Below, one piece after another: positions 1-64,000 of a DNA stretch of 64,000 nucleotides (positions are counted from its first letter, which is position 1; the number at the start of each line of letters is the position of its first letter). The DNA comes from an uncultured Christensenella sp. (GTDB lineage: Bacteria; Bacillota; Clostridia; Christensenellales; UBA1750). The position numbers were made by a program, and so were the translations under genes. The stretch spans positions 1,730 through 65,729 of the forward strand of contig CAOKIU010000005.1 in the NCBI GenBank assembly GCA_948468595.1, read 5' to 3'. Under the pieces are notes generated by a model that had not been told where the DNA came from, did not search any database, and saw nothing but the letters and a program-made list of their open reading frames with translations.

Positions 1-247
1 CGCCGATGACGATGCCGCCCGTGGCGGGCAGCCAGCCCAGCACGTTCATCTCCTGCGCGCGGTCAATGGCGGGAATGATCAGCGACCAGATCGTCGCCGC
101 GATCATCACGCCCGCGGCAAAGCCCAGGTACACGCGCTTGGTTCCGCCCGCGGAGGGCTTGCGAAAGAAGAACACAACGGCCGAGCCGATGGCCGTCATC
201 CCAAATGTAAAGCCCGTGGCCAAAGCGGCATATAAAATCGAGTTCAT
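1..247 (-). CDS. zupT: ZIP-family zinc transporter ZupT, N-terminal 82 codons (gene continues past window start)
   Basis: Absent from the ORF track because it runs off the edge. Minus-strand ATG at 247-245 is preceded by GGGAGG. Translation MNSILYAALATGFTFGMTAIGSAVVFFFRKP...LGFAAGVMIAATIWSLIIPA resembles ZupT/GufA N-termini. Confidence 0.8.
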   Translation of the reverse strand, partial: MNSILYAALATGFTFGMTAIGSAVVFFFRKPSAGGTKRVYLGFAAGVMIAATIWSLIIPAIDRAQEMNVLGWLPATGGIVIG

Positions 248-340
248 GTTTCATACCTCCCGTTATCCAGCGTATGCCGCCGCCGGGCCGGGTGTGTGCG
301 CCTTCTTTCAAGGCGCGAGGGTCCAAAATGGAATACGCGC

Positions 341-369
341 TTGCCTGCGCGCGCACGGCGTGCTACAAT
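341..369 (+). promoter_or_regulatory. sigma-70-like promoter TTGCCT-17 nt-TACAAT
   Basis: TTGCCT at 341-346, 17-nt spacer, TACAAT at 364-369, about 40 nt upstream of the 412 start codon. Confidence 0.45.
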
Positions 370-411
370 GGGCGCAATCCCAAGCCCAAGAACACAAAGG
401 AGATGTGCCCC

Positions 412-1482
412 ATGCCTTTTTCCTTACAGCCCGATTATGAGACGGTAAAAAAGCGCTACGACGCCTTTTGGGCGCGCGAGGTCCTGGACCGCCCGCCCGT
501 ATCCATCACCCTGCCGGCCAAGGAGCGGGTGCAGGCGCCGCGCAAGACCTACGCCTCCCAGCGCGCCCGCTGGCTGGACCTGCCCCAGCGCGCGCTGGAG
601 ATGGACGCCGCCATGCGCTCCACGCGCTACCTCTACGACGCCCTGCCCGTCTGCTTCCCCAACCTGGGGCCGGAGGTCTTCTCCGCCTGGTGCGGATGCG
701 AAATGGAGTTCGGCCGGGACACCGCCTGGTCCGTGCCGATGATCGAGGACTGGGACCGGGACGCGGAAAAGGTGCGCCTTGACATGTCCTCGCCCTTGTT
801 CACCGCCTGCGAGGAGTTCACCCGCCTGCTGTTGGAGAAATCGCGGGGGGATTACATCGTGGGCATGACGGACCTTCACCCGGGCGGGGATCACGTGGCC
901 GCCCTGCGCGACCCGCAGAACCTGGCCATGGACCTTATGGACTGCCCGGAGCGCGTGGAGGCCATGCTCTCCCAGGCCGCCGCGGAGTTCTTCGCCGCCT
1001 ACGGCGTGTTCTACCACATGCTCAAAAAGGCGGGCATGCCCATCACCTCCTGGCTGCCGCTCATCAGCGACGGGCGTTACGGCATCCCCTCCAACGACTT
1101 TTCCTGCATGATCAGCGCCGATATGTTCGAGCGGTACTTCCTGCCCGGCATCGTGCAGGAGTGCCGGTTCTACGACAACAGCATCTACCACCTGGACGGC
1201 CCCGGCGCGCTGCGCCACCTGGACGCGCTGCTCTCCATTTCCGAGTTGGACGCGGTGCAGTGGGTGTGCGGCGCGGGCAACGAGGGCTTCGCCCGCTGGG
1301 CGGGCGTCTATCAGAAGATCCAGCGCGCGGGCAAGGGCGTGTATTTGACCTGCCATGTGCGCGAGCTTTCGGAGGTCTTTGCCGCGCTGCGGCCCGAGGG
1401 CGTGTGGTTTGCGGAGATCTCCGGCATCGACGGGGAGGAGACGGCCAGGGCCGTGGTGGACCGCATCACCGCCTGGCGGTAA
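412..1482 (+). CDS. URO-D/MtaA-like TIM-barrel family protein, function unknown
   Basis: Start chosen at ATG 412, 9 nt after AAGGAG; the track ORF starts earlier at 274. Motifs PNLGPEVFSAWCG and HLDGPGALRHLDALL resemble uroporphyrinogen-decarboxylase-like proteins. Confidence 0.65.
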   Translation: MPFSLQPDYETVKKRYDAFWAREVLDRPPVSITLPAKERVQAPRKTYASQRARWLDLPQRALEMDAAMRSTRYLYDALPVCFPNLGPEVFSAWCGCEMEFGRDTAWSVPMIEDWDRDAEKVRLDMSSPLFTACEEFTRLLLEKSRGDYIVGMTDLHPGGDHVAALRDPQNLAMDLMDCPERVEAMLSQAAAEFFAAYGVFYHMLKKAGMPITSWLPLISDGRYGIPSNDFSCMISADMFERYFLPGIVQECRFYDNSIYHLDGPGALRHLDALLSISELDAVQWVCGAGNEGFARWAGVYQKIQRAGKGVYLTCHVRELSEVFAALRPEGVWFAEISGIDGEETARAVVDRITAWR

Positions 1483-1534
1483 ACCGCGCGGACGCGCCGC
1501 GCCGCGCCTGTCCCCGCTGCAAGCCGCAAGGGCA

Positions 1535-2500
1535 TCGCTTTTCCTCGTCCCGATCGCCGCAGCGCTCCGCTCCCCGGCTACATTCTGTCACTTTGGCATT
1601 CCGCCTTTACCAGCGCACCTTAAAGAGAGACGCGATGACCAGCCTTTTTTGCCCGCCCCTCGGCCGCTCGTTGCCGCTTTGGCGCTCCTCCCCGCCGCCA
1701 TGCTGCCCCGGGCCTCTCGCCGCATCATACCGCTCCTCGGCTGCGTTCTGCCACCTTGGCATTCCGCCACTGCTGACGCACCGTAAAAAGAGACGCGCTA
1801 ACCGGCCTTTTTCTCCTCTCTCCGGTTGTGCTCCGCCGCTTGCCATTCCGCTCCTACCGGCACACCGTAAAGGGGGCGCGCTAACCGGCCTTTTTTGCCC
1901 CGCCCCTCGGCCGCTCGTTGTCGCTTTGGCGCTCCTCCCCACTGGCATGCTGCTTGGTTCTCGCCACATTACTCCATTCCCCGGCTACGTTCTGTCACTT
2001 TGGCATTCCACCCCTACCAGCGCACCGTAAAGAGCGACGCGCTAACCGGCCTTTTTCTCCTCTCTCCGGCTGTGCTCCGCCGCTTGCCATTCCGCCCCTA
2101 CCAACGCACCGTAAAGGGGGCGCGCTAACCAGCCTTTTTTCCCCGCCCTCCGGCCGCTCGTTGCCGCTTTGGCGCTCCTCCCCGCCGGCATGCTGCTTGG
2201 TTCTCGCCACATTACTCCATTCCCCGGCTACGTTCTGTCACCTTGGCATTCCGCCCCTACGAGCGCACCGTAAAGAGAGACGCGCTAGCCGGCCTTTTTT
2301 GCCCCGTCCCTCAGCCGCTCGTTGCCCTTTGGCGCTCCTCCCCGCCGGCATGCTGCTTGGTTCTCGCCACATTACTCCATTCCCCGACAACGTTCTGTCA
2401 CCTTGGCGTCTTGTCCCTACCGGCACACCAGAAAAGGGACGCGCTGAACGACCTTTTTCGCCCCGCTCCCCGGCTGCGCTTCGGCACAAGCTTCCCGCCG
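1535..2500. repeat. GC-rich higher-order tandem repeat array 1 (about 81-83-bp base unit, 243-244-bp higher-order unit)
   Basis: Anchor tggcattcc at 1594, 1757, 2001, 2244 (degenerate at 2404); anchor tgccattcc at 1841 and 2085. Three diverged unit types are arranged A-C / A-B-C / A-B-C / A-C / A. Several frames are open with no SD sites. Confidence 0.85.
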
Positions 2501-2578
2501 GTGCATCGCAGAAGGCCGCGCACAGCCCCTTGGAAGCGCCTTGCTCCCACCGGCGCATGGGCGCGCCGCAAAAAGGAG

Positions 2579-2659
2579 CTGCGCTGGCTAAAGCCCAGCG
2601 CAGCCCTCCCCGCATCAGATTCTAAACTCAAAAGCGCCCCGGCCGCAGGACCGGGGCGC
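2579..2659 (-). terminator. two tandem rho-independent-type hairpins downstream of the DUF3021 gene
   Basis: Stem GCGCCCCGG/CCGGGGCGC at 2634-2659 and stem GCTGCGCTGG/CCAGCGCAGC at 2579-2605. Each is followed by a T-run on the minus strand; the first also has a T-run on the plus strand. Confidence 0.7.
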
Positions 2660-2665
2660 TGGTTT

Positions 2666-3058
2666 TTACTTCACCTGGAGCTTTTCGTTGATCTTCCTGG
2701 CGTTGGCGCGCGTGCCAAAGTAACTGCAAGTGTAAATGATGGCGTAGACGATCAGGAACGTGGGCAGGATGCCCTTGGCCAGCCCCCAAAAGCTCTCGGA
2801 GTACCGCAGGAAGGCGCCCGCGCCGATGGTTACGGAGGCGCACAGCACGAAATGGATGATCGTAGCGGTCAGGAAATTGAGGCGCTCCGTCTCAAAAATC
2901 AGCGAGATCAGCCCGTAAGCCGCGGAAGCGCAAAGCCACACCAGCACTTGCAGCAGCGTCCCATCCATGCCTTGCAGGAGAATCAGCAGCAGCGTGGAGA
3001 CCACCGCGCCGATGCTCAGCCCTTTTTGCAGATAGCCAAATGCCTTTTTCATCTTCAC
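2666..3058 (-). CDS. DUF3021-type small membrane protein
   Basis: 130-aa hydrophobic ORF. It overlaps the upstream LytTR gene by 4 nt (ATGA), the usual LytTR-DUF3021 pairing in Firmicutes. Confidence 0.75.
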   Translation of the reverse strand: MKMKKAFGYLQKGLSIGAVVSTLLLILLQGMDGTLLQVLVWLCASAAYGLISLIFETERLNFLTATIIHFVLCASVTIGAGAFLRYSESFWGLAKGILPTFLIVYAIIYTCSYFGTRANARKINEKLQVK

Positions 3059-3513
3059 TTTCCCTCCATAATGTAGGTCCGAAACGCCTTCATATAGCTT
3101 CTGGAAATCACCAGCCGGGTGCGGCCGTCCCGCATTTGCGCCACATAGTTGCCGCTGAACTCCGCCTCCACCGCCTGGACCGCGTTGACGTTGACCACCA
3201 CGCCCTTGCTGATCTGCACGAACCCCTTGCCGTGCAGCGCGTCCTTGAGCTCGTAGAGGCGCTGGCGGCTTTCATACGTCTCTCCGCCCGCGTATACGGC
3301 CACCTTGCCGTCCTGCGCGGCGAGATAATCCACGCGCTCCGGGTCCAGCAGGTACTCCCGGCTCTGCCCCGGCTTGCCCAGCAGCAGCTTGCTAGAGGCG
3401 CCGTCCAGCGCCTGGAGCGCCGCCAGGATGCGCGTCACCTCCGGGTCCTCCGGCCGGCCCCGCACGCATACCTGGACCTCGCGCTCTCCGGTCTGTTCAA
3501 AGGTGATCTTCAT
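3055..3513 (-). CDS. LytTR-domain DNA-binding protein (no receiver domain)
   Basis: 152-aa ORF. The C-terminal half (FVQISKGVVVNVNAVQAVEAEFSGNY...LVISRSY) matches the LytTR fold pattern. Confidence 0.75.
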   Translation of the reverse strand: MKITFEQTGEREVQVCVRGRPEDPEVTRILAALQALDGASSKLLLGKPGQSREYLLDPERVDYLAAQDGKVAVYAGGETYESRQRLYELKDALHGKGFVQISKGVVVNVNAVQAVEAEFSGNYVAQMRDGRTRLVISRSYMKAFRTYIMEGK

Positions 3514-3641
3514 CCCGTTCCCCCTCTCCTCTCTGTGACGGTTTCAGTATACAGCGCCCGCGCCGCGTTGTCGCGCGAAAAACGGCAACCGGGCGCAAAT
3601 CGCCCGCAACCCGCGCAAATCCGCGCATGAAAAGCGCGGAC

Positions 3642-3669
3642 AAAAAAAGAAAGGGCGACGCCCTTTCTC
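3642..3669 (-). terminator. rho-independent terminator after the HD gene
   Basis: Minus strand reads GAAAGGGCG-TCG-CCCTTTC followed by TTTTTTTG. Confidence 0.75.
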
Positions 3670-3695
3670 CCCATGGTTCCCGGCATGCGCCGCCC

Positions 3696-4175
3696 TCACT
3701 CCCCCAGCGCGGCGAGCGATTTGCAGCAGTTGAGATGCCAATAAAGCCCCGTGACCTCCGCCACGGCGCAGATCTTGTCCGCGAGATTGACGATGAACTC
3801 CTCCCTGCGGGTGGGGAAGGCAAAGAAGGTCACAGGCCACATGTGCTTGCGGATGATGCCCGCCTCCAAAGCCGTCAGGTGGAAGCTCTGCGCGTTGCGC
3901 ACCGCCATTTCCGGGTGAACAAGCAGGTGCCGGTACAGCGACCGCTCCTTCTTCCAATCGCACAAATAGAGGTCGTGCAGCAGGCCGCCCTTGGCGATGG
4001 CGCGCGCGTCCCCGCCCAGGAACCGGGACAGCCGGTACCCCACGTAGGAGACGAACAGGCAGTGGTTCAGGCAGGAGATCCGCTCGGTGTGGTGGGCGAT
4101 GCGCCCCATGGCGCGCACCTTCGGATCTCTCCTCAAATCGCCGGTCATCTGCAAAAACTTCTGTATCTGATTCAA
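3696..4175 (-). CDS. HD-domain metal-dependent phosphohydrolase
   Basis: Motifs HHTERISCLNHCLFVSY, GGLLHDLYLCDW and IIRKHMWP. Start set at TTG 4175, 7 nt after GGAGG, because the ATG at 4223 overlaps the -10 box. Confidence 0.8.
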   Translation of the reverse strand: MNQIQKFLQMTGDLRRDPKVRAMGRIAHHTERISCLNHCLFVSYVGYRLSRFLGGDARAIAKGGLLHDLYLCDWKKERSLYRHLLVHPEMAVRNAQSFHLTALEAGIIRKHMWPVTFFAFPTRREEFIVNLADKICAVAEVTGLYWHLNCCKSLAALGE

Positions 4176-4221
4176 TGCAAAGCCTCCATCCGCCGCGGTG
4201 GCGTGTTCTATCCTTGGCCCC

Positions 4222-4251
4222 ATTATACCACCGCGAGCGCGCGCAATCCAA
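4222..4251 (-). promoter_or_regulatory. sigma-70-like promoter TTGGAT-18 nt-TATAAT for the HD gene
   Basis: Minus-strand TTGGAT at 4251-4246 and TATAAT at 4227-4222. Confidence 0.5.
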
Positions 4252-4282
4252 GAGGAATGATTTGGCTTTCCCATTCTGATCT

Positions 4283-5010
4283 GCGAATTACCCGTTGCCA
4301 ATGAACGCTCAGACCATAGTCTCCGCAAGCGCCTGGGCCCCTGACATGGGCGCAGGCTTGCCGCACACCCATATCCGATCCGCCCTGCGCCCCCGGTCCG
4401 TCTTTAGCAGGGCGCGCTCCAGCCCAACGCAATTGCCTGTTGCCAATGAACGCTCAGACCATAGTTTCCGTAAGCGCCCGGATCTCCGGCATGGGCGCGG
4501 CCTTGCCCGGCGCCCGCATCCGATCCGCCCTGCGCCCCCGGTCCGTCTTTAGCAGGGCGCGCACCAACCCAACGCAATTGCCCGTTGCCAATGAACGCTC
4601 AGACCATAATTTCCGCAAGCGCCCGAATCTCCGGCACGGGCGCGGCCTTGCCCAGCGCCCCCAATTTGCCTTTTACAGGGCGCGCAACAGCCCAACGCAA
4701 TTGCCCGTTGCTAATGAACGCTCGGACCATAGTTTCCGCAAGCGCCTGGGCCTACGGCACGGGCGCGGCCTTGCCCGGCGTCCGCATCCGATCCGCCCTG
4801 CGCCCCACTCCGCCTTTTGCAGGGCGCGCTCCAGCCCAACGCAATCGCCCGTTGCCAATGAGCGTTCTGACCATAGTCTCCGCAAGCGCCCGGACCTACG
4901 GCACGGGCGCGGCCTTGCCGTCACCCACATCAGGCCGCCTCTCTCCTGAGCCGCCTCAGGCCGGGCGCGCGCCCCAAGAGAAATGATGGATCTGCGCACA
5001 CAATCAATAC
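4283..5010. repeat. tandem array 2: five decaying copies (about 145 bp) of the 3' end of the adjacent uridine-kinase-like CDS
   Basis: Anchor cccgttgcc (or 1-nt variants) at 4291, 4436, 4581, 4704 and 4848, and inside the CDS at 5019. Periods are 145, 145, 123, 144 and 171 bp. Confidence 0.9.
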
Positions 5011-5927
5011 GCGAACTGCCCGTTGCCGATAAACTCCCGGATCATGGCGTCCGCGGGCACCTGGGCCTCCGGCATGGGCGCGGCCTTGCCCAGCACCCGC
5101 ATCAGGTCGGCCATGCGCTCCTGGTCGGCCTCGGGCAGAGCGGCGAGGTCATCCATCAGCAAGGGCTTGTAGACGTTGACCTCATAGTCGAAAAAGGTAT
5201 CGATCTCGTGCGTGGCGCGGTGCTTGTGGGGCAGGATGTACTTCTGCTCCCCGCGCTCGACGCTGGCAAAGAGGCGCATCGTCTCCGCCACGCTGCGCCC
5301 GCGGTAGAGCCGGTCGCGCACCATGCGGCGCATGAGGCGGATCCTGGAGGGATGCAGCACGGTATCCCCATCGGTCAGGCGCGTGCGCACGCTCACGTAA
5401 AGGCGCGCCGTTCGCTCCTGGGGGATGGTCACCACGTCGTGGTTGAGCGCATGTATGCCCTCCACAATCACCAGCTCCCCCGGCTTGCGCTGGAGCGTCA
5501 GCCCGGGATACACCCGTGCGGAGCGCGAAAAATCGTACTTGGGCAGGGACACCGCGCGCCCGGCAATCATCGCCTCCAGCTGTGCGTTGAGCAAGCCCAC
5601 GTCCACCCGCGCGGGCGACTCCAGATCGATGAGCCCCTGCGCGGCCATGCGCTGCTCCTGGGGGGTGAAGGGGAAGAAGTAGTTGTCCATCGAGAGCGTG
5701 TGCGTCTCGCACCCCCACGCATCCAGCATTTGCTCCAGCTTTAGCGCGCTGGTGGTCTTGCCGCTGCCCGACGGCCCGGAGATCAGGATCACCGGATGCT
5801 CCTCCCGATGCGCGTAGAGCTCCTTGGCCACGCTGGTGATGCGCTCTTGGTACGCCGCGCCGGCGGCGCATGCAAAGGCCGCCGGATCGCGCGCAAGCTC
5901 GCTGTTGACCTTCATAATATTGACCAT
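5004..5927 (-). CDS. uridine/nucleoside kinase family P-loop protein
   Basis: P-loop ISGPSGSGKTT, LSMDNYFF, and LPKYDF...VIVEGIHALN, which is Udk-like. Confidence 0.8.
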   Translation of the reverse strand: MVNIMKVNSELARDPAAFACAAGAAYQERITSVAKELYAHREEHPVILISGPSGSGKTTSALKLEQMLDAWGCETHTLSMDNYFFPFTPQEQRMAAQGLIDLESPARVDVGLLNAQLEAMIAGRAVSLPKYDFSRSARVYPGLTLQRKPGELVIVEGIHALNHDVVTIPQERTARLYVSVRTRLTDGDTVLHPSRIRLMRRMVRDRLYRGRSVAETMRLFASVERGEQKYILPHKHRATHEIDTFFDYEVNVYKPLLMDDLAALPEADQERMADLMRVLGKAAPMPEAQVPADAMIREFIGNGQFAY

Positions 5928-6094
5928 TTTCGCTCACCCGCCTTCCGAACATCTCCATTCTATTCCCACATGCGCCCCGCCGTCACACTAAAATTCCCCG
6001 GCGGACCTGTTTTTATGTCTCCCCCTTCTGATAAAGAAAAAACCTCCCCCAGCGCCGATGCCAAGACCAGTCAAAATCGCGTGCCGCACGGCTT

Positions 6095-7018
6095 CTACCC
6101 CTCCCCCTCCCGATAGAGGGCGAGCACCTCCCCGGCGCACTGCGCCAGCCGCTCCTTGACCGCTTCCGGCTCCAGCACCCTTACGCCGGCCCCAAAGCCC
6201 ATCAGGATCGAGAACCACATGCGCTCCATCGGCGCGCAGAAGCGGAGAATCGCGTCCCCGTTCTCCAGCTCCTCAACCAAGCTGCAATGCAGGTACTCCA
6301 TCGCCTGCTGCCGCGCCTCCTTTTTGCACAGCAACTTGACCTGAAGGACCGGCCGCGCGTCCGAGCGGGCGAGGCCGTCCAAAACCTCCTTGGCGCTCGC
6401 GTGCTCCCGGGTAAACGCGCCGGCCACGGGCCTTAGCGAGGTCACCCGCGGGAGCTTAAAGAGCCGGTAATCCCCCTTGAGTCTACAGTATGCCGCCAGG
6501 TACCACGCATACCACTGATAGGTCAGGGCCACCGGCTCCACCACGCGCAGGGTTTGCGCGCCCCGCGCGTCGGCATAGCCCATTTCCAGCGGCCGCTTTT
6601 CCGCAATCGCCCGCTCCATGGTGCGCAGGTACTCGTCCGTCTTGTCGCCCTCCCGCGCCGCGCCCAGATTGAGGAAGATCCGCTGGCCGCCGTCGCCCAC
6701 GGCAGAGAGCGTCTTTTCCAGCGTCTCCTTGATGCCGCGGCTGCCAACGGCGGTATCCAGCCCCTTTAGCGCGGCGATTACGTTGCGCCAATCCTCCGCG
6801 CTAGCGATCTGCTTGAGCACCTTGAACCCATCCTGGATGCAGTATCCGCCCCCGGCGCCGTAGAGGGAGACAACGGGGATGCCCGCCAGGCTCAGCGCCT
6901 CCATGTCGCGCACAATGGTGCGCTTGGAGACCTCAAAGCGCTCCGCCAGCTTTTGCGCGCTCACCGTTTCATGGCACAGCAGGTATACCGTCAGCGCGAT
7001 GAGCCGGTCCGTCTTCAT
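6095..7018 (-). CDS. YafY-type HTH plus WYL-domain transcriptional regulator
   Basis: Start at MKTDRLIALTVYLL... (ATG 7018), inside the longer track ORF. N-terminal HTH, then WYL-like YQWYAWYLAAYCRLKGDYRLFKL. Confidence 0.8.
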   Translation of the reverse strand: MKTDRLIALTVYLLCHETVSAQKLAERFEVSKRTIVRDMEALSLAGIPVVSLYGAGGGYCIQDGFKVLKQIASAEDWRNVIAALKGLDTAVGSRGIKETLEKTLSAVGDGGQRIFLNLGAAREGDKTDEYLRTMERAIAEKRPLEMGYADARGAQTLRVVEPVALTYQWYAWYLAAYCRLKGDYRLFKLPRVTSLRPVAGAFTREHASAKEVLDGLARSDARPVLQVKLLCKKEARQQAMEYLHCSLVEELENGDAILRFCAPMERMWFSILMGFGAGVRVLEPEAVKERLAQCAGEVLALYREGEG

Positions 7019-7065
7019 GTTTTTCCTCGCTTTCCTCTGCCCGGCCCGCGGGCGGCCGATGCGTC

Positions 7066-7797
7066 TTAAACGTGTATCTCCTTTAAGAAGAATTGGTTCA
7101 GCCGGTCGATGGTTTCCTCGCAGTAGAGACGCCCAATCGGGATCTCCGTGCCGTCCAGGAGCGTAACGACCGCCTTGGTGAATTTGCGCACGGCCGCCAG
7201 GCTGATGATGTATCCACGGTGACAGCGGACGAAGATCTCCTTGGGAAAGGACTCCGCAAACGCGGTAAAGCTGCCCGCAACATACATGGTGTGCGTTTTT
7301 CCATTGGTCGTGTGGATGGTGGCGGCGTGAATTCCGGAGACGATATAGAGCACGTCCCGATAGGGCATGCGGATGGTATAGCCCTTGCGCATGATCAAAA
7401 AACCCTCGTCCACCCGCAGGGACGTACACCGGTAACAGTAATCCAGGCAAGCGCCGATCTGCGCGGTGACGATGGGCTTTTTGATGTAGCGATAGGCCGA
7501 AACCTCGTATCCGCTGAGGATATAGCGGTCGCTGTTGGTCACAAAGATGATGGGGATGTTCTCATCGGTCTGGCGGATCTTCTGCGCCAGAGTAAACCCC
7601 GACATGAACTTAAACTCAATGTCCAGAAACAGGGCGTCAAAGACCCTCCCCTTCTCCCAAGCATCCCACAGATCCTCGGCCAAGGGATAGACCTCGACCG
7701 TGACATCCTGGTGATGTTGATTGTGACTCCAAACGTTGATTGCATGGAGCATACCGTCGACATATACTTGTTCATCCTCGCATACGGCAATATGCAT
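7066..7797 (-). CDS. LytTR-family response regulator (receiver plus LytTR)
   Basis: Start MHIAVCEDE follows AGGAGG. Receiver Asp in FLDIEF, Lys in YIKKP, and a C-terminal LytTR domain. Confidence 0.85.
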   Translation of the reverse strand: MHIAVCEDEQVYVDGMLHAINVWSHNQHHQDVTVEVYPLAEDLWDAWEKGRVFDALFLDIEFKFMSGFTLAQKIRQTDENIPIIFVTNSDRYILSGYEVSAYRYIKKPIVTAQIGACLDYCYRCTSLRVDEGFLIMRKGYTIRMPYRDVLYIVSGIHAATIHTTNGKTHTMYVAGSFTAFAESFPKEIFVRCHRGYIISLAAVRKFTKAVVTLLDGTEIPIGRLYCEETIDRLNQFFLKEIHV

Positions 7798-7819
7798 CTG
7801 CGATCCCTCCTGTGATCGG

Positions 7820-8110
7820 TCACGTGCGGTGCTTGATATTGATGATGTGCTGAATGACCGAGCTGAGCAGCGCAACATCCGCCTCGTCCAGCTCCTCGTG
7901 ATACAGCGTGTGCCTCTCCGATTGGCCGAGCAGGTAATCGGTGGTGACGTTGAACGCGGAGGCAAGCCCCTTGATGTTCTCAATCCTCGGCTCCGAGCTC
8001 TCCGCTTCCCAGTTTTTCACCGTGGCGATGCTCACGCTCAGCTTCTTGGCCAGTTCCCTTTGGGAAAGCCCGTGCTGGTTCCGCAACCTCGCAATCATTT
8101 TTCCTACCAT
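7820..8110 (-). CDS. XRE-family helix-turn-helix regulator
   Basis: Start MVGKMIARLRNQHGLSQRELAKKLSVSIATVKNWE follows GGAGGTG. Confidence 0.8.
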   Translation of the reverse strand: MVGKMIARLRNQHGLSQRELAKKLSVSIATVKNWEAESSEPRIENIKGLASAFNVTTDYLLGQSERHTLYHEELDEADVALLSSVIQHIINIKHRT

Positions 8111-8362
8111 GAGTATACACCTCCAACACAACAAATGATACCTGAGAAGGAACAAAATATAATTGACCCAACGGGTGTAATACTATACCGTATTCCCATC
8201 AAAAATCGTCGTATCTGTTGTTTCCAAAGTCGTTTTCTCGTATACTCTTGGTGTGCAAGATATACTATTTGTTTTGTCCCCTGCAAAATGTTGAAAATGC
8301 GCTCATACCGCCAGTAGCCGGGCGCGGGCCCTGGCGCGCGCGGCGCATGCATACCCTGTGCA

Positions 8363-8410
8363 TAAAAAAACAACGGCGTCCCCACAGCCGTTGCGCTGTG
8401 GGGACGCCGT
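8363..8410 (-). terminator. strong rho-independent terminator ending the long redox operon
   Basis: 16-bp stem ACGGCGTCCCCACAGC/GCTGTGGGGACGCCGT followed by TGTTTTTTTA on the minus strand. Confidence 0.85.
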
Positions 8411-8431
8411 GAATGAACCGAAAAGGGGATT

Positions 8432-8680
8432 TTAAGCGGCGTTGATCTTGGCCAGGACTTCCTTTTCAAAGAAGTCCTTGGTGTTGTCGGAATTGAGGGA
8501 GAAGAGCTGGTCGCCAATGGTGACGCAGACGCCCTTTTGGCAGTTACCGGTGCAGAAGCTGCCGGCCAGCGTGACCTGATCCTCCAAATGGTGGAGCTTA
8601 ATGAGGGACTTTAAGCCCTCCAGAACAAAGTGAGAGCCCTTGACATGGCAGGCGCTGCCCAGGCAAACGGTGATCGTCAT
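8432..8680 (-). CDS. thioredoxin-like [2Fe-2S] ferredoxin (NuoE-like fold)
   Basis: Start MTITVCLGSACHVKGS follows AAGGAGGAG. Four Cys in the C..C....C...C pattern. Confidence 0.7.
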   Translation of the reverse strand: MTITVCLGSACHVKGSHFVLEGLKSLIKLHHLEDQVTLAGSFCTGNCQKGVCVTIGDQLFSLNSDNTKDFFEKEVLAKINAA

Positions 8681-8693
8681 GAAAAACTCCTCC

Positions 8694-9020
8694 TTACTTG
8701 CCCGCATTGAGCTGGCTGTCATGGATCGCGTCCAGCTTCCGGTTGCGGAAGTAGAGCGCCACATCAATGGAAATCTCAACAAAGTTCAGCACGTAGAAGA
8801 ACCAGCCGAGATAAAAGAGAAAGCCGCTGCCATTGCCGCTGGCAAAGAGAATGATCTTGCGGGCGATGCCGCAGACATAACCCACCAGCAAAAACACCTC
8901 GAAAAAGAGGCTCTTGCCCTTTGCGGTCCTGGAGATCCAGGACTTGCGGATGGAAATCGGCCAGGAGAGGCCGAAGCAGAGGATCATCAACGCTTCCAGC
9001 AATTCAGTCAGAAAGTCCAT
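8694..9020 (-). CDS. small 3-TM membrane protein, PQ-loop/SemiSWEET-like
   Basis: 108-aa hydrophobic ORF. WPISIRKSW...GKSL resembles a PQ-loop motif. The functional call is weak. Confidence 0.5.
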   Translation of the reverse strand: MDFLTELLEALMILCFGLSWPISIRKSWISRTAKGKSLFFEVFLLVGYVCGIARKIILFASGNGSGFLFYLGWFFYVLNFVEISIDVALYFRNRKLDAIHDSQLNAGK

Positions 9021-9036
9021 TTCGTTTCTCTCCTAC

Positions 9037-10635
9037 TTACTTATGTCTTCTATAATCGGGCAGCAGCTGGGGGGAGACGGTATCGGTTTCAACGCCCGCG
9101 GCCTTAAGCTCCTCCTTAAAGGCCTCCACGTGGGAAAGGGTGAGCTTTGCGGCCTTGACGCCCTGCGCCTTTGCGGCGGCGTTGCGGCCCGCGTTGCGGC
9201 CAAAGACGATGATATCCAGCAGGGAGTTGCCCATCAGCCGGTTTCTGCCGTGGATGCCGCCGACGGCCTCGCCCGCGACATAGAGGTTCTCCACGCCGCT
9301 CTGGCAATCGGCCGTGATGTCGATGCCGCCGTTCTGGTAGTGCAGGGTGGGGTAGATCAGGATCGGCTCCTTGCGGATGTCGATGCCGTACTTGCCGAAC
9401 ATGCGCATCATGGCGGGGATGCGCTTTTCAATGGTGCCCGCGCCGTTCTTCATCTCGATCATGGGCGTATCCAGCCACACGCCCACGCCGCCGGGGGTGG
9501 GAACGCCCTTGCCGCGCGTAGAGCACTCGCGGATGATGGAGGCCGCCGAAACGTCGCGCGTCTCCAGCGGGTGCATGAACGCCTCGCCGTCGCGGTTGAT
9601 GAGCATCGCGCCCACGGAGCGCACCTTCTCGGTGACCAGCGCGCCGAAGATCTGCTCGGGGAAGGCCGCGCCGGTGGGATGATACTGCAAGGTATCCGCG
9701 TAGAGGAGCTTCGCCCCCGCGCGGTAGGCCAGCACCAGTCCGTCGGCCGTGGCGCCATAGTGGTTGGAGGTGGGGAAGCCCTGGTAGTGCAGTCGCCCCG
9801 CGCCGCCGGTGGCCAGGATCACGGTCTTGGCCTTGGCCACGAGCAGCTCCTTGGTCTCCATGTTCATCAGCACCGCGCCCGCGGCCCGGCCGTTTTCGTC
9901 CTTGATGATCTCAATGGCGGCGGTGAAGTCCACCACGGGAATGCCGCGGCCCAGCACCTCGTCGCGCAGGGTGCGCATGATCTCCGCCCCGGAGTAGTCC
10001 TTGGCCGCGTGCATGCGCTTGCGGGAGGTACCGCCGCCGTGGGTGGTGATCATGGTGCCGTCCGCCGCCTTGTCAAACTCCACGCCCAGGTCGCTCAGCC
10101 ACTGAATCGCCTCGGGCGCCTCGGTCACCAGCGTGCGCAGCAGCTCCGGCTTGGCCGCGAAGTGCCCGCCGCCAAAGGCGTCTAGGTAGTGCTGGGCCGG
10201 GGAGTCGTTGGGCTTATCGGCGGCCTGAATGCCGCCCTCGGCCATCATGGTGTTGGCGTCGCCCATGCGCAGCTTGGTGACCACCATCACCTTGGCGCCC
10301 GCCTTGTCCGCCTCAATCGCCGCCGAGGCGCCCGCGCCGCCGCCGCCGATGATGAGCACGTCCACGTCGTAATCCGGGGCATTGAGGTCCACGTCCCCGG
10401 GCTGGACGCGGCTGTTGCCCTGGAGCAGAGCGCCCAGCTCCTTGGGCACCTTTTCGCCCTTGTTGGGGCCGACCGCAAGGTTGACAAACTCCGCGCCCTC
10501 CTTGTAGTCGGGATGGTAGGCGCGCAGCAGCGCGTCCTTTTCCTCGGCGGTCATTCTCCTGGGCTCGGTGGCGGCGTTCTCTTTGCGCCGCGCTTCCACC
10601 TTCTTGATGGATTCCAGCATTTCACTCGTGTACAT
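9037..10635 (-). CDS. fumarate reductase/succinate dehydrogenase-type flavoprotein (soluble FrdA-like)
   Basis: Start at MYTSEM (ATG 10635). FAD motif DVLIIGGGGAGASAA, HPTG active-site motif LQYHPTG, and a roughly 95-aa N-terminal extension. Confidence 0.85.
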   Translation of the reverse strand: MYTSEMLESIKKVEARRKENAATEPRRMTAEEKDALLRAYHPDYKEGAEFVNLAVGPNKGEKVPKELGALLQGNSRVQPGDVDLNAPDYDVDVLIIGGGGAGASAAIEADKAGAKVMVVTKLRMGDANTMMAEGGIQAADKPNDSPAQHYLDAFGGGHFAAKPELLRTLVTEAPEAIQWLSDLGVEFDKAADGTMITTHGGGTSRKRMHAAKDYSGAEIMRTLRDEVLGRGIPVVDFTAAIEIIKDENGRAAGAVLMNMETKELLVAKAKTVILATGGAGRLHYQGFPTSNHYGATADGLVLAYRAGAKLLYADTLQYHPTGAAFPEQIFGALVTEKVRSVGAMLINRDGEAFMHPLETRDVSAASIIRECSTRGKGVPTPGGVGVWLDTPMIEMKNGAGTIEKRIPAMMRMFGKYGIDIRKEPILIYPTLHYQNGGIDITADCQSGVENLYVAGEAVGGIHGRNRLMGNSLLDIIVFGRNAGRNAAAKAQGVKAAKLTLSHVEAFKEELKAAGVETDTVSPQLLPDYRRHK

Positions 10636-10651
10636 TTGCGCGCTTTCCTCC

Positions 10652-11326
10652 CTATTTTTCAATCTCGCGGTGGTTGTAAAGCTCTTTGATCTCCTCAATG
10701 GGCTTGCCCATCAGGTTCTCAAGCAGCTCGTTAAAGTCGCCGTTTTTGATCTCCTTGACGCGCTGGGCCAGGTGATCGCACTTGGGGGCCAGGTACTTGC
10801 CGTTTAGGCGCCTGGCCAGCATCGCCACCTGGGGATGGGAGATGCCCGCCGGGCACCGGGAGGAACACACGCCGCACATCACGCAGTCAAAGGACTCCTC
10901 GGCGCACTTTGCAAAGTCGCCGCGCTGGGCGTAGGCGATGTACTGCATGACGTTTAAGCCCTGGGTGCAGCTCTTGGTGCAGGCGTTGCAGCCGATGCAG
11001 GAATAGATCTCGGGGTAGAGCTGCATCATCACCGCCTGCTCGGGCTTGATGGCGTCCATGTCGTAGACCTGCTTAATCAGCGGGAAGAAGGGGAGGGTCG
11101 CCACGTACATGTTGTCCTCGACCTGGGTTTGGCAGGCCAGGCAGACCTTCAGCTCTCGGTCGCCCTTGACGCGGTAGATGGTCGCGCACGCGCCGCAAAA
11201 GCCGTTGCGGCAGCCGCAGCCGCGCACCAGCTGGTATCCCGCGTACTCCATGGCCTTCATAATGGTCAGGCTCGCGGGCACTTCGTATCGCTTTCCGAAC
11301 AGAAAAACATTGACCATGTTCTCCAT
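10652..11326 (-). CDS. FrdB/SdhB-like iron-sulfur subunit ([2Fe-2S] plus two [4Fe-4S]-type motifs)
   Basis: CGCRNGFCGACA, CIGCNACTKSC and CVMCGVCSSRCP. No membrane-anchor gene follows. Confidence 0.8.
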   Translation of the reverse strand: MENMVNVFLFGKRYEVPASLTIMKAMEYAGYQLVRGCGCRNGFCGACATIYRVKGDRELKVCLACQTQVEDNMYVATLPFFPLIKQVYDMDAIKPEQAVMMQLYPEIYSCIGCNACTKSCTQGLNVMQYIAYAQRGDFAKCAEESFDCVMCGVCSSRCPAGISHPQVAMLARRLNGKYLAPKCDHLAQRVKEIKNGDFNELLENLMGKPIEEIKELYNHREIEK

Positions 11327-11344
11327 GTGCTTTCTCTCTCCTTC

Positions 11345-12172
11345 TCAATACTCGCTGGGCAGCTGGCTCAGCTCGTCAAAGCGGAACACCGGCCCGTCCT
11401 TGCAGACGTACTTGTTGCCGATGTTGCATCTGCCGCACTTGCCCACGCCGCACTTCATGCGCAGCTCCATGGTGGTGTAGACCTGCGTTTCGGCAAAGCC
11501 CAGCTCCTTTAAGCCCTGTAGGGTGAACTTGATCATGATGGGCGGACCGCACAGGATCACCGTATAATCCTTGGCGGGGGCCAGCTCCTTGACGTAATTG
11601 GGCACAAAGCCCACGTGGCCGTCCCAATCGTCCTGCGGCCGGTCAATGGTCAGGTATACCTCCACGCCCTCGTCCTTCATCCACTCGGAGAGGATCTCGT
11701 CATAGTCCAGCAGGTCCTCCTTGGACCGGGAACCGTAGACGATCATGATGCGGCCGTAGTTCTCGCGCTTGGCGCGCACGTAGTTGATGACCGAGCGCAC
11801 CGGCGCCAGGCCCACGCCGCCGGCCACAAAGAGCAGGTCCTTGCCCCTGAACTCTTCCTCCACCGGGAAGTGCTTGCCGTAGGGCCCGCGGATGGTGATC
11901 TGCTGCCCCACGTCCATCTGGTGCAGCCAGTCGGTCAGACAGCCGCACTTTTTGATGCTGAACTCCATGTACTCCGTGTTGGTCGGGGAGGAGGTGATGG
12001 AGAACATCGCCTCGCCCACGCCCGGAATGGAGAGCATGGCGCACTGGCCGGGCATGTGGTCAAAGACCTTCTTGCCGTCCAGCCCCACCACGCGGAAGGT
12101 CTTGATGTCCGGGGTGTCGATGCGGATGTCCGTCACAACGCCCAGCTTGGGAATCAGCGTCTCCTGCGTCAT
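11345..12172 (-). CDS. FAD/NAD(P)-binding oxidoreductase with C-terminal [2Fe-2S] (FlxA/HydG/PyrK-like)
   Basis: FNR-like fold motifs LLFVAGGVGLAP and a C-terminal CGVGKCGRC. Confidence 0.8.
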   Translation of the reverse strand: MTQETLIPKLGVVTDIRIDTPDIKTFRVVGLDGKKVFDHMPGQCAMLSIPGVGEAMFSITSSPTNTEYMEFSIKKCGCLTDWLHQMDVGQQITIRGPYGKHFPVEEEFRGKDLLFVAGGVGLAPVRSVINYVRAKRENYGRIMIVYGSRSKEDLLDYDEILSEWMKDEGVEVYLTIDRPQDDWDGHVGFVPNYVKELAPAKDYTVILCGPPIMIKFTLQGLKELGFAETQVYTTMELRMKCGVGKCGRCNIGNKYVCKDGPVFRFDELSQLPSEY

Positions 12173-12173
12173 G

Positions 12174-13199
12174 CTATCTCACCTCTTTCGAAAGTTCTTT
12201 GGCCACTTTTACGATATTCATGGAGATGGGGCACTTGGAAAGGCATCTGCCGCAGCCCACGCAGCCGTACTGCCCGTCGTTGTTGGCGGGGAAGTAGACC
12301 AGCTTGTGCATGAACCGCTGGCGGAAGCGCTCCACCTGCGTAAGCCGCGGGTTGCCGTGCGCCATCTTGGTAAAATCGGAGTACATGCAGCTGTCCCAGC
12401 AGCGGAAGCGCCTGACCCCGTCGCCCGTGTCGAAATCGCGGATGTCGTAGCACTGGCAGGTGGGGCAGACAAAGGTGCAGGTGCCGCACCCCAGGCACGC
12501 CTGGGAGAGCTCCGCCCACTTTTCGGAGTCAAAGAGCGGGTTGAGGTGTTCCCCGTCAAAGCCCTCAAGGTTCAAGCCCGCCAGGGGCGTTTTCGCCATG
12601 ACGCGGCGCGTCTCCTCCTGCTGGCGCTGGACCGCGTCCTCCCCGCCGTCCTCCGCAAGCGCGCGGACGCTCTCCAGGAACTTATCGCCCTTTTGCGTGC
12701 GGGCGCTCAGGTAGAGGTATTCTTCGTCCATCCATACCTGCGCGTCGCCCTCGGGCGCGGCGGCGTCGATGCCAAAGGCGGAGCAGAAGCACGTCTCCTC
12801 CGGCTGGGTGCAGGCTAGGGTCACCACCGTGCCGTGCTCCCGCCGGGATTGATAGTAGGTGTCCACGGGATCGGCCAGAAACACCTTGTCCAGAATCTCG
12901 AAGCTGCGCGCGTCGCAGGCGCGCACGCCAAAGAGCACAAAGTCCTCCTGTTCGCTCCTGGGGTCGATGATCTCAATCTGCTTGCCCTTGACCTTAAAGT
13001 CCACCAGGTTCTCCGTCTGGGGGAAGAAGAAATCCTTGGCGCTGCGCACGGTGTTGAGCGCGCGGGCCATCTCCAGCCCCTCGTGCCAGCGGGTAAAGCG
13101 CGCCTGGCCGGATGCGTCCAGGGCGGGGATGTACAAGGGCTTATCGCGCCCCACGGCGGCAAGCAGCGCGCCGAGCTTTTCCTTGGCGATCTTTCTCAT
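12174..13199 (-). CDS. 4Fe-4S dicluster protein (FlxB/HydB/AsrA-like)
   Basis: Start MRKIAKEK at 13199, overlapping the upstream stop (ATGA). Motifs CLGCGTCTFVCPTC and CVGCGRCLSKCP. Confidence 0.8.
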   Translation of the reverse strand: MRKIAKEKLGALLAAVGRDKPLYIPALDASGQARFTRWHEGLEMARALNTVRSAKDFFFPQTENLVDFKVKGKQIEIIDPRSEQEDFVLFGVRACDARSFEILDKVFLADPVDTYYQSRREHGTVVTLACTQPEETCFCSAFGIDAAAPEGDAQVWMDEEYLYLSARTQKGDKFLESVRALAEDGGEDAVQRQQEETRRVMAKTPLAGLNLEGFDGEHLNPLFDSEKWAELSQACLGCGTCTFVCPTCQCYDIRDFDTGDGVRRFRCWDSCMYSDFTKMAHGNPRLTQVERFRQRFMHKLVYFPANNDGQYGCVGCGRCLSKCPISMNIVKVAKELSKEVR

Positions 13200-14170
13200 G
13201 CCTTCTTCCCTCCCTTGGTCACGATGCTGGGCTCCGCGTCGCCCTCGGTAAAGTTGGTCAGCGGCGCGCGGCTGACGGTGTCCTCGCCCGCCTGGTAGTC
13301 GCCGTAGAGGGTGTTGATGTCCTTGATGAACTTGCGGTTGAGCAGGTGCAGCGGGATGTTCTGCGGGCAGACCCTGGAGCACTCGCCACAGTCGGTGCAG
13401 CGCCCCGCCACGTGGAAGGCGCGGATGATGTGGAACATGTTCTCCTCAAAGCTGTCGGCAGCCGCCTTCTGCGCCACGCCGGAGGCATCGTTGTCAAAGA
13501 CGCACTTTTCGCACGAGCACGCGGGGCAGACGTTGCGGCAGGCGTTGCAGCGGATGCAGCGGGAGAGCTCGCCGCGCCAGAAGGCGAAGCGCTCCTCCGG
13601 GTCCATGGCCTCCAGCTTGTTGACCAGGTCAAAGCGGCCGCTGTCCAGCTTATCGCCCTCCTGACCCAGCAGTTCGTCATAGACCACGTGCTTTTTGCTC
13701 TTGCAGCTTAGGCACCGCTCGGGCAGGGCGTCCTTTTTCGCCATCGTCCGATCGCCGTAGAGGGTGTTGATGACGAAATCCTCCCCCTCGGTCTTGATGC
13801 CCAGGATGCCCTTGACGCCCTTTGCTTTGAGCGTCTCGCCGTCGGTCATGCCCTGGCAGGGCACGCCCACGACCAGAACGTTTTCCCGCACAATGCGGTG
13901 CTCCTTTATGAGCTGGTTGAAGGAATAGGTGTCGCAGGGCTTTAGGAAGGCCAGCACCTTGCCGCCCTTGCGCGACTCCTTAATCAGGTACTTGGAGAGG
14001 TTGTTGCCGCAAAAATCGTTGTAGACAAAGCCCGCTTCCAGCTCCTGTGCGCTGGCAAAGACGCAAGGGGTGATGTCGTAGGCGAATTCGCCCGCTTTCC
14101 AGCCGAGAACCCGATCGACGGCGCCGCTTTGCAAAAGCTCCTTGGCCTTTTCAAGCATTACTTCTTGCAT
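13196..14170 (-). CDS. FrhB-like/4Fe-4S protein (FlxC-like)
   Basis: Start MQEVMLEK at 14170. Motifs CIRCNACRNVCPAC and CTDCGECSRVCP. Confidence 0.75.
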   Translation of the reverse strand: MQEVMLEKAKELLQSGAVDRVLGWKAGEFAYDITPCVFASAQELEAGFVYNDFCGNNLSKYLIKESRKGGKVLAFLKPCDTYSFNQLIKEHRIVRENVLVVGVPCQGMTDGETLKAKGVKGILGIKTEGEDFVINTLYGDRTMAKKDALPERCLSCKSKKHVVYDELLGQEGDKLDSGRFDLVNKLEAMDPEERFAFWRGELSRCIRCNACRNVCPACSCEKCVFDNDASGVAQKAAADSFEENMFHIIRAFHVAGRCTDCGECSRVCPQNIPLHLLNRKFIKDINTLYGDYQAGEDTVSRAPLTNFTEGDAEPSIVTKGGKKA

Positions 14171-14595
14171 CTCAGATCCTCCAATCTCTTGTTCGGGCCC
14201 AGCTGGCGCACCGTCTCCACAAACTCGTTCATGGTGGCGGCGAACTTGGCGCCCTCGGCGGCGGAGACCCACTCCACGCGCGTGCGCTCCTTCTCAATGC
14301 CAAGGTAATCCAGCATCGAGAACAGCAGCGTCATGCGGCGGCGGGCGTAGTAGTTGCCGGTGGAATAGTGGCAGTCGCCCGGATGGCAGCCGCAAAGGAT
14401 CACGCCGTCCGCGCCGCGCTGGAACGCCCGCAGGATGAACATCGGGTTGACGCGGCAGGAGCAGGGCACCCGGATGATCTTGACATCCGCGGGGTAATTC
14501 AGGCGGTTGGTGCCCGCCAGGTCCGCGCCCGCGTAGGAGCACCAGTTGCAGCAAAAGGCAACGATTTTGGGCCGAAAGGTCTTTACATCTTGCAT
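14158..14595 (-). CDS. mvhD: MvhD/FlxD-like protein (methyl-viologen-reducing hydrogenase delta subunit family)
   Basis: Start MQDVKTFRPKIVAFCCNWCSYAGADLAG at 14595; this is the canonical MvhD N-terminus. Confidence 0.85.
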   Translation of the reverse strand: MQDVKTFRPKIVAFCCNWCSYAGADLAGTNRLNYPADVKIIRVPCSCRVNPMFILRAFQRGADGVILCGCHPGDCHYSTGNYYARRRMTLLFSMLDYLGIEKERTRVEWVSAAEGAKFAATMNEFVETVRQLGPNKRLEDLRCKK

Positions 14596-16580
14596 ATCGC
14601 GTCCACCTCCGCCATGATCTGGCTGTTCGAGAAGCCCTTTAAGTCCATCGCGCCCGAGGGGCAGGCCACCGTGCACGCGCCGCAGCCCTGGCAAACCGCC
14701 TCGTTTACCGACGCTACGCGCCGGATGGCCGTGGTGCGGTCGGGCATGCGGAACTCCTTGTCCTCATAGGTGATCGCGCCGTAGGGGCACACCTTTTCAC
14801 AGGAGGAGCAGCCGTTGCACATCAGTTGGTCCGCGTGCGCCACGCAGGGGTTGCAGGTGAGCTGATCCTTGCACAGCAGGCCGATGACCTTGGACGCGGC
14901 CGCGCCGGCCTGGGCCACGGTATCGGGAATGTCCTTGGGGCCCTGGCACGCGCCCGAAAGGAAGATGCCCGCCGTGGGGCTCTCCACGGGGCGGAGCTTT
15001 GCGTGGGCCTCGGTAAAGAAGTCGTTGGTATCCATGGATGCGGTCAGCATCGTGGCCAGGGGGCGCGCGGACTTGTCCGGCTCGATGGCCGCGGCCAGCA
15101 CCACCATGTCCGCCTCAATGTGCATCTGCTCGCCGGCCAGCAGGTCGCTGGCTTGCACCATCAGCTTTCCGTCGGAGCGGGGCGTGACCTTGCCCACCAT
15201 GCCCTTGACGTAGTGCACGCCGTAGTCCTCCACCGCGCGGCGGTAGAACTCGTCGTAGTTCTTGCCCGGGGACCGAACGTCAATGTAGAAGACGTAGACC
15301 TCGGTATCGGGGTACTTTTCGCGGGTGAGCATGGCGTGCTTTGCGGTGTACATACAGCAGATCTTGGAGCAATAGCTCTTTCCCTTGCCCTCCTGCGAAC
15401 ACCGCGACCCCACGCACTGGACAAAGACCAGGGTGTGCGGGTGCTTGCCGTCGGAGGGGCGCAGCAGCGTGCCGCCCGTGGGGCCCGCCGCGTTGGTCAG
15501 CCGCTCAAACTCCAGGGAGGAGACCACGTCCGGGCTCTGGGAATAGGCAAACTCGTCGTACTGATCGAGCTTGATGGGGTTGTAGCCCGTGGCCACCACA
15601 ATGGCGCCGTACTCCCGCTCGATCGTCTCGTCCTTCTGCTTGTAGTCAATCGCCCCCGCCGAGCATACCTTGGCGCACAGGCCGCACTTGCCGTTTTTGA
15701 GCATGTTGCAGTGGTCGGGATCGATGGTGGCCACCTTGGGCACGGCCTGGGCAAAGGGGATGTAGATGGCGCGGCGGTTGTCCAGCCCGAGGTTGAACTC
15801 GTTGGGGATCTTCTTCATGGGGCACTTTTCGGTGCACTCGCCGCACCCGGTGCACTTGGTCGTGTCCACATAGCGCGCCTTTTTGTTGATCTTGACGTGG
15901 AAGTTGCCCACAAAGCCCTTGACTTCCTCAACCTCGGAATAGGCAAAGATGTTGATCTTCTCATTCTGCGCGCAGTCCACCATCTTGGGGGTGAGGATGC
16001 AGGCGGCGCAGTCCAGGGTGGGGAAGGTCTTGTCAATCTGGGTCATCTTGCCGCCGATGGTGGGCTGCTTTTCCACGATATCCACCTCGAACCCGGCGTC
16101 GGCGATGTCCAGGGCCGTCTGGATGCCCGCGATGCCGCCGCCGATGACCAGCGCGCGCTTGGTCACGGGGCTCTGCCCCGCGGTCAGCGGCGCGTTGAGA
16201 TGCACCTTGGCAATGGCGGCGCGGCCCAGGATGATGGCCTTTTCGGTGGCCGCGGCCTTGTCCTTGTGAATCCAGGAGCATTGCTCGCGGATGTTGGCGA
16301 TCTCCACCATGTAGGGGTTCAGGCCCGTGGAGGCGACCGCCTTGCGGAAGGTCATCTCGTGCATGCGCGGCGAGCAGGAGCAGATCACAACGCCGGTGAG
16401 CTTGTGCTCGCGCACCGCGTCCTTGATCAGGTTCTGGCCCGCCTCGGAGCACATGTATTGATAGTTGGTGGAGAAGACGACGCCAGGCTCGTGAGAAAGG
16501 GCCTCGGAGACCGCGCTTACGTCCACGGTGGCGGCGATATTGCTGCCGCACCAACATACGAATACGCCAATTCTTTGCAT
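14583..16580 (-). CDS. hdrA: heterodisulfide reductase subunit A-like flavo-iron-sulfur protein
   Basis: 665 aa. MQRIGVFVCWCGSNIA, FAD motif ALVIGGGIAGIQTA, and several CxxCxxCxxxCP motifs. Confidence 0.9.
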   Translation of the reverse strand: MQRIGVFVCWCGSNIAATVDVSAVSEALSHEPGVVFSTNYQYMCSEAGQNLIKDAVREHKLTGVVICSCSPRMHEMTFRKAVASTGLNPYMVEIANIREQCSWIHKDKAAATEKAIILGRAAIAKVHLNAPLTAGQSPVTKRALVIGGGIAGIQTALDIADAGFEVDIVEKQPTIGGKMTQIDKTFPTLDCAACILTPKMVDCAQNEKINIFAYSEVEEVKGFVGNFHVKINKKARYVDTTKCTGCGECTEKCPMKKIPNEFNLGLDNRRAIYIPFAQAVPKVATIDPDHCNMLKNGKCGLCAKVCSAGAIDYKQKDETIEREYGAIVVATGYNPIKLDQYDEFAYSQSPDVVSSLEFERLTNAAGPTGGTLLRPSDGKHPHTLVFVQCVGSRCSQEGKGKSYCSKICCMYTAKHAMLTREKYPDTEVYVFYIDVRSPGKNYDEFYRRAVEDYGVHYVKGMVGKVTPRSDGKLMVQASDLLAGEQMHIEADMVVLAAAIEPDKSARPLATMLTASMDTNDFFTEAHAKLRPVESPTAGIFLSGACQGPKDIPDTVAQAGAAASKVIGLLCKDQLTCNPCVAHADQLMCNGCSSCEKVCPYGAITYEDKEFRMPDRTTAIRRVASVNEAVCQGCGACTVACPSGAMDLKGFSNSQIMAEVDAICKM

Positions 16581-16593
16581 CTTCTCTCCTCCT

Positions 16594-16977
16594 TTACTTG
16601 CTGTATTTGCGCATCGCGGTCACAATCGCCTGCTGGGGCAGGTCCTCGTCCAGCAGCGCGGGGATATCGTCGGGGGTGAGGTGATTTGCGCCCTGCCGGC
16701 GAATGACTTGCAGCCGCACGGCCTCCACCACCTTTGCCGGCTCCACGCCCCTGGGGCAGCGCTCCACGCAGGCATAGCAGGAGAGGCACTTGTAGATGGA
16801 CTTGGACGCCATCAGCTTTTCAATGTCGCCCTTTTCCACCATGTAGACGAATTGATGCGGATGGTACTCCATCTCGTCATAGGAGGGGCAGGTCGCGCTG
16901 CACTTGCCGCAGCGCATGCATTTGAGCACGTTTACGCCGCTGGTATGCAGGATCTGCTCCTTGTCAAACTTGTTCAT
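16594..16977 (-). CDS. hdrC: HdrC-like 4Fe-4S dicluster subunit
   Basis: CMRCGKCSATCP and CLSCYACVERCP; position between hdrB and hdrA. Confidence 0.85.
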   Translation of the reverse strand: MNKFDKEQILHTSGVNVLKCMRCGKCSATCPSYDEMEYHPHQFVYMVEKGDIEKLMASKSIYKCLSCYACVERCPRGVEPAKVVEAVRLQVIRRQGANHLTPDDIPALLDEDLPQQAIVTAMRKYSK

Positions 16978-16993
16978 TTTGTCTCTCCTTCCG

Positions 16994-17782
16994 TCAATCC
17001 TTGACGCCGAGGGCCTCGGCCAGCAGCTCGGTAAAGTAGAGAACCGGCAGCCGCCCCTCCTTGAGGGTGTTCTTCTTTAAGTTGTAAAGGCACAGGGGAC
17101 AGGCCGTTACGATGGCCTCGGCGCCCATGTCGCGGGCGTTGTCCATCACCCTTTCGCTCTTTTGGGCCGCCAGGCCGCGGTCCTCCATCACCGCGTAGCC
17201 GCCGCAGCACTCGTTGCGCATGGCCCACGTCACCGGCTGGGCGCCGATGGCGCGCAGGAAATCCTCCATGATGCGGGGATTTTCCGGGTTGTCCATGCCC
17301 ATGACCTTGCTGGGCCGAAGCAGCAGGCAGCCGTAATAGGCGGCGATCTTCCGGCCCGTCAGGGGCTTTACGACCGCCTTTTTGAGGGCCTCAAAGCCCA
17401 CCCTGTCGCGCAGCAGCTCCAAATAGTGGATCACCTGCGTCTCGCCCCTGTAGGGGGCGGCCAGCTGCATGTAGTTGTTGGCGCGCAGCGAAAAATCCGC
17501 GTCGTTGGCCATGGCGTCGTTGGCCTGCTTGAGCACGTTGTGGCAGGCCGAGCAGAGGGTGACCAAATCGCGCCCCTGCTCCTTGGCGGCGTTTAATGCC
17601 CGGACGGAGGCCAGCTTGCTGGCGATTTCGTCCCTTCCCATGGAAAAGGCGCCGCCGCAGCACTGCCACTCCTCCAGCTCTTCCAGCGCAACGCCCAGCT
17701 TCTCGGCCGAAAGGCGCGCATACCGGTCCAGGTCCTGCGCCTTGTTCTTGAGCGTGCAGCCGGGGTAGTAACTAAAGATCAT
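16994..17782 (-). CDS. hdrB: HdrB-like CCG-domain subunit
   Basis: Two CCG motifs (WQCCGG, ECCGG) and CSAC/CPLC pairs. Confidence 0.85.
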   Translation of the reverse strand: MIFSYYPGCTLKNKAQDLDRYARLSAEKLGVALEELEEWQCCGGAFSMGRDEIASKLASVRALNAAKEQGRDLVTLCSACHNVLKQANDAMANDADFSLRANNYMQLAAPYRGETQVIHYLELLRDRVGFEALKKAVVKPLTGRKIAAYYGCLLLRPSKVMGMDNPENPRIMEDFLRAIGAQPVTWAMRNECCGGYAVMEDRGLAAQKSERVMDNARDMGAEAIVTACPLCLYNLKKNTLKEGRLPVLYFTELLAEALGVKD

Positions 17783-17808
17783 ATCCGTTCCCTTCCCTTT
17801 TTCATCAC

Positions 17809-19185
<1,377 letters not shown>

Positions 19186-19247
19186 AGCGTTTTATCACTC
19201 TTTCCTTCCATAAAATCCCTTCGCAGCCCCGGCCGGGGCGCGCGGCG

Positions 19248-20195
19248 TCAGATTTCGATGCTGCCAATGACCGCCTTGAGGCTGTCGGCGCTCTTGTGCA
19301 GCAGCGCGGTCTCCTCCGGGGTCAGGGGCGCCACGATCTTGCCCGCCAGGCCGCCCGCGCCCACGATGGACAGGGTGCTCAGGCACACGTCCTCAATGCC
19401 GTACTCGCCGTGCATCATGCTGGAGACCGTCATGGCCGTATCCGCGCCGGAGAAGACGCATTTGCAGATGTGGCAGACGGAGACCGCCACCGCGTAGAAG
19501 GTCGCGCCCTTGCGCTCGATGATCTTGCCGCCCGACTTGCGGATGTAGCTCTCCACCTCTTCATGCACGAGCTTGGGCTCCACAATCTCGGAGCTGGTCA
19601 GGCACTCGGCGTACTTGTCGATGGCGATGTTGGAGATGGTTCCCATGGACCAGGGCACAAAGGAGGTATCGCCGTGCTCGCCAAAGACGTAGGCATGCAC
19701 GTTCTGCTGGTTGATGTTGTAATACTCCGCCAGGCGCGCGCGAAGTCTTGCGGTGTCCAGGATGGTGCCCGAGCCGATGATCTGCTTTTCCGGCAGGCCG
19801 GAGACCTTGTTAAAGACATAGGTGAGGATATCCACGGGGTTGCTGACGATGATGTAAACGGCGTTGGGCGCGTATTTTACGATCTGGGGCACGATGGACT
19901 TGGTGATGTTGACGTTGACCTGCGCAAGCTCCAAGCGGGTCTGGCCGGGCTTCCTGGCAAGGCCGGAGGTGAGGATGACGATATCGGAGTTCTGCGCATC
20001 CTGATAGCTGCCGGCGTAGATGGAGACCGGGGGGCAGAAGGGAACGCCCTGGCGGATGTCCAGCGCCTCGCCCATGGCCTTGCCCTCGTTGATGTCGATC
20101 ATGACGATTTCCGTGGCGATGCCGCCCACGGCCATGGTGTAGGCGATGGTGGAACCCACGCTGCCCGCTCCAATGATGGTAACCTTTTTGCCCAT
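19248..20195 (-). CDS. mdh: LDH-type malate dehydrogenase
   Basis: Rossmann motif IIGAGSVG. The substrate-loop sequence GLARKPGQTR has Arg where L-LDHs carry Gln, which favours malate. Confidence 0.75.
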   Translation of the reverse strand: MGKKVTIIGAGSVGSTIAYTMAVGGIATEIVMIDINEGKAMGEALDIRQGVPFCPPVSIYAGSYQDAQNSDIVILTSGLARKPGQTRLELAQVNVNITKSIVPQIVKYAPNAVYIIVSNPVDILTYVFNKVSGLPEKQIIGSGTILDTARLRARLAEYYNINQQNVHAYVFGEHGDTSFVPWSMGTISNIAIDKYAECLTSSEIVEPKLVHEEVESYIRKSGGKIIERKGATFYAVAVSVCHICKCVFSGADTAMTVSSMMHGEYGIEDVCLSTLSIVGAGGLAGKIVAPLTPEETALLHKSADSLKAVIGSIEI

Positions 20196-20252
20196 AAGTG
20201 TTTCCTCCCTATTTCTTTGCGGCTCTTTAGGCCGCTTTTTTGTCTTAGAACT

Positions 20253-20897
20253 TTAGGTAAGGTCCTTTTGCTCCTCCACCTTTAAGTGGTAGGAAAGCAG
20301 CGCCAGGGAGCTTGCCATGTTCTCCCGCTGGACCAGCACGCCCTTGGGGGCTGTCAAGTGCACGGGGGCAAAGTTCCACACCGCCTTGACGCCGCCTTGA
20401 ATCAGCGCGTTTAGGCAGGTCTGCGCCGCGCTGCCCGGCACCGCCAGTATGCCGATGCTCACGCGCTCCCGCCGCAGAAAGGCGGGCAGCTCCTCAATGG
20501 ATAGGACGGGCTTGCCGTCCACCGTCGTGCCCACCAGGGCGCTCTTTTTGTCAAACGCCGCCACGATGTCCAGTCCGTAGTCCGCAAACCCCCCGTAGGA
20601 AAGCAGCGCCAGGCCCAGGTTCCCCACCCCCACCAGCACCGCGCGGTTGCGCGTGCCGCAGCCCAGAAACGCCTCAAGGTCCCGCCGCAGCTCGTCGATG
20701 CGGTAGCCCACCTTGGGCTTGCCCGCCACGCTCACAGCCGCAAGGTCCTTGCGTACCTGCACCTCTCCCAGCCCCAGGGCCGAGGCAATGGACGAGGCCG
20801 AAACCGTGCCCCCGCCGTCGTTGGGTAGGGATTGCAGATAGGCCAGGTAGGTCGGCAGCCGCTGAAGGGTGAGCTTGGAAATACCGCCCTGCTCCAT
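20253..20897 (-). CDS. rex: redox-sensing repressor Rex
   Basis: Start MEQGGISKLTLQRLPTYLAYL at 20897. Rossmann motif VLVGVGNLG and NFAP. Confidence 0.9.
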   Translation of the reverse strand: MEQGGISKLTLQRLPTYLAYLQSLPNDGGGTVSASSIASALGLGEVQVRKDLAAVSVAGKPKVGYRIDELRRDLEAFLGCGTRNRAVLVGVGNLGLALLSYGGFADYGLDIVAAFDKKSALVGTTVDGKPVLSIEELPAFLRRERVSIGILAVPGSAAQTCLNALIQGGVKAVWNFAPVHLTAPKGVLVQRENMASSLALLSYHLKVEEQKDLT

Positions 20898-20944
20898 TTC
20901 GCCTTGCCCTCCTCTCCCGGTGATCTTTGCGCCTCCGCCCTTCA

Positions 20945-20964
20945 ATCGATAAATTTTTATCGAT
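20945..20964. promoter_or_regulatory. perfect 20-bp palindrome ATCGATAAATTTTTATCGAT upstream of rex
   Basis: 9-bp arms ATCGATAAA/TTTATCGAT, 48 nt upstream of the rex start. It does not match the Rex box consensus. Confidence 0.4.
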
Positions 20965-21247
20965 AATGGGCAAAGAAAATGACTCCTCGCGCTTCGCTTT
21001 TGGGGAACGGCCTCCCCCTTGAGGAGAACCGCGCGGGCGTCGCCGCTTAAGTCTGTTAATAATATATCACAATCCAATCCCGATGAAAAGTATTTTACAT
21101 AAAAAACGACAAGATTTTTCATAAAAAACCGCCTTATTTCCGACATTTTTGCTTGGAATTCCGCGTCATGCCCCAAAAAGCGCGAAGGGCCGCGCGGATT
21201 CGTCGGTCTTTATGCGCGCCCAATGAGGGCGGGGCAACAAATATGCA

Positions 21248-21276
21248 TTGCGGAAGGCAGGCAAATCATCTATAAT
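21248..21276 (+). promoter_or_regulatory. sigma-70-like promoter TTGCGG-17 nt-TATAAT
   Basis: Hexamers at 21248-21253 and 21271-21276. This implies a leader of about 185 nt before the peptidase gene. Confidence 0.5.
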
Positions 21277-21469
21277 CAAAATATAATTAGAAAGGACGCC
21301 GAACCGCCCAGGCGCTTGGATTTCAAACGGGGCGCGAGCGGCGTAAAAGGCTATCGGCGCGACGGTTGATTTCGACGTATATTTTTGAAGAAATGAGCGC
21401 GCAACCAGTCGTTCTAGGCAACAATAGGAACACTTTTCTCAAAAGAAAGACAAAAGGAGGATGAGCCGC

Positions 21470-22546
21470 ATGAGCAGGCTTACAAAACTCGCCCGGCTGA
21501 CCAAGGAATTGGGATTGGACGCGATGCTGCTGACCCATGAGGAAAACATGCATTACGCAACCCTGTTCCCCCATCTGGAGGGCATGGTGCTGGTCATGCG
21601 GGATGGGGAGGGCGTGTGCTTTACCGATTCCCGCTACATTGAAAACGCAACGCAGGTCATGGCGCCGCAGGGTTACGCGGTGGTGGAGCCGGAGGGCTCC
21701 TACCCGACGGTGGAGACCATACGGGACTTTGTCGCCTCGCGCGGCATCCGCGCGCTGGGTTTTGAGGATATCACCATGCCGGTTAGCGTTTTCGAGAGCT
21801 ACCGCGCGGCGCTGCCCTGCGAGCTGATCCCGCTGGGCGACGCGGTCCTTAAGATGCGCCAATCCAAGGAGGAGGAGGAGATCGCCTGCCTGGTCAAGGC
21901 GCAGCGCATCGCCGAGGAGGCGCTGCAACAGCTCCTGCCGGAGATCCGCGTGGGCGCCTATGAGGACGAGCTGGCGGCAAAGCTGGTGTACCTGATGAAC
22001 CTTGGCGGGTCCCAGGCCTCGGTGATGCCCATCTTTGTCTCGGGCGCCAAGACCTCCATGCCGCACGGCCGGCCGTCGCACAAGGCCATTGAGGAGGGAG
22101 ACTTTGTCACCATCGACATGGGCGCGATTGTGGATGGCTACATGTCGGACATGACGCGCACCTTTGCCGTGGGCAGCGCGAGCGAGGAAATGCGCAAGGT
22201 CTATTCCATCGTTCTTGCCGCGCAGCAAGCGGGCATCGACGCCTTTGCCGAGGGCATGCGCGGCTGCGACGTGGATAAGGCCGCCCGCGACGTGATCGAG
22301 GGCGCGGGCTACGGCGCGCACTTTGGCCACGGCCTGGGCCACAGCCTGGGACTCAACATCCATGAGGACCCCCGCGCCAGCCGCACCTACACCGGCGTCT
22401 TCCCCGCCCGCTCCATCGTCACCATTGAGCCGGGCATCTACCTGCCGGGCCGCTTCGGCGTGCGCATCGAGGACATGGTGTGGCTCTCCCCCCAGGGCAA
22501 GCAGAACCTCACCGCCTTCCCCAAGGAGCTGATGATCCTGCCCTAG
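21470..22546 (+). CDS. M24B Xaa-Pro dipeptidase/aminopeptidase (creatinase-N plus M24)
   Basis: The second ATG (21470) sits 9 nt after AAGGAGG. Metal-ligand context DMGAIVDGYMSDMTRT, HGLGHSLGLNIHE and IEPGIY. Confidence 0.9.
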   Translation: MSRLTKLARLTKELGLDAMLLTHEENMHYATLFPHLEGMVLVMRDGEGVCFTDSRYIENATQVMAPQGYAVVEPEGSYPTVETIRDFVASRGIRALGFEDITMPVSVFESYRAALPCELIPLGDAVLKMRQSKEEEEIACLVKAQRIAEEALQQLLPEIRVGAYEDELAAKLVYLMNLGGSQASVMPIFVSGAKTSMPHGRPSHKAIEEGDFVTIDMGAIVDGYMSDMTRTFAVGSASEEMRKVYSIVLAAQQAGIDAFAEGMRGCDVDKAARDVIEGAGYGAHFGHGLGHSLGLNIHEDPRASRTYTGVFPARSIVTIEPGIYLPGRFGVRIEDMVWLSPQGKQNLTAFPKELMILP

Positions 22547-22558
22547 CGCCTGGTCCAT

Positions 22559-22602
22559 GCGCAGAACGCCCCGCCTCCCTAAGGAGGCGGGGCGTTCTGC
22601 GC
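22559..22602 (+). terminator. 20-bp-stem hairpin after the peptidase gene (no U-tract)
   Basis: GCGCAGAACGCCCCGCCTCC-CTAA-GGAGGCGGGGCGTTCTGCGC. Confidence 0.55.
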
Positions 22603-22609
22603 GCTGGGA

Positions 22610-24390
22610 TGCGGTCGCACATAGGCTGCGCGGCGGCTTCTTGCCATCGATTGCGGCTCGCGCGTTCCCTGTGTTTCCCTTCCCTGTGAAGGTCCGCAAG
22701 CGCATGGCTTGGGCGGTGAGCGCCCGCACCGTGGCTTCCCACCATCGGTTGCGGCCCGCATAGCCTCCATCTCCCCGTAGCGTCCCGAGCGTACATGGCC
22801 TGCATCGCGGTCGCACGATCGCCGGACTTCCGCTCGCCAGCATCCCATGAGGGGCCGAGAGCGCATGGATTCTTTGCGGCGGTCACACACGGGCTCCCCA
22901 CCGGTTGCGGCCCGCGCTGCCGCCGCTCTCTGTGGCGTTCCATCCGTACATGCCCTGGGTGGCGGTCGCACGCTCGCCGGACTTCCTCTCGCCAGCATCC
23001 CATGAGGAGCCGAGAGCGCATGGATTCTTTGCGGCGGTCACCTACGGGCTCCCCACTGGCTGCGGCCCACGCAGCCGCTGCGCTCCACCCCGCGAGGGTC
23101 CGCAAACGCATGGCCCGGGTGACGGCTGCCCACGCTGCGGCTTCCTTCCACCAGTCGCGGCCCGCGCAGCCGCCGCTCTCCGTGGCTTTCCATCCGTACA
23201 TGCCCTGGGTGGCGATCGCCCGCACTGCGACTTCCTTCCGCTAGTCGCGGTCGTCCGGTCGCCGGACTTCCTCTCGCCAGCACCCGCGAGAAGCCGGGAG
23301 TGCATGGATTCGCGGCGGTCACCCACGGGCTTCCCACTGGCTGCGGTCCGCGTAGCCTCCACGCTCCACCCGCGAGGGGCCGCAAGCGCATAGCCCGGGT
23401 GACGGCTACCCGCGCTGCGGCTTCCTTTCACCGGTTGCGGCCCGCGCTGCCGCCGCTCCCCCCTGGCGTTCCATCCGTACATGCCCTGGGTGGTGGTCGC
23501 CCGCGCTGCGGCTTCCTTCCGCTAGTCGCGGTCGCACGCTCGCCGGACTTCCGCTCGCTAGCATCCCATGAGGAGCCGAGAGCGCATGGATTCTTTGCGG
23601 CGGTCACCTACGGGCTCCCCACTGGCTGCGGCTCACGCAGCCGCCGCGCTCCGCCCCGCGAGGGTCCGCAAGCGCATGGCCCGGGTGACGGCTGCACGCG
23701 CTGCGGCTTCCTTCCACCGGTTGCGGCCCGCGCTGCCGCCGCTCCCCCCTGGCGTTCCATCCGTACATGCCCTGGGTGGTGGTCGCCCGCGCTGCGGCTT
23801 CCTTCCGCTAGTCGTGGTCTCCCGCTCACCGGGCTTCCTCTCGCCAGCACCCGCGAGGAGCTGGGAGCGCATGGATTCTTCGCGGCGGTCACCCACGGGC
23901 TGCGGCCCGCGCAGCCGCCGCGCTGCGGCTTCCTTCCACCAGTCGCGGCCCGCGCAGCCGCCGCGCTCTGTGGCGTTCCATCCGTACATGCCCTGGCCGG
24001 CGGTCGCCCGCGCTGCGGCTTCCTTCCGCTAGTCGCGGTCTCCCGCTCGCCGGACTTCCTCTCGCCAGCACCCCGAGGAGCTGGGAGCGCATGGATTCTT
24101 CGCAGCGGTCACACACGGGCTTCCCACTGGCTGCGGTCCGCGTAGCCTCCACGCTCCACCCCGCGAGGGGCCGCAAGCGCATGGCCCGGGTAACGGCTGC
24201 TCGCGCTGCGGCTTCCTTCCACCAGTTGCGGCCCGCGCAGCCGCCGCTCTCCGTGGCGTTCCATCCGTGCATGCCCTGGGTGGTGGTCATCCGCTCGCCT
24301 TACTTCCCTCCCGCCAGCACCCTACGAAGGGCCGCGAGTGGCTTGGGCCACGGCTTCCCGCCAACCGCTAGGTTCTCCCTCCCCGCAAGA
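22610..24390. repeat. GC-rich higher-order tandem repeat array 3 (about 1.75 kb; 282-287-bp higher-order period)
   Basis: Anchor gcatgg at 22702, 22863, 23018, 23108, 23302, 23584, 23673, 23869, 24089 and 24179. Subunits of about 70-90 bp share gcggcttcc...gcggcccgc cores. Confidence 0.9.
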
Positions 24391-24553
24391 CCTGGGCGCG
24401 CCTCGATGTGTCGCGCCGCCACTGCGGCCAACCGCCGCCTTTTCGGGAATGAGGTCCCCCAGCATAAGTCCTGAAGCAAACGGCGTACTTTTGCAGACTT
24501 GACGGAAGCTGCACGCATCGGCTCCTTCTACAAGGAGGAAGGCGCCAACGCCC

Positions 24554-25318
24554 TCAGATGATTGCGACCAGGTTCTTGCATAGCATGACCAAATCGTAGC
24601 GGATTCCCTCGCGGCTATTCCAGCGCCTTCCAGACCATTCCTCTCCCGAGAGGTCATCCCCGCCATAGATCAATGCGCCATAGGCAAAGTTTCTGAATTG
24701 CGCCACGGCAAGGCAGCCCGCTTGTTCCATCTCCACGATCTTCGCGCCTTCCGCTTTCCGCTTGTTGATCCGGTCGGTTGTCTCCCGAAAGATGGCGTCC
24801 GTTGTCCACGTCAACCCGCGAAGATAGGGAATCTTGCGCTGCTCCAGATGGGCTCTGATTTTGCCGGCAACCTCCGAATCGGCGTAAACCACTCTTGACG
24901 GCGCCAGGTATTGATATGAAAAGCCCTCGTCCCGAATGGCGCCGTCTACCACGAGAATCTGCCCAACCTCGATGCTGCGATCCAGAACACCGCCCCCGCC
25001 GCAGAACATGACCTTTTCAATCCCCATTGCGTGAAATTCGTCCAGGCCCCCCGCGCAAGCAGGGCAGCCAACCCGTCCAAGCGTCAACAACACGTCGGGC
25101 TGCTCCGCAAAGCGATAAACCATCAGGGGGTTTTCACCGGGCATCAGCCGCTCCTGAACGATCTGTCCCCTCTTTGCCAGCCGGTCTACGACCTCCGGAA
25201 AGAAGGTTATCACCATCTTGTCCGTCTCAAACTTCTCATGCGTGAAATTTTCCGGGTTTAATCTTGCTTCCGGATTGTCGTCAAATTCCAGTACAGGAAA
25301 CTCACTGTTGTGATACAT
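24554..25318 (-). CDS. PNP/UDP-family nucleoside phosphorylase-like protein
   Basis: Start MYHNSEFPVLEF at 25318 follows AAGGAG. Motifs GRVGCPACAGGLDEF and VEMEQAG. Confidence 0.75.
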   Translation of the reverse strand: MYHNSEFPVLEFDDNPEARLNPENFTHEKFETDKMVITFFPEVVDRLAKRGQIVQERLMPGENPLMVYRFAEQPDVLLTLGRVGCPACAGGLDEFHAMGIEKVMFCGGGGVLDRSIEVGQILVVDGAIRDEGFSYQYLAPSRVVYADSEVAGKIRAHLEQRKIPYLRGLTWTTDAIFRETTDRINKRKAEGAKIVEMEQAGCLAVAQFRNFAYGALIYGGDDLSGEEWSGRRWNSREGIRYDLVMLCKNLVAII

Positions 25319-25367
25319 AATGCACTCCTTCCCAAACCCCGATTCTATGCTCGAGGATAAAAGACAT

Positions 25368-25400
25368 GCCTGCCGCCCGCAATGCATGAGGGCGGCAGGC
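25368..25400 (-). terminator. 11-bp-stem hairpin 50 nt upstream of the phosphorylase start (terminator or attenuator)
   Basis: GCCTGCCGCCC/GGGCGGCAGGC, followed on the minus strand by ATGTCTTTTATCC. Confidence 0.45.
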
Positions 25401-25671
25401 CCTAAGCGTCTTGGATGCGCGGCAGGCAAACGCCTGGATCGCGCAACAGCCTCCCCAGCGCAGGTCTGTTGCCAACTGGGTTCATCCCTTAAGCGCTGCG
25501 CCGCCATCGCGGGCAGCCGCCCCACCTCTTGCGTAGGCGGGGCGGTGTCCCCGCGCTGTTCACCAGCCGGCCCCATGGCGGGACCCCCGCGAATCATCGC
25601 GGCGTTCACGCAGCGCGGCGGGGCGCGGAATATCCGCCGCCGTGCATGGCCTCAGCGCCAAGCGCCCGGCC

Positions 25672-26226
25672 CTACGCCTGCGCCGCCGTGCCGCCCAGGG
25701 GCTTGACCATGGCCACCAGGTCGTCATAGTCGCCGTCCGCGTATTTGAGCGCCCGGGGCATCCTGCCAGTGACCTCAAACCCGAACTTGGTGTAAAGGCG
25801 CAGGCCGGGCTCGTTTTTCGCCGCCACCTCCAGCTCCAGCTGTTCGATGCCCTTGCTGCGGCACCAGTCAATCGCCGCCTGCATGAACCGGCTGCCGATG
25901 CCCAGGGAGCAGTGCGCCTGTTCCACCGAGAGCGCGATGGTGGCGCGGTGGCGGAAGCGCTTCTGCCGCCCAACCCGGCCCACCGAGCAGTTGCCCACGA
26001 TGCGCCCGCCCACCTCGGCGGTGAACCACGCGCCGTCCTCGTCGGCCAGCACGCCCTCGATGAAGGCGCGCTCCTTTTCAACGGTGACGTTGAACTCCCC
26101 CGGCCCGCGCGCGAGGAAGCGCGTCTCAGCGTTCACCCGCTGCATCAGCTCGATCAAGCCCTCGGCGTCCTCCAACCGCGGCGGCCGGATCGTGACAAGT
26201 TCCCCGTTTTTGAGTTTGTCCTGCAT
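25672..26226 (-). CDS. GNAT-family N-acetyltransferase (RimJ/RimL-like)
   Basis: Start MQDKLKNGELVTIRP follows AGGAGG. Acetyl-CoA region SLGIGSRFMQAAIDW. Confidence 0.85.
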   Translation of the reverse strand: MQDKLKNGELVTIRPPRLEDAEGLIELMQRVNAETRFLARGPGEFNVTVEKERAFIEGVLADEDGAWFTAEVGGRIVGNCSVGRVGRQKRFRHRATIALSVEQAHCSLGIGSRFMQAAIDWCRSKGIEQLELEVAAKNEPGLRLYTKFGFEVTGRMPRALKYADGDYDDLVAMVKPLGGTAAQA

Positions 26227-26261
26227 GCTGTCTCCTCCTATCGCGTATTGAGATTCTCCAA

Positions 26262-26566
26262 AAGGCAAAAGCCGCCGCCCTCGTCTGAACGATCAAGGGC
26301 GGCGGCCATAGAGCCGTGCGCGGTACCACCTTGCATTGCGCCCGCCTCGCGGCGCGCGCCTCATTCCGGTACGGAGCCTCGCTTTTAGCAGACTCGATAC
26401 CTTCGCGCTTTAACGGGCGCTCCCGGCGCGGCCTCCGCTCTGCGGCATCGGCGCGCGGCTCCGAGGTGATTTTCCCCAACCTCGCCCTGTCCCCGCTTCC
26501 ACCTTGCCGGGGTCTCTTGTACAGGACCTAAAGGAGGGTACTCTCCTCATCCTTGCCTTTGGATTT
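26262..26566 (-). promoter_or_regulatory. T-box riboswitch leader, specifier probably AUC (Ile)
   Basis: The minus strand has a GA/K-turn GATGAGGAGAGTA, an AGAGA bulge, an apical loop GCAAGGTGGAAG, and the T-box AAGGTGGTACCGCG (26330-26319). The terminator GCCGCCGCCCT...AGGGCGGCGGC+TTTT lies at 26306-26267. Confidence 0.8.
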
Positions 26567-26571
26567 AGGGC

Positions 26572-26600
26572 AGTATAGCACAGTACCTCACGTCTGTCAA
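26572..26600 (-). promoter_or_regulatory. near-consensus promoter TTGACA-17 nt-TATACT driving the T-box leader
   Basis: Minus-strand TTGACA at 26600-26595 and TATACT at 26577-26572. Confidence 0.7.
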
Positions 26601-26601
26601 G

Positions 26602-26650
26602 AAAAAAAGAGCGCCCGCCCCTCCCCTTTTTTTGGGGGAAGGGGCGGGCG
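26602..26650 (-). terminator. rho-independent terminator after oppA
   Basis: 16-bp GC stem at 26611-26650, followed by TCTTTTTTTC on the minus strand. Confidence 0.85.
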
Positions 26651-26670
26651 CCCGCAGCGCCACGCCGGTT

Positions 26671-28383
26671 TTACTTGGCGATGTAAACGTGCTTGTAGTC
26701 CACGCGCAGGCCCGTGCCGTTGCGGATGATGCCCTTGACCTTGTCCTTGGCAACCCAGGAACGGGTCTGGAAGAAGGTGGGCGCGATCACGCCGTCGGTC
26801 TCCACGAGGATCTTCTCCGCCTCTTCCATCTTCTTGAGGCGCTCGTCGCCGTGCAGGGTGTTGGCCTCGGCAAGGAGCTTGTCAAATTCGGGGTTGGAGT
26901 AGTACACATCGTTGTAGGGGCTGTCGGTGATGAACAGCTCCAGGAAGCTCATCGCGTCGTTGTAGTCGGCGCCCCAGCCTTCCTTGCCGATGGTGTATTC
27001 CTTGCCCTGGTACTCCGCCTGGCGCAGGGAGTACTGCAAGGACTTGATCTCCACGTCCACGCCCAGGTTGTTCTTCCAGTACTCCTGGAACACCTGGGAG
27101 GTCTTCAGGTTGTCGTCGCCCTGACCAATGACCAGGGACAGGCCCTGATTGAGGTCCTCACGGGTCTTGCCAATCTCGGCAAGGCCCTCGTCCAGCAGGG
27201 CGTTGGCCTCCTCGACGGTGGCGCCGTTGCCCAGGTCCTTATACAGGTCGCCGTTGTTGTCGCGGAAGTCCTTCGCGCCCGAGCCCTGGATGGACGGGGG
27301 AATGAAGCCGTAGGCCGGGGAGGAACCAGTGCGCATGAAGTCGTTCATGTAGGACACGCGGTCCAGCGCCATGGAGAACGCCTTGCGGATCTTGGCGTTG
27401 GCGAAGAACTCGTTCTGGCAGTTGAACTTGACGTACTCGGTCACCGGCTCGGTCACGGAGATAAAGCCCGCCTCGCCGCGGTAGGTATCCAGGAAGTCCG
27501 CGCCGACCTTCATGACGTCGATCTGGTCGGTGTTGTACATGTTGACGATGGTGTTGGTCTCGGTGACCATCTCAAAGATGATCTTGTCCAGCTTCACGCT
27601 GTCCGCATCCCAGTAGTTGGGGTTCTTCTCCACCGTGATGTGCTGAGAGGGCACCCACTCGGTCATCACGAACGGACCGCAGAACACCATGTGCTCCACA
27701 TCCATGAAGAACTGATCGCCGCACTCCTCGATGTAGCCCTCGGGCACAACGGAGAACTGCGGAATGACCAGGGTGCCGACAAAGTAATCGATGGGGTTGA
27801 CGAGCTTGACTTCGAGCGTCTTGTCGTCCACAGCGTGAATGGCCACGCCGTCCACAGTGCCCTCGCCCACGTTGTAGGCCTGCGCGCCCTCGATGGTGTA
27901 GAGCATGTAGGCGTATTCGGAGGCGGTCTCCGGGGCCAGAGCCTTTTTCCAGGTGTACTCAAAGTCCTGTGCGCGGATGGGGTCGCCGTTGCTGAACTTG
28001 GCGTCGCGCAGGTGGAAGGTGTAGGTCAGACCATCCTCGGAAACGTCCCAGCTCTCGGCCAGGCCGCTGCCCATCTCGATGGTGCCGTTCTCGCCCTGGC
28101 GCACCAGGCTGTCCAGCACGGTCATCATCATCTCGGAGCCTTCGGTGGTGGTCTCGGTCAGGGGGTTGAGGTCCGTCAGGTCCACGGCGATGGACACGCG
28201 CAGGGTCTGATCCTCTGCCATGCCGTCATCGTCGGCCGGGGCCGCGGGATCGTCCGTGGCGGGATCGCCGGAGGCCGTGGGGGCCTGGGTGGGGTCCGCC
28301 ACGGGATCGGTGGGCTGGCCCGCACAGGCGGACATCATTACCGCCATCACCAGCGCCAGCATGAGGGCTAGAAACTTCTTCAT
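26671..28383 (-). CDS. oppA: peptide ABC transporter substrate-binding lipoprotein (family 5)
   Basis: Lipobox MKKFLALMLALVMAVMMSAC, an Ala/Pro/Asp linker, then an SBP_bac_5-like body. Confidence 0.9.
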   Translation of the reverse strand: MKKFLALMLALVMAVMMSACAGQPTDPVADPTQAPTASGDPATDDPAAPADDDGMAEDQTLRVSIAVDLTDLNPLTETTTEGSEMMMTVLDSLVRQGENGTIEMGSGLAESWDVSEDGLTYTFHLRDAKFSNGDPIRAQDFEYTWKKALAPETASEYAYMLYTIEGAQAYNVGEGTVDGVAIHAVDDKTLEVKLVNPIDYFVGTLVIPQFSVVPEGYIEECGDQFFMDVEHMVFCGPFVMTEWVPSQHITVEKNPNYWDADSVKLDKIIFEMVTETNTIVNMYNTDQIDVMKVGADFLDTYRGEAGFISVTEPVTEYVKFNCQNEFFANAKIRKAFSMALDRVSYMNDFMRTGSSPAYGFIPPSIQGSGAKDFRDNNGDLYKDLGNGATVEEANALLDEGLAEIGKTREDLNQGLSLVIGQGDDNLKTSQVFQEYWKNNLGVDVEIKSLQYSLRQAEYQGKEYTIGKEGWGADYNDAMSFLELFITDSPYNDVYYSNPEFDKLLAEANTLHGDERLKKMEEAEKILVETDGVIAPTFFQTRSWVAKDKVKGIIRNGTGLRVDYKHVYIAK

Positions 28384-28455
28384 GGGGTCTCATCCTTTCC
28401 AATGGTTAAATGGGGATTTATGGTCAACCGCGGGTCGCCCCGCGGAGGGCCTTTG

Positions 28456-29700
28456 TCACTTGCGGGCGGCCATGTACGCCTCAATCTCCTCCACGGTCTT
28501 GGGAATGGTGGGGGAGAGCAGCACCGCGCCGTCCTGCGTAATGAGCGCATCGTCCTCAATGCGGATGCCAAAGCCCAGCTCCGGCATGTAGGCGCCCGGC
28601 TCCATCGTCACGATCATGCCCGGGGCCAGCAGGCCGCGGTCGCCCACGTCGTGGCAGTCCAGACCCACGTAATGGCTCACGCCGTGGGGGAGCAGCCGCT
28701 CCATCTCCTTTAGGTCCTGAATCTTCCCCGCCTCCATCAGCCTTTGGCCGATGGCTTCCCGGGCAATCCTGAGGGTGTCCTCCACAGGCTTTCCGGGCGC
28801 CAGGTACTCCAGCACCTTCTGCTGCCCGTAGAGCACCGCTTCGTAGTAGATCTTCTGCTCCTGGGTGAACTTGCCGGAAACCGGGAAGGTGCGGCTGATG
28901 TCGGCGGCGTAATAGCCGTACTCCGCGCCCAGGTCGATCAGCAGCACGTCGCCGTCGTTTACCACCTGGTCGTTCTTTGAGTAGTGCAGCACGTTTGAGT
29001 TGACCCCGCCGGCAATGATGGGGTCAAAGGCATTGTCCTTGGCGCCGTTCATGGTCAGCGCAAAGTCGAAGTGCGCCTGGAGCTCCGCCTCGTTGACGCC
29101 GGGCCGCAGGTGATCCAAGATCGCCTTGATGCCCTCCTCGGTGATGGCGATGGCGCGCTTTACGCACTCCACCTCCTGCGCGCACTTGACGCGGCGCAGG
29201 TTGTTGATCACCGGGGCGATGTTGGATACCGTAAGATACGGGTGCGCCTCGGTGATGCGGCGGCACATGTCGTTTTCCGGGTAGGCGACCGTGTTCAGCT
29301 CCCGCTTGTGGAAGTCCATCAGCAGCGTCTTAAAGTTGTTGCGGCTCAGCAGCCGCCCGATCTCCCAATCAAAGCGGTCCAGATAGCGCACATTGGCTAT
29401 GCCGCTCTTCTCCGCCGCCTCCTCAAGGTCGATCATCTTGCCAAAATACCGCTCCAAGTACGGGTCCGGCCGGTCGATGAAGAGCCATTCGTTGACCTTG
29501 CCGTCCAGCTTGGTCATCATCATGAACTGATTGGCCTTGTCAAAGCCCGTCATGTAGTAGTAGTTATTGTCCACGCGGAAGGGGTAGTCCATATCCAGCG
29601 TCTTTTGCTTGGGCGCGCCCGCAAAGAGGAAGAGCAGGGATTGCTCCGGCATCTCCTTTGCCAGCAGCGCCCGGTGGTTGATAAATACCTGTGCGTCCAT
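28456..29700 (-). CDS. pepP: Xaa-Pro aminopeptidase (AMP_N plus M24B)
   Basis: 414 aa. DLGAEYGYYAADISRTFP, HGVSHYVGLDCHD and MEPGAY. Confidence 0.9.
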   Translation of the reverse strand: MDAQVFINHRALLAKEMPEQSLLFLFAGAPKQKTLDMDYPFRVDNNYYYMTGFDKANQFMMMTKLDGKVNEWLFIDRPDPYLERYFGKMIDLEEAAEKSGIANVRYLDRFDWEIGRLLSRNNFKTLLMDFHKRELNTVAYPENDMCRRITEAHPYLTVSNIAPVINNLRRVKCAQEVECVKRAIAITEEGIKAILDHLRPGVNEAELQAHFDFALTMNGAKDNAFDPIIAGGVNSNVLHYSKNDQVVNDGDVLLIDLGAEYGYYAADISRTFPVSGKFTQEQKIYYEAVLYGQQKVLEYLAPGKPVEDTLRIAREAIGQRLMEAGKIQDLKEMERLLPHGVSHYVGLDCHDVGDRGLLAPGMIVTMEPGAYMPELGFGIRIEDDALITQDGAVLLSPTIPKTVEEIEAYMAARK

Positions 29701-29718
29701 TTCGTACTCCTTTCCGCC

Positions 29719-30655
<937 letters not shown>

Positions 30656-30681
<26 letters not shown>

Positions 30682-31720
30682 GGTCCTCTCCTCCTTCCCC
30701 TGTTGTGTAGCGGTTTTCCACCTTGGGCGCGTACTCGTGTTGCAGCCAGCAGCGCACCTGGTGCCCGCCGGCGGCGTCGGTAATCTCCGGCATGCGCTCG
30801 TGGCAGATCTTCATGCAGTAATCGCACCGGGCGGCAAAGGGACAGCCCTTTGGCGGGTAGATGAGGTCCGGCGGCGTGCCGTCGATGGGCACCAGCCGGT
30901 CGGTGCGGCCCGTGCCGGGCTTGGGGATGGAGTCCAGCAGCCCCCAGGTATAGGGGTGCTTGGGATGGTAGAAGATCTCCTGAACGTCGCCCGATTCCAC
31001 GATCATCCCCGCGTACATCACCGCCACGCGGTCGGCAATATCCGCCACCACGCCCATGTCATGGGTGATGATGAGGATGCCGGTTTTCAGCTTCTCCCGC
31101 AGCTCCAGCATCAGGTCCACAATCTGGCTTTGAATCGTCACGTCCAGGGCTGTGGTCGGCTCGTCGGCAATCAAGATCTTGGGATCGCACACCAGCGCCA
31201 TGGCGATCATCGCGCGCTGGCGCATGCCGCCGGAGAACTCGTGCGGGTACTGCCGCATGCGCTGCTCGGGGTTGGAAAGGCCCACAAGCCTCAGCATCTC
31301 CACGGCCCGGTCGTAGGCCTGCTTGCGGCTGACCTTCTGGTGCTTTAAAATGCCCTCCATGATCTGGTTGCCCACCCGCGCGGTGGGGTTGAGCGAGGTC
31401 ATGGGGTCCTGAAAGATCATGCTGATCTCGCGGCCGCGAACCTTGCGCATCTCGGATTCCGAGCACTTGATCAGGTCCCGGCCCTCCAGCTCGATTTTTC
31501 CGCCCTCGATGACGCTGGGCGGGGAGGGGTTGAGCTGCAAAATGGTCTGGGCCGTGACGGACTTGCCGCAGCCCGATTCGCCCACCACCGCCAGGATCTC
31601 CCCCTTTTCCATGGAGAGGCTGACGCCGCGCACCGCCTGCACGCGGCCGGCGTAGGTCATAAAGGAGACGTGCAGATCCTCTATCTTCAGCAGCGGCTTT
31701 CTATCCTTGTTTTCGCTCAT
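30656..31720 (-). CDS. oppD: oligopeptide ABC transporter ATP-binding protein
   Basis: Walker [10 protein letters not shown] and signature FSGGMRQR. It overlaps oppF by 26 nt. Confidence 0.9.
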
Positions 31721-31736
31721 GCGCGCGCTCCTTTCG

Positions 31737-32660
31737 TCATTTGCGCAGCCGGGGGTCCAGCGCGTCCCGCAGCCCGTCGCCCAGCAGGTTGAAGCCCAGC
31801 ATGGTCAGCGAGATGAGCAGGGCGGGAAAGAGCAGCTGGTAGGGAAAGAGCAGCAGCATCTTGGCGCCCTCGTTGGCCAGCGTGCCCCAGCTGGCCAGCG
31901 GCACGGGAATGCCCAGTCCCAGGTAGGACAGGGACGCCTCGGTAAAGATGGCGCTGGGGATGGAGAAGGTCAGGTCAATGATGATGGGCCCCATGGTGTT
32001 GGGGATCAGGTGCTTGAAGATGATGCGGCCGAACCCGCCGCCCAGGGTCTTGGACGCCATGACGTACTCCGATTGCTTGAGCTGGAGCACCTGACCCCTG
32101 ACCAGGCGCGCCATGGACCCCCAGCCGGTGATAGCGATGGCGATGATGATGGTCTTTAAGCCCGGGCCCATGATGACCATCAGCATGATCACCCACAAAA
32201 GGTCCGGGATGGTGTAGATGATCTCCACCCCGCGCATCATCAACATGTCCACCCGCCCGCCGAAATAGCCGGAGATGCCGCCGTAGAGCACGCCGATGAT
32301 GACGTTGATCAGCGTGGCCACCAGCGCGATCAGCAGCGAAACCCTGGCGCCCACCCAGCACCTTACAAAGACGTCTCGGCCCAAGGTGTCGGTGCCGAAC
32401 CAGTGCGCCGCGCTGGGCGCCTGGTTGATGGACTTGGTGTCCTGCGTGGCGTAATCATAGGGGGAGAATACCGGCACGAGTATGGCCAGTACCACGATCA
32501 GCGCCAGCACCACCAGGGAGACCATGGCCACCGGGTTGGCCTTGAGGCGGCGCCAGGCATCCTTCCAATAGGTGGTGGCCGGGCGCTTGATCTCGTTGAG
32601 CGCGGCCGTGGACTTCAGAGTGCGCTCAAATTGGTCGCGGGAAAGGGGATTGGCATGCAT
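31737..32660 (-). CDS. oppC: oligopeptide ABC transporter permease
   Basis: 307 aa with a BPD_transp_1 pattern and an OppC-type N-terminus. Confidence 0.9.
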   Translation of the reverse strand: MHANPLSRDQFERTLKSTAALNEIKRPATTYWKDAWRRLKANPVAMVSLVVLALIVVLAILVPVFSPYDYATQDTKSINQAPSAAHWFGTDTLGRDVFVRCWVGARVSLLIALVATLINVIIGVLYGGISGYFGGRVDMLMMRGVEIIYTIPDLLWVIMLMVIMGPGLKTIIIAIAITGWGSMARLVRGQVLQLKQSEYVMASKTLGGGFGRIIFKHLIPNTMGPIIIDLTFSIPSAIFTEASLSYLGLGIPVPLASWGTLANEGAKMLLLFPYQLLFPALLISLTMLGFNLLGDGLRDALDPRLRK

Positions 32661-32676
32661 GTGGGGCGCACCTCCT

Positions 32677-33594
32677 TTAATCCATTTTGACTCTCGGGTC
32701 TACCAGCATATAGACGATGTCCACCAGGAACATCATCAGGATCATGATGATGGCGTAAAACGCGGTCATGCCCATGATCATGGTGTAGTCGCTGTCCTTG
32801 ACGGCGTTGACCAGGTATTTGCCCATGCCCGGAACGTTGAAGATGTTCTCCACGATGAAGGAACCCACCATGGTCGACGCGATCATGGAGCCGGATACGG
32901 TGACAATGGGCATGATGGCGTTGCGGATGGTGTGTTTGGTGATGATCTCCAGCTGGGTCAAGCCCTTGGCCTTGGCGGTCTTGATGTAGTCCTGGGAGAG
33001 CACGTCCAGCATGGAGGTGCGCATCATGCGCGCGATGTAGGCCACCATCCGGAAGCCCAGCGCCAGGGCCGGCAGCACCATCGTGGCCAGCGTGCCCCAG
33101 CCCGAAACCGGGAACCACTTCAGCTTTGCCGCAAAGAAATATTGGAACAGACTGGCAAAGACGAACGCCGGCACCGATACGCCCAGTATGGAGATGAAGA
33201 TCACCAAGTAGTCCGGCCACTTTCCGCGCTTGATGGCGGCAAGGATGCCAAAGACCACCCCCAGCACCAGGCCGATAAAGCACGCGCTCAGGCCCAGCGC
33301 GCAGGAGACGGGGAAGCCCGTTTCAATGATGCTGTTGACCGAGCGGTTCTTGTACTTAAAGGACACGCCAAAGTCCCCGTGCAAAAGGTTGTTCATGTAA
33401 ATGACGTACTGCTCGATCAGCGGCTTGTCCAGGCCGTACTTGGCCTCCATGTTGGCGCGGATCTCCGGCAGGATCATCTTCTCGTTGGCGAACGGGTCGC
33501 CCGGAATCGACTTCATGAGCACAAACGTCGCCGTCAGGATGATCCACAGCGTCAAAATGGCGATCAGCAGGCGCTTGATGACGTATTTGGTCAC
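32677..33594 (-). CDS. oppB: oligopeptide ABC transporter permease
   Basis: MTKYVIKRLLIAILTLWIILTATF N-terminus, typical of OppB/DppB. Confidence 0.9.
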   Translation of the reverse strand: MTKYVIKRLLIAILTLWIILTATFVLMKSIPGDPFANEKMILPEIRANMEAKYGLDKPLIEQYVIYMNNLLHGDFGVSFKYKNRSVNSIIETGFPVSCALGLSACFIGLVLGVVFGILAAIKRGKWPDYLVIFISILGVSVPAFVFASLFQYFFAAKLKWFPVSGWGTLATMVLPALALGFRMVAYIARMMRTSMLDVLSQDYIKTAKAKGLTQLEIITKHTIRNAIMPIVTVSGSMIASTMVGSFIVENIFNVPGMGKYLVNAVKDSDYTMIMGMTAFYAIIMILMMFLVDIVYMLVDPRVKMD

Positions 33595-33633
33595 GGTATT
33601 CTCCTCTCCCCCCGCTTTTCTCCGTCTCCCGGT

Positions 33634-34749
33634 TTACTTGAGATTCTCTGGATTGAGGCCCTTTAAGTCCTCCCGGACGAACAGCCCGTCCTTGCGGATC
33701 ACCTCGCCGTCAAAGAGGATCTCGCCCCCGCCGTATTCCGGCGTCTGGATCAGCACCAGGTCCCAATGGATCTGCGAAACGTTGCCGTTGTCGCATCCCA
33801 TCACGCAGTTGCCCGGGGTGAAGTGGAAGCTGCCCATGATCTTCTCGTCAAAGAGCGTCTCGTTCATCACCCGCGTGACGTAGGGGTTGACGCCGATGGC
33901 GAACTCCCCGATGTAGCGGGCGCCCTCGTCGGTGTCCAAAATGGCGTTGAGGCGCTCGTTGTCGTTGCTGGTGGCCTTTACGATCTTGCCGTTTTCAAAC
34001 TCGAAGCGGATGGCGTCAAAGCAGAAGCCGTCCACCATCGAGGGCGTGTTGTAGGTGATGTAGCCGTTGACCGAATCCCTCACCGGCACGGAGTACACCT
34101 CGCCGTCGGGAATGTTGCACTCCCCGTCGCACTTGACCCCGCCCATGCCCTTGATGGAGAAGGTCAGGTCCGTGCCCTTGGCGGTGATGCGCACCTTGTC
34201 GGTTCGGTCCATCAGCGCCTTGAGCGGGTCCATGGCGCGGGACATCTTTTCGTAGTCCAGGCAGCAGACGTTGAAGTAAAAGTCCTCAAAGTCGTCCGTG
34301 CCCATCTGCGCAGCCTGCGCCATGGCCGGGGTGGGGTAGCGCAGCACCACCCACCGGGTCGTGGGGCAGCGCACCTCCATCAGCAGCTTGCGGTCGTACA
34401 GCGCGTTGTAAAGCTCCATCTTCTCAAAGTTGATTCCCGTCTCCTCGTAGGCGTTCTCCGGCAGCCGGATGCCGATGTAGCAGTCCATCGCCAGCATCCG
34501 CTCCTCTTCCCACTTGTACATCAGCTCCAGCTGCTCTTTCGAGCATCCCTCGATGATGGCGCGGTCAATGCGCGGCTCCTTCAGATTGACAAAGGGCAGG
34601 CCGCCCACGGCGTAGGCCTCCTTGATCAGCTCCCGGACAAGGGGAATGTCCAGCCCCCGCGTCTCAATGAGCACCTTTTCGCCCGCCTTGAGCTTCAGCG
34701 AGTAGCGGATTAGGTTTTTTGCCAGCGTTTTGACTCTCGAATCCATCAT
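33634..34749 (-). CDS. M29 aminopeptidase (AmpS/PepS family)
   Basis: Start MMDSRVKTLAKNLIRYSL follows AAGGAG. GEFAIGVNP and HFTPG motifs. Confidence 0.85.
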   Translation of the reverse strand: MMDSRVKTLAKNLIRYSLKLKAGEKVLIETRGLDIPLVRELIKEAYAVGGLPFVNLKEPRIDRAIIEGCSKEQLELMYKWEEERMLAMDCYIGIRLPENAYEETGINFEKMELYNALYDRKLLMEVRCPTTRWVVLRYPTPAMAQAAQMGTDDFEDFYFNVCCLDYEKMSRAMDPLKALMDRTDKVRITAKGTDLTFSIKGMGGVKCDGECNIPDGEVYSVPVRDSVNGYITYNTPSMVDGFCFDAIRFEFENGKIVKATSNDNERLNAILDTDEGARYIGEFAIGVNPYVTRVMNETLFDEKIMGSFHFTPGNCVMGCDNGNVSQIHWDLVLIQTPEYGGGEILFDGEVIRKDGLFVREDLKGLNPENLK

Positions 34750-34777
34750 GGATATTTCTCCTTTGCCTGTGCGGGTC

Positions 34778-36004
34778 TTAAGCCCGAACGTTCTTTTCCC
34801 TGCCAAGTTTGAGCAGCGCCTCCCGGACGCGCTCCATCGCCGCGTAAATGCGGCCGGAATCCGCAAAACAGCCGTAGACGATTCTCAGGTGCCCCGCGCC
34901 CTGCTTGCCGTAGGCCGTCCCGGCGTTGATGCACACCTTGGCCTCCTCAATCAGGTACGCCGCCACCTCCTCGGCGCTCCCCAGATGGGAAACGTCTGCC
35001 CAGATCAGGAATCCGCTCTGCGGCATCCGCACCGTCACCCCGGGAATGCCCGACAAAATGTCGTGCACCCTCCGCCTGCGCGCGTCAAAGATCGCCTTGT
35101 ATTCCTCCATAAATTCCGGATGATCAAAGGCGTATGCCGTGGCCGCCTGAAAGGTGGAGTTGGTCGTGCCGATGACGTTGACCGCGCAGCCGTACATCAC
35201 GTCCATGATGTGGTCCTCCGCCACCAAATACCCCACGCGCGTGCCGCTGAGCGCCATGCCCTTGGAGACGGAGAACACCGTCACCGTCCGCTCCCACATG
35301 CCCGGAAGGCTGGCCAGCGTCACCATTTCCCGCCCGTCGTAGATGAAGTCCTCAAACGCCTGGTCCACCACCGCCACAAGGTCGTGCTCCAGGATGAACG
35401 CGGCCAGCATCTCCATCTCTTCCCGGGAATACACGGTGGCCGTGGGGTTGTTGGGGTTGGTCAGCAGCACCATCTTCGTGCTTGGGGTCAGCGCCGCTTC
35501 CAGCGCCCCGCGCGTCAGGCGGAAGTCCGCCGCCTCGTCAAGCGGAACCGAGACCGCCTTGCCGCCCAGCAGCTTGGGGTTGAGGAAATTGCTGGGGTAG
35601 CTGGGGTCGGGCACCAGCACCTCGTCTCCGGGGGAGATAAAGGGCATCATCGCAAACAGCAGCCCCGAATCCGACCCGGGCGTGATCAGGATATTGCGCT
35701 CCGGCACGACGGCAAGGCCGTTTTGGCGCTGTAGCTTGCGGGCGATGGCCTCCTTGAGCGCCATATCCCCCACCGGGTGCGTGTAGTGCGAGCACGCGCC
35801 CGATTCAATGCGCTCTATGGCGATGCGCTTGACCTCCTCAGGCATGCGGTCGTCGGGCATGAAGGGGTCCGCCCAGCCCAGCATGTCGCCTCCCAGCCTT
35901 ACGATCTCATCCGCCACGCCGCCCACGTCGGCCTTTTCCACCTTGCTAAACAGCCCGCCCTCCAGGTCCCGAAAGCCGGCGTTCATCTTCGCGCGTATAT
36001 CCAT
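34778..36004 (-). CDS. class I/II PLP-dependent aminotransferase
   Basis: SVSKGMALSGTRVGY (PLP-Lys) and NPNNPT. Confidence 0.85.
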   Translation of the reverse strand: MDIRAKMNAGFRDLEGGLFSKVEKADVGGVADEIVRLGGDMLGWADPFMPDDRMPEEVKRIAIERIESGACSHYTHPVGDMALKEAIARKLQRQNGLAVVPERNILITPGSDSGLLFAMMPFISPGDEVLVPDPSYPSNFLNPKLLGGKAVSVPLDEAADFRLTRGALEAALTPSTKMVLLTNPNNPTATVYSREEMEMLAAFILEHDLVAVVDQAFEDFIYDGREMVTLASLPGMWERTVTVFSVSKGMALSGTRVGYLVAEDHIMDVMYGCAVNVIGTTNSTFQAATAYAFDHPEFMEEYKAIFDARRRRVHDILSGIPGVTVRMPQSGFLIWADVSHLGSAEEVAAYLIEEAKVCINAGTAYGKQGAGHLRIVYGCFADSGRIYAAMERVREALLKLGREKNVRA

Positions 36005-36106
36005 TGCCCATCCTCCTAAAACTCAGCAGCGCCGCCAGCGGAAAGCCTCCCCTCTTGAGGGGAGGTGCCGCCTTAGGCGGCGGAGGGGTGGTCCCCCCGC
36101 CTCCCG

Positions 36107-37336
36107 TCAGACGCGCACAAAGCGGATGATCTCCCGCTTGTCGTCCATAAAGAAAGTCTTTCCGCCCGCAAAGCCGATGGTCTCCTCCAGCATCATGCAT
36201 ACCGGCTGGCCGTCCCACTCCGGCACCCTTTGGGTGATGTTGAGCTCCAGCGCGTAGCAGGTGTTGTCGTGGAAGAGCAGCTCGCCATGCCCCGGCACAA
36301 AGCCCTGGTTGTCGTACATGCCCACCGACGGCCCCGCGCCGTGGCCGTAACTGCCGATGGGGTGGCAGTAGCTCATCGCCGTGATGCCCTCCGCCTTGGC
36401 CTTTTCCATGGCCGCAAAGAACACCTCGTTGCCCGTCTTGCCCACCTCAAAGCTGCCGCGCACGATGTCCTGAAAGCGGTTGCCGGTCTTAAAGGCCGCA
36501 AGGATGCCCGCCGGAATCTCCGTCTCGCCCTTGCGCCCGATGTATACGTTGCGCTGCGTGTCGGTGTTAAGGCCCATGCACGCCAAACCCATGTCGCAGT
36601 GCACGATGTCCCCCTCCTCAATCACCACGCCGGACATGCGCGTGTCGTCCGATCCCTTGCGCTGCAAGTCGATGTCCGGGGCGAACCAGAAGGGCAGACC
36701 GTATTCGTTGATGCGCTGCATGATGCCCCACTCCACGTCCGTGGTCGTGGTCACGCCGGGCTTGATAAAGTCCGCGGAGAACACCTGATCCACCACGTCC
36801 ATGGACAGCTTGTAGATCATGGGGTAGATCTCCATCTCGCGCGCCGTGCGCGTCTCCATCCAGCGAATCACCAGATCTTCGGCGCTGACCAGCATCGAGC
36901 TGCCGCAAAGCGCGGTGGTCAGCCTGTCGTAGGTGTTCTTGCTCAGGCCGTCGGCCACGGCGCATTCGTTGGAGATGTCCACATGCACCTTTTGCGGCTT
37001 CTTCTTGGCAATCAGGTGGTTGAGCGCCTCGAACACATCGTCCTTGCGGTTCATCGCCTGCTTGTAAAAGCCCTCGAAGCGCGGGTTGGGCCGGGATACG
37101 TTGAGCGCCTCGTAATTGCCCTCCTTGTCCAGGCAGAACACCAGGCAGGTCACGCGGCTGGCGTTTTTGACCAGCGCGGGCACCAGCGTGCGGAACACCG
37201 GGTCCTCGTTGTATTCCTTGGAGATCACCACCCACATCTCCACGCCGCATTCCTTCATCAGTTGGGGCATCAGGTTGTGGATGCGGTCCTTGAGGATCTC
37301 ATCGTGCAGTTGATACTGCTCCTTAACGGTCATCAT
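36107..37336 (-). CDS. M24-family metallopeptidase (divergent)
   Basis: Start MMTVKEQYQL follows GAGGAGGAG. Pita-bread pattern HCDMGLACMGLNTDTQR and HPIGSYGHGAGP. Confidence 0.8.
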   Translation of the reverse strand: MMTVKEQYQLHDEILKDRIHNLMPQLMKECGVEMWVVISKEYNEDPVFRTLVPALVKNASRVTCLVFCLDKEGNYEALNVSRPNPRFEGFYKQAMNRKDDVFEALNHLIAKKKPQKVHVDISNECAVADGLSKNTYDRLTTALCGSSMLVSAEDLVIRWMETRTAREMEIYPMIYKLSMDVVDQVFSADFIKPGVTTTTDVEWGIMQRINEYGLPFWFAPDIDLQRKGSDDTRMSGVVIEEGDIVHCDMGLACMGLNTDTQRNVYIGRKGETEIPAGILAAFKTGNRFQDIVRGSFEVGKTGNEVFFAAMEKAKAEGITAMSYCHPIGSYGHGAGPSVGMYDNQGFVPGHGELLFHDNTCYALELNITQRVPEWDGQPVCMMLEETIGFAGGKTFFMDDKREIIRFVRV

Positions 37337-37352
37337 GCGCGTACCCTCCTCC

Positions 37353-37736
37353 TCAGCCCTTGTAGGCCACCATTTCAATCTCAACCTTTACGCCCTTGGG
37401 CAGGTCGCGCACCGCAAAGGCCGCGCGCGCGGGCAGCACCTCGCCGCTGATGTACTGCGCGTAGACCTCGTTTACGGCGGCAAAGTCCGCAATATCGCTC
37501 AGCAGCACCGTGGTCTTGACGGCGTTGTCAAAGCCCATGCCCGCTTCCTTCAAAATCGCCTCCAGGTTTTTAAACACCTGCACCGCCTGTTCGGGCGCGG
37601 TTTGGCCCACCACCTGTCCGCTCACCGGGCAAAGGGGGATCTGTCCGGAGATGTAGAGGAAGTCCCCCGCCATGACCGCCTGGGAATAGGGCCCGATGGC
37701 CTTGGGGGCGTTGTCGGAATGAATGCGCTTTTTCAT
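37353..37736 (-). CDS. ridA: RidA/YjgF reactive-intermediate deaminase
   Basis: MKKRIHSDNAPKAIGPYSQAV...VEIEMVA, the canonical RidA pattern. Confidence 0.9.
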   Translation of the reverse strand: MKKRIHSDNAPKAIGPYSQAVMAGDFLYISGQIPLCPVSGQVVGQTAPEQAVQVFKNLEAILKEAGMGFDNAVKTTVLLSDIADFAAVNEVYAQYISGEVLPARAAFAVRDLPKGVKVEIEMVAYKG

Positions 37737-37819
37737 GCTGCCGCACAACCTTTCTCATCATTTTTTATGTCGTTTGGATCGATTGTCCTTGCCATGCTCT
37801 CGCGTCAACAAATTGGGCA

Positions 37820-37848
37820 ATAAATTATTATTACTTATAATAATTTAT
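37820..37848. promoter_or_regulatory. perfect 12-5-12 AT-rich palindrome in the ridA-opp operon upstream region
   Basis: ATAAATTATTAT-TACTT-ATAATAATTTAT. It lies downstream of a candidate TTGACT-17 nt-TAGACT promoter on the minus strand. Confidence 0.45.
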
Positions 37849-38033
37849 CATTTTAGTAGTCTATTCCTTCACTTCTGCAAAGTCAAGCAAAAAAAGATTA
37901 AATTGCATGAATCTGTTCCCTTTTGCATAATCATGGCAGTTTTTCGGCGCGAAGCGAATGATTTTATGCAGGATCTTCCCTCCGGCGCAAAAATTTCCTC
38001 GCCTCTGTTGGCGCCGCCTTCGCGTGCCCCGCG

Positions 38034-38070
38034 CAAAAAAGCCGCCCCTTGCACGCTGGCAAGGGGCGGC
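38034..38070 (-). terminator. rho-independent terminator after the MFS gene (bidirectional shape)
   Basis: GCCGCCCCTTGC/GCAAGGGGCGGC stem flanked by A-runs and T-runs. Confidence 0.8.
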
Positions 38071-38097
38071 TTTTCGCGCCCTACGCTTAACTCTCTT

Positions 38098-39357
38098 TTA
38101 GGCCATGTCCGTTTCGCGCTCCGCCTCCCTGCGCAGAGGCCGGATGATGGGCAGCATCAGCAGGGCCACCACCGTCATGGCGATGCTGCAAAGCAGCGCC
38201 GCGTTATAGGAGCCCGTGCCGTCATAAACCGCGTTGGTAAAAATGGGGCAGACGGAGCAGGCCAGGGAGTTCGCCGCGCTGATGATGCCGTAGATGGCCG
38301 CATAGGCGCGGGTGCCAAAGGCGGCCTGCGTCAGGATGGGGTAGGCGACGGTGCCCACCGCGCAGCCCAGCGCCGCGCCCGCCACGATCATCACGTGCGC
38401 CGGCCGGAACGCGCCCATGTACAGCCCCGCAAGCCCCACAATGATGGCCGAAACCGCCAAAAACGTGCTCTTTTTCATGCCCAGCTTGTCGTACATGCCG
38501 CCCAGCATCACCTTGCAGACCGCCAGCACGCCCATGTAGCAGCTCATCACGCCGGAAGCATAGGTGGCGGCAAAGCCGATGTCGCTCAGGTGCGGCACTA
38601 TGGTGTTGGAAAGCATCGTCGAGGTCATCCCCACCACGAGCGCCATAAAGATCAGCGCCCAAAAACCCGGGATGCGCAGGGCCTTTGACAGGGTCGGACC
38701 GTAGAGCGGCGTCTCTTCCGCTCCGTCCTTGGCGCCCGCGCCGCCCAGGGGCTTGCATCCCACCTCCTGCGGTCTTACGCGCAGCACCAGGTAGACGAGG
38801 GGAATCATCACCGCGGCCATGACCACGGCCAGGATGCGGAAGGCCGCCTGCCAGCCCAGCGCCGCCACCCAGCCGCCCGCCAGCGCGTTAAACAGCATGC
38901 CGCCCAGCCCGCTGCCCATAAAGCAGATGCCGATGGCCAGCCCGCGCTTTTCCTCAAACCAATTGGCGATAATCAGCGTAAAGGGCAGGAACGTCAAAAA
39001 CGAGATGGCCACGCCCACCACCACGGACACGGCGTAGAACATCCAAAGCTGCGTGCAAAGGGAATAGCAAAAGTATGCCAGCGGCAGCACCACGCACGAA
39101 ACGCGCATCAGGCTGCGCACCTTGAACCTGGAAAAGATCGTCCCTGAAAACAGGGCGATGGCCATATAGAGGATGTTGGTGATGGTCTGGCAGACGCTGA
39201 ACCCCTGGCGGGTAAAGCCCATAGCCTCCGTCACGGGCTTGATAAACAGGCTGAAGCAGTTTTGCACCACCCCATGCGTCACCGCCATGATCATTACGCC
39301 GCAGGCCACGCACACCCATCCGTAAAAAATACGATGCTTTTCCAAGAACCTCATCAT
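38098..39357 (-). CDS. MFS transporter
   Basis: About 12 TM segments. Start MMRFLEKHRIFYGW follows GAGGAGGAG. Confidence 0.85.
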   Translation of the reverse strand: MMRFLEKHRIFYGWVCVACGVMIMAVTHGVVQNCFSLFIKPVTEAMGFTRQGFSVCQTITNILYMAIALFSGTIFSRFKVRSLMRVSCVVLPLAYFCYSLCTQLWMFYAVSVVVGVAISFLTFLPFTLIIANWFEEKRGLAIGICFMGSGLGGMLFNALAGGWVAALGWQAAFRILAVVMAAVMIPLVYLVLRVRPQEVGCKPLGGAGAKDGAEETPLYGPTLSKALRIPGFWALIFMALVVGMTSTMLSNTIVPHLSDIGFAATYASGVMSCYMGVLAVCKVMLGGMYDKLGMKKSTFLAVSAIIVGLAGLYMGAFRPAHVMIVAGAALGCAVGTVAYPILTQAAFGTRAYAAIYGIISAANSLACSVCPIFTNAVYDGTGSYNAALLCSIAMTVVALLMLPIIRPLRREAERETDMA

Positions 39358-39427
39358 GATGATCGTCTCCTCCTCAACGCACGCATACGTCAAGCAGTAT
39401 ACACCCGCGCGCCCGGTCTGTAAAGCG

Positions 39428-39802
39428 TCACCGCGCGTCCAGAAGCCTGTCTACGGCCTCCTGCTCTGTGCTGACAAAGAAAACGTCCCTGCCCCGGTTG
39501 CTCTCGTAGATAAAGTCCTTCAGCGGCTTGCTCGTATAGCGGCTGAAATCCCCCCAGATGGCCAGCTTGATCCGGTAATTGACGGCCTTTTGCAGCACCT
39601 CGCCCGCAAGCCCGCTGCTCAGGATGAAAAAGCGCTCGTCCAGCGCCTCCTTGGCCAGGGCGATGCGGTCGCACCCTGTCTCCTGCCTTACGCTCATCAT
39701 GAGGTCCAGCGCCGCGCTGCTGTCGCTCACCCGCGCCCCGTCATACCGGACCGCCGCGGCGCTCCTTCCGTTTTTTTCATAGACAACGGCATTCTCCGCC
39801 AT
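39428..39802 (-). CDS. DUF4180-domain protein
   Basis: Start MAENAVVYEKNG follows AAAGGAG. KLAIWGDFSRYTSKPLKDFIYESNRG is typical of DUF4180. Confidence 0.75.
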   Translation of the reverse strand: MAENAVVYEKNGRSAAAVRYDGARVSDSSAALDLMMSVRQETGCDRIALAKEALDERFFILSSGLAGEVLQKAVNYRIKLAIWGDFSRYTSKPLKDFIYESNRGRDVFFVSTEQEAVDRLLDAR

Positions 39803-39962
39803 GCTGTATTCTCCTTTCACTTGTTTCCAGTTTAAAAATCCTTCATTTCCGCGACAAACTCTTTTTACAGAATTTGCGCAACTTTGCCTTTCCCCCGGCC
39901 GTTTGTGTAGTAATCGTTCTAAGGAAAGGAACGATTTACCATGAAACGGAGGCGAAATTGAG

Positions 39963-40550
39963 ATGAAAAAGATCCTATCCCTCGCGCTGTGCGCGGCCAT
40001 GCTGGCACTGCTTGCCGGATGCGCGACCAAGCCCGCGCCCTCGGCGCAGCCAACCGACGCCCCCACTGCCGCACCGTCAGCCCCTGCGGATTCTCCCGAC
40101 GCCGCGCCCAGCCAGCCGCCCTCCGACGCGCCCGATGACCCTGTGGAGCCCGAACCTAAGGACATGGAGGGTTCCTTTGGCTACGCGCTGCGCTATGATC
40201 CCGCGCTGTTCGCCTTCGCCGCCGCCGACGGCAAGGACACCTATACCCCCCTCAGCGCCCAAGACGCGCAGACCTCCTTTGTGGTCTCCACCCTTGCCAA
40301 GGACGCCATAGCCGCCTATGAGGCGGAGCACATGGGCCAGGACAAGCAGGCGGTGCTCATCGGCACCGGCAGCTACGCCGCCAACATGGGCGTGACCACC
40401 GAGCAGACCGAGGATGGAAGCGCCGTCACCCGCTCCTTTTACACCGTGGCGCTGGAGAGCGGAGACGCGCTGTGCATCGAGATTGTGCGCGTGGGCGATG
40501 CGTGCAAGGACGCGCTGGACGCCATGCTCTCCTCCCTCACCCTGCGCTAA
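39963..40550 (+). CDS. lipoprotein with a Pro/Ala/Asp-rich linker, unknown function
   Basis: Lipobox LALLAGC, then a low-complexity linker and a globular domain of about 130 aa. Confidence 0.75.
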   Translation: MKKILSLALCAAMLALLAGCATKPAPSAQPTDAPTAAPSAPADSPDAAPSQPPSDAPDDPVEPEPKDMEGSFGYALRYDPALFAFAAADGKDTYTPLSAQDAQTSFVVSTLAKDAIAAYEAEHMGQDKQAVLIGTGSYAANMGVTTEQTEDGSAVTRSFYTVALESGDALCIEIVRVGDACKDALDAMLSSLTLR

Positions 40551-40563
40551 ATCCCGCTGACCC

Positions 40564-40591
40564 GGCCCCGTGCAAAGCGCGGGGCCTTTTT
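40564..40591 (+). terminator. rho-independent terminator
   Basis: GGCCCCG...CGGGGCC followed by TTTTT. Confidence 0.75.
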
Positions 40592-40668
40592 GCGCCCGCA
40601 TCCGGCACGGCCCGCGGGCGCAAGCTCCTTAAATTCCACCCGCCCCGCCTCTTTTCCTTCTTTTTTCG

Positions 40669-40712
40669 CCAAAAAACAAGAGCGGCGTCCCGAAATCGCG
40701 TTTCGGAACGCC
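40669..40712 (-). terminator. rho-independent terminator after agrD
   Basis: Minus-strand 12-bp stem (one G-U pair) GGCGTTCCGAAA/TTTCGGGACGCC, followed by GCTCTTGTTTTTTGG. Confidence 0.75.
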
Positions 40713-40730
40713 GCGCCATCGAAGAAAATC

Positions 40731-40853
40731 TTACTTCTTCTGAAGAGAAGCGGGCACCTTAACCTCGTAGCTTCCCTTGATGCTCGCAGAACCAGCGCCT
40801 TCCAGCGCGTTCTGATAAACAACCTTCGCAATCGCGGTGAGAATCTTATTCAT
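40731..40853 (-). CDS. agrD: AgrD-type cyclic-lactone autoinducer precursor (40 aa)
   Basis: Below the track cutoff. AAGGAGGTG lies 7 nt before the ATG. MNKILTAIAKVVYQNALEGAGSASIKGSYEVKVPASLQKK has an amphipathic leader and a YEVKVPxxL tail resembling the clostridial YQP(E/K)VPxxL tail. Confidence 0.7.
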   Translation of the reverse strand: MNKILTAIAKVVYQNALEGAGSASIKGSYEVKVPASLQKK

Positions 40854-40876
40854 GGGGTACACCTCCTTTTAGTACA

Positions 40877-40920
40877 ATTATAGTCCATATTTATATACAA
40901 ACAGTGCACTTCACAAACAG
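40877..40920 (-). promoter_or_regulatory. agrD promoter (-10 TATAAT) with two upstream direct repeats CTGTTTGT
   Basis: -10 box at 40882-40877. ACAAACAG (plus strand) occurs at 40897-40904 and 40913-40920, overlapping the -35 region; these are possible LytTR-type sites. Confidence 0.4.
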
Positions 40921-41106
40921 CATGCGAAAAGGCGAATACCGCTTATGCCGCCCCATCATGTTGTGGTTCAAGGGCCGAAGGAGGCGAATAATTTAATTTG
41001 CCCCTTTATACCATTTGGGCGGTCAATAGTGTATAATGTAGAATGAGAGTAGATTTTACTCCGCGCGGACAAATGACTTTGAAGACTCGCAGAACGAGGG
41101 CTTATT

Positions 41107-42486
41107 ATGCAGAACTTAGGTTGGATTTTCATCGAAATGGGCGCGAACCTGTTTCAAGGATTTTTAGTCACTTATTTCATCGATCATACGCTGCAAAGGA
41201 AGACGCCCGCCAAATGGCCTTCCTTGCTGTGCTGCGGCTGCTTCACCTTTCTGTGCTCGCTCTATCTTTTCTTCAACATGCCGTCCTTTGATACGTGGAT
41301 CTTTGCCGTGCCTTTGGTCTATTCTCTCGTCTTTTTTGAAGGATCGCTCAAGGAGAAGCTGCTGTGGAACGCGGTGCTGATCCCCATCTTCAACGGCATC
41401 GTTCTATTTTGCTACTACATTTTTGTCGCCGCCTTTGACGTGACGACAACCTATCTGTTGGAGCAGAACGCCTTTCGCGTGATCTTCCTGGCCGCGACAA
41501 ATCTTACGCTGTTTGTGACGCTGTTTGCCATCTCCCGCCACAAGCGCCGCCCGCTGAGCAACGTTTACCCGCTCCTGCTGTTCTTTGTCAACCACATCCT
41601 GGTCATCGCAATTATCGATATTCTCTTTTACATCCACGCCAGGGTCAGCTTTCTGGACCCCTGGCTGCTCCTTGCGGCGTCTTTGACGCTGCTGATCTCG
41701 GTGTCCTCCATTTTCCTGTATGAGATCATGGCCACCTACGCCGAGCGCGACTATGAGCGGCAGAAAAAGGAGTATCAGTTGGAGGCGGAAACCCACCGCC
41801 TGGAAGAGCTGCGCAGCATCAACGACTCGCTGCACAGGCTGCGCCACGACATGAAGAATCACATCCAGATCGCCGGAATGCTCATCAGCGCGGGGCGCAG
41901 CCAGGAGGGCGCCGCGTACTTAAAGGAGGCGGACCGCAACATCTTTTCCATCTTCTCCACCGGCTGCCTGCCGCTGGATTCGGAGCTGACCATGAAGGAA
42001 TTGGAGATGCGCCACAGCGGCATTGAATTCGAGCACGACCTGTGCGGCCTGGAAAACGCGCCGCTGAGCGACTTTGACTTGTGCGCTGTGGTGGGCAACC
42101 TGCTCGACAACGCGATTGAGGCCATTTCCCGCCTCCCCGTCCCGCCTGATAAGCCGGTGATCACCCTGCACATTCACCGCGTTCGGGACATGCTCTACAT
42201 TGAGTGCTCCAATCCCTGCGACCCTGCCGCCATCCTGCGCGAGGGCGAGCGGTTCCTCACCTCCAAAAAGGAGAGAGGGCACGGCCTGGGCATCCGCAAC
42301 ATCCAGGCCATCGCCCAAAACGCGCAGGGCTTTTCCTCCTTCACCGCGTCGGACGGCGCGTTTCATGCGTCGCTGGCCATACCCTATCTAACGGAGGCAG
42401 ATCAACATGATGTACATGGCAAGGCGCCTGACCAGCTATTTCATAAAAAAGGGACTCGTTTCGGAAAAGGAACGCGAGATCTATGA
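41107..42486 (+). CDS. AgrC-like membrane sensor histidine kinase (GHKL, HATPase_c_5 type)
   Basis: Polytopic N-terminus. H-box LHRLRHDMKNH, N-box NLLDNAIEA and G-box GHGLGIRNI. Confidence 0.85.
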   Translation: MQNLGWIFIEMGANLFQGFLVTYFIDHTLQRKTPAKWPSLLCCGCFTFLCSLYLFFNMPSFDTWIFAVPLVYSLVFFEGSLKEKLLWNAVLIPIFNGIVLFCYYIFVAAFDVTTTYLLEQNAFRVIFLAATNLTLFVTLFAISRHKRRPLSNVYPLLLFFVNHILVIAIIDILFYIHARVSFLDPWLLLAASLTLLISVSSIFLYEIMATYAERDYERQKKEYQLEAETHRLEELRSINDSLHRLRHDMKNHIQIAGMLISAGRSQEGAAYLKEADRNIFSIFSTGCLPLDSELTMKELEMRHSGIEFEHDLCGLENAPLSDFDLCAVVGNLLDNAIEAISRLPVPPDKPVITLHIHRVRDMLYIECSNPCDPAAILREGERFLTSKKERGHGLGIRNIQAIAQNAQGFSSFTASDGAFHASLAIPYLTEADQHDVHGKAPDQLFHKKGTRFGKGTRDL

Positions 42487-43204
42487 ATACGGCTTTGACA
42501 TCACCCTCTACACCATCTTGAGCACCGCGGGGCTGCTCCTGGCCGGCCTTCTCCTGCGGCAGCTGCTGGCCGCGGCGATCCTGGTGGCGATCTTCTACAC
42601 CTGCCAATCCAACGGCGGGGGCTATCACGCCTCCACCCACCTAAACTGTTTTCTGGTCATGCTCTCCGGCCTGCTCGCCGGGCTGGCCCTTTCGTTTTTC
42701 CCCGTCCCCGCGCCCGTGCTGTACGGCGTTGGCGCGCTGTCCTTTGCCGCGCTTTACGCCGTCCCCCTGGTGCTGCACCCCAACAAGCAGTATTTGGAGG
42801 GGGATCGCCCAAGGCTGACGCGCAGGTCCTACCTGGCCACCACCGCGCTCCTTGCCGCCTGCCTGCTGCTGATCTTTGTTCTGCGCCTGCCGTCCGCCCC
42901 CTTCGCGGCCGGCGTTGCGCTCTCGGCCGTCTCCCGCCTCGCCGCCATGATCATGGATGGCCGCCGCTGGGCCGCTTCGCGCGGCATTTGGCCACAACAA
43001 ATAACGACGGCGCAGCCCGTTTCCACGGGCTGCGCCTTCGTTGTCGATCATTCTATCAGCGCATCGGAGATCTCTTTTCTTCCGCGCTCACCGAAATCCA
43101 GTTCCGACGGGTTCAAATCGCAAACGAGCAAACCCGGCTTGCCCCGCTCCAGCTCCATCAGCGCATTGCCGGAACGGTCGAAGAGCGCGGTAGGCGCGGT
43201 CTGA
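42407..43204 (+). CDS. agrB: AgrB-family peptide-processing membrane protease; the annotated 3' end is probably too long
   Basis: Start follows GGAGG. GGGYHASTHLNCFLVMLSG carries the conserved His/Cys. The ORF reads through the 43009-43036 hairpin into the convergent gene. Confidence 0.75.
   Translation: MMYMARRLTSYFIKKGLVSEKEREIYEYGFDITLYTILSTAGLLLAGLLLRQLLAAAILVAIFYTCQSNGGGYHASTHLNCFLVMLSGLLAGLALSFFPVPAPVLYGVGALSFAALYAVPLVLHPNKQYLEGDRPRLTRRSYLATTALLAACLLLIFVLRLPSAPFAAGVALSAVSRLAAMIMDGRRWAASRGIWPQQITTAQPVSTGCAFVVDHSISASEISFLPRSPKSSSDGFKSQTSKPGLPRSSSISALPERSKSAVGAV
43009..43036. terminator. bidirectional hairpin between convergent agrB and the CN-hydrolase gene
   Basis: 11-bp stem GGCGCAGCCCG/CGGGCTGCGCC with T-rich flanks on both strands. 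Confidence 0.65.
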
Positions 43205-43818
43205 TACGGGCCGGCCGTATTGACAGAGAGCGTATGGCACACATTTTCAACCGCCCTGGTGCGGACATGCGCTTTGATCAAATCGTAACGGGAGCAGTCC
43301 TCGCGGCTGGATCTATCGTAGAACAACACGATATTCAAATCCGTGTTCTGCCTGTACAATTCGCGGAAATACTCCGGAAATCGAATCTCATAGCAAATCC
43401 GAACGCCGATTTTAAATCCGTCAACCGTAAATACGCCGCCTGCATTTCCTGGCTGAAACTGATCCCTATCCCATCCCCATAATGCCCTTTTGTGGTATAC
43501 TTGCCGCTCCATCTGCGGCGCAAAGACAACGGCGCTGTTGTAAATAAGGCCGTCCTCCCTCGTTATGGCGCCCACAACCAGGTACATTTGGCGCTCCTTT
43601 GCCAGCATATCCAACGCATCCAGGCATGAGGCTACCTGTGTAAAGTCCGCTAGCGAGGCGCTCGCAAGATCATGCGGCGGATAGCCCGTGAGCGCGCATT
43701 CCGGAAACGTCAAGAGGCGCACGCCTGCCTGGGAGGCCCTAAAGACCGCCTCCTTCATCCTTTGAAAGTTTGACGCAATACTGCCTGTAACGCAATACTG
43801 GCACGCACCGATCTTCAT
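43048..43818 (-). CDS. carbon-nitrogen hydrolase (nitrilase superfamily)
   Basis: Start MKIGACQY at 43818. Glu in TFPECALTGY, Lys in YHKRAL and Cys in GVRICYEIRFPE. Confidence 0.8.
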   Translation of the reverse strand: MKIGACQYCVTGSIASNFQRMKEAVFRASQAGVRLLTFPECALTGYPPHDLASASLADFTQVASCLDALDMLAKERQMYLVVGAITREDGLIYNSAVVFAPQMERQVYHKRALWGWDRDQFQPGNAGGVFTVDGFKIGVRICYEIRFPEYFRELYRQNTDLNIVLFYDRSSREDCSRYDLIKAHVRTRAVENVCHTLSVNTAGPYQTAPTALFDRSGNALMELERGKPGLLVCDLNPSELDFGERGRKEISDALIE

Positions 43819-43989
43819 TTTTTTGCCGCTCCCATCCATCGATACGGATTTGGATTCCCCCTTTTTAGCATAACTGCCGACGATGATTCTGTCCACCCGC
43901 CTTTTGAAAAATAGGGGTAGCCCTGCCGCCTTCTTTTGGCTCGGGATCTTTTTCATTGCCTCCGTGACACAAGGCGCGCGTCCCCTTAT

Positions 43990-44997
43990 CTATGCGTTCA
44001 AGCATTCTACTAAAATATTGGCGCTCTCCACAATGTCCGCATTCGATCTTAACACCCACACCGGATAAGTATGTTGCATACAGCAATTCTCATAATTTGA
44101 GCCCAAACTCAGCCATTTCGGATGCTCCTGGCGATCATCAATCACCAAGCTTTCTAAATTGTTTTCTCCTTGCCTTTCTATATATGGACGTTCCCTTTCT
44201 TTGGAAAAATCACAGCGTATCACCCCGCCTATTTTTGCCTTAGTCGCCTTCAATATCCCATTTCGTCCAAATCCCTTCATATCCAAATAAAGCTTCTCAT
44301 ATCTGTCGCTTCTCACGGCATTCCTCATGATGTAATCAACAACAATGTTTTCGCTTCCAAAACCCTTCAGCAAAACATCCAGTGTGCTTTGTGTTATCCT
44401 TATGCTGTTATCCATACAGTACACATAATCATTCTTTGGCATATATGCCACTCGATCGTTGCCCAAAACTGCAATATCAGGGCTCAACGCAAGCGTTGCC
44501 AACAATGTCGTGCTTTTCCCTGATCCCTTTGTGCCAGATAACAAATATGCGATATTCTTATAGACAATTGCCGCTGCATGCAACATTTTGTACCCAGCCA
44601 AACTCATAGATTGCACGATAAAGCTCTTGACGACAAATCGCAAATCGCCCAGTTCTTCATAAAGAATCGTGATTTGCCGCCCTTTTTAGCGCACTACACA
44701 GGCGCCCATTCGATAAACGTTCTCTTCGCCTACTCGATACAATTCGGCATCGATGCGCGCATTGGGCTTCTCTCCGCCATGCACATTAACCATGGATGGC
44801 GGTGGTCCCTTCTTTAGCTCCTCAATAAAACGATAGCTTCCCTGTAAAAAAGTTAGACTGTACTCCACATGCCCATCGCTTTTCTCGTGATACGTCAACG
44901 CCTCATGAACGCTGCTTTGCAGATAGTGAAGCACACGTTCATCATCAGCATGTATAGCAAACCAAACGTCATGCACTTGCGCATAATACTCTTTCAT
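43990..44997 (-). pseudogene. HPr-kinase-related P-loop kinase, 336-codon frame interrupted by one in-frame TAA (44688-44686)
   Basis: Track ORFs 44686..44997 and 43990..44643 are in the same frame, separated by TAA plus 14 sense codons. P-loop LLSGTKGSGKSTT. The start follows GAGGAGGAG. Confidence 0.65.
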
Positions 44998-45091
44998 CTC
45001 ATACTCCTCCTCAATTTAATTCCAACATGCACCTTTACCATTCTCAAGCTTTTATTCCCAATGTAGTAAAGGCGACATCATTCTTGACGCT

Positions 45092-45256
45092 TGCACTGCT
45101 GTTAACGCCAATCCAAATTGAGAATATCCCTGTCTTTTTCGATACTTTTGCAACTGAAGACATGTTCATCAATAGATCTCCACAGCATCTCCGAAGCAAG
45201 GTTTGTACAGAAAAAAGTGGCCCTGCCTTTCTGATCAATTGCGTTCAGGTACATTA
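45092..45256 (-). CDS. short PqqD-like (RiPP recognition element-like) protein, 54 aa
   Basis: Below the track cutoff. MSCIMYLNAIDQKGRATFFCTNLASEMLWRSIDE... follows the PqqD pattern (x-LN-x-ta-x-iW). A G7 tract abuts the ATG. Confidence 0.4.
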
Positions 45257-45873
45257 TACAAGACATGACCCCCCCGAATGAATACTAGGCACAAACGGCC
45301 ATGAAAACATCATAATCAGCTTTAATTCTACGCCTGCAATGATAATCGAAAAAGTGAAACAAGGCTACTATCATTGGATCGAAGATTATGGCATGAGCGA
45401 AACCCTGCTAAGTGGCATTTCACGATGGACAAATACGCTTCCCGAAAGCGAACTCAGATTGATTATTCGTTTATTAAAGCATACCGAATTGAGCTGGACT
45501 TCTTACTCTCGGCGAGACCAGGAGAACGCTAGATTCTTAAGATGGATAAAGAAATCTTCAACAAATCAATCCAGGGATATGTTATGATTCAATAAGAACG
45601 TTCCTAGCCTTATGCAGTATGCGAAAGCATTGCGGGTGCAAAAGAGAGCCAAAGATTTGATTGGGTTATGGTAGAAATGGCAGATATAGCGGCTTCCGTT
45701 CTGGCGTAGCTTAAAAAACAAAGCATGGGGACGATGATTTTCTGGTGTTCAACGTCGCTTTATTATTTTTGTATTGACTTTTTGAGAAATTCATGTTACA
45801 AAAAAGTTATAAAAATACGAACTGAAAAAATCAGAGAGAAAACGGGGGGACGGACGGATTCCTGGACTTAATC

Positions 45874-45981
45874 TCACTTCAAGCCAAGGCTCTGTCGGTG
45901 CTCAAACGGATTTCTGCCGCCTAGAGACAGTTTGACGCATTTCTCGTCATACCTATGAACGTATTGATCCAAGTTCTCCAT
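45874..45981 (-). mobile_element. IS3-family transposase C-terminal remnant
   Basis: MENLDQYVHRYDEKCVKLSLGGRNPFEHRQSLGLK* resembles the YIxYYNxxRIKxKLxGxSPxxYR tail of IS3/IS150 OrfB. No upstream catalytic domain is present. Confidence 0.5.
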
Positions 45982-46004
45982 GAATAGTAACGAGTACAGG
46001 ATGA

Positions 46005-46427
46005 AGTGGTGTTTTAGAGAGAAGAGCTGATATCATTGCCATATTAGCCATATTAAAGAAGAGAGGGGAAATCGAATTAGTTGTTAACGGTAACTCAAGT
46101 TATCCCTGGGTACAAAGCGGGGATAAAGTTCGAATCAGATGTTGCGAGAAAATTAGGGTGGGAGAATTAGCATTGGGCATTAATCAACAGGGTAAATTGA
46201 TTCTTCATAGAATTGTTCGCATTGGAAGAGAAAAGGTGATTATGCAGGTATCATCACGAAAAGTTATTGGAGGATCACCCACAAGCGAATTCCATATCCA
46301 TCGCCAGATTGTAGAGCAATACAGATTATTAATTTCCCAAGTTATATTGCATATTATTGGGGACTACGCAGGAGGAGAAAATGAAAGTTTATGGTGTTGC
46401 AGCTTCAAGAGGTATTGCAGAAGGTAA
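46005..46427 (+). pseudogene. S26/S24 signal-peptidase-like protein, 5'-truncated
   Basis: VVNGNSSYPWVQSGDKVRI...VGELAL...LILHRIVRI follows the GxS(M)xP...GD...HRV pattern. The open frame starts at 46005 after a stop, with no start codon before GTG 46158. Confidence 0.5.
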
Positions 46428-46689
46428 GTGCGTCCTTTATCAGGACGATATAAGTTTCCGGGGCGATGAAAAGGTTATTTTGGTAACTGATTTTCTCCCG
46501 CCCTCGGTCGCATCGCTTGATCCAGCGGTTGTTGGAATCGTTACAGAAGACGGAGGAATATTATCACATGCTGCGTGCATAGCACGAGAAGTGGGCATTC
46601 CCTGCATTGTTGGAGTGGAGAACGCGATAGAGCTATTGGAGGATAAGTTTATAACAATGAATGGAGGAGAGGGCGAGATTTATGTTTGA
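46381..46689 (+). CDS. stand-alone PEP-utilising-enzyme mobile (swivel phosphohistidine) domain protein
   Basis: AGGAGGAG lies 5 nt before ATG 46381. GVAASRGIAEGKCVLY and TEDGGILSHAACIAREVGIPCIVG (catalytic His). Confidence 0.85.
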   Translation: MKVYGVAASRGIAEGKCVLYQDDISFRGDEKVILVTDFLPPSVASLDPAVVGIVTEDGGILSHAACIAREVGIPCIVGVENAIELLEDKFITMNGGEGEIYV

Positions 46690-47404
46690 GCAAATCGTGT
46701 CAGAAAAACTTTCTAAAATAAATGATGTTTATGCGCAAATTCATCAATGGCTGATGGCGGAAAGTAGCAGTTACAGAAACTTAATCAAAATGGAGACGCA
46801 GAACGACGAGATTACTCCAGGATATTTAGCGGATAGATACAAAACAACCTATGCCCAAGCAACAGTAAAAATGAACAATGCAGAAAATTACGTAAATAGG
46901 GTTTACTCAACAAACGATCATGGAGATCTATTGGAATTGAGTTTATTATATGCACTGCTCTATTATGTTTATCGAGATGTTCAGCAGTATATTTTCTCTT
47001 ATAACACCGTAATGAACAAAGTGCTCATCCCAGAATACTTGGATAGAAAATACTTGGAACTCAGCGAAGCATGTCCTGACGTACAAATCGATTATTTGGA
47101 ATTTCTTACTCATTTGGATAGGACGACACAAAATAGTTATCTAAAGAGGAGAAAGGAACCCGACAGTAATGCCCCTTGGATGGAGTCGGATTTAACAATA
47201 GAGGTTGCTGCAGTGCTCTCGGAACAAAAAAAATGGGAACGAGAATATAGCTCTTTCCTAAACAATAGGTTCACGCCGGCAATCCTTCTCCTCCGGGGAA
47301 GAATTCATAATTTATTGGCGGAAATGGGAATTGATATCCCTGAGGAAGACAAATACTGTTTGTGGAGGCTGCTACCATTTGTCAAGAAAGTGTTGGGCAA
47401 TTAA
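46682..47404 (+). CDS. 240-aa helical protein of unknown function (linker/substrate-domain candidate)
   Basis: ATG 46682 overlaps the upstream stop (ATGTTTGA) and follows GGAGGAGAGG. I recognise no motif. The C-terminus LLLRGRIHNLLAEMGIDIPEED resembles the helical linker that precedes swivel domains. Confidence 0.7.
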   Translation: MFEQIVSEKLSKINDVYAQIHQWLMAESSSYRNLIKMETQNDEITPGYLADRYKTTYAQATVKMNNAENYVNRVYSTNDHGDLLELSLLYALLYYVYRDVQQYIFSYNTVMNKVLIPEYLDRKYLELSEACPDVQIDYLEFLTHLDRTTQNSYLKRRKEPDSNAPWMESDLTIEVAAVLSEQKKWEREYSSFLNNRFTPAILLLRGRIHNLLAEMGIDIPEEDKYCLWRLLPFVKKVLGN

Positions 47405-47405
47405 C

Positions 47406-48221
47406 ATGAAAGTATATACGTTCGGAAATCGTGAAGATATGGCTCCAAAGGCGAAAAATCTAATTATTTTGTCAGAAAAAAAAATTACAATTCCCAATAC
47501 AATAATTATTCATTTGGAAAACTATTATGAATGCGAAATCAGAAAGTACTACGATGTATATGCTAAACGAGCATTAGATATATTCAGTCAAACCGATCTT
47601 GTGATATTTAGGCCGTGTATATGTGGAGAAGACGGGCAACAAAACTCCTTTGCAGGTATGATGGAGTCCTGCATCTTGCCGCAGTCTTGGATGGATCTAG
47701 ATGGCTTTATGGATGTAACGGGGCGAGCCATGGCGCTAGTAGAGACAGGGCGATACATGCGTGATTATATGAAAAAACGGGGGGTAGGATTACATGAAGT
47801 TCATGATTTGACTTGTATTTTTCAGGAATACATAATTGCTGATAAAGCAGGAGTGCTATTTACCAAAGATCCTGTAAATGGAAAGGACAAAATAATTATT
47901 GAAGCCACTTTTGGGCAAAACACTCCGATTACAGATGGAAAGATTGATCCGGATAGGTATATTGTAAACAAGCAGAGAGGGATTGAGGCTTGTCATATAG
48001 GAAGAAAAGAATATATAACCAGAATAGAGGCTAGAAAAGAAGTAAGTAAAAAGGCAGAGCAAAGTAGTGCACCAATAAGAGTGCTAGATAATCAAGAAAT
48101 TTCGAATCTGTGTACGGTTGCAGAAAGAGTTGAGAAAACATTTGGAACTCCACAGGATATCGAATGGGTAATTCAAGGAAATGAGATATTCGTTCTCCAG
48201 GCGCGACCAATTACTACATAA
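47406..48221 (+). CDS. stand-alone PPDK_N-type ATP-grasp (PEP/pyruvate-binding family) domain protein
   Basis: ATG lies 2 nt after the upstream stop. APKAKNLIILSEKKITIPNT, VLFTKDP, IIIEATFG and the terminal PQDIEWVIQGNEIFVLQARPITT. Confidence 0.85.
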   Translation: MKVYTFGNREDMAPKAKNLIILSEKKITIPNTIIIHLENYYECEIRKYYDVYAKRALDIFSQTDLVIFRPCICGEDGQQNSFAGMMESCILPQSWMDLDGFMDVTGRAMALVETGRYMRDYMKKRGVGLHEVHDLTCIFQEYIIADKAGVLFTKDPVNGKDKIIIEATFGQNTPITDGKIDPDRYIVNKQRGIEACHIGRKEYITRIEARKEVSKKAEQSSAPIRVLDNQEISNLCTVAERVEKTFGTPQDIEWVIQGNEIFVLQARPITT

Positions 48222-48233
48222 AGGAGAATGGAC

Positions 48234-48314
48234 GTGAAATACGCATTATCAGCAAATTATCGAAATGGCAAGGATGGAGCCATTCTATATCTAGCAATCG
48301 GAAAGGGAGGTTGA
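48234..48314 (+). CDS. 26-codon ORF with a strong SD after the ATP-grasp gene (peptide or truncated gene start)
   Basis: AAGGAGA lies 6 nt before GTG 48234. Translation (M)KYALSANYRNGKDGAILYLAIGKGG*. Confidence 0.25.
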   Translation: MKYALSANYRNGKDGAILYLAIGKGG

Positions 48315-48408
48315 AAGCCTCATTAACTGTGGATTGCAAATGCATATGTTCCAAATTAGCATTTCCGATCTGGGCTTGACGTATGTTTCACCTATAATAC
48401 TTGACACC

Positions 48409-49031
48409 CCCCATAATTCTCGCGCAGCTTCTCCACCAGATCGCGCGAAAACAGCGGCCTGCGTTCCATCAGGATAACGAGCCCCCTCGATGCGCTGCTC
48501 CGGGTTCAACTTGCGCTGCACCCTATAAATGGTCTGGAGCAGCATCTACAAACCCGCCGTAGAAATATACCGCGGCTGCGTGGGAATCATTACGGAATCC
48601 ACCGTGCCAGCGCGTTTATCGTCAGTACGTTCAGCGACGGCTGACAGTCGATGATCACATCGTCGAACTGCTCCTTCCCCCCCTCCAGAACCCGCCGCAG
48701 CACGCGCCGCCCGAACTCATTGGGCAGCGCCGCCTCGTACCCCGACAACTGAATGGACGCAGGCACCAGCCTCACATCTTCCCGGCAGTCCATTATGCCT
48801 TCGCCCTGCGCAAGGTGCTCCTCCCACACGGTCTTGTCCAACAGCGTGGCGATGGTGGTCCCCGGATTGTCCAGGTTGGCTCCCCAAGCTCATGGTCAGG
48901 TTCTCCTGCGGATCCAGATCGATGAGCAGCACGCGCCGCCCTGCATCCGCCAGCCTCACGCCCAGATTGTGCGCGGTGCACGTCTTTCCTACGCCGCCCT
49001 TCTGGTTGGCAATGGCAATCACTTTGGTCAT
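48409..49031 (-). pseudogene. parA: ParA/Soj-family ATPase pseudogene (three frameshifts, one TAG, 3'-truncated)
   Basis: [24 protein letters not shown]...[16 protein letters not shown], then the frame changes near 48877, 48600 and 48478. An in-frame TAG lies at about 48546-48548. Homology ends at ...LRENYGG where AT-rich DNA begins. Confidence 0.8.
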
Positions 49032-49219
49032 ACTACCGCCCTTTTGCTTCACAAAAAAGGATACTGCGAGATGCAGTACCCTACTTAGCCGCTATTCTTT
49101 TGTGTCCTCATTAAACGACCTCAACGACCACTGAGACGGTTATGATCTTTTACAGCCCCCTCTTTCAATGATTCGGCCTGACTGTATCGAATGCGGTATG
49201 GTCAATAAAATGTTGAATT

Positions 49220-50587
49220 CTATGGTTCCGCCCGCTGTATCAACGCCACGCATTCGACCTCCCCGGTCCAGGGGAACATATCCACCGGCTGCACCTTTTT
49301 GAGCGCATACCCCAACCCCGCAAGCCGCCCGGCGTCCCTTGCCAGGGTCGCGGGGTTGCAGGACACGTAGACGATGCGCGCCGGGCCGCTGTTCGCCGCG
49401 GCGCTAAGGACCGCCTCCTCACAGCCCTTGCGGGGCGGGTCCAGCACCACGACTTCCGGCCGCAAGCCGTCTTGAACCAGGCGGGGCAGCACCGCCTCGC
49501 AGGCGCCTAAAAGGAATTCGACGTTGTCAATCCCGTTTGCCTTCGCGTTATCGCGCGCGTCGCGCACGGCGTCGGGCACGATTTCGATGCCCAGCACCCG
49601 GCGCGCACGGCGCGCCAGCACCATGCCGATGGCGCCCGCGCCGCAATAGGCGTCCACCGCCACCTCGCCGCCGTCAAGGCCCGAAAACTCCGCCGCCTGC
49701 GCGTAGAGCCGCTCCGCCTGGCGCGTGTTGACCTGGAAAAACGAAAGCGGCGACAGGCTGAATTTCAGCCCCAGGAGCTCCTCCTCCAGCCGGTCCTGGC
49801 CCCAAATCAGCCGGTTGCGCGGGCCGAGGATCTCCTGCGTGCGCCGGGAATTGACGTTTAAGATGACGCTGCTAAGGCCGGGAACCTCCGCCCGCAGCGC
49901 CGCTGCCAGCGCCGCCGTGTTGGGCAGGTTCTCCCTGGCCGCCACCAGCACCGCCATGGTCTGACCCCGGCTGTTAGTGCGCACGCACAGGTGACGGAGC
50001 AGGCCCCTGCCCGTTCGCTCGTCATAGGGCGGAATGCGCTGGGCCCGCATCCACGCCTCCACGGCGCGCGCCACGCTGCGCGCCTGCGGGCTTTGCAAAA
50101 GGCAGTCCGTTGCCGCCACCAGGCGGTGCGTGCCGCGGGCGACAAAGCCCAGGCGCGGCCCGTCCTCGGCCATGCCCGCACGGTAGACCGCCTTGTTGCG
50201 GTAGCGCCAGGGATCGTCCATGCCGAGCGGGGGCAGCAGCGCAAAGTCCGTCAGCCCTGCCACGCGGCGGAAGGTTTGCTTAACGCCCTCCCCCAGCGCG
50301 TTCAGGTGCGCCGCATAGTCCATAAACTGCATCCGGCACCCGCCGCACGCCGCGTAGACAGGGCAGGGCGGGTCCGCGCGCCCCGGCGCGGCGTCAAGCA
50401 CGCGCAGCACTCTGGCCGCGGCGTACCGGGGCTGGACCTGGGTGATCTCCGCCTCCACGCGCTCGCCGGGCAGCGCGCCCTCCACCAGCACCGCAAGCCC
50501 CTCCACGACCGCAACGCCAGTCCCCGCTCCGCCCGCGCGCTCGATCGCAAGGATCAGGCGCTCGCCCTTTTTTACCGGATATTCCAT
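49220..50587 (-). CDS. rlmD: 23S rRNA (uracil-5-)-methyltransferase RlmD/RumA (TRAM plus SAM MTase)
   Basis: Start MEYPVKKGERL follows AAGGAG. Cys cluster CPVYAACGGC, FFQVN, DAYCGAG, and a C-terminal PVDMFPWTGEVECVA. Confidence 0.9.
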   Translation of the reverse strand: MEYPVKKGERLILAIERAGGAGTGVAVVEGLAVLVEGALPGERVEAEITQVQPRYAAARVLRVLDAAPGRADPPCPVYAACGGCRMQFMDYAAHLNALGEGVKQTFRRVAGLTDFALLPPLGMDDPWRYRNKAVYRAGMAEDGPRLGFVARGTHRLVAATDCLLQSPQARSVARAVEAWMRAQRIPPYDERTGRGLLRHLCVRTNSRGQTMAVLVAARENLPNTAALAAALRAEVPGLSSVILNVNSRRTQEILGPRNRLIWGQDRLEEELLGLKFSLSPLSFFQVNTRQAERLYAQAAEFSGLDGGEVAVDAYCGAGAIGMVLARRARRVLGIEIVPDAVRDARDNAKANGIDNVEFLLGACEAVLPRLVQDGLRPEVVVLDPPRKGCEEAVLSAAANSGPARIVYVSCNPATLARDAGRLAGLGYALKKVQPVDMFPWTGEVECVALIQRAEP

Positions 50588-50723
50588 GTCTATGCGCTCC
50601 TTTACTTTTTGCATCCGGCGCGGTATAGTAGGGGATGGGCCGCGCCGGAACCCGTTCCCGCCGTATCAATGAAGGAATGCGCGCGACGCCGCTTTGGACG
50701 CGCGCAGGGAACGCGGGCCGCGC

Positions 50724-51701
50724 CTACGCCTCGGGGGTGAAGTCCACCTCCCCAATCACGCGCACCGCGCCATCGTCCGTGACCAAGATGGCGGCGGCAT
50801 CCGGGAAGCGCGTCTCCAGGATGCGCGCGGCATCCTCCTCGCCCGCGACAAAGAGCGCGGTGGACAGCGCATCGGCCACAAGCCCGCTGTCGTCAATCAC
50901 AGTCACGGAGGCAAGGCCGCTTTGTGCCGGCGCGCCGGTCTTGGGGTCGAGAATGTGGTGATAGACCACGCCGTCCTGGACGAAGAACCGCTGCGCCCCG
51001 CTGGAGGTAGCCACCGCCTTGCCGCCATAGAGGGCGACGCGGCCCACATAGCCCGCCCCAAAGGGCGAGTCGATGGCCACCACCCAGGGCCCGCCGCCGG
51101 GCTTGTCCCCGAGGGTGACGACGTTGCCGCCCAGGTTGATCAGCGCGCTCTTGACGCCCCTATCCGCAAGGCACGCGGCGGCCTCGTCCCCGATGGCGCC
51201 CTTGGCCACCGCGCCCAGGTCCAGGTGCGCCCCGCCCGCCAGCACGCCCTCCGGGGCGATGGTCACGGCCTCCACGCCCGGCCGGTCCAGCGCGCGGGCG
51301 ATCTCCTCCGCGGCCGGCGCCCGCGCATTTTCGCTCTTGTAATCCCAAAGCGCCGATACGTCCATCAGCGCAATATCCAAATTGCCCTCGGTCTGCTTAC
51401 AGATGTCAAGGGCGGCCTTGAGCACGCGCACGGTCAGCGCGTCCACCGGCACCGCCTCCGGCCCGCCGGCATTGATGCGGGCAATGTCGCTGTCCTCAAT
51501 GTGCGCCGAGAGCCGCTTTTCACAAGCGTCCACCCTGGTAAGCGCCGCCTGCGCGTCCTCCTCCCCGCCGCCAAAGACCTGCACCGTCACCACCGTGTCC
51601 AGGGCAAAGCTCTGCCGCGTCACGGCGCGCGGCGCGCAGCCGCTGAGCGACAGGCCGGCCAGCAGGGCCAAAAGGGCGCACAGAATTCTCCTCATAGCCA
51701 T
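50724..51701 (-). CDS. apbE: FAD:protein FMN transferase ApbE lipoprotein
   Basis: Lipobox LLAGLSLSGC, then ALDTVVTVQVFG and HHILDPKTG. Confidence 0.9.
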   Translation of the reverse strand: MAMRRILCALLALLAGLSLSGCAPRAVTRQSFALDTVVTVQVFGGGEEDAQAALTRVDACEKRLSAHIEDSDIARINAGGPEAVPVDALTVRVLKAALDICKQTEGNLDIALMDVSALWDYKSENARAPAAEEIARALDRPGVEAVTIAPEGVLAGGAHLDLGAVAKGAIGDEAAACLADRGVKSALINLGGNVVTLGDKPGGGPWVVAIDSPFGAGYVGRVALYGGKAVATSSGAQRFFVQDGVVYHHILDPKTGAPAQSGLASVTVIDDSGLVADALSTALFVAGEEDAARILETRFPDAAAILVTDDGAVRVIGEVDFTPEA

Positions 51702-51779
51702 TTTACTCCCTCCCCGGGACGCGCCCGGCACGCCCTTAGCCTACCGCATCCCCTCCCCCTTTGTCAACGAGGAACGGAC

Positions 51780-52136
51780 ATGAAAAAAGGCGATCTCATC
51801 ATTCTGGGGTTGGCGCTGGTCCTGGCGGCCGCGCCGCTGACGCTGTTTTTGACGCCCGCGGCGCCGCCCGCCCGCGCCGTGGTGCGCATCAACGGCGGCG
51901 TTGTTCGCGCGCTGCCGCTGGAGACGGACGCGCTCATCTCCTTTGACGAATGCGGCTACAACCGCGTGCGCGTGCGCGGCGGCGCGGTGTTTATCGAGGA
52001 GGCGGACTGCCCGGACGGCGCCTGCATGCGCATGGGCCCCATCCGCCATACCGGCGAGACCATCACCTGCCTGCCCAACCGCCTCACCGTCACCATCGAG
52101 GGCGCGGCGCAGGGCGTGGACGCGGTGACGCGATGA
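51780..52136 (+). CDS. NusG domain II-containing membrane-anchored protein
   Basis: MKKGDLIILGLALVLAA TM segment, then CPDGACMRMGPIRHTGETITCLPNRL. Confidence 0.8.
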   Translation: MKKGDLIILGLALVLAAAPLTLFLTPAAPPARAVVRINGGVVRALPLETDALISFDECGYNRVRVRGGAVFIEEADCPDGACMRMGPIRHTGETITCLPNRLTVTIEGAAQGVDAVTR

Positions 52137-52639
52137 GGCCCGGCATGAAAAAAACGCATCGTCTGGTCTTCTGCGCGCTGCTATCCACCTTTGCCGTGGC
52201 GCTATCCTACGTCGAGTCGCTCTTCCCGCTGCCGCTGCCGGGCGCGCGCCTGGGCCTGGGGAACGCGATGGTGCTGCTGACGCTGATCACCATGGGCGGC
52301 GGCGCGGCGGCCCTGGTGCTGGCGAGCAAGGTGGCGCTCTCCGCGCTGCTGTTTGGCACGCCGCTGTCCTTCCTCTACAGCGCGGTGGGCGGCGCGCTCT
52401 CGCTCGCGGCCATGACGCTCACCGGGCGGCTTCGCTGCGTGACCCCGGTGGGGCAGTCCATTGCCGGCGCGGTGCTGCACAGCCTGGGGCAGGTGCTGCT
52501 GGCCATGCTCCTGACGGCGACGCCCCAGCTCCTCCTTTATTTTACGCCCCTTTGCCTGCTCTCCATCTTAACCGGCGGGCTTTCGGGGCTGGCGGCGCGG
52601 CTGTGCGCCGCCAAGATCGAGCGTTTTGCAGGGAGATAA
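52133..52639 (+). CDS. Gx transporter family protein (heptaprenyl diphosphate synthase component I-like)
   Basis: ATGA overlap with the upstream gene (alternative start at 52145). Polytopic; YVESLFPLPLPGARLGLGN. Confidence 0.75.
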   Translation: MRPGMKKTHRLVFCALLSTFAVALSYVESLFPLPLPGARLGLGNAMVLLTLITMGGGAAALVLASKVALSALLFGTPLSFLYSAVGGALSLAAMTLTGRLRCVTPVGQSIAGAVLHSLGQVLLAMLLTATPQLLLYFTPLCLLSILTGGLSGLAARLCAAKIERFAGR

Positions 52640-52642
52640 ACC

Positions 52643-53908
52643 ATGACGGAAACGAGAAAAATGCCCGCTTACATGCGGCACATCTTCTGGCTTTGCTTTC
52701 TGGTCTACTCGGTGACCTATATCGGCCGGTACAACTATTCCGCCGCCATTCCGGCCATGACGCTGGACGGCTTTGACAAGGGCCTGCTGGGGCTTTACGG
52801 CACGGGGTTTTTCATCTGCTACGGCGTGGGCCAGTTGGTCTCCGGCGTGCTGGGCGATCACATCCCGCCGCGGCACATGATCACCGTGGGCCTGATCGGC
52901 TCGGGCGCGGTCAACCTGCTCATGGGTCTGGTTCCGCCGGGGATGCACTGGCTCTGGTGCATAAACGGCCTGCTTCAGTCCATGCTCTGGTCCCCCATCG
53001 CGCGGCTTTTGGCCGAGTGGCTGCCCCTTGCGCAGTGCAAGCGCGCCATGGTCAACATCTCCTTTACCATGGCCGTCGGGGCGCTGGCCGCCTATGGCCT
53101 GGCGGCGCTGATGCTGCTCCTGCTCTCCTGGCGCTGGGTGTTCCTGGCGGCGGCGCTCTGCCTCATCGCCTGCGGCGCGGTCTGGGCGGCGTGCATGAGC
53201 CGCATCGAGACCCGCAACGCCCACAAGCGCATCGTCTACCAAGCAGGCCCCGATCAGGAGGAGGCCGGCCCCGCCGGCATGCCGCTCGCGCGCGTGGTCC
53301 TGCTCTCCGGCCTGCTCGTTGTGGGGGTGGCGCTGATGAGCGACGGCATCCTAAAGGACGGGGTGAGCATGTGGATCCCCACGTACCTGACCGAGCAGTT
53401 CGGCCTGGGCGCGGCCGCATCGTCGCTGGCGGCCACGCTCCTGCCCGTTTTGAACCTGTTGGGCATTTATCTTACCGACCGGCTCAACCGGGTGGTCAAG
53501 GACGAGATCAAAACCTCCTCCATCCTCTTTGCCGTGGCCTCCCTGGCGCTGGTGGCGCTCGCCTTTGCCCAGGGCAGCATGCTGCTGTCCCTGTTGCTGC
53601 TGGGCCTTACCATGATGTGCGCCCTGGGCGTGAACATGATGCTGCTGGGCATGCTGCCCATGTACTTTGTGCGCCTGAAGAAGACCTCCACCATCTCCGG
53701 CCTGCTCAACACCTGCGTGCACGCGGCCTCCTCCATCTCCTCCTACGGCATCGCGGCCATCTCCACCTACTTTGGCTGGGGCGTCACCATCCTGACCTGG
53801 GTGGGGGTGACGGCGCTGGGCCTGGTTTGCACGCTGGCGGTGCGCCGCCGCTTTTACGCCTTTGCCAGCCGCATTCAAGGCACGGCGGAGGAGACCGCCT
53901 CGTCCTAA
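52643..53908 (+). CDS. MFS transporter, organophosphate:Pi antiporter (GlpT/UhpC)-like
   Basis: YIGRYNYSAAIPAM motif; 12 TM segments. Confidence 0.8.
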   Translation: MTETRKMPAYMRHIFWLCFLVYSVTYIGRYNYSAAIPAMTLDGFDKGLLGLYGTGFFICYGVGQLVSGVLGDHIPPRHMITVGLIGSGAVNLLMGLVPPGMHWLWCINGLLQSMLWSPIARLLAEWLPLAQCKRAMVNISFTMAVGALAAYGLAALMLLLLSWRWVFLAAALCLIACGAVWAACMSRIETRNAHKRIVYQAGPDQEEAGPAGMPLARVVLLSGLLVVGVALMSDGILKDGVSMWIPTYLTEQFGLGAAASSLAATLLPVLNLLGIYLTDRLNRVVKDEIKTSSILFAVASLALVALAFAQGSMLLSLLLLGLTMMCALGVNMMLLGMLPMYFVRLKKTSTISGLLNTCVHAASSISSYGIAAISTYFGWGVTILTWVGVTALGLVCTLAVRRRFYAFASRIQGTAEETASS

Positions 53909-53914
53909 CGCAAA

Positions 53915-53952
53915 GCCGCCCGATCTGTGCAAGTCAGATCGGGCGGCTTTTT
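53915..53952 (+). terminator. rho-independent terminator (also lies downstream of the convergent amidase gene)
   Basis: 13-bp stem GCCGCCCGATCTG/CAGATCGGGCGGC followed by TTTTT. Confidence 0.85.
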
Positions 53953-53976
53953 ACCCTTCGGAATTTTTCTAACCCT

Positions 53977-55305
53977 TTAGGTCTTTAACCTCGGGGGGCT
54001 AAAGGGCTGACAATACGTTTCCACGGTCAGGGCGGCGGCCAAGAGTCTGCGCTCGTCCGCGCCGTAGAGTATAATGCCCTGCGGGAGGCCATCCTCCCCC
54101 GCGCACAATTTCAGCGCCAGAGAAGGCAATCCCACAAAATGCATGACGTTGGTCGGCCCCGTCATGACGCATGCGTCAAAATCCTCCAACTCCCGGACGA
54201 CCTGATCGCGCACTCGCGCGCGCTGCGCCATCGCCTCCTTGTACTCCGGATCATCGACGCTCTTTTGGGCGGCCTCCTGCAAGTGGGATATGCCGTATTT
54301 CATCATGGTTTGGGGGTTGGCCTCGTAAAAGGCGATGATCTCCCCCAGGGTCTTCCGTTTTGCGGACGAACGCGAAAGATAGCGCTCCAAGTCTCGCCTA
54401 AATTCGCATTGCATTATCCACATCTGCCAGGGAGAATAGGGCTGTGTCAGCGCGGAAAAGCGCGCGCCATCGCTTCTCATGGCATCGAAGAGCCGCTCAT
54501 ATTCCCTGAACCGCGCCTCCGACACCCTCTCCCGGTTGTATAGGTTGACGCCGATTTTTAATTCCCTTGCAGGGATCGGCTGAATCGGGGCAAAGGGCTT
54601 GTCCGACATCGCGCGATAGCACAAAATCGCATCCGACAGATCCTTGCTCAGCGCCCCCGGCGCGTCCAATGTGCTGGCTATGGGCACGATCCCCTCGGAA
54701 GATAGGGCGGCAAACGGCGGTTTGAAGCCGGCTAGGCCGTTTTCCGCGGCGCAGGCGACGATGGAAAAGGAGGTGTCGGTCCCGGCCGCCATGGCGCAAA
54801 ACCCGGCCGAAACCGCTACCGCCGAGCCCGTGCTCGACCCGCCGGGGTCTTTTTGGCGGCCATAGGCGCTGATCACCGCGCCGCCTCTGGAGCTATAGCC
54901 GTTTGGCATGCCCTGCGTTGTGAAATTGGCAAACTCCGTCATATTGGTCTTGCCCAAGATAATGCCGCCGTTGCGCACCATGTTTTCCACAACGGGCGCG
55001 TTGGTCCGCGCCCGATTGTCCGCCAAGGCCATGCTTCCTGCCGTTGTATGCAGCCCGGCGACGTCGATATTGTCCTTGACCAGCAGGGGAAGCCCAAACA
55101 ACAGGCCGTCGCGCCCCGACTTTTGCGCGTCCAGCTCCCTTGCCCGCTTTATGGCCGTCTCGTCAAGTTCGGCGATGGCGTTGAGCGCTTTGTCGTGCTT
55201 TTCAATGCGCGCAAGATAGGCGCGCGTCAATTCCTCCACGCCGATCGTTCTCTTTTGAATCGCCGCCCGCAGTTCCACGGCGGTCATTTTCAACAGTTCG
55301 TCCAT
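53977..55305 (-). CDS. amidase-signature family amidase
   Basis: LLVKDNIDVAG and GGSSTGSAVAVSAG. Confidence 0.85.
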   Translation of the reverse strand: MDELLKMTAVELRAAIQKRTIGVEELTRAYLARIEKHDKALNAIAELDETAIKRARELDAQKSGRDGLLFGLPLLVKDNIDVAGLHTTAGSMALADNRARTNAPVVENMVRNGGIILGKTNMTEFANFTTQGMPNGYSSRGGAVISAYGRQKDPGGSSTGSAVAVSAGFCAMAAGTDTSFSIVACAAENGLAGFKPPFAALSSEGIVPIASTLDAPGALSKDLSDAILCYRAMSDKPFAPIQPIPARELKIGVNLYNRERVSEARFREYERLFDAMRSDGARFSALTQPYSPWQMWIMQCEFRRDLERYLSRSSAKRKTLGEIIAFYEANPQTMMKYGISHLQEAAQKSVDDPEYKEAMAQRARVRDQVVRELEDFDACVMTGPTNVMHFVGLPSLALKLCAGEDGLPQGIILYGADERRLLAAALTVETYCQPFSPPRLKT

Positions 55306-55409
55306 GCCGCTGCCTCCCTATCCCGCATTCTGGGGGAGGGGCTAAACCGGCCCGCCTTCCCCCCGTCCATGGCTGTTGTATCGTGCTTCCGGCGCCCTGT
55401 GCCGGCGGC

Positions 55410-57251
55410 TCAGGCCTTGAGCGCGCGCATGGCGTTCAAGATGGCGATGACGGACACTCCCACATCGGCAAAGACGGCCAGCCACATGTTGGCCGCGCCC
55501 AGCGCGCCCAGGGCCAGCACCGCGCCCTTGACGCCCAGGGCGAAGACGATGTTCTGCCGGACAATGCGCAGCGTCTTCTTGGAGATCAGAATGGCCTGGG
55601 CAATCTTTGCGGGGTTGTCGTCCATCAGCACGACATCCGCCGCCTCAATGGCCGCGTCCGAGCCCAGCGCGCCCATGGCGATGCCAACATCCGCGCGGGT
55701 GAGCACGGGCGCATCGTTGATGCCGTCGCCCACAAAGGCCAGGCTGCCCCGGCCCGCGCCCGCGCGCATCAGCGCTTCCACGGCCGCAACCTTGTCCTGG
55801 GGCATCAGCTCCGCGCGGTAATCGTCCAAGCCCAGCTCGGCCGAGACGCGCGCGGCCACCTCCTCCCGGTCGCCGGTGAGCATCACCGTTCGGGTCACGC
55901 CCGCGGCGCGCAGCGCCTGCACCGCGTCCTTGGCGCCCGCCTTGACGGCGTCCGCGATGACGATGTAGCCCAGGTATTCCCCATCCCGCGCCACGTGCAC
56001 CACGGTGCCCGCCTCGCCGCGGCGCTTCTCCTTAAGGCCAAGGGCCGCCATCAGCTTGGCGTTGCCCACCCAAAGGGTGCTGCCCTCAAAGTCCGCCTGC
56101 ACGCCCTGGCCCGCGATTTCGCGCACATTTTCCACCTTTTCGCGCTCCACCCGGCCGCCGTAGGCCGCCATCAGCGACTGGGAGATGGGGTGGCTGGAAT
56201 AGCTCTCCGCCGCCGCGGCCAGGCGCAGAAGCTCCGCCTCTTCCATCTTTTCCGGATGAACGGCCGTGACGCGGAAGGCGCCCTCGGTCAGCGTTCCGGT
56301 CTTGTCAAAGACCACGGCGGAGCACTTGGAGAGGGTCTCCATGTAGTTGGCGCCCTTGATCAAAACGCCCTTGCGCGACGCCCCGCCGATGCCGCCAAAG
56401 AAGGAGAGCGGCACGGAGATCACCAGCGCGCAGGGGCAGGAGATCACCAGGAACGTGAGCGCCCGCAGCACCCAATCCCCCCAAGCGCCGTGGAACAAAA
56501 GGGGCGGAATCACCGCCAGCAGCGCCGCCGCCGCCACAACGGCAGGGGTGTAGACCCGGGCAAAGCGGGTGATGAAGTTCTCCGCCCGCGCCTTCTTGGA
56601 GGAGGCGTTTTCCACCATCTCCAGGATGCGCGAGACGGTGGACTGGGCAAACGGCTTGGTCACGCGCACCCGGATTAGCCCCGTGAGGTTGACGCAGCCG
56701 CTGAGCGCCTCCTCCCCCTCCTGGGCCTGGCGCGGCAGGGATTCGCCGGTGAGCGCGGCGGTATCCAGCGTCGTGCGCCCCGAAAGGATCACGCCGTCCA
56801 ACGGCACCTTTTCCCCGGCGCGAATGACGATGGTCTCCCCCACGCGCACCTCCTCGGGGTCCGCCTGGATGATTTCGCCCTCCCGCTCGACATTGGCGCT
56901 GTCGGGCCGGATGTCCATCAGCTCCGCAATGGAGGCGCGGCTCTTGCCCACCGCATAGCTTTGGAACAGCTCGCCCACCTGGTAAAACAGCATCACCGCC
57001 ACGGCCTCGGGCAGCTCGCCAATCGCCAGCGCGCCCACCGTGGCCAGCGCCATGAGGAAGTTCTCGTCAAACATCTGCCCGCGGAAAACCGAGCGCGCCG
57101 CGTCCCACAGAACGTCCCAGCCGATGAGCAGGTAGGGCGCCAGGAAGGCCCCAAGGCGCGCCGGCCCCTCCAGGGGGGACAGCGCCGCCGCCACGAGCAA
57201 CGCAAAGCTTACCAGGATGCGCACGAGCGTCTTTTTCTGCTTTTTGGTCAT
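55410..57251 (-). CDS. cadA: P1B-type heavy-metal (Cd/Zn-like) translocating ATPase lacking an N-terminal HMA domain
   Basis: CPC in VISCPCAL, phosphorylation site DKTGTLT, and GDGINDAP. Confidence 0.9.
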   Translation of the reverse strand: MTKKQKKTLVRILVSFALLVAAALSPLEGPARLGAFLAPYLLIGWDVLWDAARSVFRGQMFDENFLMALATVGALAIGELPEAVAVMLFYQVGELFQSYAVGKSRASIAELMDIRPDSANVEREGEIIQADPEEVRVGETIVIRAGEKVPLDGVILSGRTTLDTAALTGESLPRQAQEGEEALSGCVNLTGLIRVRVTKPFAQSTVSRILEMVENASSKKARAENFITRFARVYTPAVVAAAALLAVIPPLLFHGAWGDWVLRALTFLVISCPCALVISVPLSFFGGIGGASRKGVLIKGANYMETLSKCSAVVFDKTGTLTEGAFRVTAVHPEKMEEAELLRLAAAAESYSSHPISQSLMAAYGGRVEREKVENVREIAGQGVQADFEGSTLWVGNAKLMAALGLKEKRRGEAGTVVHVARDGEYLGYIVIADAVKAGAKDAVQALRAAGVTRTVMLTGDREEVAARVSAELGLDDYRAELMPQDKVAAVEALMRAGAGRGSLAFVGDGINDAPVLTRADVGIAMGALGSDAAIEAADVVLMDDNPAKIAQAILISKKTLRIVRQNIVFALGVKGAVLALGALGAANMWLAVFADVGVSVIAILNAMRALKA

Positions 57252-57254
57252 GGT

Positions 57255-57473
57255 CTACCCCACAATCGTGCAGTCCGGCTCGATTCTCTTAATCGCCGCG
57301 GCCGCCTTTTTCATTATCCCTTCCAGCGCCTCCTCGGCGCATTCAATGGTCATCTTCTGCGTCAAAAAGTTCACCCGGCAGCTCTCCACCCCGTCGATCC
57401 TGCGGATGGCGTCTTCCATCTTGGCGGCGCAATTGGCGCAGTCCAGCTCCTCCAGCCTGTAGGTCTTTCTCAT
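57255..57473 (-). CDS. stand-alone heavy-metal-associated (HMA) domain protein
   Basis: LDCANCAAKME metal-binding CxxC. Its stop lies 3 nt before the ATPase start. Confidence 0.85.
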   Translation of the reverse strand: MRKTYRLEELDCANCAAKMEDAIRRIDGVESCRVNFLTQKMTIECAEEALEGIMKKAAAAIKRIEPDCTIVG

Positions 57474-57490
57474 GGTTTCGATCTCCTTTC

Positions 57491-57543
57491 ATATGAGCAT
57501 CTGTTCATATGTTTATTATATGCGTCTTTCGCCAGTTTGTCAA
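57491..57543 (-). promoter_or_regulatory. consensus promoter TTGACA-17 nt-TATAAT with a downstream ArsR/SmtB-type operator-like inverted repeat
   Basis: Minus-strand TTGACA at 57543-57538 and TATAAT at 57520-57515. ATATGAACAGATGCTCATAT lies at 57510-57491. Confidence 0.65.
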
Positions 57544-57659
57544 CAGAAAAAGAAAACTTTATCAAAAGGCGCTTACCGGCATTGGCGTCGTGGCACGAGA
57601 ATTTTTCTGCCGCAGGGGAATCATTATGAAGAAATTAACAATAAGGTTCGGAAATTCTC

Positions 57660-57689
57660 TTGCCTTTTTGCGGCTGATTCCACTATAAT
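57660..57689 (+). promoter_or_regulatory. promoter TTGCCT-18 nt-TATAAT for glyA
   Basis: Hexamers at 57660-57665 and 57684-57689. Confidence 0.5.
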
Positions 57690-57731
57690 GGAGGAAAGTG
57701 AACCGTATTTTACACGATGGAGGGAAACATC

Positions 57732-58976
57732 ATGCTGGATTTAAAGCTGGTTGCGTCGGTTGACGCGGAGGTTGCTCAGGCGATGGAGCAGGAGCTCTCG
57801 CGCCAGCGCGACCATATTGAACTGATCGCCTCGGAAAACTTCGTCTCTCCGGCGGTGATGGCGGCCATGGGCAGCCACCTGACCAATAAGTATGCCGAGG
57901 GCTATCCTGGAAAGCGTTACTACGGCGGATGCCAGTATGTCGATATTGTGGAGAACCTGGCGCGCGAGCGCGCGTGCGCGCTCTTTGGCGCGGAGCATGC
58001 CAACGTGCAGCCCCACTCCGGCGCGCAGGCGAACCTGGCGGTGTATTTCGGCCTGCTGAACGTGGGGGACACGATTTTGGGCATGAACCTCTCCCACGGC
58101 GGGCACCTGACCCACGGCTCGCCCGTGAACATGTCGGGCAAGTACTTCAACATCGTGCCCTACGGCGTCAGCGACAAGGATGAGCGCATCGATTACGACG
58201 AGGTGCGCCGCCTGGCCCTGGAATGCAAGCCCAAGCTGCTGCTGGCGGGCGCCTCCGCCTATCCCCGGACGATCGATTTTGAGCGCCTGAGCGCCATTGC
58301 CAAGGAAGTGGGCTGCCTGTTCATGGTGGACATGGCGCACATTGCCGGCCTGGTGGCGGCGGGCCTGCACCCCAGCCCCGTCCCCTATGCCGACGTTGTG
58401 ACCACCACCACCCACAAGACGCTGCGCGGCCCGCGCGGCGGCATGATCCTTTGCAAGAAGGAATACGCCAAGAAGATTGACAGCGCCATCTTCCCCGGCA
58501 CGCAGGGCGGCCCGCTGGAGCACGTCATCGCGGCCAAGGCGGTGTGCCTGAAGGAGGCCATGACCGACGAGTTCAAGGCCTATCAGCGCCAGATCGTGCT
58601 AAACGCCGCCGCCATGGCCCAGGAGCTGACGCGCCAGGGCCTGCGCCTGGTCTCGGGCGGAACGGACAACCACCTGATGCTGGTGGATCTCTCCGCGCTG
58701 GACGTCACGGGCAAGGATCTGGAAAAGCGCTTGGACAAGGCGCACATCACCGTAAATAAGAACACCATTCCCTTTGAAACCAAGTCCCCCTTCATCACCA
58801 GCGGCATCCGCGTGGGCACGCCCGCGGCGACCTCCCGCGGCATGAAGGAGCCGGAGATGGTGCTCATCGCCCAGTGGATTGCCAAGCTGGCCAAGGAGGG
58901 CGACGACGCCATTGAGGAAGTCAAGCAGGGCGTGCTCGACCTGTGCAAGCGCTTCCCGCTCTATCCCGAGGTGTAA
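57732..58976 (+). CDS. glyA: serine hydroxymethyltransferase
   Basis: Start MLDLKLV follows [14 protein letters not shown] and [14 protein letters not shown] (PLP-Lys). Confidence 0.95.
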
Positions 58977-58998
58977 TCTCTCCCCTTCATACAAAAAA

Positions 58999-59030
58999 AG
59001 CGCGCGGCAATGCCGCGCGCTTTCGGCTTT
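58999..59030 (+). terminator. rho-independent terminator (bidirectional shape)
   Basis: AGCGCGCGGC-AAT-GCCGCGCGCT, with an A-run before and T-rich sequence after. Confidence 0.75.
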
Positions 59031-59060
59031 TTCCTGCCGGCGGAAGAGCGCCGGGGCGCC

Positions 59061-59945
59061 TTAGTTCATTTCCTTCACCGGCCGCATCTCGATGTAGCCG
59101 CGGTATCCCATGGGCGCGAGCTGTATGCGCGGCGCGGCCTCCGGGTCGAAGACGTAGCCCACGCCCTGGGGGTTGTAGCGCTGGATGGCGTCCCACATGC
59201 CGCCGCAGGCCGCCTCCCGCTCCTCTTCCTCGTAGGCGGGACCCTGGAACAGCATCATGCGGCAGGGCGCAAGCGCGATCAGCTCCATGTTTTCGGGAAC
59301 CGGGCCCGCGTAATCCTCCGGCACCTCCACGCCCGCGACGTAGACCGACGTGCCCGCCTTGACCATGCCCTTGGGCAGCCACATGCCGCAGGGCTCGTGG
59401 ATGGCCGCCTCGATGCCCGCCAGCTCGTCCCAAACCGCACAGCCCACTTCCCGGCAGTAGGCAAAGTACTCCTCCGCCGCCTTGCCCCGCCGAATCAGCG
59501 CCTTGCGCGCGGGCCGGTCCACAATTTGAATAAAGATGGGCAGTGTTTTCATCTGATCCTCTCCTTTCTCTTCCCGCTGCTCCGTCACGCGCCGCGGCTG
59601 GAACAGCGTGAGCGCGGGCGCGAGCCGCCGGTATGCCGAGGGGGTGATGCCGAACTGCCTTGCAAAGGCGCGGGTGAACCCCTCGTGCGAGCCAAAGTCA
59701 AAGTCCAACGCCACGCTGAGCACCGTCTTGCGCGCGTCCTTGAGCATCACGGCCGCGCGGGACAGCCGCAGCCGGCGGATGTAGGCAAAGGGCGTGCACC
59801 CCGTCGCCCGCTCGAACAGCCGAAGACAATGCGCCGGCGAATACCCCGCGCATCTGGCCAGCGACTGCAAGGTGATGGAGGACCCCAGGTTCTCCTCGAT
59901 ATACGCCTGCATGCGGGCCACCGCGTCCAGCGCCTCCTTGTCCAT
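59061..59945 (-). CDS. AraC-family regulator with a GyrI-like effector domain
   Basis: Start MDKEALDAV follows GGAGGGAGGAG. HTH motifs SLARCAGYSPAHCLRLF and GFTRAFARQFGITP. Confidence 0.85.
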   Translation of the reverse strand: MDKEALDAVARMQAYIEENLGSSITLQSLARCAGYSPAHCLRLFERATGCTPFAYIRRLRLSRAAVMLKDARKTVLSVALDFDFGSHEGFTRAFARQFGITPSAYRRLAPALTLFQPRRVTEQREEKGEDQMKTLPIFIQIVDRPARKALIRRGKAAEEYFAYCREVGCAVWDELAGIEAAIHEPCGMWLPKGMVKAGTSVYVAGVEVPEDYAGPVPENMELIALAPCRMMLFQGPAYEEEEREAACGGMWDAIQRYNPQGVGYVFDPEAAPRIQLAPMGYRGYIEMRPVKEMN

Positions 59946-60077
59946 CTCCTCCCTCCTTATCCGTTGCTGTCTTGAGCATACCACATCCGCCGCCCTCCCG
60001 CTTGACCTTGGTTGCGCAGATCTCCCGCGGCCTCCGCCGCCGCGCAATAATTCTTATAAATTTAATCGGATTGGTGA

Positions 60078-60143
60078 TTGACAGCGGCGCTGCGCGGTGA
60101 TACTATAGTCAAGGATAAAGCCGACTAGTTTTGTCGGGAATAA
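60078..60143 (+). promoter_or_regulatory. promoter TTGACA-17 nt-TACTAT plus an IscR type-1-like operator
   Basis: Hexamers at 60078-60083 and 60101-60106. ATAAAGCCGACTAGTTTTGTCGGGAATAA at 60115-60143 resembles the ATAxxxGACxAxTTTxxTCGGGAAT pattern. Confidence 0.55.
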
Positions 60144-60169
60144 AGAGGACCTCAAAGGCGGTGGGAAAG

Positions 60170-60604
60170 ATGAAGCTATCGACAAAGGGGCGCTACGGCG
60201 TCCGCGCGATGTACGACCTGGCGCTCTACTACGGTCAGGCGCCGCAGTCGGTCAAATGCATCGCGGAGCGGCAGGGCATTCCCGAAGCCTATTTGGAACA
60301 GCTCATCGCGCCGCTGCGCAAGGCGGGGCTGGTGATCTCCATTCGGGGGGCGCAGGGCGGCTATACCCTTGCCGGCGCGCCGGAGGAGATCTCCGTAGGC
60401 GCGATTCTGCGCGCGGTGGAGGGGCCGCTGGCCACCACCGCCTGCATCACCGAGGAGTGCGAGCATTCCGAAGGCTGCGCCATGCACGCGCTGTGGGAGC
60501 GCATCCACAAGGGCGTCAACGACCTGATGGACAGCATCTCCCTAAAAGACATGCTCGACGACGTGAGCAGGACCTGCGGCCAGAACCGCTGCTCCTGCCA
60601 CTGA
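60170..60604 (+). CDS. iscR: Rrf2-family regulator, IscR-like (three-Cys cluster)
   Basis: MKLSTKGRYGVRAMYDLA; Cys ligands in CITEECEHSEGC. Confidence 0.85.
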   Translation: MKLSTKGRYGVRAMYDLALYYGQAPQSVKCIAERQGIPEAYLEQLIAPLRKAGLVISIRGAQGGYTLAGAPEEISVGAILRAVEGPLATTACITEECEHSEGCAMHALWERIHKGVNDLMDSISLKDMLDDVSRTCGQNRCSCH

Positions 60605-60660
60605 GAATAAGAGAGAAAGAGAATTGCATCGATTGCCAGAAGGCTTGGAGGATGAACCCC

Positions 60661-61830
60661 ATGGAAAGGATTTATTTGGATAACGCGGCGACCACCCGCG
60701 TGCGGCCCGAGGTGGCCGCGGAAGTTCTGCCCATCATGACGGAGATTTACGGCAATGCGTCCAGCGTGCACGCCTTTGGGCGGGAGGCGAAAAAGGCGCT
60801 GGAAAAGGCGCGCGGACAGGTGGCGGCGGCCATCGGCGCCAAGAAGGAAGAGATCTACTTCACCGCCGGCGGCTCCGAGGCCGACAACTGGGCCATCAAG
60901 GGCGCGGCGCACCAGCTGCGCAAAAAGGGAAACCACATCATCACCACCGCCATCGAGCACCACGCGGTGCTGCACACCTGCCAGTCCCTGGAAAAGGAGG
61001 GCTTTGCCGTCACCTACCTGCCGGTGGATGAATACGGCCTGGTCACCGCCAGCCAGGTGGAGGAGGCCATCACGCCCGAGACCATCCTGGTTTCCGTGAT
61101 GATGGCCAACAACGAGATTGGCACCATCGAGCCCATCGCGGAGATCGGCGCGGTCTGCAAGAAGCACAAGGTGCTCTTCCACACCGACGCGGTGCAGGCC
61201 ATCGGCCATGTGCCCGTGGATGTAAACGCGATGAACATCGACCTGCTCTCCATGTCCGGCCACAAGTTCTACGCGCCCAAGGGCGTGGGTGCGTTGTACA
61301 TCCGCACGGGCGTTAGACTGACCAACCTCATCGACGGCGGCGCGCAGGAGCGCATGCGCCGCGCCGGCACGGAGAACCTGCCCGCGGTGGTGGGCATGGG
61401 CAAGGCGATCGAGCTGATCTGCGCCGAGATGGAGGAGAGCAACCAGCGCCTGACCGCCATGCGCGACCACCTGATCCAGGGGATTCTGGACGCCATCCCC
61501 GAAACGCGCCTAAACGGCCATCCCACGCGCCGGCTGCCCGGCAACGTCAACATCTCCATCCGCTATATTGAGGGCGAGGCGCTGCTGCTCTCGCTGGATA
61601 TGGCGGGCATCGCCGGGTCCTCAGGCTCGGCCTGCACCTCCGGGTCGTTGGACCCGTCCCACGTGCTGCTGGCCATTGGCCTGCCCCACGAAATCGCGCA
61701 CGGCTCCCTGCGGCTGACCATCGGCCATGACAACACCATGGAGGAGATGGACAAGGTGCTCGCCGAGCTGCCCAAGATTGTGGACCGCCTGCGCGCCATG
61801 TCCCCGCTGTATGCCGACCGCGAGCGTTAA
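60661..61830 (+). CDS. nifS: cysteine desulfurase NifS
   Basis: Start MERIYLDNAATT. SGHKFYAPKGVG (PLP-Lys) and GSACTSG (catalytic Cys). Confidence 0.95.
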   Translation: MERIYLDNAATTRVRPEVAAEVLPIMTEIYGNASSVHAFGREAKKALEKARGQVAAAIGAKKEEIYFTAGGSEADNWAIKGAAHQLRKKGNHIITTAIEHHAVLHTCQSLEKEGFAVTYLPVDEYGLVTASQVEEAITPETILVSVMMANNEIGTIEPIAEIGAVCKKHKVLFHTDAVQAIGHVPVDVNAMNIDLLSMSGHKFYAPKGVGALYIRTGVRLTNLIDGGAQERMRRAGTENLPAVVGMGKAIELICAEMEESNQRLTAMRDHLIQGILDAIPETRLNGHPTRRLPGNVNISIRYIEGEALLLSLDMAGIAGSSGSACTSGSLDPSHVLLAIGLPHEIAHGSLRLTIGHDNTMEEMDKVLAELPKIVDRLRAMSPLYADRER

Positions 61831-61859
61831 AGACATTTTGCGATAAGGAGAGCAAAACG

Positions 61860-62291
61860 ATGTACTCTGAAAAAGTGATGGACCATTTTACCAATCCCCG
61901 CAACGTGGGGGAGATCGAAAACGCCTCGGGCGTGGGCACGGTGGGCAACGCCAAGTGCGGCGACATCATGCGCATGTTTTTGCAGATTGAGGACGGCGTG
62001 ATCACGGATGTGAAGTTCAAGACCTTTGGCTGCGGCGCGGCGATTGCCACCAGCTCCATGGCCACGGAGATGGTCAAGGGCAAGAGCATCGAGGAGGCGC
62101 TCAAGCTCACCAACAAGGCCGTTGCCGAGGCGCTGGACGGCCTGCCGCCGGTGAAGATGCACTGTTCGCTGCTTGCCGAGCAGGCGCTCAAGGAGGCGCT
62201 GGAGGACTACTTTAAGAAGAACAACCTCCCGCTGCCCGATGGCTTTACAAAGCCCGACGCCGAGCACGAGGATATTCCGCAGGAAAACTGA
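61860..62291 (+). CDS. nifU: Fe-S cluster scaffold NifU/IscU
   Basis: GNAKCGD, FKTFGCGAAIA and HCSLLA. Confidence 0.95.
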   Translation: MYSEKVMDHFTNPRNVGEIENASGVGTVGNAKCGDIMRMFLQIEDGVITDVKFKTFGCGAAIATSSMATEMVKGKSIEEALKLTNKAVAEALDGLPPVKMHCSLLAEQALKEALEDYFKKNNLPLPDGFTKPDAEHEDIPQEN

Positions 62292-62400
62292 TTCCTTGTA
62301 AAAATTTGCAGTTGCCCCATGGTCTGCCAGTATGCTTTGGCGGATCGTGGGGCAATTTATTTGCAGTGAATCACGTTTTCGGATGAAAGGATGTGCACGC

Positions 62401-62880
62401 ATGTTACGCATGTCCAAGATCATTGGCCTAACGTCGGTCCTGCATGGAACAGGCCGGCGCATGGGGCTGGTGGAGCGGGTCTGTCTGAGCGCCGACGGGC
62501 AGGACGCCGCTGGGCTGGTTCTTCGTCTCTATGGTCTGACGAGAGGAAAGCGCTTTGTCCCGTTTGGACGCATTGCCTTATGGGGTGAGGTCACGGTTGC
62601 GGTTACCGGGATGGAAAAAGTCCCCGGCCGCCTGAAAAAGCAGGAGGATCTCCTGGGCCTTAGTGTGCTGGACACGTCGGGCGAGCGTCTGGGCTGGGTT
62701 ACCGATGCGCTCATAGAGGAAGAGACCGGCAGGGTTGCCGCGCTGGAGGTGTCCCAAGGCATTGTGGACGACTTCACGCGGGGCCGCATCCGGGTGCGCG
62801 ACTTCACCATGCGGCCCGGCGGCGTGGTGGCCGTGACGGAGGACGCCGGAGGGCACACGATGCCCCCGGCGGAATCCTGA
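62401..62880 (+). CDS. PRC-barrel domain protein (two tandem PRC-like halves)
   Basis: Start MLRMSKIIGL. LSVLDTSGERLGWVTDALIEEETGRVAALEVS is PRC-barrel-like. Confidence 0.6.
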   Translation: MLRMSKIIGLTSVLHGTGRRMGLVERVCLSADGQDAAGLVLRLYGLTRGKRFVPFGRIALWGEVTVAVTGMEKVPGRLKKQEDLLGLSVLDTSGERLGWVTDALIEEETGRVAALEVSQGIVDDFTRGRIRVRDFTMRPGGVVAVTEDAGGHTMPPAES

Positions 62881-62913
62881 TGGGTGATACAAGGCAGAAG
62901 GAGGCGGAAAGGG

Positions 62914-63090
62914 ATGTTTCTATTGAGAAAATCGTATCTGGGCGTGGGCATGTTCATGGGCATGGTGGCCGGCGCGGCGGCCGTGACCGCGGCGGTGCTC
63001 TCCTGCCCGCAGGGCCGGTGCATGGCCAGGCGCGCCGTCAAGCGCGGCAAGCGCGTCATGCAGCACATGAAGCCCATGCTGGACAGGTAA
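62914..63090 (+). CDS. 58-aa small membrane protein
   Basis: AAGGAGG lies 9 nt before the ATG. One TM segment (GVGMFMGMVAGAAAVTAAVL) and a basic tail. Confidence 0.5.
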   Translation: MFLLRKSYLGVGMFMGMVAGAAAVTAAVLSCPQGRCMARRAVKRGKRVMQHMKPMLDR

Positions 63091-63117
63091 TCGTTTCGTT
63101 GCGTAAGGAAACCATGA

Positions 63118-64000
63118 ATGGAAAAGAAATGGAAAAAAGCGATTGGGTGGCTGATCGGGCTTGCGCTCCTCGTGCTTCTGAGAAGGACGTTGGGGCGCAT
63201 TGCCCTACTCTTGCTTGTTTCGGCAACGCTGGCCTATTTGCTCTACCCCTTGGCGCGGTTTTACCACCAGAAGGTCCACTTGAAGGAGGGCCTATCCACT
63301 GTCATGGCCTTTGTCTCGGTCGCTCTTGCGCTGAGTGTGTTCGCGCTCTTTGGCGTGCCGGCGCTCTACCGCCAAATCCTATCCCTGGGGCAGAGCATGC
63401 CGCAGCTGGTGGAGTCCTTCAGCGATCTCGTGGTGCGCTTGACGGTCGCCCTTGACGACCTCGGCCTGCCCGAGGAGGCCATTGCCGCCGTCCAGGGCCA
63501 GTCGGGAAAGCTGCTCACCCTGGGCGCGCAGTTCCTGCTGAGCCGGCTGATGATGGTGGTGGGCGGCGTGAGCAACCTTGGGTACCTCATCTTTGCGCCC
63601 GTACTCTCCTTTTACATGCTGCGCGATAAGCGCAGGCTGTTTTCCTATCTGACGCGGCTCATCCCCAGCCGCGTGCGCAAGCCGGTGCTGCGGGTGGGGC
63701 TATCCGTCCGCGACGCCATTGGCGCCTATGTCCACGGCCAGCTCACCGTCTCCATGATCACCGGCGCGCTGACCGGCCTTGGCCTGCTTTTGATCGGCCT
63801 GCCCTCCTGGATGGCCATGGGCGTTGTGATGATGGCCTGCAACCTCATCCCCTATTTCGGCCCGTGGCTGGGCGCCATTCCCATTGTGATTTTCTCCGTC
63901 TCCTACGGCTTCCCCATGGTGCTGGGGGGCGTTATTGTGGTGCTGGTGGCCCAGCAGATCGAGGGCCTTGTGGTCTCTCCCCGCGTCATTGGGGACATGG
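63118..64000 (+). CDS. AI-2E family transporter (PerM/UPF0118), 5' part; continues past the window end
   Basis: Absent from the track because it runs off the edge. MEKKWKKAIGWLIGLALLVLL...NLIPYFGPWLGAIP...AQQIEGLVVSPRVIGD. Confidence 0.85.
   Translation, partial: MEKKWKKAIGWLIGLALLVLLRRTLGRIALLLLVSATLAYLLYPLARFYHQKVHLKEGLSTVMAFVSVALALSVFALFGVPALYRQILSLGQSMPQLVESFSDLVVRLTVALDDLGLPEEAIAAVQGQSGKLLTLGAQFLLSRLMMVVGGVSNLGYLIFAPVLSFYMLRDKRRLFSYLTRLIPSRVRKPVLRVGLSVRDAIGAYVHGQLTVSMITGALTGLGLLLIGLPSWMAMGVVMMACNLIPYFGPWLGAIPIVIFSVSYGFPMVLGGVIVVLVAQQIEGLVVSPRVIGDM

Follow-up and report, generated by a model that had tools for sequence, protein, structure and literature searches.

Behind a PRK/uridine-kinase-family gene in the window, the whole 64-kb stretch of DNA that was analyzed, lies an array of copies of the end of that gene. 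Five contiguous units of 146, 145, 123, 144, and 133 nt occupy positions 4283-4973, and all of them are homologous to the end of the kinase coding sequence (CDS). The array is very probably an old, species-specific minisatellite that arose by tandem duplication, non-coding and most likely without function. The mechanism is ordinary, that of a tandem-duplication minisatellite whose unit includes the last 45 codons of the gene. Mildly unexpected are the age of the array relative to the divergence of the strains and the density of arrays in the window.

Layout of the locus

The features discussed here are listed in Table 1. The genes read around the locus are those for WYL, kinase, HD, LytTR, and DUF3021 proteins. 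More than 5,000 kinase homologs of approximately equal length were found. The HD-gene product matches Pfam HD with an E value of 8.5e-4, which is under the gathering score, and the start of its gene was fixed by comparison with the sequence MNQVQKFLQM of the relative L029. The kinase stop and the HD gene are 828 nt apart on the minus strand and, in gene orientation, the order is CDS end, TGA, spacer A, U1 to U5, spacer B, TGGTATAAT, GGAGG, and the TTG of the HD gene. Judged from its sequence, TGGTATAAT may be the extended -10 element of the HD-gene promoter. PADLOC left the kinase and HD proteins without a match and gave only generic WYL matches for the WYL regulator, and a defense-system context was rejected on these grounds.

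Table 1. Features of the kinase-HD intergenic region and of the adjoining WYL-regulator end, in gene orientation
Feature	Coordinates	Strand	Remarks
WYL-regulator gene	6095..7018	-	adjoining gene
86-nt segment, single-copy form	6049..6128	-	last 35 nt of the WYL-regulator CDS including TAG, plus ~50 nt downstream
PRK/uridine-kinase-family gene	5004..5927	-	307 aa, intact; source gene of the array; Pfam PF00485 PRK, E 5.9e-18
Source segment, last 45 codons (residues 263-307)	5007..5141	-	five tblastn matches; blastn of unit against 5014-5142, 75% identity
Spacer A, post-stop (TTGTGTGCGCAGATCCATCATTTCTCTTGG)	4974..5003	-	alignable with spacer B and with the intergenic region of L029
U1	4841..4973	-	133 nt; most divergent; in-frame TAG; 5' junction to spacer A
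U2	4697..4840	-	144 nt; in-frame TAG
U3	4574..4696	-	123 nt; 22-nt internal deletion; in-frame TGA
U4	4429..4573	-	145 nt; no separate counterpart in the four-unit assemblies L020, L022, and L059
U5	4283..4428	-	146 nt; 3' end retains CDS-like ..AATTCGC and continues into spacer B
Spacer B, post-stop (..AAATCATTCCTCTTGGATTGCGCGCGC..)	4231..4282	-	homologous to spacer A
Candidate extended -10 of the HD-gene promoter (TGGTATAAT)	4222..4230	-	same in the array-free relative L029
HD-domain gene	3696..4175	-	159 aa; downstream neighbor; TTG start 4175; GGAGG 4187..4183

The units are copies of the kinase CDS end

The homology covers approximately 129 to 135 nt of the CDS (5007/5014-5142), i.e., codons 263-307, and the other ~12 nt of a 145-nt unit derive from the post-stop spacer. 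Counting the copy in the CDS, there are six copies, which are direct, head to tail, and in register, with no unique DNA between them. The anchor cc[ct]gttgc[ct] lies on the plus strand at 4291, 4436, 4581, 4704, 4848, and 5019, with one further site in the 64 kb. A repeat search returned a single six-copy family with spacings of 145, 145, 123, 144, and 171 nt, the sixth member of which is inside the CDS (5014-5142) and is 75% identical to the reference unit; TRF reported periods of 145 and 123. The coordinates, anchor positions, and spacings given in the initial annotation all hold on recount.

The similarity is far above what chance provides. Ungapped, 4283-4392 against 5011-5120 gives 81 identities in 110 positions, exactly the number that had been counted by hand; other ungapped offsets of the CDS segment, on both strands of the window, give a mean of 30 (standard deviation, 5.9; maximum, 59), and 5,000 dinucleotide shuffles give a mean of 32.8 and a maximum of 52. 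Local alignments of the units with the CDS end score 46 to 65, well above shuffled controls with means of ~10 and maxima of 16 to 20 (z = 23 to 33), which is the comparison that the initial annotation had called for. When the kinase protein was searched against the array with tblastn, five matches were obtained, all to residues 263-307, with E values from 2.5e-9 to 4e-5.

The direction of copying can be read from relatives of the kinase. The C-terminal motif ..VP..S(M/I/L)(I/L)REFIG..F.Y is kept across homologs from Bacillota, Bacteroidota, and Acidobacteriota, and a copy of the CDS end downstream of the gene was found at none of the ~35 homolog loci fetched from genomes and metagenomes. Since the motif is conserved across phyla in homologs that have no array, the CDS is the source of the units, and a mobile repeat that invaded the gene end was rejected for the same reason. 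No further copy of the unit occurs in the 64-kb window. L029, the nearest relative found, has 79% protein identity and an 87-nt intergenic region with the same TGGTATAAT, followed by the HD gene and with no array. The array was seen only beside kinases at least 99% identical to that of the window, and genome and metagenome scans found no kinase between ~99% and 79% protein identity, so that the origin of the array is datable only to after the split from the L029 lineage.

Divergence and non-coding status of the units

Every frame of the array contains three to nine stops in each of four strains, and two of the periods (145) are indivisible by three. Read in the frame of the gene, U1 and U2 run into GKAAPVP followed by a stop, and U3 to U5 have a stop between MV and AF, as had been described. 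Mismatches between CDS and units fall on codon positions 1, 2, and 3 in numbers of approximately 6-8, 3-6, and 8-10, with 27 positions each, and differences among units show no concentration at codon position 3. A coding repeat or read-through extension was rejected on the stops in every frame and strain, on a period that is not a multiple of three, and on the lack of a third-position excess. With stops in all frames and no codon-position pattern, the units are non-coding relics of the gene's own 3' end and not generic repeat DNA, which upholds the earlier reading. An antisense open reading frame at 4440..4949 on the plus strand, called as a gene of 167 to 169 aa in L020, is treated as spurious because it has no homolog among 5.8 billion proteins.

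The mismatch spectrum is led by unit-T/CDS-C (31 of 100) and unit-A/CDS-G (22 of 100). By unit base, the mismatches number 33 for T, 26 for A, 22 for C, and 19 for G, and most are transitions. This GC-to-AT spectrum is the expected outcome of relaxed selection in a region of 66% G+C.

All five units are at nearly the same distance from the CDS, with 65 to 69% identity overall and 17 to 22 mismatches per ~80 nt in the 3' part. In a neighbor-joining tree rooted on L029, the units share a single clade, which a long stem separates from the CDS and in which U1 is the outlier; U2 to U5 are 76 to 89% identical to each other. The units had been called progressively decayed, a term that does not fit these data, as they are about equidistant from the CDS and the tree shows no gradient with distance from the gene. 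The single unit clade, its long stem, and the equal distances from the CDS indicate instead that one old copy decayed and was then multiplied. Divergence is 21 to 28% between units and CDS and 11 to 30% between units, compared to ~0.3 to 3% between strains, and the array is thus much older than the strain diversity.

Strain comparison and array polymorphism

Assemblies of different samples from NCBI, ENA, and Logan yielded twelve contigs encoding the identical kinase. Most of them stop inside the array, as is expected of a repeat, and those that reach far enough agree in their units, in the unit order, and in the private substitutions. The array has thus been recovered from independent samples and assemblers, i.e., from an NCBI metagenome-assembled genome (MAG), ENA SPAdes contigs, and Logan contigs.

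There are five units in the window and four in L020 (an NCBI MAG) and in L022 and L059 (Logan, two samples), all of these being short-read assemblies in which units may have collapsed. The four-unit forms are not alike. Unit 3 of L020 has its 5' part from U3 and its 3' part from U4, and unit 4 of L022 and L059 has its 5' part from U4 and its 3' part from U5; the two distinct chimeric joints point to independent losses of one unit by unequal exchange. In a tree of the units of the window, L020, and L022, units group by position, which implies that an array of at least four units predates the divergence of these strains.

When the window is compared with L022, the first 470 nt of the array show 13 mismatches, which cluster at homologous sites of U1 and U2; the 924 nt of the kinase CDS show 5 synonymous differences. 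As far as these sequences indicate, the array would change between strains at a roughly neutral rate, with conversion-like tracts. Over its final 135 nt, the CDS differs among the 12 conspecific contigs by a single synonymous T/C, in a sample that is biased in that most contigs were fetched by exact protein identity; L030/P0121, fetched by similarity, has the same C-terminus. The initial annotation had seen in the array a reservoir of sequence homologous to the gene end, a claim that this invariance does not support, as it gives no sign of conversion into the gene.

Origin of the array

Spacers A and B share ..ATCATT(T/C)CTCTTGG..GCGCGC.., and both align with the intergenic region of L029. The full spacer is kept only at the two outermost junctions; at the inner junctions (..CAATTGC/GTTGGGCTGG..GCGCGCC..) the local spacer is shortened by ~33 nt. 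Recurrence of the post-stop spacer after the last unit, before TGGTATAAT, argues for a tandem duplication of the CDS end together with the spacer. The flanks of the array reproduce the single-copy arrangement, as is the case for a duplication and not for an insertion, and the junction of U1 with spacer A is the original duplication joint. The original breakpoints are eroded beyond showing microhomology.

The standard model for such arrays, with which the kinase array agrees, has two steps, an initial duplication and then expansion via unequal crossing-over (PMC1428787). In the simplest history, which the anatomy suggests, ~180 nt were duplicated in an illegitimate or short-homology event, from codon ~263 through the stop into the spacer (the last ~135 nt of the CDS, the stop, and ~40 nt), ending just upstream of the HD promoter. 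The 5'-most copy would have stayed on the CDS and the 3'-most copy on the promoter, and the event would have been selectively silent because neither gene was damaged. The extra copy then decayed as non-coding DNA, as is shown by the substitution pattern, with its stops, its changes at all codon positions, and its GC-to-AT bias. The junctions and the tree suggest that a derivative lacking ~33 nt around the old stop (..CAATTGC/GTTGGG..) was re-amplified to give U2 to U5. Finally, as the comparison of strains shows within the limits of short-read assemblies, homologous unequal crossing-over and short conversion tracts still alter the array and give rise to five- and four-unit alleles that differ in their chimeric joints. 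The kinase transcript probably carries the array as untranslated RNA, or else the array is plain spacer.

Given that bacterial genomes are biased toward deletion, it is somewhat surprising that 0.7 kb of useless DNA has lasted so long, and, as a counterpoint to the neutral reading, this could hint at selection for its presence or length.

A second duplication at the WYL gene and other arrays

The kinase array is not the only one of its type at this locus. The 86-nt segment at the end of the adjoining WYL-regulator gene is present once in the window, L021, and L030 and three times in tandem in L020, with a 92% match. L022 and L025 have at least two copies, since their contigs begin inside a copy of the junction type. 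Exactly at its two breakpoints, the single-copy allele carries direct repeats of 13 nt that are nearly identical (GCGCCGGGGAGGT / GCGCTGGGGGAGGT), and these are the expected substrate for the first duplication step. The WYL-end array is younger than the kinase-end array, and its presence shows that this species has undergone duplication across a CDS end more than once and that such duplications start as ordinary short-repeat events.

Two other long-period intergenic arrays lie in the window, at 1554-2477 and 22682-24338. An origin from a CDS end was rejected for both, as neither has DNA or protein similarity to its flanking genes. The 64-kb window thus holds three long-period intergenic arrays, totaling ~3.3 kb, and a fourth that is polymorphic among strains, and two of the four copy a CDS terminus. 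This density might mean that tandem duplication of 80 to 290 nt at gene boundaries is unusually active in this uncultured, Christensenellales-like species, or that the species has an unusual tolerance of, or selection for, such arrays, a suggestion that we regard as rather unlikely. If it were true, whether through a peculiarity of replication or repair or through selection for long arrays between genes, the kinase array would be one visible outcome of a way of genome evolution peculiar to this lineage.

Search for function and alternative explanations

Nothing in the searches made here indicates a role for the array. The intergenic region had been described as a structured 3' region, a claim that its ordinary folding does not support: z scores are near zero, ranging from -1.7 to +0.9 among the units and reaching -0.5 over all 828 nt. 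Rfam gave no match at E≤1 for 3600-6100, except for a chance hit of 0.84 elsewhere, and none at the gathering score for the whole window. No terminator-like sites were found in the array or between the kinase stop and the HD start, and the single promoter-like match in the array is weak and lies where U5 meets spacer B. The 8-bp inverted repeat CGCCCTGC...GCAGGGCG is present in U2, U4, and U5, where it is better paired than the matching CDS sequence; U3 has lost it by deletion, and the last unit of L020 has both arms broken without compensation. A structured RNA, riboswitch, or terminator array was rejected on these results.

A broader proposal is that the array is a selected cis-acting element, either a long spacer, 3' untranslated region, or leader that uncouples the HD gene from kinase read-through or an array of protein sites or hairpins. 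The array has outlasted strain divergence by far, is present in all conspecific contigs that extend far enough, and is probably transcribed, given that no terminator separates the kinase stop from the HD start; the inverted repeat that pairs better than the CDS would also be accommodated. We nonetheless consider this proposal very unlikely, since the fold energies match those of shuffles, Rfam is blank, and the hairpin is missing from one unit and broken on both arms in another, and since the copy number is variable, the closest relative has no array, and the change in the array between the window and L022 (13/470 nt) is similar to the synonymous change in the kinase gene (5 in 924 nt). Still less probable is an artefact in which the assembler inflated one duplicated or unique segment. 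Many short conspecific contigs do end within the array, where assemblers struggle, and the difference between five and four copies may be collapse, but the same units, order, and private substitutions are found in the window, L020, L022, L059, L023, L024, and L030, from different samples and pipelines, and units that are 11 to 30% apart each have unique k-mers.

The remaining explanations concern recombination with the gene or with mobile DNA. Silent cassettes would vary the C-terminus by recombining into the gene, on the pattern of the pilS/pilE, vls, and tprK donors; they would resemble the array in that unexpressed partial copies of the 3' end adjoin the gene, short conversion-like tracts connect the units, and a few positions of the last L022 unit match the CDS. 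This is extremely improbable for a segment that is the most conserved motif of a cytoplasmic kinase family and whose 135 nt are invariant, bar the one synonymous difference, in the partly biased sample of 12 contigs; every cassette has stops in the frame of the gene, and an adjoining recombinase is absent. A diversity-generating retroelement (DGR), with the units as template repeats and the CDS end as the variable repeat, agrees with the locus in geometry alone, a copy of the CDS 3' end lying just downstream. Its probability is next to nil: the mismatches are not bound to adenine and are mostly transitions, and it was on this spectrum that the DGR was rejected; the identity is just 65 to 79%, there are five diverged copies instead of one template, and the target is a conserved kinase motif without sequence variation between strains. 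Lastly, the units could be scars of repeated integration and loss of mobile elements at the kinase 3' end, each of which brought a replacement copy. Serial copies of a gene's 3' end typify att-site duplication, which occurs at the ends of tRNA genes. The units are strictly contiguous, however, with no DNA, integrase, or element remnant between them, the units together make up a single clade descended from the resident gene, and the junction between units is a shortened form of the local spacer. No integrated element was found between the kinase end and a displaced 3' copy in the ~35 loci, and we hold this origin to be as improbable as the silent cassettes and the assembly artefact.

Comparison with known systems

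The anatomy of the kinase array is what a tandem duplication with one breakpoint in the CDS and the other downstream must look like. In common with bacterial minisatellites and VNTR loci, it has head-to-tail units without spacers, an intergenic position, a strain-dependent copy number, chimeric units at the joints of deletions, and unit-to-unit conversion tracts. It differs from them in its long unit (123 to 146 nt), which is traceable to the final 45 codons and the spacer of the adjacent gene. The units of typical typing VNTRs are near-identical, whereas those of the kinase array are old and 11 to 30% diverged. The mycobacterial MIRU, tandem units of 40 to 100 bp between operon genes, belong to a dispersed family at many loci and do not come from the neighboring CDS. 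They are like the kinase array in that tandem units in variable copy number fill a gap between co-oriented genes, and unlike it in that the kinase unit occurs at one locus within the 64-kb window and was copied from the CDS end of its neighbor.

Closer in origin are the pseudogenes made of a gene's 3' fragment that follow tandem duplication, as in duplicated mitochondrial control regions and at the borders of plastid inverted repeats. There, too, an intact gene is followed by a truncated, decaying copy of its end, which is neutral since the first copy completes the gene; the kinase fragment, in contrast, has been re-amplified to five copies, and in a bacterial chromosome. The pairs of template and variable repeats of DGRs share with the array a nearby non-coding copy of a CDS 3' end and differ from it in that the array has no adenine-specific pattern, low identity, several diverged copies, and an invariant target. 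The pilS, vls, and tprK donor loci likewise hold incomplete copies, themselves unexpressed, with homology to a portion of an expressed gene, and in the kinase array the segment is invariant, the gene is that of a conserved cytoplasmic enzyme, and the cassettes have stops.

Our search for published descriptions of bacterial CDS-terminus tandem arrays as a class found nothing specific. The initial annotation knew of no described case of serial duplication of a CDS terminus; the feature is real, yet it is less unusual than was supposed, given the second, younger case at the WYL gene. The value of the locus is mainly practical and illustrative, with no pointer to a new mechanism or function. It illustrates how harmless a tandem duplication that spans a gene's 3' end can be: such duplications can persist, decay, and re-amplify, since the first copy leaves the gene complete and the last one retains the downstream promoter. 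On the practical side, the array fragments short-read assemblies and draws the spurious antisense gene call of 167 to 169 aa, and together with the polymorphic 86-nt WYL-end array it is a possible strain-typing marker for this uncultured gut species.

Gene ends near the kinase

The order of the WYL-domain regulator, PRK-family kinase and HD-domain protein genes (window 3696-7018) is kept in L029, the closest array-free relative (79% kinase protein identity). The gene 3' of the kinase differs in the more distant locus L001, from Ca. Spyradocola (a 67% relative). A PADLOC search with the kinase and HD-domain proteins returned no defense-system match.

The end of the WYL-domain regulator gene carries an 86-nt segment that straddles the stop codon, comprising 35 nt of CDS end and ~50 nt lying 3' of the gene. 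Its copy number varies among contigs of the same species: the window, L021 and L030 have a single copy, L022 and L025 have at least two, and L020 has three in tandem. In the single-copy allele, 13-nt near-direct repeats sit at the breakpoints of the segment.

The homologous kinase gene of L017 is also followed by a tandem array, beginning 7 nt past the stop codon. This array is not derived from the kinase CDS end, and so the position that it shares with the window's kinase array (five non-coding copies of the gene's 3' end) is probably coincidental.

On the strand opposite the kinase, an ORF crosses the kinase array; a public MAG lists it among its genes. We rejected it as a spurious call, since its register shifts from unit to unit of the array and no homolog was found.

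Tandem arrays and the antisense ORF
Feature	Location	Description
WYL-end segment	window 6049-6128	86 nt, one copy
WYL-end segment	L020 2628-2885	86 nt, three copies
Array after kinase homolog	L017 4808-5258	161 nt × 2.8, 98% match; Acidobacteriota MAG
Antisense ORF	window 4440-4949 (+); L020 3979-4482 (-)	167-169 aa
Long-period tandem array	window 1554-2477	TRF periods 244, 160, 84; matches 63-87%
Tandem array	window 22682-24338	~1.65 kb; periods 286, 155, 91

Other repeats in the window

The long-period array fills the convergent intergenic region between the gene at 274..1482(+) and the DUF3021 gene (2666..3058(-)), and part of it is present at L020 6313-6700. Neither similarity to the flanking genes nor an Rfam match was found for it. 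The ~1.65-kb array also occupies a convergent gap: the gene on its left (21461..22546, +) is Xaa-Pro aminopeptidase-like, and the one on its right, on the minus strand, has its end at 24554. This array showed no relation to the window's other arrays or to the flanking proteins. A nearly perfect 44-nt palindrome (22559-22602) lies directly 3' of the aminopeptidase-like gene. At 29942-31626 there are two adjoining, mutually similar stretches, ~1 kb apart, with similarities of 66% across 368 nt and 81% across 68 nt, a pattern that suggests tandem paralogous genes.

Follow-up and report, generated by a model that had tools for sequence, protein, structure and literature searches.

Gene content and operon layout

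The 64,000-nt window (the whole stretch of DNA that was analysed, from an uncultured Christensenella sp.) contains 14 co-directional genes on the minus strand, which run from the rex start at position 20897 down to an intrinsic terminator at 8410-8373 (Table 1). All 14 ORFs have plausible starts, each with a ribosome-binding site ahead, and the domain assignments of their products agree with Pfam and NCBIfam profile searches. The gene content and orientation given in the initial annotation were confirmed, and the strong terminator that it had placed at 8363-8410 was recovered as a hairpin. The tightest junction is an overlap of 13 nt and the widest, between mdh and fumC, a gap of 62 nt, so that the earlier limit of 60 nt is slightly exceeded. 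The hdrA/flxD, flxD/flxC and flxC/flxB pairs overlap, while flxB and flxA are 1 nt apart. Between rex and the terminal hairpin, the coding strand showed no further terminator with a T-run. A single weak 6-pair match of the terminator scan is located within hdrB, and a hairpin is present in the rex-mdh intergenic region.

Table 1. Features of the operon and its flanks (positions in the window).
Feature	Position	Strand	Length (aa)	Evidence
M24 aminopeptidase, divergent next gene upstream	21461-22546	+		
Putative sigma-70 promoter TTTTCA-17-TATATT, extended TG	21053..21089	-		Consensus scan
Weak Rex-like site GTGATATATTATTAACAG, overlaps putative promoter	21070-21053	-		Motif scan, 3 mismatches
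Palindrome TCGATAAAAATTTATCGA, candidate variant Rex operator	20946..20963	-		Motif scan; 49 nt upstream of rex start codon
rex, redox-sensing repressor	20253..20897	-	214	NCBIfam NF003994 261.6 bits (cut-off 130); Pfam Put_DNA-bind_N + CoA_binding
mdh, LDH-family NAD-dependent dehydrogenase, predicted malate dehydrogenase	19248..20195	-	315	Ldh_1_N + Ldh_1_C
fumC, class II fumarate hydratase	17809..19185	-	458	TIGR00979 716 bits (cut-off 664.75)
hdrB-like, two complete CCG motifs	16994..17782	-	262	Pfam CCG x2
hdrC-like 2x[4Fe-4S] protein	16594..16977	-	127	Pfam Fer4_8/Fer4_17; two CxxCxxCxxxCP motifs
hdrA, full-length FAD/FeS subunit	14583..16580	-	665	802.7 bits to NCBIfam HdrA2 model
mvhD/flxD, [2Fe-2S] connector	14158..14595	-	145	Pfam FlpD 191.9 bits
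flxC-like FeS protein	13196..14170	-	324	Pfam Fer4_8; C-terminal half FdhB/FrhB-like
flxB, HydB/AsrA-like FeS protein	12174..13199	-	341	Pfam Fer4_22; sulfhydrogenase beta 9nez_B, E 8.7e-40
flxA, FAD/NAD(P)H-binding subunit with [2Fe-2S]	11345..12172	-	275	FAD_binding_6, NAD_binding_1, DHODB_Fe-S_bind; HydG/AsrB-like
FrdB-like FeS subunit	10652..11326	-	224	Pfam Fer2_4 + Fer4
FrdA-like flavoprotein, catalytic subunit	9037..10635	-	532	FAD_binding_2, 242 bits
Small 3-TM membrane protein	8694..9020	-	108	AF2 model: three helices
Thioredoxin-like [2Fe-2S] ferredoxin	8432..8680	-	82	Pfam 2Fe-2S_thioredx 31 bits; C6x4C11...C43x3C47
Intrinsic terminator, operon end	8373..8410	-		16-pair stem, 12 GC pairs, then TGTTTTTTTA T-run

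No canonical Rex box was found near the operon at up to three mismatches, and only the variant palindrome was seen. It differs from TTGWKAANNNNTTMWCAA by two symmetrical mismatches and from the canonical Clostridial Rex box by four, and because of these four it was absent from the canonical-box scan. This departure was counted against our best explanation. In relatives, motif scans located similar half-sites, TTGATAA/TTATCAA, upstream of the operon, and Rex-like boxes precede the first operon gene in 17 of 56 relatives, where about one was expected. Such enrichment fits an NADH-consuming function of the operon, which Rex is predicted to control.

The dehydrogenase was initially read as an LDH-type malate dehydrogenase with arginine in the substrate loop. 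Its loop SGLARKPGQTR indeed places Arg at the position of LDH Gln102, and this MDH-type Arg is kept in the operon-linked copies of relatives, though the product also clears the NCBIfam L-LDH cut-offs (348.5 vs 339), which counts against the malate dehydrogenase in our best explanation.

The small membrane protein gave no Pfam match, and the best 120 of its 2544 homologues are all unnamed or 'hypothetical'. The best PDB matches of its AF2 model are SemiSWEET 4x5m (E 0.05, TM 0.66/0.75) and the mitochondrial pyruvate carrier, which hints weakly at a possible SemiSWEET/MPC-like carrier.

The Flx-Hdr module

Seven consecutive genes, hdrBCA-flxDCBA, make up a Flx-Hdr-like heptad. It had been described as mirroring FlxABCD-HdrABC in reverse; the heptad is present, but its hdr genes run B-C-A, and hence the arrangement is no exact mirror of hdrABC. 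By sequence, HdrA resembles the bifurcating methanogen HdrA of 5ODC over its full length (707.5 bits, residues 3-661), with both ferredoxin domains present. The cysteine motifs of HdrB read C9..C41C42..C77xxC80 and C151..C191C192..C227xxC230, and this protein matches the SdhE model (methylmenaquinol:fumarate reductase) at 149.7 bits. The HdrC product matches HdrC models below their cut-offs. The FlxC-like protein resembles FdhB of the Fdh-Hdr complex (7bkb_E, E 3.7e-25), which feeds HdrA via MvhD in 7BKB, and FlxA/FlxB resemble the gamma/beta pair of NAD(P)H-linked sulfhydrogenase.

The FrdBA-like pair

The FrdB-like protein is colinear with E. coli FrdB (26% identity). It carries an SdhB-type [2Fe-2S] site and two four-Cys [4Fe-4S] sites but no [3Fe-4S] site; where quinone-linked enzymes have a [3Fe-4S] cluster, a four-Cys site stands at the same place. 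Pfam detected no CCG domain in this subunit. A natural FrdB-FrdA fusion (P0123) exists among homologues.

The FrdA-like flavoprotein has a 91-aa N-terminal extension and lacks the C-terminal Sdh domain (Succ_DH_flav_C). The top structural match of its AF2 model is E. coli FrdA (1kf6_A), and its best curated family is TfrA (345 bits, under the cut-off of 718). Scores against NadB and Sdh/Frd models are nearly equal (276-279 bits), with 276 bits for NadB against a cut-off of 452.75. All fumarate/succinate catalytic residues are conserved (H319, T335, E336, R339, R360, H432 and R466, with the FrdA set being His232, Thr244, Glu245, Arg248, Arg287, His355 and Arg390), and these residues are also found in NadB. 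In an NJ tree the FrdA-like clade lies apart from NadB, FrdA/SdhA and TfrA, and NadB Glu121 is replaced by Gly. The grouping with L-aspartate oxidase that the initial annotation had named as refuting its reading was not observed in this tree. Because the clade lies outside all characterised Frd/Sdh/Tfr/NadB, the substrate assignment rests on catalytic residues and gene context. The covalent-FAD His is replaced by Asn (N128), as it is family-wide. In E. coli FrdA, variants at H44 still reduce fumarate, but their succinate oxidation is poor. As initially claimed, no membrane anchor subunit is encoded beside frdBA in the operon.

Conservation and precedent

The co-occurrence proposed as a check on the nine-gene core hdrBCA-flxDCBA-frdBA was borne out, since each of the 59 related loci with enough upstream DNA has the core colinear. 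fumC lies ahead of it in 55 of 57 loci, and in 43 of 54 fumC is in turn preceded by an LDH-family gene that carries the MDH-type Arg. This gene arrangement is far beyond chance. The position of rex varies: some relatives have it upstream, others downstream in the order memb-rex-fd. In Bathyarchaeia, frdBA follows malic enzyme and a fumarase of class I, which is not homologous to FumC. An Asgard archaeon has the order hdrA-mvhD-mvhG-mvhA-hycI-hdrC-hdrB-frdB-frdA, and its HdrB adjoining frdBA is 44% identical to the operon HdrB; in marine Gammaproteobacteria, frdB-frdA is followed by a NuoF-like gene. These contexts would fit a modular soluble fumarate reductase core.

Pseudoclostridium thermosuccinogenes, a succinate-producing thermophile, has a co-expressed "succinate operon" (PMC7282089) that matches the one here in gene order and gene length, the two features compared. 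Its transcripts reach thousands of FPKM with about 4-fold regulation as a block, and added H2 abolishes succinate formation (PMC7282089), which suggests ferredoxin coupling. In that paper, which cites a 2019 preprint, the operon is proposed to be a Flx-Hdr-linked, ferredoxin-reducing fumarate reductase. The idea of a Flx-Hdr-coupled fumarate reductase is therefore not new. The initial annotation took the arrangement to be uncharacterised, and this holds for its biochemistry: neither a biochemical characterisation of the enzyme class nor the term 'bifurcating fumarate reductase' was found in the papers searched. It does not hold for the arrangement itself, already described and proposed in P. 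thermosuccinogenes (PMC7282089).

Proposed mechanism and alternatives

The genes, domains and catalytic residues observed, together with the conserved synteny, lead us to favour, with modest confidence, a reductive C4 branch that takes oxaloacetate to succinate and whose last enzyme is a bifurcating fumarate reductase complex, located in the cytoplasm and independent of quinones. The LDH-family enzyme with its substrate-loop Arg would convert oxaloacetate and NADH to malate, which FumC would dehydrate to fumarate. FlxA (FAD, NAD(P)H site, [2Fe-2S]) would take electrons from NADH, and these would reach the HdrA FAD by way of FlxB, FlxC and FlxD, which is MvhD-like. There the electron pair would be split; one electron would go to ferredoxin via the HdrA ferredoxin domains, and the second would run downhill through HdrC, the HdrB non-cubane clusters and the three clusters of the FrdB-like protein to the FrdA-like subunit, whose non-covalent FAD would reduce fumarate. 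The sum would be 2 NADH + fumarate + oxidised ferredoxin -> 2 NAD+ + succinate + reduced ferredoxin; the reaction of Bcd-Etf with crotonyl-CoA is an analogue. Transport of a C4-dicarboxylate is a possible role of the small membrane protein. With a ferredoxin potential of about -450 mV, the overall reaction was calculated to yield about -40 kJ per reaction. The standard potentials are +33 mV for fumarate and -320 mV for NADH (as quoted in PMC5861303).

The most credible alternative, though an unlikely one, is a non-bifurcating soluble NADH:fumarate oxidoreductase, in which Flx-HdrA-HdrCB would be a mere electron wire from NADH to FrdBA, without reduction of ferredoxin. Electron transfer from NADH to fumarate alone is strongly exergonic, and in marine Gammaproteobacteria, where frdBA is accompanied by one NuoF-like NADH module but by no Hdr, the catalytic core can evidently work with simple NADH input. 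However, a simple wire would hardly explain why HdrA is kept at full length, with both of its ferredoxin domains, along with seven accessory genes in 59/59 loci, and the H2 block in P. thermosuccinogenes (PMC7282089) points the same way.

Less likely again is a methanogen-like, thiol-mediated route in two steps, in which Flx-HdrABC would reduce a disulfide carrier and FrdBA would re-oxidise the thiol with fumarate as in Tfr; the carrier could be a low-molecular-weight thiol or a DsrC-like protein. Both HdrB CCG motifs are intact, and in methanogens such motifs form the disulfide-reducing site. Among curated families the flavoprotein matches TfrA best, FrdB-like, HdrC and HdrB together cover the TfrB model piecewise, and Flx-Hdr was earlier described as NADH dehydrogenase/heterodisulfide reductase (Ramos 2015, as cited by PMC7282089). 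But the scheme needs a disulfide-making and a disulfide-reducing site, whereas a single CCG protein is encoded, the FrdB-like subunit is without a CCG domain, and no thiol-carrier or DsrC-like gene is among the operon genes. Clostridia are not expected to contain CoM or CoB, which also counts against this route. CCG proteins can be plain electron-transfer partners of SdhAB, e.g. SdhE of methylmenaquinol:fumarate reductase, and HdrB matches the SdhE model.

It is improbable that the flavoprotein uses L-aspartate or another enoate or dicarboxylate in place of fumarate, or that the complex is a physiological succinate dehydrogenase. Another substrate would agree with the separate clade and the near-equal NadB and Sdh/Frd scores, but the Glu121 replacement, the missed NadB cut-off and the linkage of two non-homologous fumarases to frdBA in different lineages argue against it. 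Non-covalent FAD, as implied by N128, disfavours succinate oxidation, and NAD+ reduction driven by reduced ferredoxin and succinate would be unfavourable at standard potentials. That Rex, mdh/fumC, Flx-Hdr and frdBA are merely neighbours, each an independent unit with its own function and transcript, would accord with the variable rex position and the rex-mdh hairpin but is very improbable given the gaps of at most 62 nt with overlapping junctions, the lack of an internal T-run terminator on the coding strand from rex to the final terminator, the core synteny and the block co-regulation in P. thermosuccinogenes (PMC7282089).

For the favoured reading, the sequence-level elements of the cytoplasmic NADH-oxidising, fumarate-reducing module claimed initially hold: the Flx-Hdr heptad, the catalytic residues and the co-conserved mdh Arg and fumC. 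This gut Clostridia operon very probably leads from oxaloacetate to succinate through a fumarate reductase that has no membrane part and is connected to an NADH-oxidising Flx-Hdr module, and that module is probably electron-bifurcating. Rex would derepress the operon at rising NADH/NAD+, as fits an NADH sink.

Operon organization and surroundings

The operon comprises 14 open reading frames on the minus strand of the window, each with a ribosome-binding site at its start codon, and runs from rex over the LDH-family gene mdh, fumC, hdrBCA, flxDCBA, frdB-like and frdA-like to genes for a small membrane protein and a ferredoxin. The junctions are tight, with overlaps of 13 nt at hdrA/flxD and flxD/flxC and a widest gap of 62 nt at mdh/fumC. 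A terminator hairpin of 16 pairs (12 of them GC) followed by a T-run lies right behind the last gene, a divergent M24 aminopeptidase gene is the upstream neighbour and a LytTR response regulator the downstream one. Thus, the operon is well delimited. Pfam and NCBIfam scans agreed with the label that the initial annotation had given to every operon gene. The functional reading of that annotation, an NADH-oxidising, maybe bifurcating, soluble fumarate reductase complex, has good in silico support, and the operon itself is a real feature, both conserved and coherent.

The neighbouring genes (peptidases, peptide ABC transporter, regulators, MFS, P-type ATPase, SHMT) showed no connection with the operon. 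The surrounding regulators are two LytTR-domain proteins (one response regulator), a WYL/HTH/WCX regulator and a GHKL histidine kinase of the SpoOB-like type, likewise with no visible link. Rfam and tRNA scans of the entire window gave zero matches, hence no riboswitch or leader of known family is present. Elsewhere in the window, a low-GC island (GC 0.40-0.42 versus about 0.62 elsewhere), in which the GC skew reverses, carries ORFs of very low GC3, among them separate fragments of PEP-utilizers and PPDK_N type. It looks like horizontally acquired, possibly disrupted DNA of the PEP-synthase or rifampin-phosphotransferase type.

Coordinates of the operon, its sequence elements, its surroundings and the distant frdBA loci
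Feature	Location	Strand	Remarks
Operon, 14 ORFs	window 20897 to 8432	-	rex to ferredoxin gene
LDH-family gene (mdh)	window 19248-20195	-	
Small membrane protein gene	window 8694-9020	-	
Terminator hairpin	window 8410-8373		
Palindrome TCGATAAAAATTTATCGA	window 20963-20946		candidate variant Rex operator
Hairpin GCGGC-CTAAAGA-GCCGC	window 20219-20235		between rex and mdh
M24 aminopeptidase gene	window 21461-22546		
Surrounding regulators	window 3055-3513, 6095-7021, 7066-7797, 41107-42486		
Low-GC island	window 44000-48500		
PEP-utilizers fragment	window 46357-46689	+	within island
PPDK_N fragment	window 47331-48221	+	within island
Bathyarchaeota frdBA row	CP070659.1, L081:6440-11662		
Asgardarchaeia frdBA cluster	GCA_052584985.1, L082:2563-11656		
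Gammaproteobacterial frdBA unit	L083/L084:9366-12891		marine MAG contigs

Conservation in Clostridia and the precedent in Pseudoclostridium thermosuccinogenes

A genome scan of species representatives retrieved at least 80 loci with an FrdA-like protein of 75-88% identity, and among the loci listed nearly all belong to gut or rumen Clostridia. Christensenella tenuis and Yeguia hominis are cultured carriers, and Neobittarella massiliensis is found among the protein matches. Thousands of metagenomic proteins match the FrdA-like protein as well, mostly from Clostridia of human, livestock and poultry gut. A family size of 591 relatives was rejected, because that count came from short patterns common to all Sdh/Frd/NadB proteins. 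When all fourteen window proteins were searched against the related loci by tblastn, the nine-gene core hdrB-hdrC-hdrA-flxD-flxC-flxB-flxA-frdB-frdA was colinear in every locus with enough upstream DNA (59/59). The fumC gene stood immediately ahead of hdrB in 55 of 57 loci and an LDH-family gene ahead of fumC in 43 of 54, while the small membrane protein (14/68) and the ferredoxin (7/68) are variable members.

A 'succinate operon' in P. thermosuccinogenes has been described by Koendjbiharie et al. (BMC Microbiol 2020, PMC7282089), who propose that a bifurcating, ferredoxin-reducing Flx-Hdr complex is coupled to a fumarate reductase. Its order is fumC, hdrB, hdrC, a five-gene block, a 675-nt gene, a 1602-nt gene and a small hypothetical gene (PMC7282089 supplement). 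The window shows the same order from fumC to the small hypothetical gene, and most lengths are close, at 1377/789/384/5236/675/1599/327 nt compared with 1365/783/324/5347/675/1602/249 nt in P. thermosuccinogenes. Judged from gene order and lengths, by which CDQ83_RS03320/RS03325 would be the counterparts of the FrdA-like and FrdB-like proteins, the window operon is a further example of the kind already described and hypothesised there. However, it is extended by rex and an MDH-type gene ahead of fumC and by a [2Fe-2S] ferredoxin gene at its end, its small protein has 108 aa instead of about 83, and the host is of the high-GC gut or rumen Clostridia type rather than a thermophile.

In P. thermosuccinogenes the expression of all genes of the operon reaches thousands of FPKM and shifts in concert by about 4-fold (PMC7282089). 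A CRISPRi tool has been published for this species (PMC9044749). Added H2 abolishes succinate formation in this organism, which the authors take as evidence of ferredoxin coupling (PMC7282089). Neither later biochemical work on a Flx-Hdr-linked fumarate reductase nor, in full text, the phrase 'bifurcating fumarate reductase' was found in the literature search. The succinate operon was reportedly the subject of an earlier preprint by Koendjbiharie & van Kranenburg (Preprints 2019). No paper citing that preprint was found besides PMC7282089.

The FrdA-like flavoprotein

The FrdA-like protein (532 aa) matches FAD_binding_2 as its sole Pfam domain (residues 92-472), and has a 91-aa N-terminal extension and no Succ_DH_flav_C domain. 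TfrA (NF004900) is the curated family that scores best, with 345.3 bits over model positions 6-426 of 546; the protein falls short of the TfrA cut-off of 718 bits over full length. Generic Sdh/Frd and NadB models gave 276-279 bits. A neighbour-joining tree (421 trimmed columns, 100 bootstraps) was built from the window family, E. coli FrdA, SdhA and NadB (NC_000913) and NCBIfam-labelled relatives. It split the window FrdA-like clade at 100% from a group of NadB, FrdA/SdhA and TfrA, and placed an archaeal group as sister of the window protein (99%) within its own clade. Grouping with aspartate oxidase, the outcome that the initial annotation had named as speaking against a fumarate reductase, did not occur: the window family lies outside the NadB clade, which has 97% bootstrap support. 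The identity as L-aspartate oxidase NadB was rejected, as the protein lies outside that clade, scores 276.3 bits to TIGR00551 against a cut-off of 452.75, and has Gly200 where an alignment with E. coli NadB, FrdA and SdhA places NadB Glu121 (in 'TREGGHS'). By these comparisons, the FrdA-like protein belongs to no characterised clade.

The catalytic residues of the dicarboxylate site are all kept and are invariant in family alignments, with FrdA H232, T244, E245, R248, R287, H355 and R390 corresponding to window H319, T335, E336, R339, R360, H432 and R466. The position of the covalent-FAD His44 is Asn throughout the family (N128 in the window). An AlphaFold model (mean pLDDT 72.7) gave E. coli FrdA, 1kf6_A, as its best structural match (TM 0.66). 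A true substrate other than fumarate is one of the main uncertainties of the reading, since the clade has no characterised member; bearing on the same point are the invariant dicarboxylate site and the archaeal gene neighbourhood described below.

The FrdB-like subunit and comparison with known fumarate reductases

The FrdB-like protein (224 aa) carries one 2Fe-2S cluster with the SdhB-type motif and two [4Fe-4S] clusters, and aligns colinearly with E. coli FrdB (26% identity). Its third cluster site, CxxCxxCxxxCP, is a complete four-Cys motif where quinone-linked enzymes bind [3Fe-4S]. The frdB-like and frdA-like genes were adjacent in all contexts examined, and the 727-aa protein P0123 is a natural FrdB-FrdA fusion.

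Compared with the membrane-bound quinol:fumarate reductase FrdABCD of E. coli, the catalytic residues, the flavoprotein fold and a colinear FeS subunit with the same 2Fe-2S motif are shared, whereas the anchor subunits, the covalent-FAD His, Succ_DH_flav_C and the [3Fe-4S] site are all missing. Hence, the window reductase should not be quinone linked. In the operon, no FrdC/D- or SdhC/D-type anchor gene was found, and its sole membrane protein (108 aa, three helices) is unrelated.

TfrAB of Methanothermobacter is a soluble thiol:fumarate reductase that depends on CoM-SH/CoB-SH. Like the window system, it is soluble and anchorless and ties Hdr-type CCG chemistry to fumarate; the covalent-FAD His is also absent from P0208, a TfrA that passes the curated cut-off. 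In contrast, the window flavoprotein lacks the C-terminal domain of TfrA, has the additional N-terminal extension and falls in a clade separate from P0208. TfrB fuses an SdhB-like FeS part and two CCG domains in a single protein, whereas the FrdB-like protein is without CCG; the TfrB model was matched piecewise by FrdB-like (19-150), HdrC (132-219) and HdrB (384-487). The electron donor is also expected to differ, being NADH via Flx-HdrA instead of free thiols.

The FrdBA pair is found with different partners

The N-terminal extension and the FrdB-like neighbour persist in relatives of 45-55% identity, while the partners differ. P0121, a representative of 55% identity, led to archaeal clades when used as query. 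In a Bathyarchaeota genome a malic enzyme gene is followed by class I fumarase alpha and beta, frdB and frdA, and a CCG protein and a 2-oxoacid:ferredoxin oxidoreductase are encoded a few kb upstream of this row. As this class I fumarase is not homologous to FumC, the flavoprotein family is tied to fumarate independently.

In an Asgardarchaeia MAG the order is hdrA-mvhD-mvhG-mvhA-hycI-hdrC-hdrB-frdB-frdA. Here the same soluble FrdBA-like pair is joined to a methanogen-type [NiFe] hydrogenase-Hdr module, whose HdrB shares 44% identity (233 bits) with the window HdrB. The cluster suggests an H2-dependent, possibly bifurcating fumarate reductase. Marine Gammaproteobacteria carry a unit of three genes, frdB-like, frdA-like and then a NuoF-like gene (Complex1_51K and NADH_4Fe-4S; NADH/FMN), a putative minimal soluble NADH:fumarate reductase without Hdr. 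The frdA-frdB pair alone occurs in a Prochlorococcus genome (L089) and as a fusion protein.

A further main uncertainty is that bifurcation may not take place at all; the gammaproteobacterial NuoF variant shows that FrdBA can work without Hdr. We read FrdBA as a modular soluble fumarate reductase core, with HdrCB as the usual link to a bifurcating HdrA, and with Flx (NADH) and Mvh (H2) as alternative inputs. No discussion of such cross-domain modular frdBA variants was found in the searchable literature.

The Flx-Hdr module and the proposed electron path

All seven FlxABCD-HdrABC domain types are clustered in the window according to Pfam, NCBIfam and Cys motifs. HdrB has two CCG domains and scores 110-138 bits against methanogen HdrB structures, HdrC has two CxxCxxCxxxCP motifs, HdrA comprises 665 aa, and an MvhD/FlpD protein is present. 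The FlxC-like FeS protein matches FdhB of the Fdh-Hdr complex (7bkb_E, E 3.7e-25) in its C-terminal half. FlxB is a HydB/AsrA-like Fer4_22 protein (9nez_B, E 8.7e-40), and FlxA is a PyrK/HydG-like FAD/NAD(P)H/[2Fe-2S] protein. Among the PDB structures matched by the operon proteins, no Flx-Hdr complex was found.

FlxABCD-HdrABC of Desulfovibrio vulgaris was reportedly described by Ramos and coworkers in 2015 as an NADH dehydrogenase/heterodisulfide reductase, and its proposed acceptor is said to be the DsrC disulfide during ethanol metabolism. By domain types both systems comprise FlxA (FAD, NAD(P)H, 2Fe-2S), two FeS proteins, an MvhD-like FlxD, HdrA, HdrC and a CCG-type HdrB. However, the gene order in the window is roughly reversed (hdrBCA-flxDCBA), and the module is operonically joined to frdBA and fumC. 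Domain scans of the operon genes found no DsrC-like gene. The bifurcating methanogen complexes MvhADG-HdrABC (5ODC) and Fdh-MvhD-HdrABC (7BKB) contain close homologues of HdrA, HdrB, HdrC and MvhD, and FlxC resembles FdhB. They also share the route from an input module over MvhD to the FAD of HdrA, where electrons split between ferredoxin and HdrCB. Unlike them, the window has an NADH-type Flx input, and the predicted acceptor is fumarate via FrdBA instead of CoM-S-S-CoB.

In the proposed cytoplasmic complex, which is the reading with the best support, FlxA would oxidise NADH, and FlxB, FlxC and FlxD would pass the electrons on to the HdrA flavin. From HdrA, one electron would go to ferredoxin. 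The other would pass HdrC, HdrB and the clusters of the FrdB-like protein before it reaches the FrdA-like subunit, whose non-covalent FAD would reduce fumarate. Also among the main uncertainties is a thiol/disulfide intermediate, which HdrB might process at its intact CCG sites instead of relaying electrons; however, the operon encodes one CCG protein only, and some CCG proteins, SdhE for example, are direct partners of SdhAB, so direct transfer from HdrB to FrdBA is favoured. The potential of ferredoxin is about -450 mV. Those of fumarate and NADH are +33 mV and -320 mV, respectively (PMC5861303). Calculated from standard potentials, the overall bifurcating reaction is exergonic by roughly 40 kJ.

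Proposed fumarate supply and accessory proteins

Both Ldh_1 domains are present in the LDH-family protein. Classically, Arg in place of Gln at LDH position 102 makes the enzyme prefer oxaloacetate to pyruvate. The specificity loop of the window protein, SGLARKPGQTR, has Arg at the LDH Gln102 position, as do the operon-linked copies of relatives, and from this residue we infer oxaloacetate (malate dehydrogenase) specificity. As the protein passes the NCBIfam L-LDH cut-offs and misses the MDH models (266.6 versus 283), automated annotation as lactate dehydrogenase is probable, and many gut Clostridia genomes probably carry MDH-type genes of this sort under a wrong LDH label. FumC scored 716 bits in NCBIfam (cut-off 664.75). 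Starting from oxaloacetate, MDH and FumC would provide the fumarate.

The 108-aa small membrane protein has three transmembrane segments, modelled by AF2 as three helices (pLDDT 74.6), and had no Pfam match even at E <= 10. It has 2544 homologues, the best 120 of which are all unnamed or hypothetical, and a motif, CFGLSWPISIRKSWxSRTAKGKSLFFE, is strongly kept. Foldseek ranked the SemiSWEET 4x5m on top (E 0.048, TM 0.66/0.75), along with the mitochondrial pyruvate carrier, with none at E <= 0.001. It may be a small carboxylate carrier. The last gene encodes an 82-aa thioredoxin-like [2Fe-2S] ferredoxin.

Rex and regulation

Rex reached its curated score, with 261.6 bits to NCBIfam NF003994 (cut-off 130). 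No canonical Clostridial Rex box TTGTKAANNNNTTMACAA (TTGTKAAnnnnTTMACAA type) with up to 3 mismatches was found near the operon, and matches in the window were at chance level only. In relatives, 17 of 56 loci had sites with at most 2 mismatches from TTGWKAANNNNTTMWCAA in the 200 nt ahead of the operon's first gene, against a background rate of 0.018 per 200 nt. A relaxed pattern, with the TTGATAA half-site as in relatives, picks out a perfect 9+9 palindrome, TCGATAAAAATTTATCGA, 49 nt ahead of the rex start. This palindrome departs from the TTGWKAANNNNTTMWCAA pattern by two symmetrical mismatches. A weaker Rex-like site overlaps a predicted -10 element. Rex would couple operon expression to NADH excess. 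The position of rex varies among relatives, some of which have it downstream as memb-rex-fd.

The hairpin between rex and mdh has a T-run on the non-coding (+) strand only, where no convergent gene ends. Since neither a coding-strand T-run after the hairpin nor a promoter-like site was found in this interval, co-transcription of rex and mdh fits, short of proof. The hairpin may be an RNA-stability or processing element and not a terminator.

Biological significance

Taken as a whole, we consider it possible, if somewhat short of probable, that the FrdBA-like pair serves as catalytic core in a cross-domain class of uncharacterised soluble fumarate reductases with interchangeable electron inputs. 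Within it, Flx plus HdrABC in gut Clostridia would form a new flavin-based bifurcating type, and in Asgard archaea the combination with MvhADG plus HdrABC would link H2 oxidation with the reduction of fumarate and ferredoxin. If so, the clostridial reaction would be 2 NADH + fumarate + oxidised ferredoxin -> succinate + reduced ferredoxin, and together with Rnf or a hydrogenase it would give many gut and rumen species a 'fumarate respiration' that needs neither quinones nor cytochromes. Fumarate would then join the few high-potential acceptors, among them crotonyl-CoA, caffeyl-CoA and heterodisulfide, that drive ferredoxin reduction by bifurcation. The archaeal and gammaproteobacterial variants are natural experiments on the modularity of Hdr-based complexes, and raise the value of an experimental test. 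The reading would also account for the energy that the reductive C4 branch yields in Clostridia lacking quinones and cytochromes. Because it is common in gut Clostridia, the operon could be relevant to the balance of succinate, hydrogen and redox state in the gut ecosystem, as well as to succinate engineering.

Follow-up and report, generated by a model that had tools for sequence, protein, structure and literature searches.

Three consecutive genes in the 64 kb window (the whole stretch of DNA that was analysed) very probably encode a His-relay dikinase of the mechanistic class that includes PEP synthase (PpsA), PPDK and rifampicin phosphotransferase (RPH), as judged from homology and invariant residues. 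The same trio is found in the same order in the other lineages examined, a recurrence that is far beyond chance, and it probably represents a peptide-directed kinase that has not been described before, because it recurs beside peptide-modifying radical SAM (rSAM) genes. Our best explanation, which we rate at an even chance, is a three-component relay with a peptide acceptor at the middle protein, of which the window holds an imported copy without its maturase. The three genes are:

46381 to 46689, forward strand: ORF1, 102 aa, ATG 46381 to TGA 46689; free-standing phosphohistidine swivel domain
46682 to 47404, forward strand: ORF2, 240 aa, ATG 46682 to TAA 47404; all-helical protein, new family
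47406 to 48221, forward strand: ORF3, 271 aa, ATG 47406 to TAA 48221; compact stand-alone PPDK_N ATP-grasp domain

The earlier note described three coupled ORFs with one module each, and this description is borne out by their coordinates, junctions and Pfam domains. The genes are intact and occupy 1.84 kb in all; AGGAGG lies upstream of the ORF1 ATG, ORF1 and ORF2 overlap through ATGTTTGA, and one spacer base separates the ORF2 stop from the ORF3 ATG. The gene caller placed the ORF3 start at TTG 47379 (280 aa), but alignment of the family favours ATG 47406. No terminator-like site was found within the triad.

ORF1 matches PF00391 with an E value of 5e-21 and 74.4 bits (gathering cut-off 23.1) over profile positions 2-72 of 72, as expected if it is only a swivel phosphohistidine domain, and PpsA (358-461) and RPH (763-861) align with it over their swivel segments. 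Its predicted phospho-acceptor, His63, sits in GGILSHAACIARE, which satisfies the definition of the catalytic-His motif, G-G-x-x-x-H-A-A-[IV/C]-x-x-R (PMC12167813). The surrounding motif L-x-H-A-A-C-I-x-R-E is invariant at 9 triad loci, with His63, A64, A65, R69 and E70 all unchanged. Two residues ahead of the His, PpsA and PPDK have a regulatory Thr (GGxTxH), whereas ORF1 has Leu (GGILSH).

The corresponding claim for ORF3, that it is only a PPDK_N ATP-grasp, was upheld by a profile search with PF01326 (E 9e-36, 124.2 bits against a gathering cut-off of 27, profile positions 84-311). Its PDB matches are PEP synthase (8a8e, E 3e-19) and RPH (5fbs, E 1e-15). Residues K15, R69, E75, D76, S81, A83 and G84 are invariant among the triads, as are Q140, E166, D251, E253, W254, Q265 and R267; by alignment position, ORF3 appears to retain the equivalents of RPH Lys22 and Arg117.

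The triad resembles the RPH/PRK06241 family, including the prodigiosin ligases PigC, RedH and HapC, in its ATP-grasp, its swivel His and a proposed acceptor domain that is not a TIM barrel. Models of this type match ORF1 with E values of about 1e-16 to 1e-9 and ORF3 with about 1e-22 to 1e-27, at scores of 60-90 bits that are far under the cut-offs of 999-1300. In RPH one polypeptide of about 860 aa carries ATP-grasp, binding domain and swivel, in that order, while the triad is split and differently ordered. The earlier note called the gene order the exact reverse of that in the known enzymes, which holds for RPH but not for PpsA and PPDK, where the order is ATP-grasp, swivel, TIM barrel. The ATP-grasp and swivel are homologous to those of PpsA and PPDK, and the same first half-reaction would be expected; the differences are that the triad modules are split and permuted, and that the related triad loci all lack an annotated PEP/pyruvate TIM barrel (PF02896). 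The barrel was likewise said to be missing here, and a tblastn search of the whole 64 kb window with a PEP-utilizers_C protein indeed gave no match.

A search of genomes for the triad, suggested earlier, found it in at least 8 other lineages, all uncultured bacteria. The order swivel, ORF2-like, ATP-grasp is kept at every ORF2-family locus read (L001/L002, L009-L012, L013, L014, L015, L020, L021/L022 and L023-L025; at L015 the ATP-grasp gene lies beyond the contig end). Each ORF2 homologue is flanked, contig permitting, by a swivel gene of 102-116 aa and a PPDK_N gene of 251-313 aa, and most junctions retain a stop/start overlap or a short gap. Thus the swivel is a separate protein at every locus examined, and the ATP-grasp stands alone in the window and at every related locus with the gene on the contig. 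The triads of the window and of L001 are 84% identical, with dN/dS values of 0.08, 0.20 and 0.18 for ORF1, ORF2 and ORF3 at a dS of about 0.55. These values indicate purifying selection on the window triad, whose three genes are intact; in L001, ORF2 itself is broken. Proteins identical to those of the window were recovered from several independent metagenome assemblies, and a scan of JGI metagenomes returned the identical sequence only. Pattern scans for ORF2 and for ORF3 across 185,579 GTDB species genomes gave no isolate or annotated record, no triad record was found in IMG/VR, and tblastn against PLSDB plasmids and INPHARED phages found nothing. An anti-phage defence system was considered and rejected: the triad proteins have no PADLOC match, and in PHROGs ORF1 and ORF3 hit nothing more specific than a generic kinase phrog.

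ORF2 had been described as a helical protein without a recognisable motif, and so it proved. The AF2 model is all-helical (mean pLDDT 91, pTM 0.85), the sequence has no match in Pfam, NCBIfam, PADLOC or PDB sequences, and Foldseek searches of PDB and BFVD with the model gave no structural match (best E 0.75, TM about 0.2). The family is very rare, with 11 matches among 1.84 billion representatives; its members are all stand-alone proteins of 238-265 aa (besides one weak match of 285 aa), and are 22-37% identical between loci. Nevertheless 15 positions are invariant, namely Met1 and 14 others that are mostly polar, including Q101, N108, N112, K113, T149, Y153, S180, K183, E186 and R205. With these positions and its dN/dS value, ORF2 reads as a conserved member of the triad and not as an unrelated insertion, an outcome that the earlier note had named as refuting its reading. 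A divergent RIF-binding domain was one candidate identity, but neither Pfam, hmmsearch against PDB, hhalign nor Foldseek supported it. Specifically, the ORF2 profile aligned with an RPH-type middle-plus-swivel protein (Saccharimonadales) at an hhalign probability of 0.1%, i.e. no detectable homology, and RPH structures are absent among the Foldseek matches listed. The Enzyme I helical domain was rejected as well, there being no match to PEP-utilisers_N in Pfam or to an Enzyme I structure in Foldseek.

The closest parallels to the arrangement of the triad are the two-component dikinases PpsAB, CreHI and HpeHI, in which the swivel His moves the ATP beta-phosphate, with release of AMP and Pi, to an acceptor at a distant site (PMC12167813). 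In HpeHI, HpeH (a homologue of the RPH binding domain plus swivel) pairs with a separate ATP-grasp protein in a transient complex (PMC12167813). As in these systems, the ATP-grasp of the triad is on a separate polypeptide that is encoded last, and, by homology, a His on the PEP-utilizers swivel would be the phosphate carrier. In contrast, their swivel is C-terminal on an RPH-type binding domain, making two proteins, while the triad has the swivel alone and three proteins, with a middle gene product of different fold and no detectable homology. The contexts also differ, being aromatic catabolism for the two-component enzymes and radical SAM peptide-maturase clusters for the triad.

The proposed reaction begins with ORF3, which is predicted from homology and invariant residues to bind ATP and to transfer the beta-phosphate to His63 of ORF1, releasing AMP and Pi. 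The free 102-aa swivel would then replace the tethered one as a phosphocarrier that can diffuse. Enzyme I and HPr provide an analogy, and no more than that, for a small phosphohistidine carrier that shuttles phosphate between proteins, and the helical subdomain beside the Enzyme I swivel docks the protein acceptor; the Enzyme I donor is PEP, whereas that of the triad is predicted to be ATP. Phospho-ORF1 may next dock on ORF2, whose invariant Gln, Asn, Lys, Ser, Glu and Arg residues on long helices could form a second active site that binds the acceptor. ORF2 is proposed as the acceptor-site or docking subunit solely from its conservation pattern and position. In RPH a helix contributes Arg, Glu and Lys to the second site (PMC4844700), and the invariant K183, E186 and R205 of ORF2 resemble these in kind only. 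Finally, the acceptor would most likely be a ribosomal peptide from radical SAM/SPASM maturases, either precursor or finished product, because of the gene neighbourhoods in related loci.

These neighbourhoods are as follows. The trio is adjacent to genes for radical SAM/SPASM peptide maturases in four lineages, with PqqD/RRE and ABC genes at some loci. L020 has two rSAM/SPASM genes after the triad, and L013 has a class-III aminotransferase-like gene followed by the triad, a B12-rSAM gene whose start overlaps the ORF3 stop, and a further rSAM gene. In L023 the triad is preceded by NTP_transf_5, a weak PqqD match (an 84-aa protein, E 0.0015, below the Pfam cut-off) and three rSAM/SPASM genes, and is followed by GNAT_C and an ABC exporter; L021 has an rSAM stump beside the triad. 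The rSAM proteins of these loci are mutually homologous. A radical SAM/SPASM maturase is present at L013, L020 and L023, of which L020 and L023 are complete loci, and the window has only a 25-codon stub of one. An adjacent rSAM gene is absent downstream at L009 and upstream at L014. Neither the window nor the related loci yielded a credible precursor peptide; L023 carries 34-aa ORFs that are putative precursors at most. The link to RiPPs drawn in the earlier note is upheld by the rSAM/SPASM, PqqD, B12-rSAM and ABC export genes of related loci, but not by the neighbours in the window itself, whose features are:

43960 to 48350, no strand: low-GC island, about 38-46% GC, triad GC3 0.31-0.41
43990 to 44997, reverse strand: broken P-loop gene related to HPrK; 335 codons, interrupted by a single in-frame TAA (codon 104)
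46241 to 48340, forward strand: conserved cassette made up of leader, triad and stub; 84% identical at the nucleotide level to metagenome contigs L001 and L002
46242 to 46380, forward strand: leader with a 61-codon ORF (running to 46427), upstream of ORF1
48236 to 48339, forward strand: radical SAM/SPASM stub with RRE-like N-terminus, 25 codons, stop at 48314

The host DNA around the island has 60-70% GC and gene GC3 of 0.64-0.85, and this difference indicates that the island was horizontally acquired. The cassette flanks differ on both sides between the window and L001/L002, as seen by blastn, tblastn and alignments. The stub is homologous to a 77-aa ORF of L001; this ORF aligns with the radical SAM protein of L020 (residues 2-66 of the latter, E 2e-7). 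After the stop of the stub, residual similarity continues out of frame. No radical SAM homologue exists anywhere in the 64 kb window, nor was a maturase, PqqD or exporter found there, and a local peptide substrate is therefore missing. As to the supposed PqqD-like neighbour, no ORF of the window matches PqqD; the 25-codon ORF at 48236-48314 is the rSAM stub. The HPr-kinase-like neighbour matches TIGR04352 (E 3e-4) and TIGR04355 (E 9e-4) only weakly, at scores far under the cut-offs, and is interrupted by its in-frame TAA. An S24/S26 peptidase at 46005-46427, reported earlier as S26-like, had to be abandoned: the frame lacks a start codon, is unsupported by Pfam and PDB, and has a dN/dS of about 2 against L001. 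The 61-codon leader ORF is probably not a gene. It is stopped by a TAA at codon 5 in L001, shows no purifying selection (Nd 13, Sd 2, dN/dS about 2), and owes its Cys-rich tail to an alternative reading frame of the conserved N-terminal motif of ORF1; it was accordingly rejected as a precursor peptide (46242-46427), in spite of a GG motif. No small ORF upstream of ORF1 is common between loci. The only RNA match in the leader was a sub-threshold one to the fluoride riboswitch, on the strand opposite (20 bits, threshold 34), and no Rfam match reached the gathering score across the whole window. At its right end the island borders on a frame-shifted ParA-like gene, the region upstream holds short ORFs only and no confirmed gene, and a search for flanking repeats or att sites found nothing convincing. 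The window copy is an imported, partly decayed cassette remnant that lost its maturase.

Ribosomal peptides are phosphorylated at the expense of ATP within their biosynthetic clusters by RiPP tailoring kinases, i.e. HPr-kinase-like lasso peptide kinases and the kinase domains of LanL/LanKC. These are functional analogues of the proposed peptide kinase, and the same island carries a broken HPrK-related gene; their folds are unrelated to the triad, and they move the gamma-phosphate directly, with no phosphohistidine relay. Between tailoring and immunity as the biological role, the odds are roughly even. RPH, the best-characterised single-chain relative, is a resistance enzyme (PMC4844700), and one alternative, which we consider rather unlikely, is that the triad inactivates a finished antimicrobial peptide by phosphorylation and persists as an orphan protective cassette in non-producers. 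The mechanism would be common with the best explanation, and only the biological role differs. The downstream rSAM gene is a stump in the window and L001 and, independently, in L021/L022, with the triad otherwise intact (apart from the broken ORF2 of L001), and GC reaches the host level directly after the stump. The right end is shared by the window and L001, so that a dS of 0.55 with dN/dS of 0.08-0.20 accrued without a maturase in cis. The foreign composition of the island and the GNAT_C and ABC exporter genes beside the L023 triad also fit protection. Yet the triad is tightly packed inside biosynthetic genes in L013 and L020, with the ORF3/B12-rSAM overlap in L013; ORF2 is in decay in L001, the maturase genes could sit elsewhere in the genomes, and the RiPP kinases known so far are, to our knowledge, tailoring enzymes.

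It is unlikely, but only slightly more so, that the acceptor is instead a small molecule, such as a pathway intermediate or cofactor, with the rSAM genes marking a non-ribosomal pathway. The acceptor itself is a peptide with a probability that we put at one half. Related loci also hold enzymes of small-molecule type (the class-III aminotransferase, a PNP_UDP_1 phosphorylase-like gene and GNAT_C), and a non-peptide acceptor therefore fits these equally well. The best NCBIfam matches of the B12-rSAM protein include enzymes that act on small molecules, such as BchE and ArsL, a precursor peptide was not found, and the characterised relatives outside PEP synthase, PPDK and PTS are all small-molecule enzymes (PMC12167813, PMC4844700; PigC and RedH models). 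Known acceptors in such systems are phenol, cresol and hydroxyacetophenone (PpsAB, CreHI, HpeHI) and the bipyrrole aldehyde MBC (PigC). Arguing for a peptide, SPASM domains occur in the adjacent rSAM enzymes, whose best matches are peptide maturases, at least the L020 enzyme has an RRE-like N-terminus by inspection, and the end of the L013 aminotransferase-like protein resembles an RRE-type segment, also by inspection; L023 adds its stand-alone weak PqqD-like match and an ABC2-type exporter.

The decay of the neighbours (the HPrK-like gene, the rSAM stub, the ParA-like frameshift and the upstream region) raises the question of whether the triad here is itself an inert remnant, intact through recent transfer, without substrate or function and heading to decay. 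The sister copy in L001 already lacks a working ORF2, and the window has no partner genes. This reading is quite improbable, in that all three genes keep their coupling signals and ribosome binding site, purifying selection was strong across the dS separating window and L001, and independent assemblies yielded identical proteins. The weakest reading, that the ORFs are fragments of a disrupted PEP-synthase/RPH-like gene or an assembly or frameshift artefact, draws on the frameshifts and stops of nearby island genes. The earlier note already argued against simple fragmentation, and the reading can be dismissed with near certainty because the three-gene order recurs at every other locus read despite the divergence of ORF2 and no fused or collinear homologue, or intact single gene in relatives, appeared among the 1.84 billion representatives; moreover, the order is collinear with no known single-chain enzyme, ORF2 is homologous to no segment of RPH or PpsA, and every ORF begins at a start codon of its own and spans a full domain.

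Returning to the peptide-directed relay, we found no report in the literature of PPDK/RPH-type dikinase chemistry on ribosomal peptide natural products. The broadest form of the proposal, which we advance tentatively and with more doubt than confidence, is that the triad represents an undescribed three-component phosphohistidine-relay class that phosphorylates rSAM-modified peptides to tailor, activate or neutralise them, and that can spread among Firmicutes as a self-sufficient orphan cassette. If so, the chemistry of PPDK and RPH (ATP to AMP and Pi via phospho-His) would reach ribosomal peptide natural products, and the covalent swivel tether would be dispensable, making the triad a minimal modular form of the dikinases. 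ORF2 would be a new acceptor protein family with a new fold, and its invariant polar positions are candidate second-active-site residues. The triad could also provide a genome-mining handle on an uncharacterised family of radical SAM/SPASM clusters in uncultured low-GC Firmicutes, and the orphan cassettes, if they are protective, would be transferable elements that confer resistance to a peptide antibiotic.

Three adjacent genes together encode a swivel-type phosphohistidine domain, a helical protein and an ATP-grasp domain, and their coordinates and junctions bear out the three-ORF description in the earlier note:

46381-46689, plus strand: ORF1, ATG to TGA, 102 aa, with AGGAGG upstream
46682-47404, plus strand: ORF2, ATG to TAA, 240 aa, overlapping the ORF1 stop at ATGTTTGA
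47406-48221, plus strand: ORF3, ATG to TAA, 271 aa, one spacer base from the ORF2 stop

No terminator-like site lies within the triad. The domains that the note had assigned to the outer two genes are both found in Pfam, where ORF1 is the PEP-utilizers swivel domain (PF00391, whole profile, E 5e-21) and ORF3 is PPDK_N (PF01326, E 9e-36); ORF2 has no Pfam match. Among NCBIfam models, ORF1 matches the swivel segments and ORF3 the N-terminal ATP-grasp segments of PpsA, rifampicin phosphotransferase (RPH) and PigC, with scores far under the family cut-offs, and solved PEP synthase and RPH chains also match ORF3. The PEP/pyruvate TIM barrel, which had been noted as missing from the triad, is encoded nowhere in the 64 kb window.

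ORF2 is very rare. A word-indexed search of 5.8 billion proteins retrieved only ORF2 itself and one 83%-identical fragment, and an exhaustive HMMER search of 1.84 billion representatives yielded a family of 11 proteins at E <= 1e-3, in which all full-length members have 238-265 aa. The related loci all come from metagenome assemblies; pattern scans of 185,579 GTDB species genomes found no triad relatives, and none were found in IMG/VR, the PLSDB plasmids or the INPHARED phages. The gene order to which the earlier note drew attention recurs in the loci that were read (contigs L001/L002, L009-L012, L013, L014, L015, L020, L021/L022 and L023-L025): a swivel protein of 102-116 aa, an ORF2-like protein and a PPDK_N protein of 251-313 aa follow one another in every readable locus except L015, a contig that stops inside or just past the ORF2-like gene. 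Neighbouring triad genes in these relatives overlap by 4-49 nt or are separated by 1-23 nt, and identities to the window proteins are 44-56% for ORF1, 22-37% for ORF2 and 26-30% for ORF3. Because the same order is kept at such low identities, the arrangement must be old and conserved rather than the product of a recent fission, and no fused form of the triad was found. Outside triads, the closest kin of ORF3 are at most 33% identical. One belongs to a conventional split PEP synthase that includes a TIM-barrel gene, and those nearest in size are stand-alone ATP-grasp proteins of Saccharimonadales, each followed by a 369-aa protein with a swivel at its C-terminus and about 270 N-terminal residues that have no Pfam match, that is, a collinear two-gene split:

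L004, 6001-7940, and L006, 71-1996: Saccharimonadales contigs with a 267-290 aa ATP-grasp protein, then a 368-369 aa protein, and housekeeping genes around

An AlphaFold2 model of ORF2, built from a nine-sequence family alignment, has a mean pLDDT of 91 and a pTM of 0.85 and predicts long helices, three of them spanning 31-49 residues. Foldseek comparison of this model with the PDB and BFVD gave nothing significant (best E ~0.75, TM ~0.2), the family profile matched no PDB sequence, and alignment with the Saccharimonadales middle-plus-swivel protein gave an hhalign probability of 0.1%. The family has 15 invariant positions, the polar ones being Q101, N108, N112, K113, T149, Y153, S180, K183, E186 and R205, and most of these are in the two longest helices. 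Such a distribution suggests that ORF2 offers a surface for binding or catalysis and is more than a spacer. In the second site of RPH, Arg666, Glu667 and Lys670 on a helix hold the phospho-His and the acceptor in place (PMC4844700); the invariant polar residues of ORF2 are like these in kind only, since homology was sought and not found. All nine swivel proteins keep His63 and the motif L-x-H-A-A-C-I-x-R-E, and in the ATP-grasp proteins of the triads K15, R69, E75, D76, S81, A83, G84, Q140, E166, D251, E253, W254, Q265 and R267 are invariant.

The triad has the defining sequence features of the His-swivel dikinase superfamily. It lies outside PEP synthase/PPDK, as the TIM barrel is missing, and outside RPH/PigC, as the RIF-binding-type domain is missing and both the order and the number of chains differ. 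The earlier note gave ATP-grasp, substrate domain, swivel as the order throughout these enzymes; this is right for RPH, but PpsA and PPDK have ATP-grasp, swivel, TIM barrel. The two-component small-molecule dikinases (PpsAB, CreHI, HpeHI) resemble the triad in having a separate ATP-grasp protein, but their swivel is fused to the binding domain, whereas here it is separate. Judged by its sequence, the triad would work like such dikinases while fitting none of the described architectures. Full-text searches of the non-subscription literature on RiPP or radical SAM systems with a dikinase or phosphohistidine found no account of such a system.

By homology with PEP synthase, RPH, PpsAB and HpeHI, ATP would be bound by ORF3 and its beta-phosphate transferred to His63 of ORF1, with release of AMP and Pi. 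Having no tether, ORF1 would move between its partners as a small phosphocarrier, and phospho-ORF1 would dock on ORF2, which would also bind the acceptor. In HpeHI, a separate ATP-grasp protein serves the swivel-bearing partner via a transient complex, and the second transfer is done by that partner alone (PMC12167813).

The genes that accompany the triad in its relatives bear on the nature of the acceptor. On contig L020 two radical SAM/SPASM genes follow the triad, and on L013 a class-III aminotransferase-like gene precedes it and two radical SAM genes follow, the first of them B12-binding. The L023-L025 locus has an HTH regulator, an NTP_transf_5 gene, a protein of 84 aa that matches PqqD weakly (E 0.0015, under the cut-off), radical SAM/SPASM genes (three), a PNP_UDP_1-like gene, an ORF of 34 codons, the triad, GNAT_C and an ABC-2 exporter. 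Two features of these loci are as follows:

L013, 178-1368: class-III aminotransferase-like protein, its last ~80 residues like a PqqD/RRE-type peptide-binding segment by eye only
L023, 9391-9560: fragment between the 34-codon ORF and the triad, containing …IPPKYNASEIMVYLKR, which we take to resemble IS200/IS605 TnpA

The joining of an aminotransferase to a PqqD/RRE-type segment, if real, would be an unusual fusion. The radical SAM proteins of L020, L013 and L023-L025 are mutual homologues (23-35% identity) that match many peptide-maturase models, none above cut-off. No precursor peptide was identified in the window or in the related loci. The likeliest acceptor is a peptide on which the associated radical SAM/SPASM enzymes act. 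Its phosphorylation might tailor or activate the peptide, or might inactivate it, as RPH does with rifampicin; the sequence is compatible with either.

In the window the triad is found within a low-GC island (~43960-48350, 38-46% GC; GC3 of the triad 0.31-0.41) in host DNA of 60-70% GC, where host genes have a GC3 of 0.64-0.85. Such values indicate that the island was acquired horizontally from an organism of low GC. Outside the triad, the island is decayed; features of the island and its right edge are:

43990-44997, minus strand: HPrK-related P-loop gene, a 335-codon frame with a single in-frame TAA at codon 104
45874-45981, minus strand: short ORF ending in ...YVHRYDEKCVKLSLGGRNPFEHRQ, which we take to resemble the C-terminus of an IS3-type transposase; the 35-aa piece has no Pfam match
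48340-49052, minus strand: ParA/MinD-like ATPase gene, frame-shifted after ~62 residues and abutting the right end of the island

The broken ParA/MinD-like gene suggests a degraded mobile-element region. The RiPP-style neighbourhood proposed earlier fares less well than the triad itself. The HPr-kinase-like gene has weak matches to the HprK-related models TIGR04352 and TIGR04355 but is broken by its TAA, and the supposed S26-like peptidase is a frame without a start codon or Pfam/PDB support, with a dN/dS of ~2 against the sister copy. By tblastn, the maturase, PqqD, NTP_transf_5 and GNAT_C proteins of the related loci have no match in the window. A 61-codon ORF (46242-46427, plus strand) with an RBS (AAGGTG), a GG motif and a Cys-rich tail starts exactly at the onset of L001 homology; it is probably spurious, given the stop at codon 5 in L001, a dN/dS of ~2 and a tail that reads the conserved ORF1 motif in another frame. 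On the minus strand, opposite the operon, 46238-46308 matches a fluoride riboswitch model at 20.3 bits (E 0.026), short of the gathering score of 34; the match is most likely due to chance. Separately, a host-encoded agr-type quorum-sensing pair lies at 41107-43040 (plus strand), where AgrB (PF04647, E 2e-23) comes after a GHKL histidine kinase (PF14501, E 7e-19).

The window shares only 46241-48340 (leader, triad and maturase stub) with L001, the contig bearing the sister copy. The 77-aa ORF that follows the L001 triad aligns with residues 2-66 of the L020 maturase (E 2e-7), and the 25-codon ORF after ORF3 (48236-48314) is this stub again, shortened by an internal deletion. Just past the stub the composition climbs to host level in both, and the flanks differ, with the ParA-like pseudogene in the window and a Bro-N/ANT gene in L001. 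Loss of the maturase therefore probably predates the divergence of the two copies; if so, the triad was under purifying selection with no maturase in cis. Between window and L001 (84% nucleotide identity, dS ~0.55), dN/dS is 0.08 for ORF1, 0.20 for ORF2 and 0.18 for ORF3. The L001 copy is decaying, with one stop and a 1-nt deletion in ORF2 that both appear in two assemblies, possibly of the same sample. Contigs L021/L022 carry a second, independent low-GC orphan cassette of the same pattern: downstream of an intact triad lies a radical SAM stump (L021 1991-2377, L022 1965-2351) corresponding to maturase residues ~11 to ~155, after which GC jumps to ~58%. A maturase cluster may be encoded in trans; that the triad alone was repeatedly kept and passed on is as expected of a protective gene set. 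The copy in the window is itself a remnant, and the value of the finding lies in its being a pointer to the triad family.
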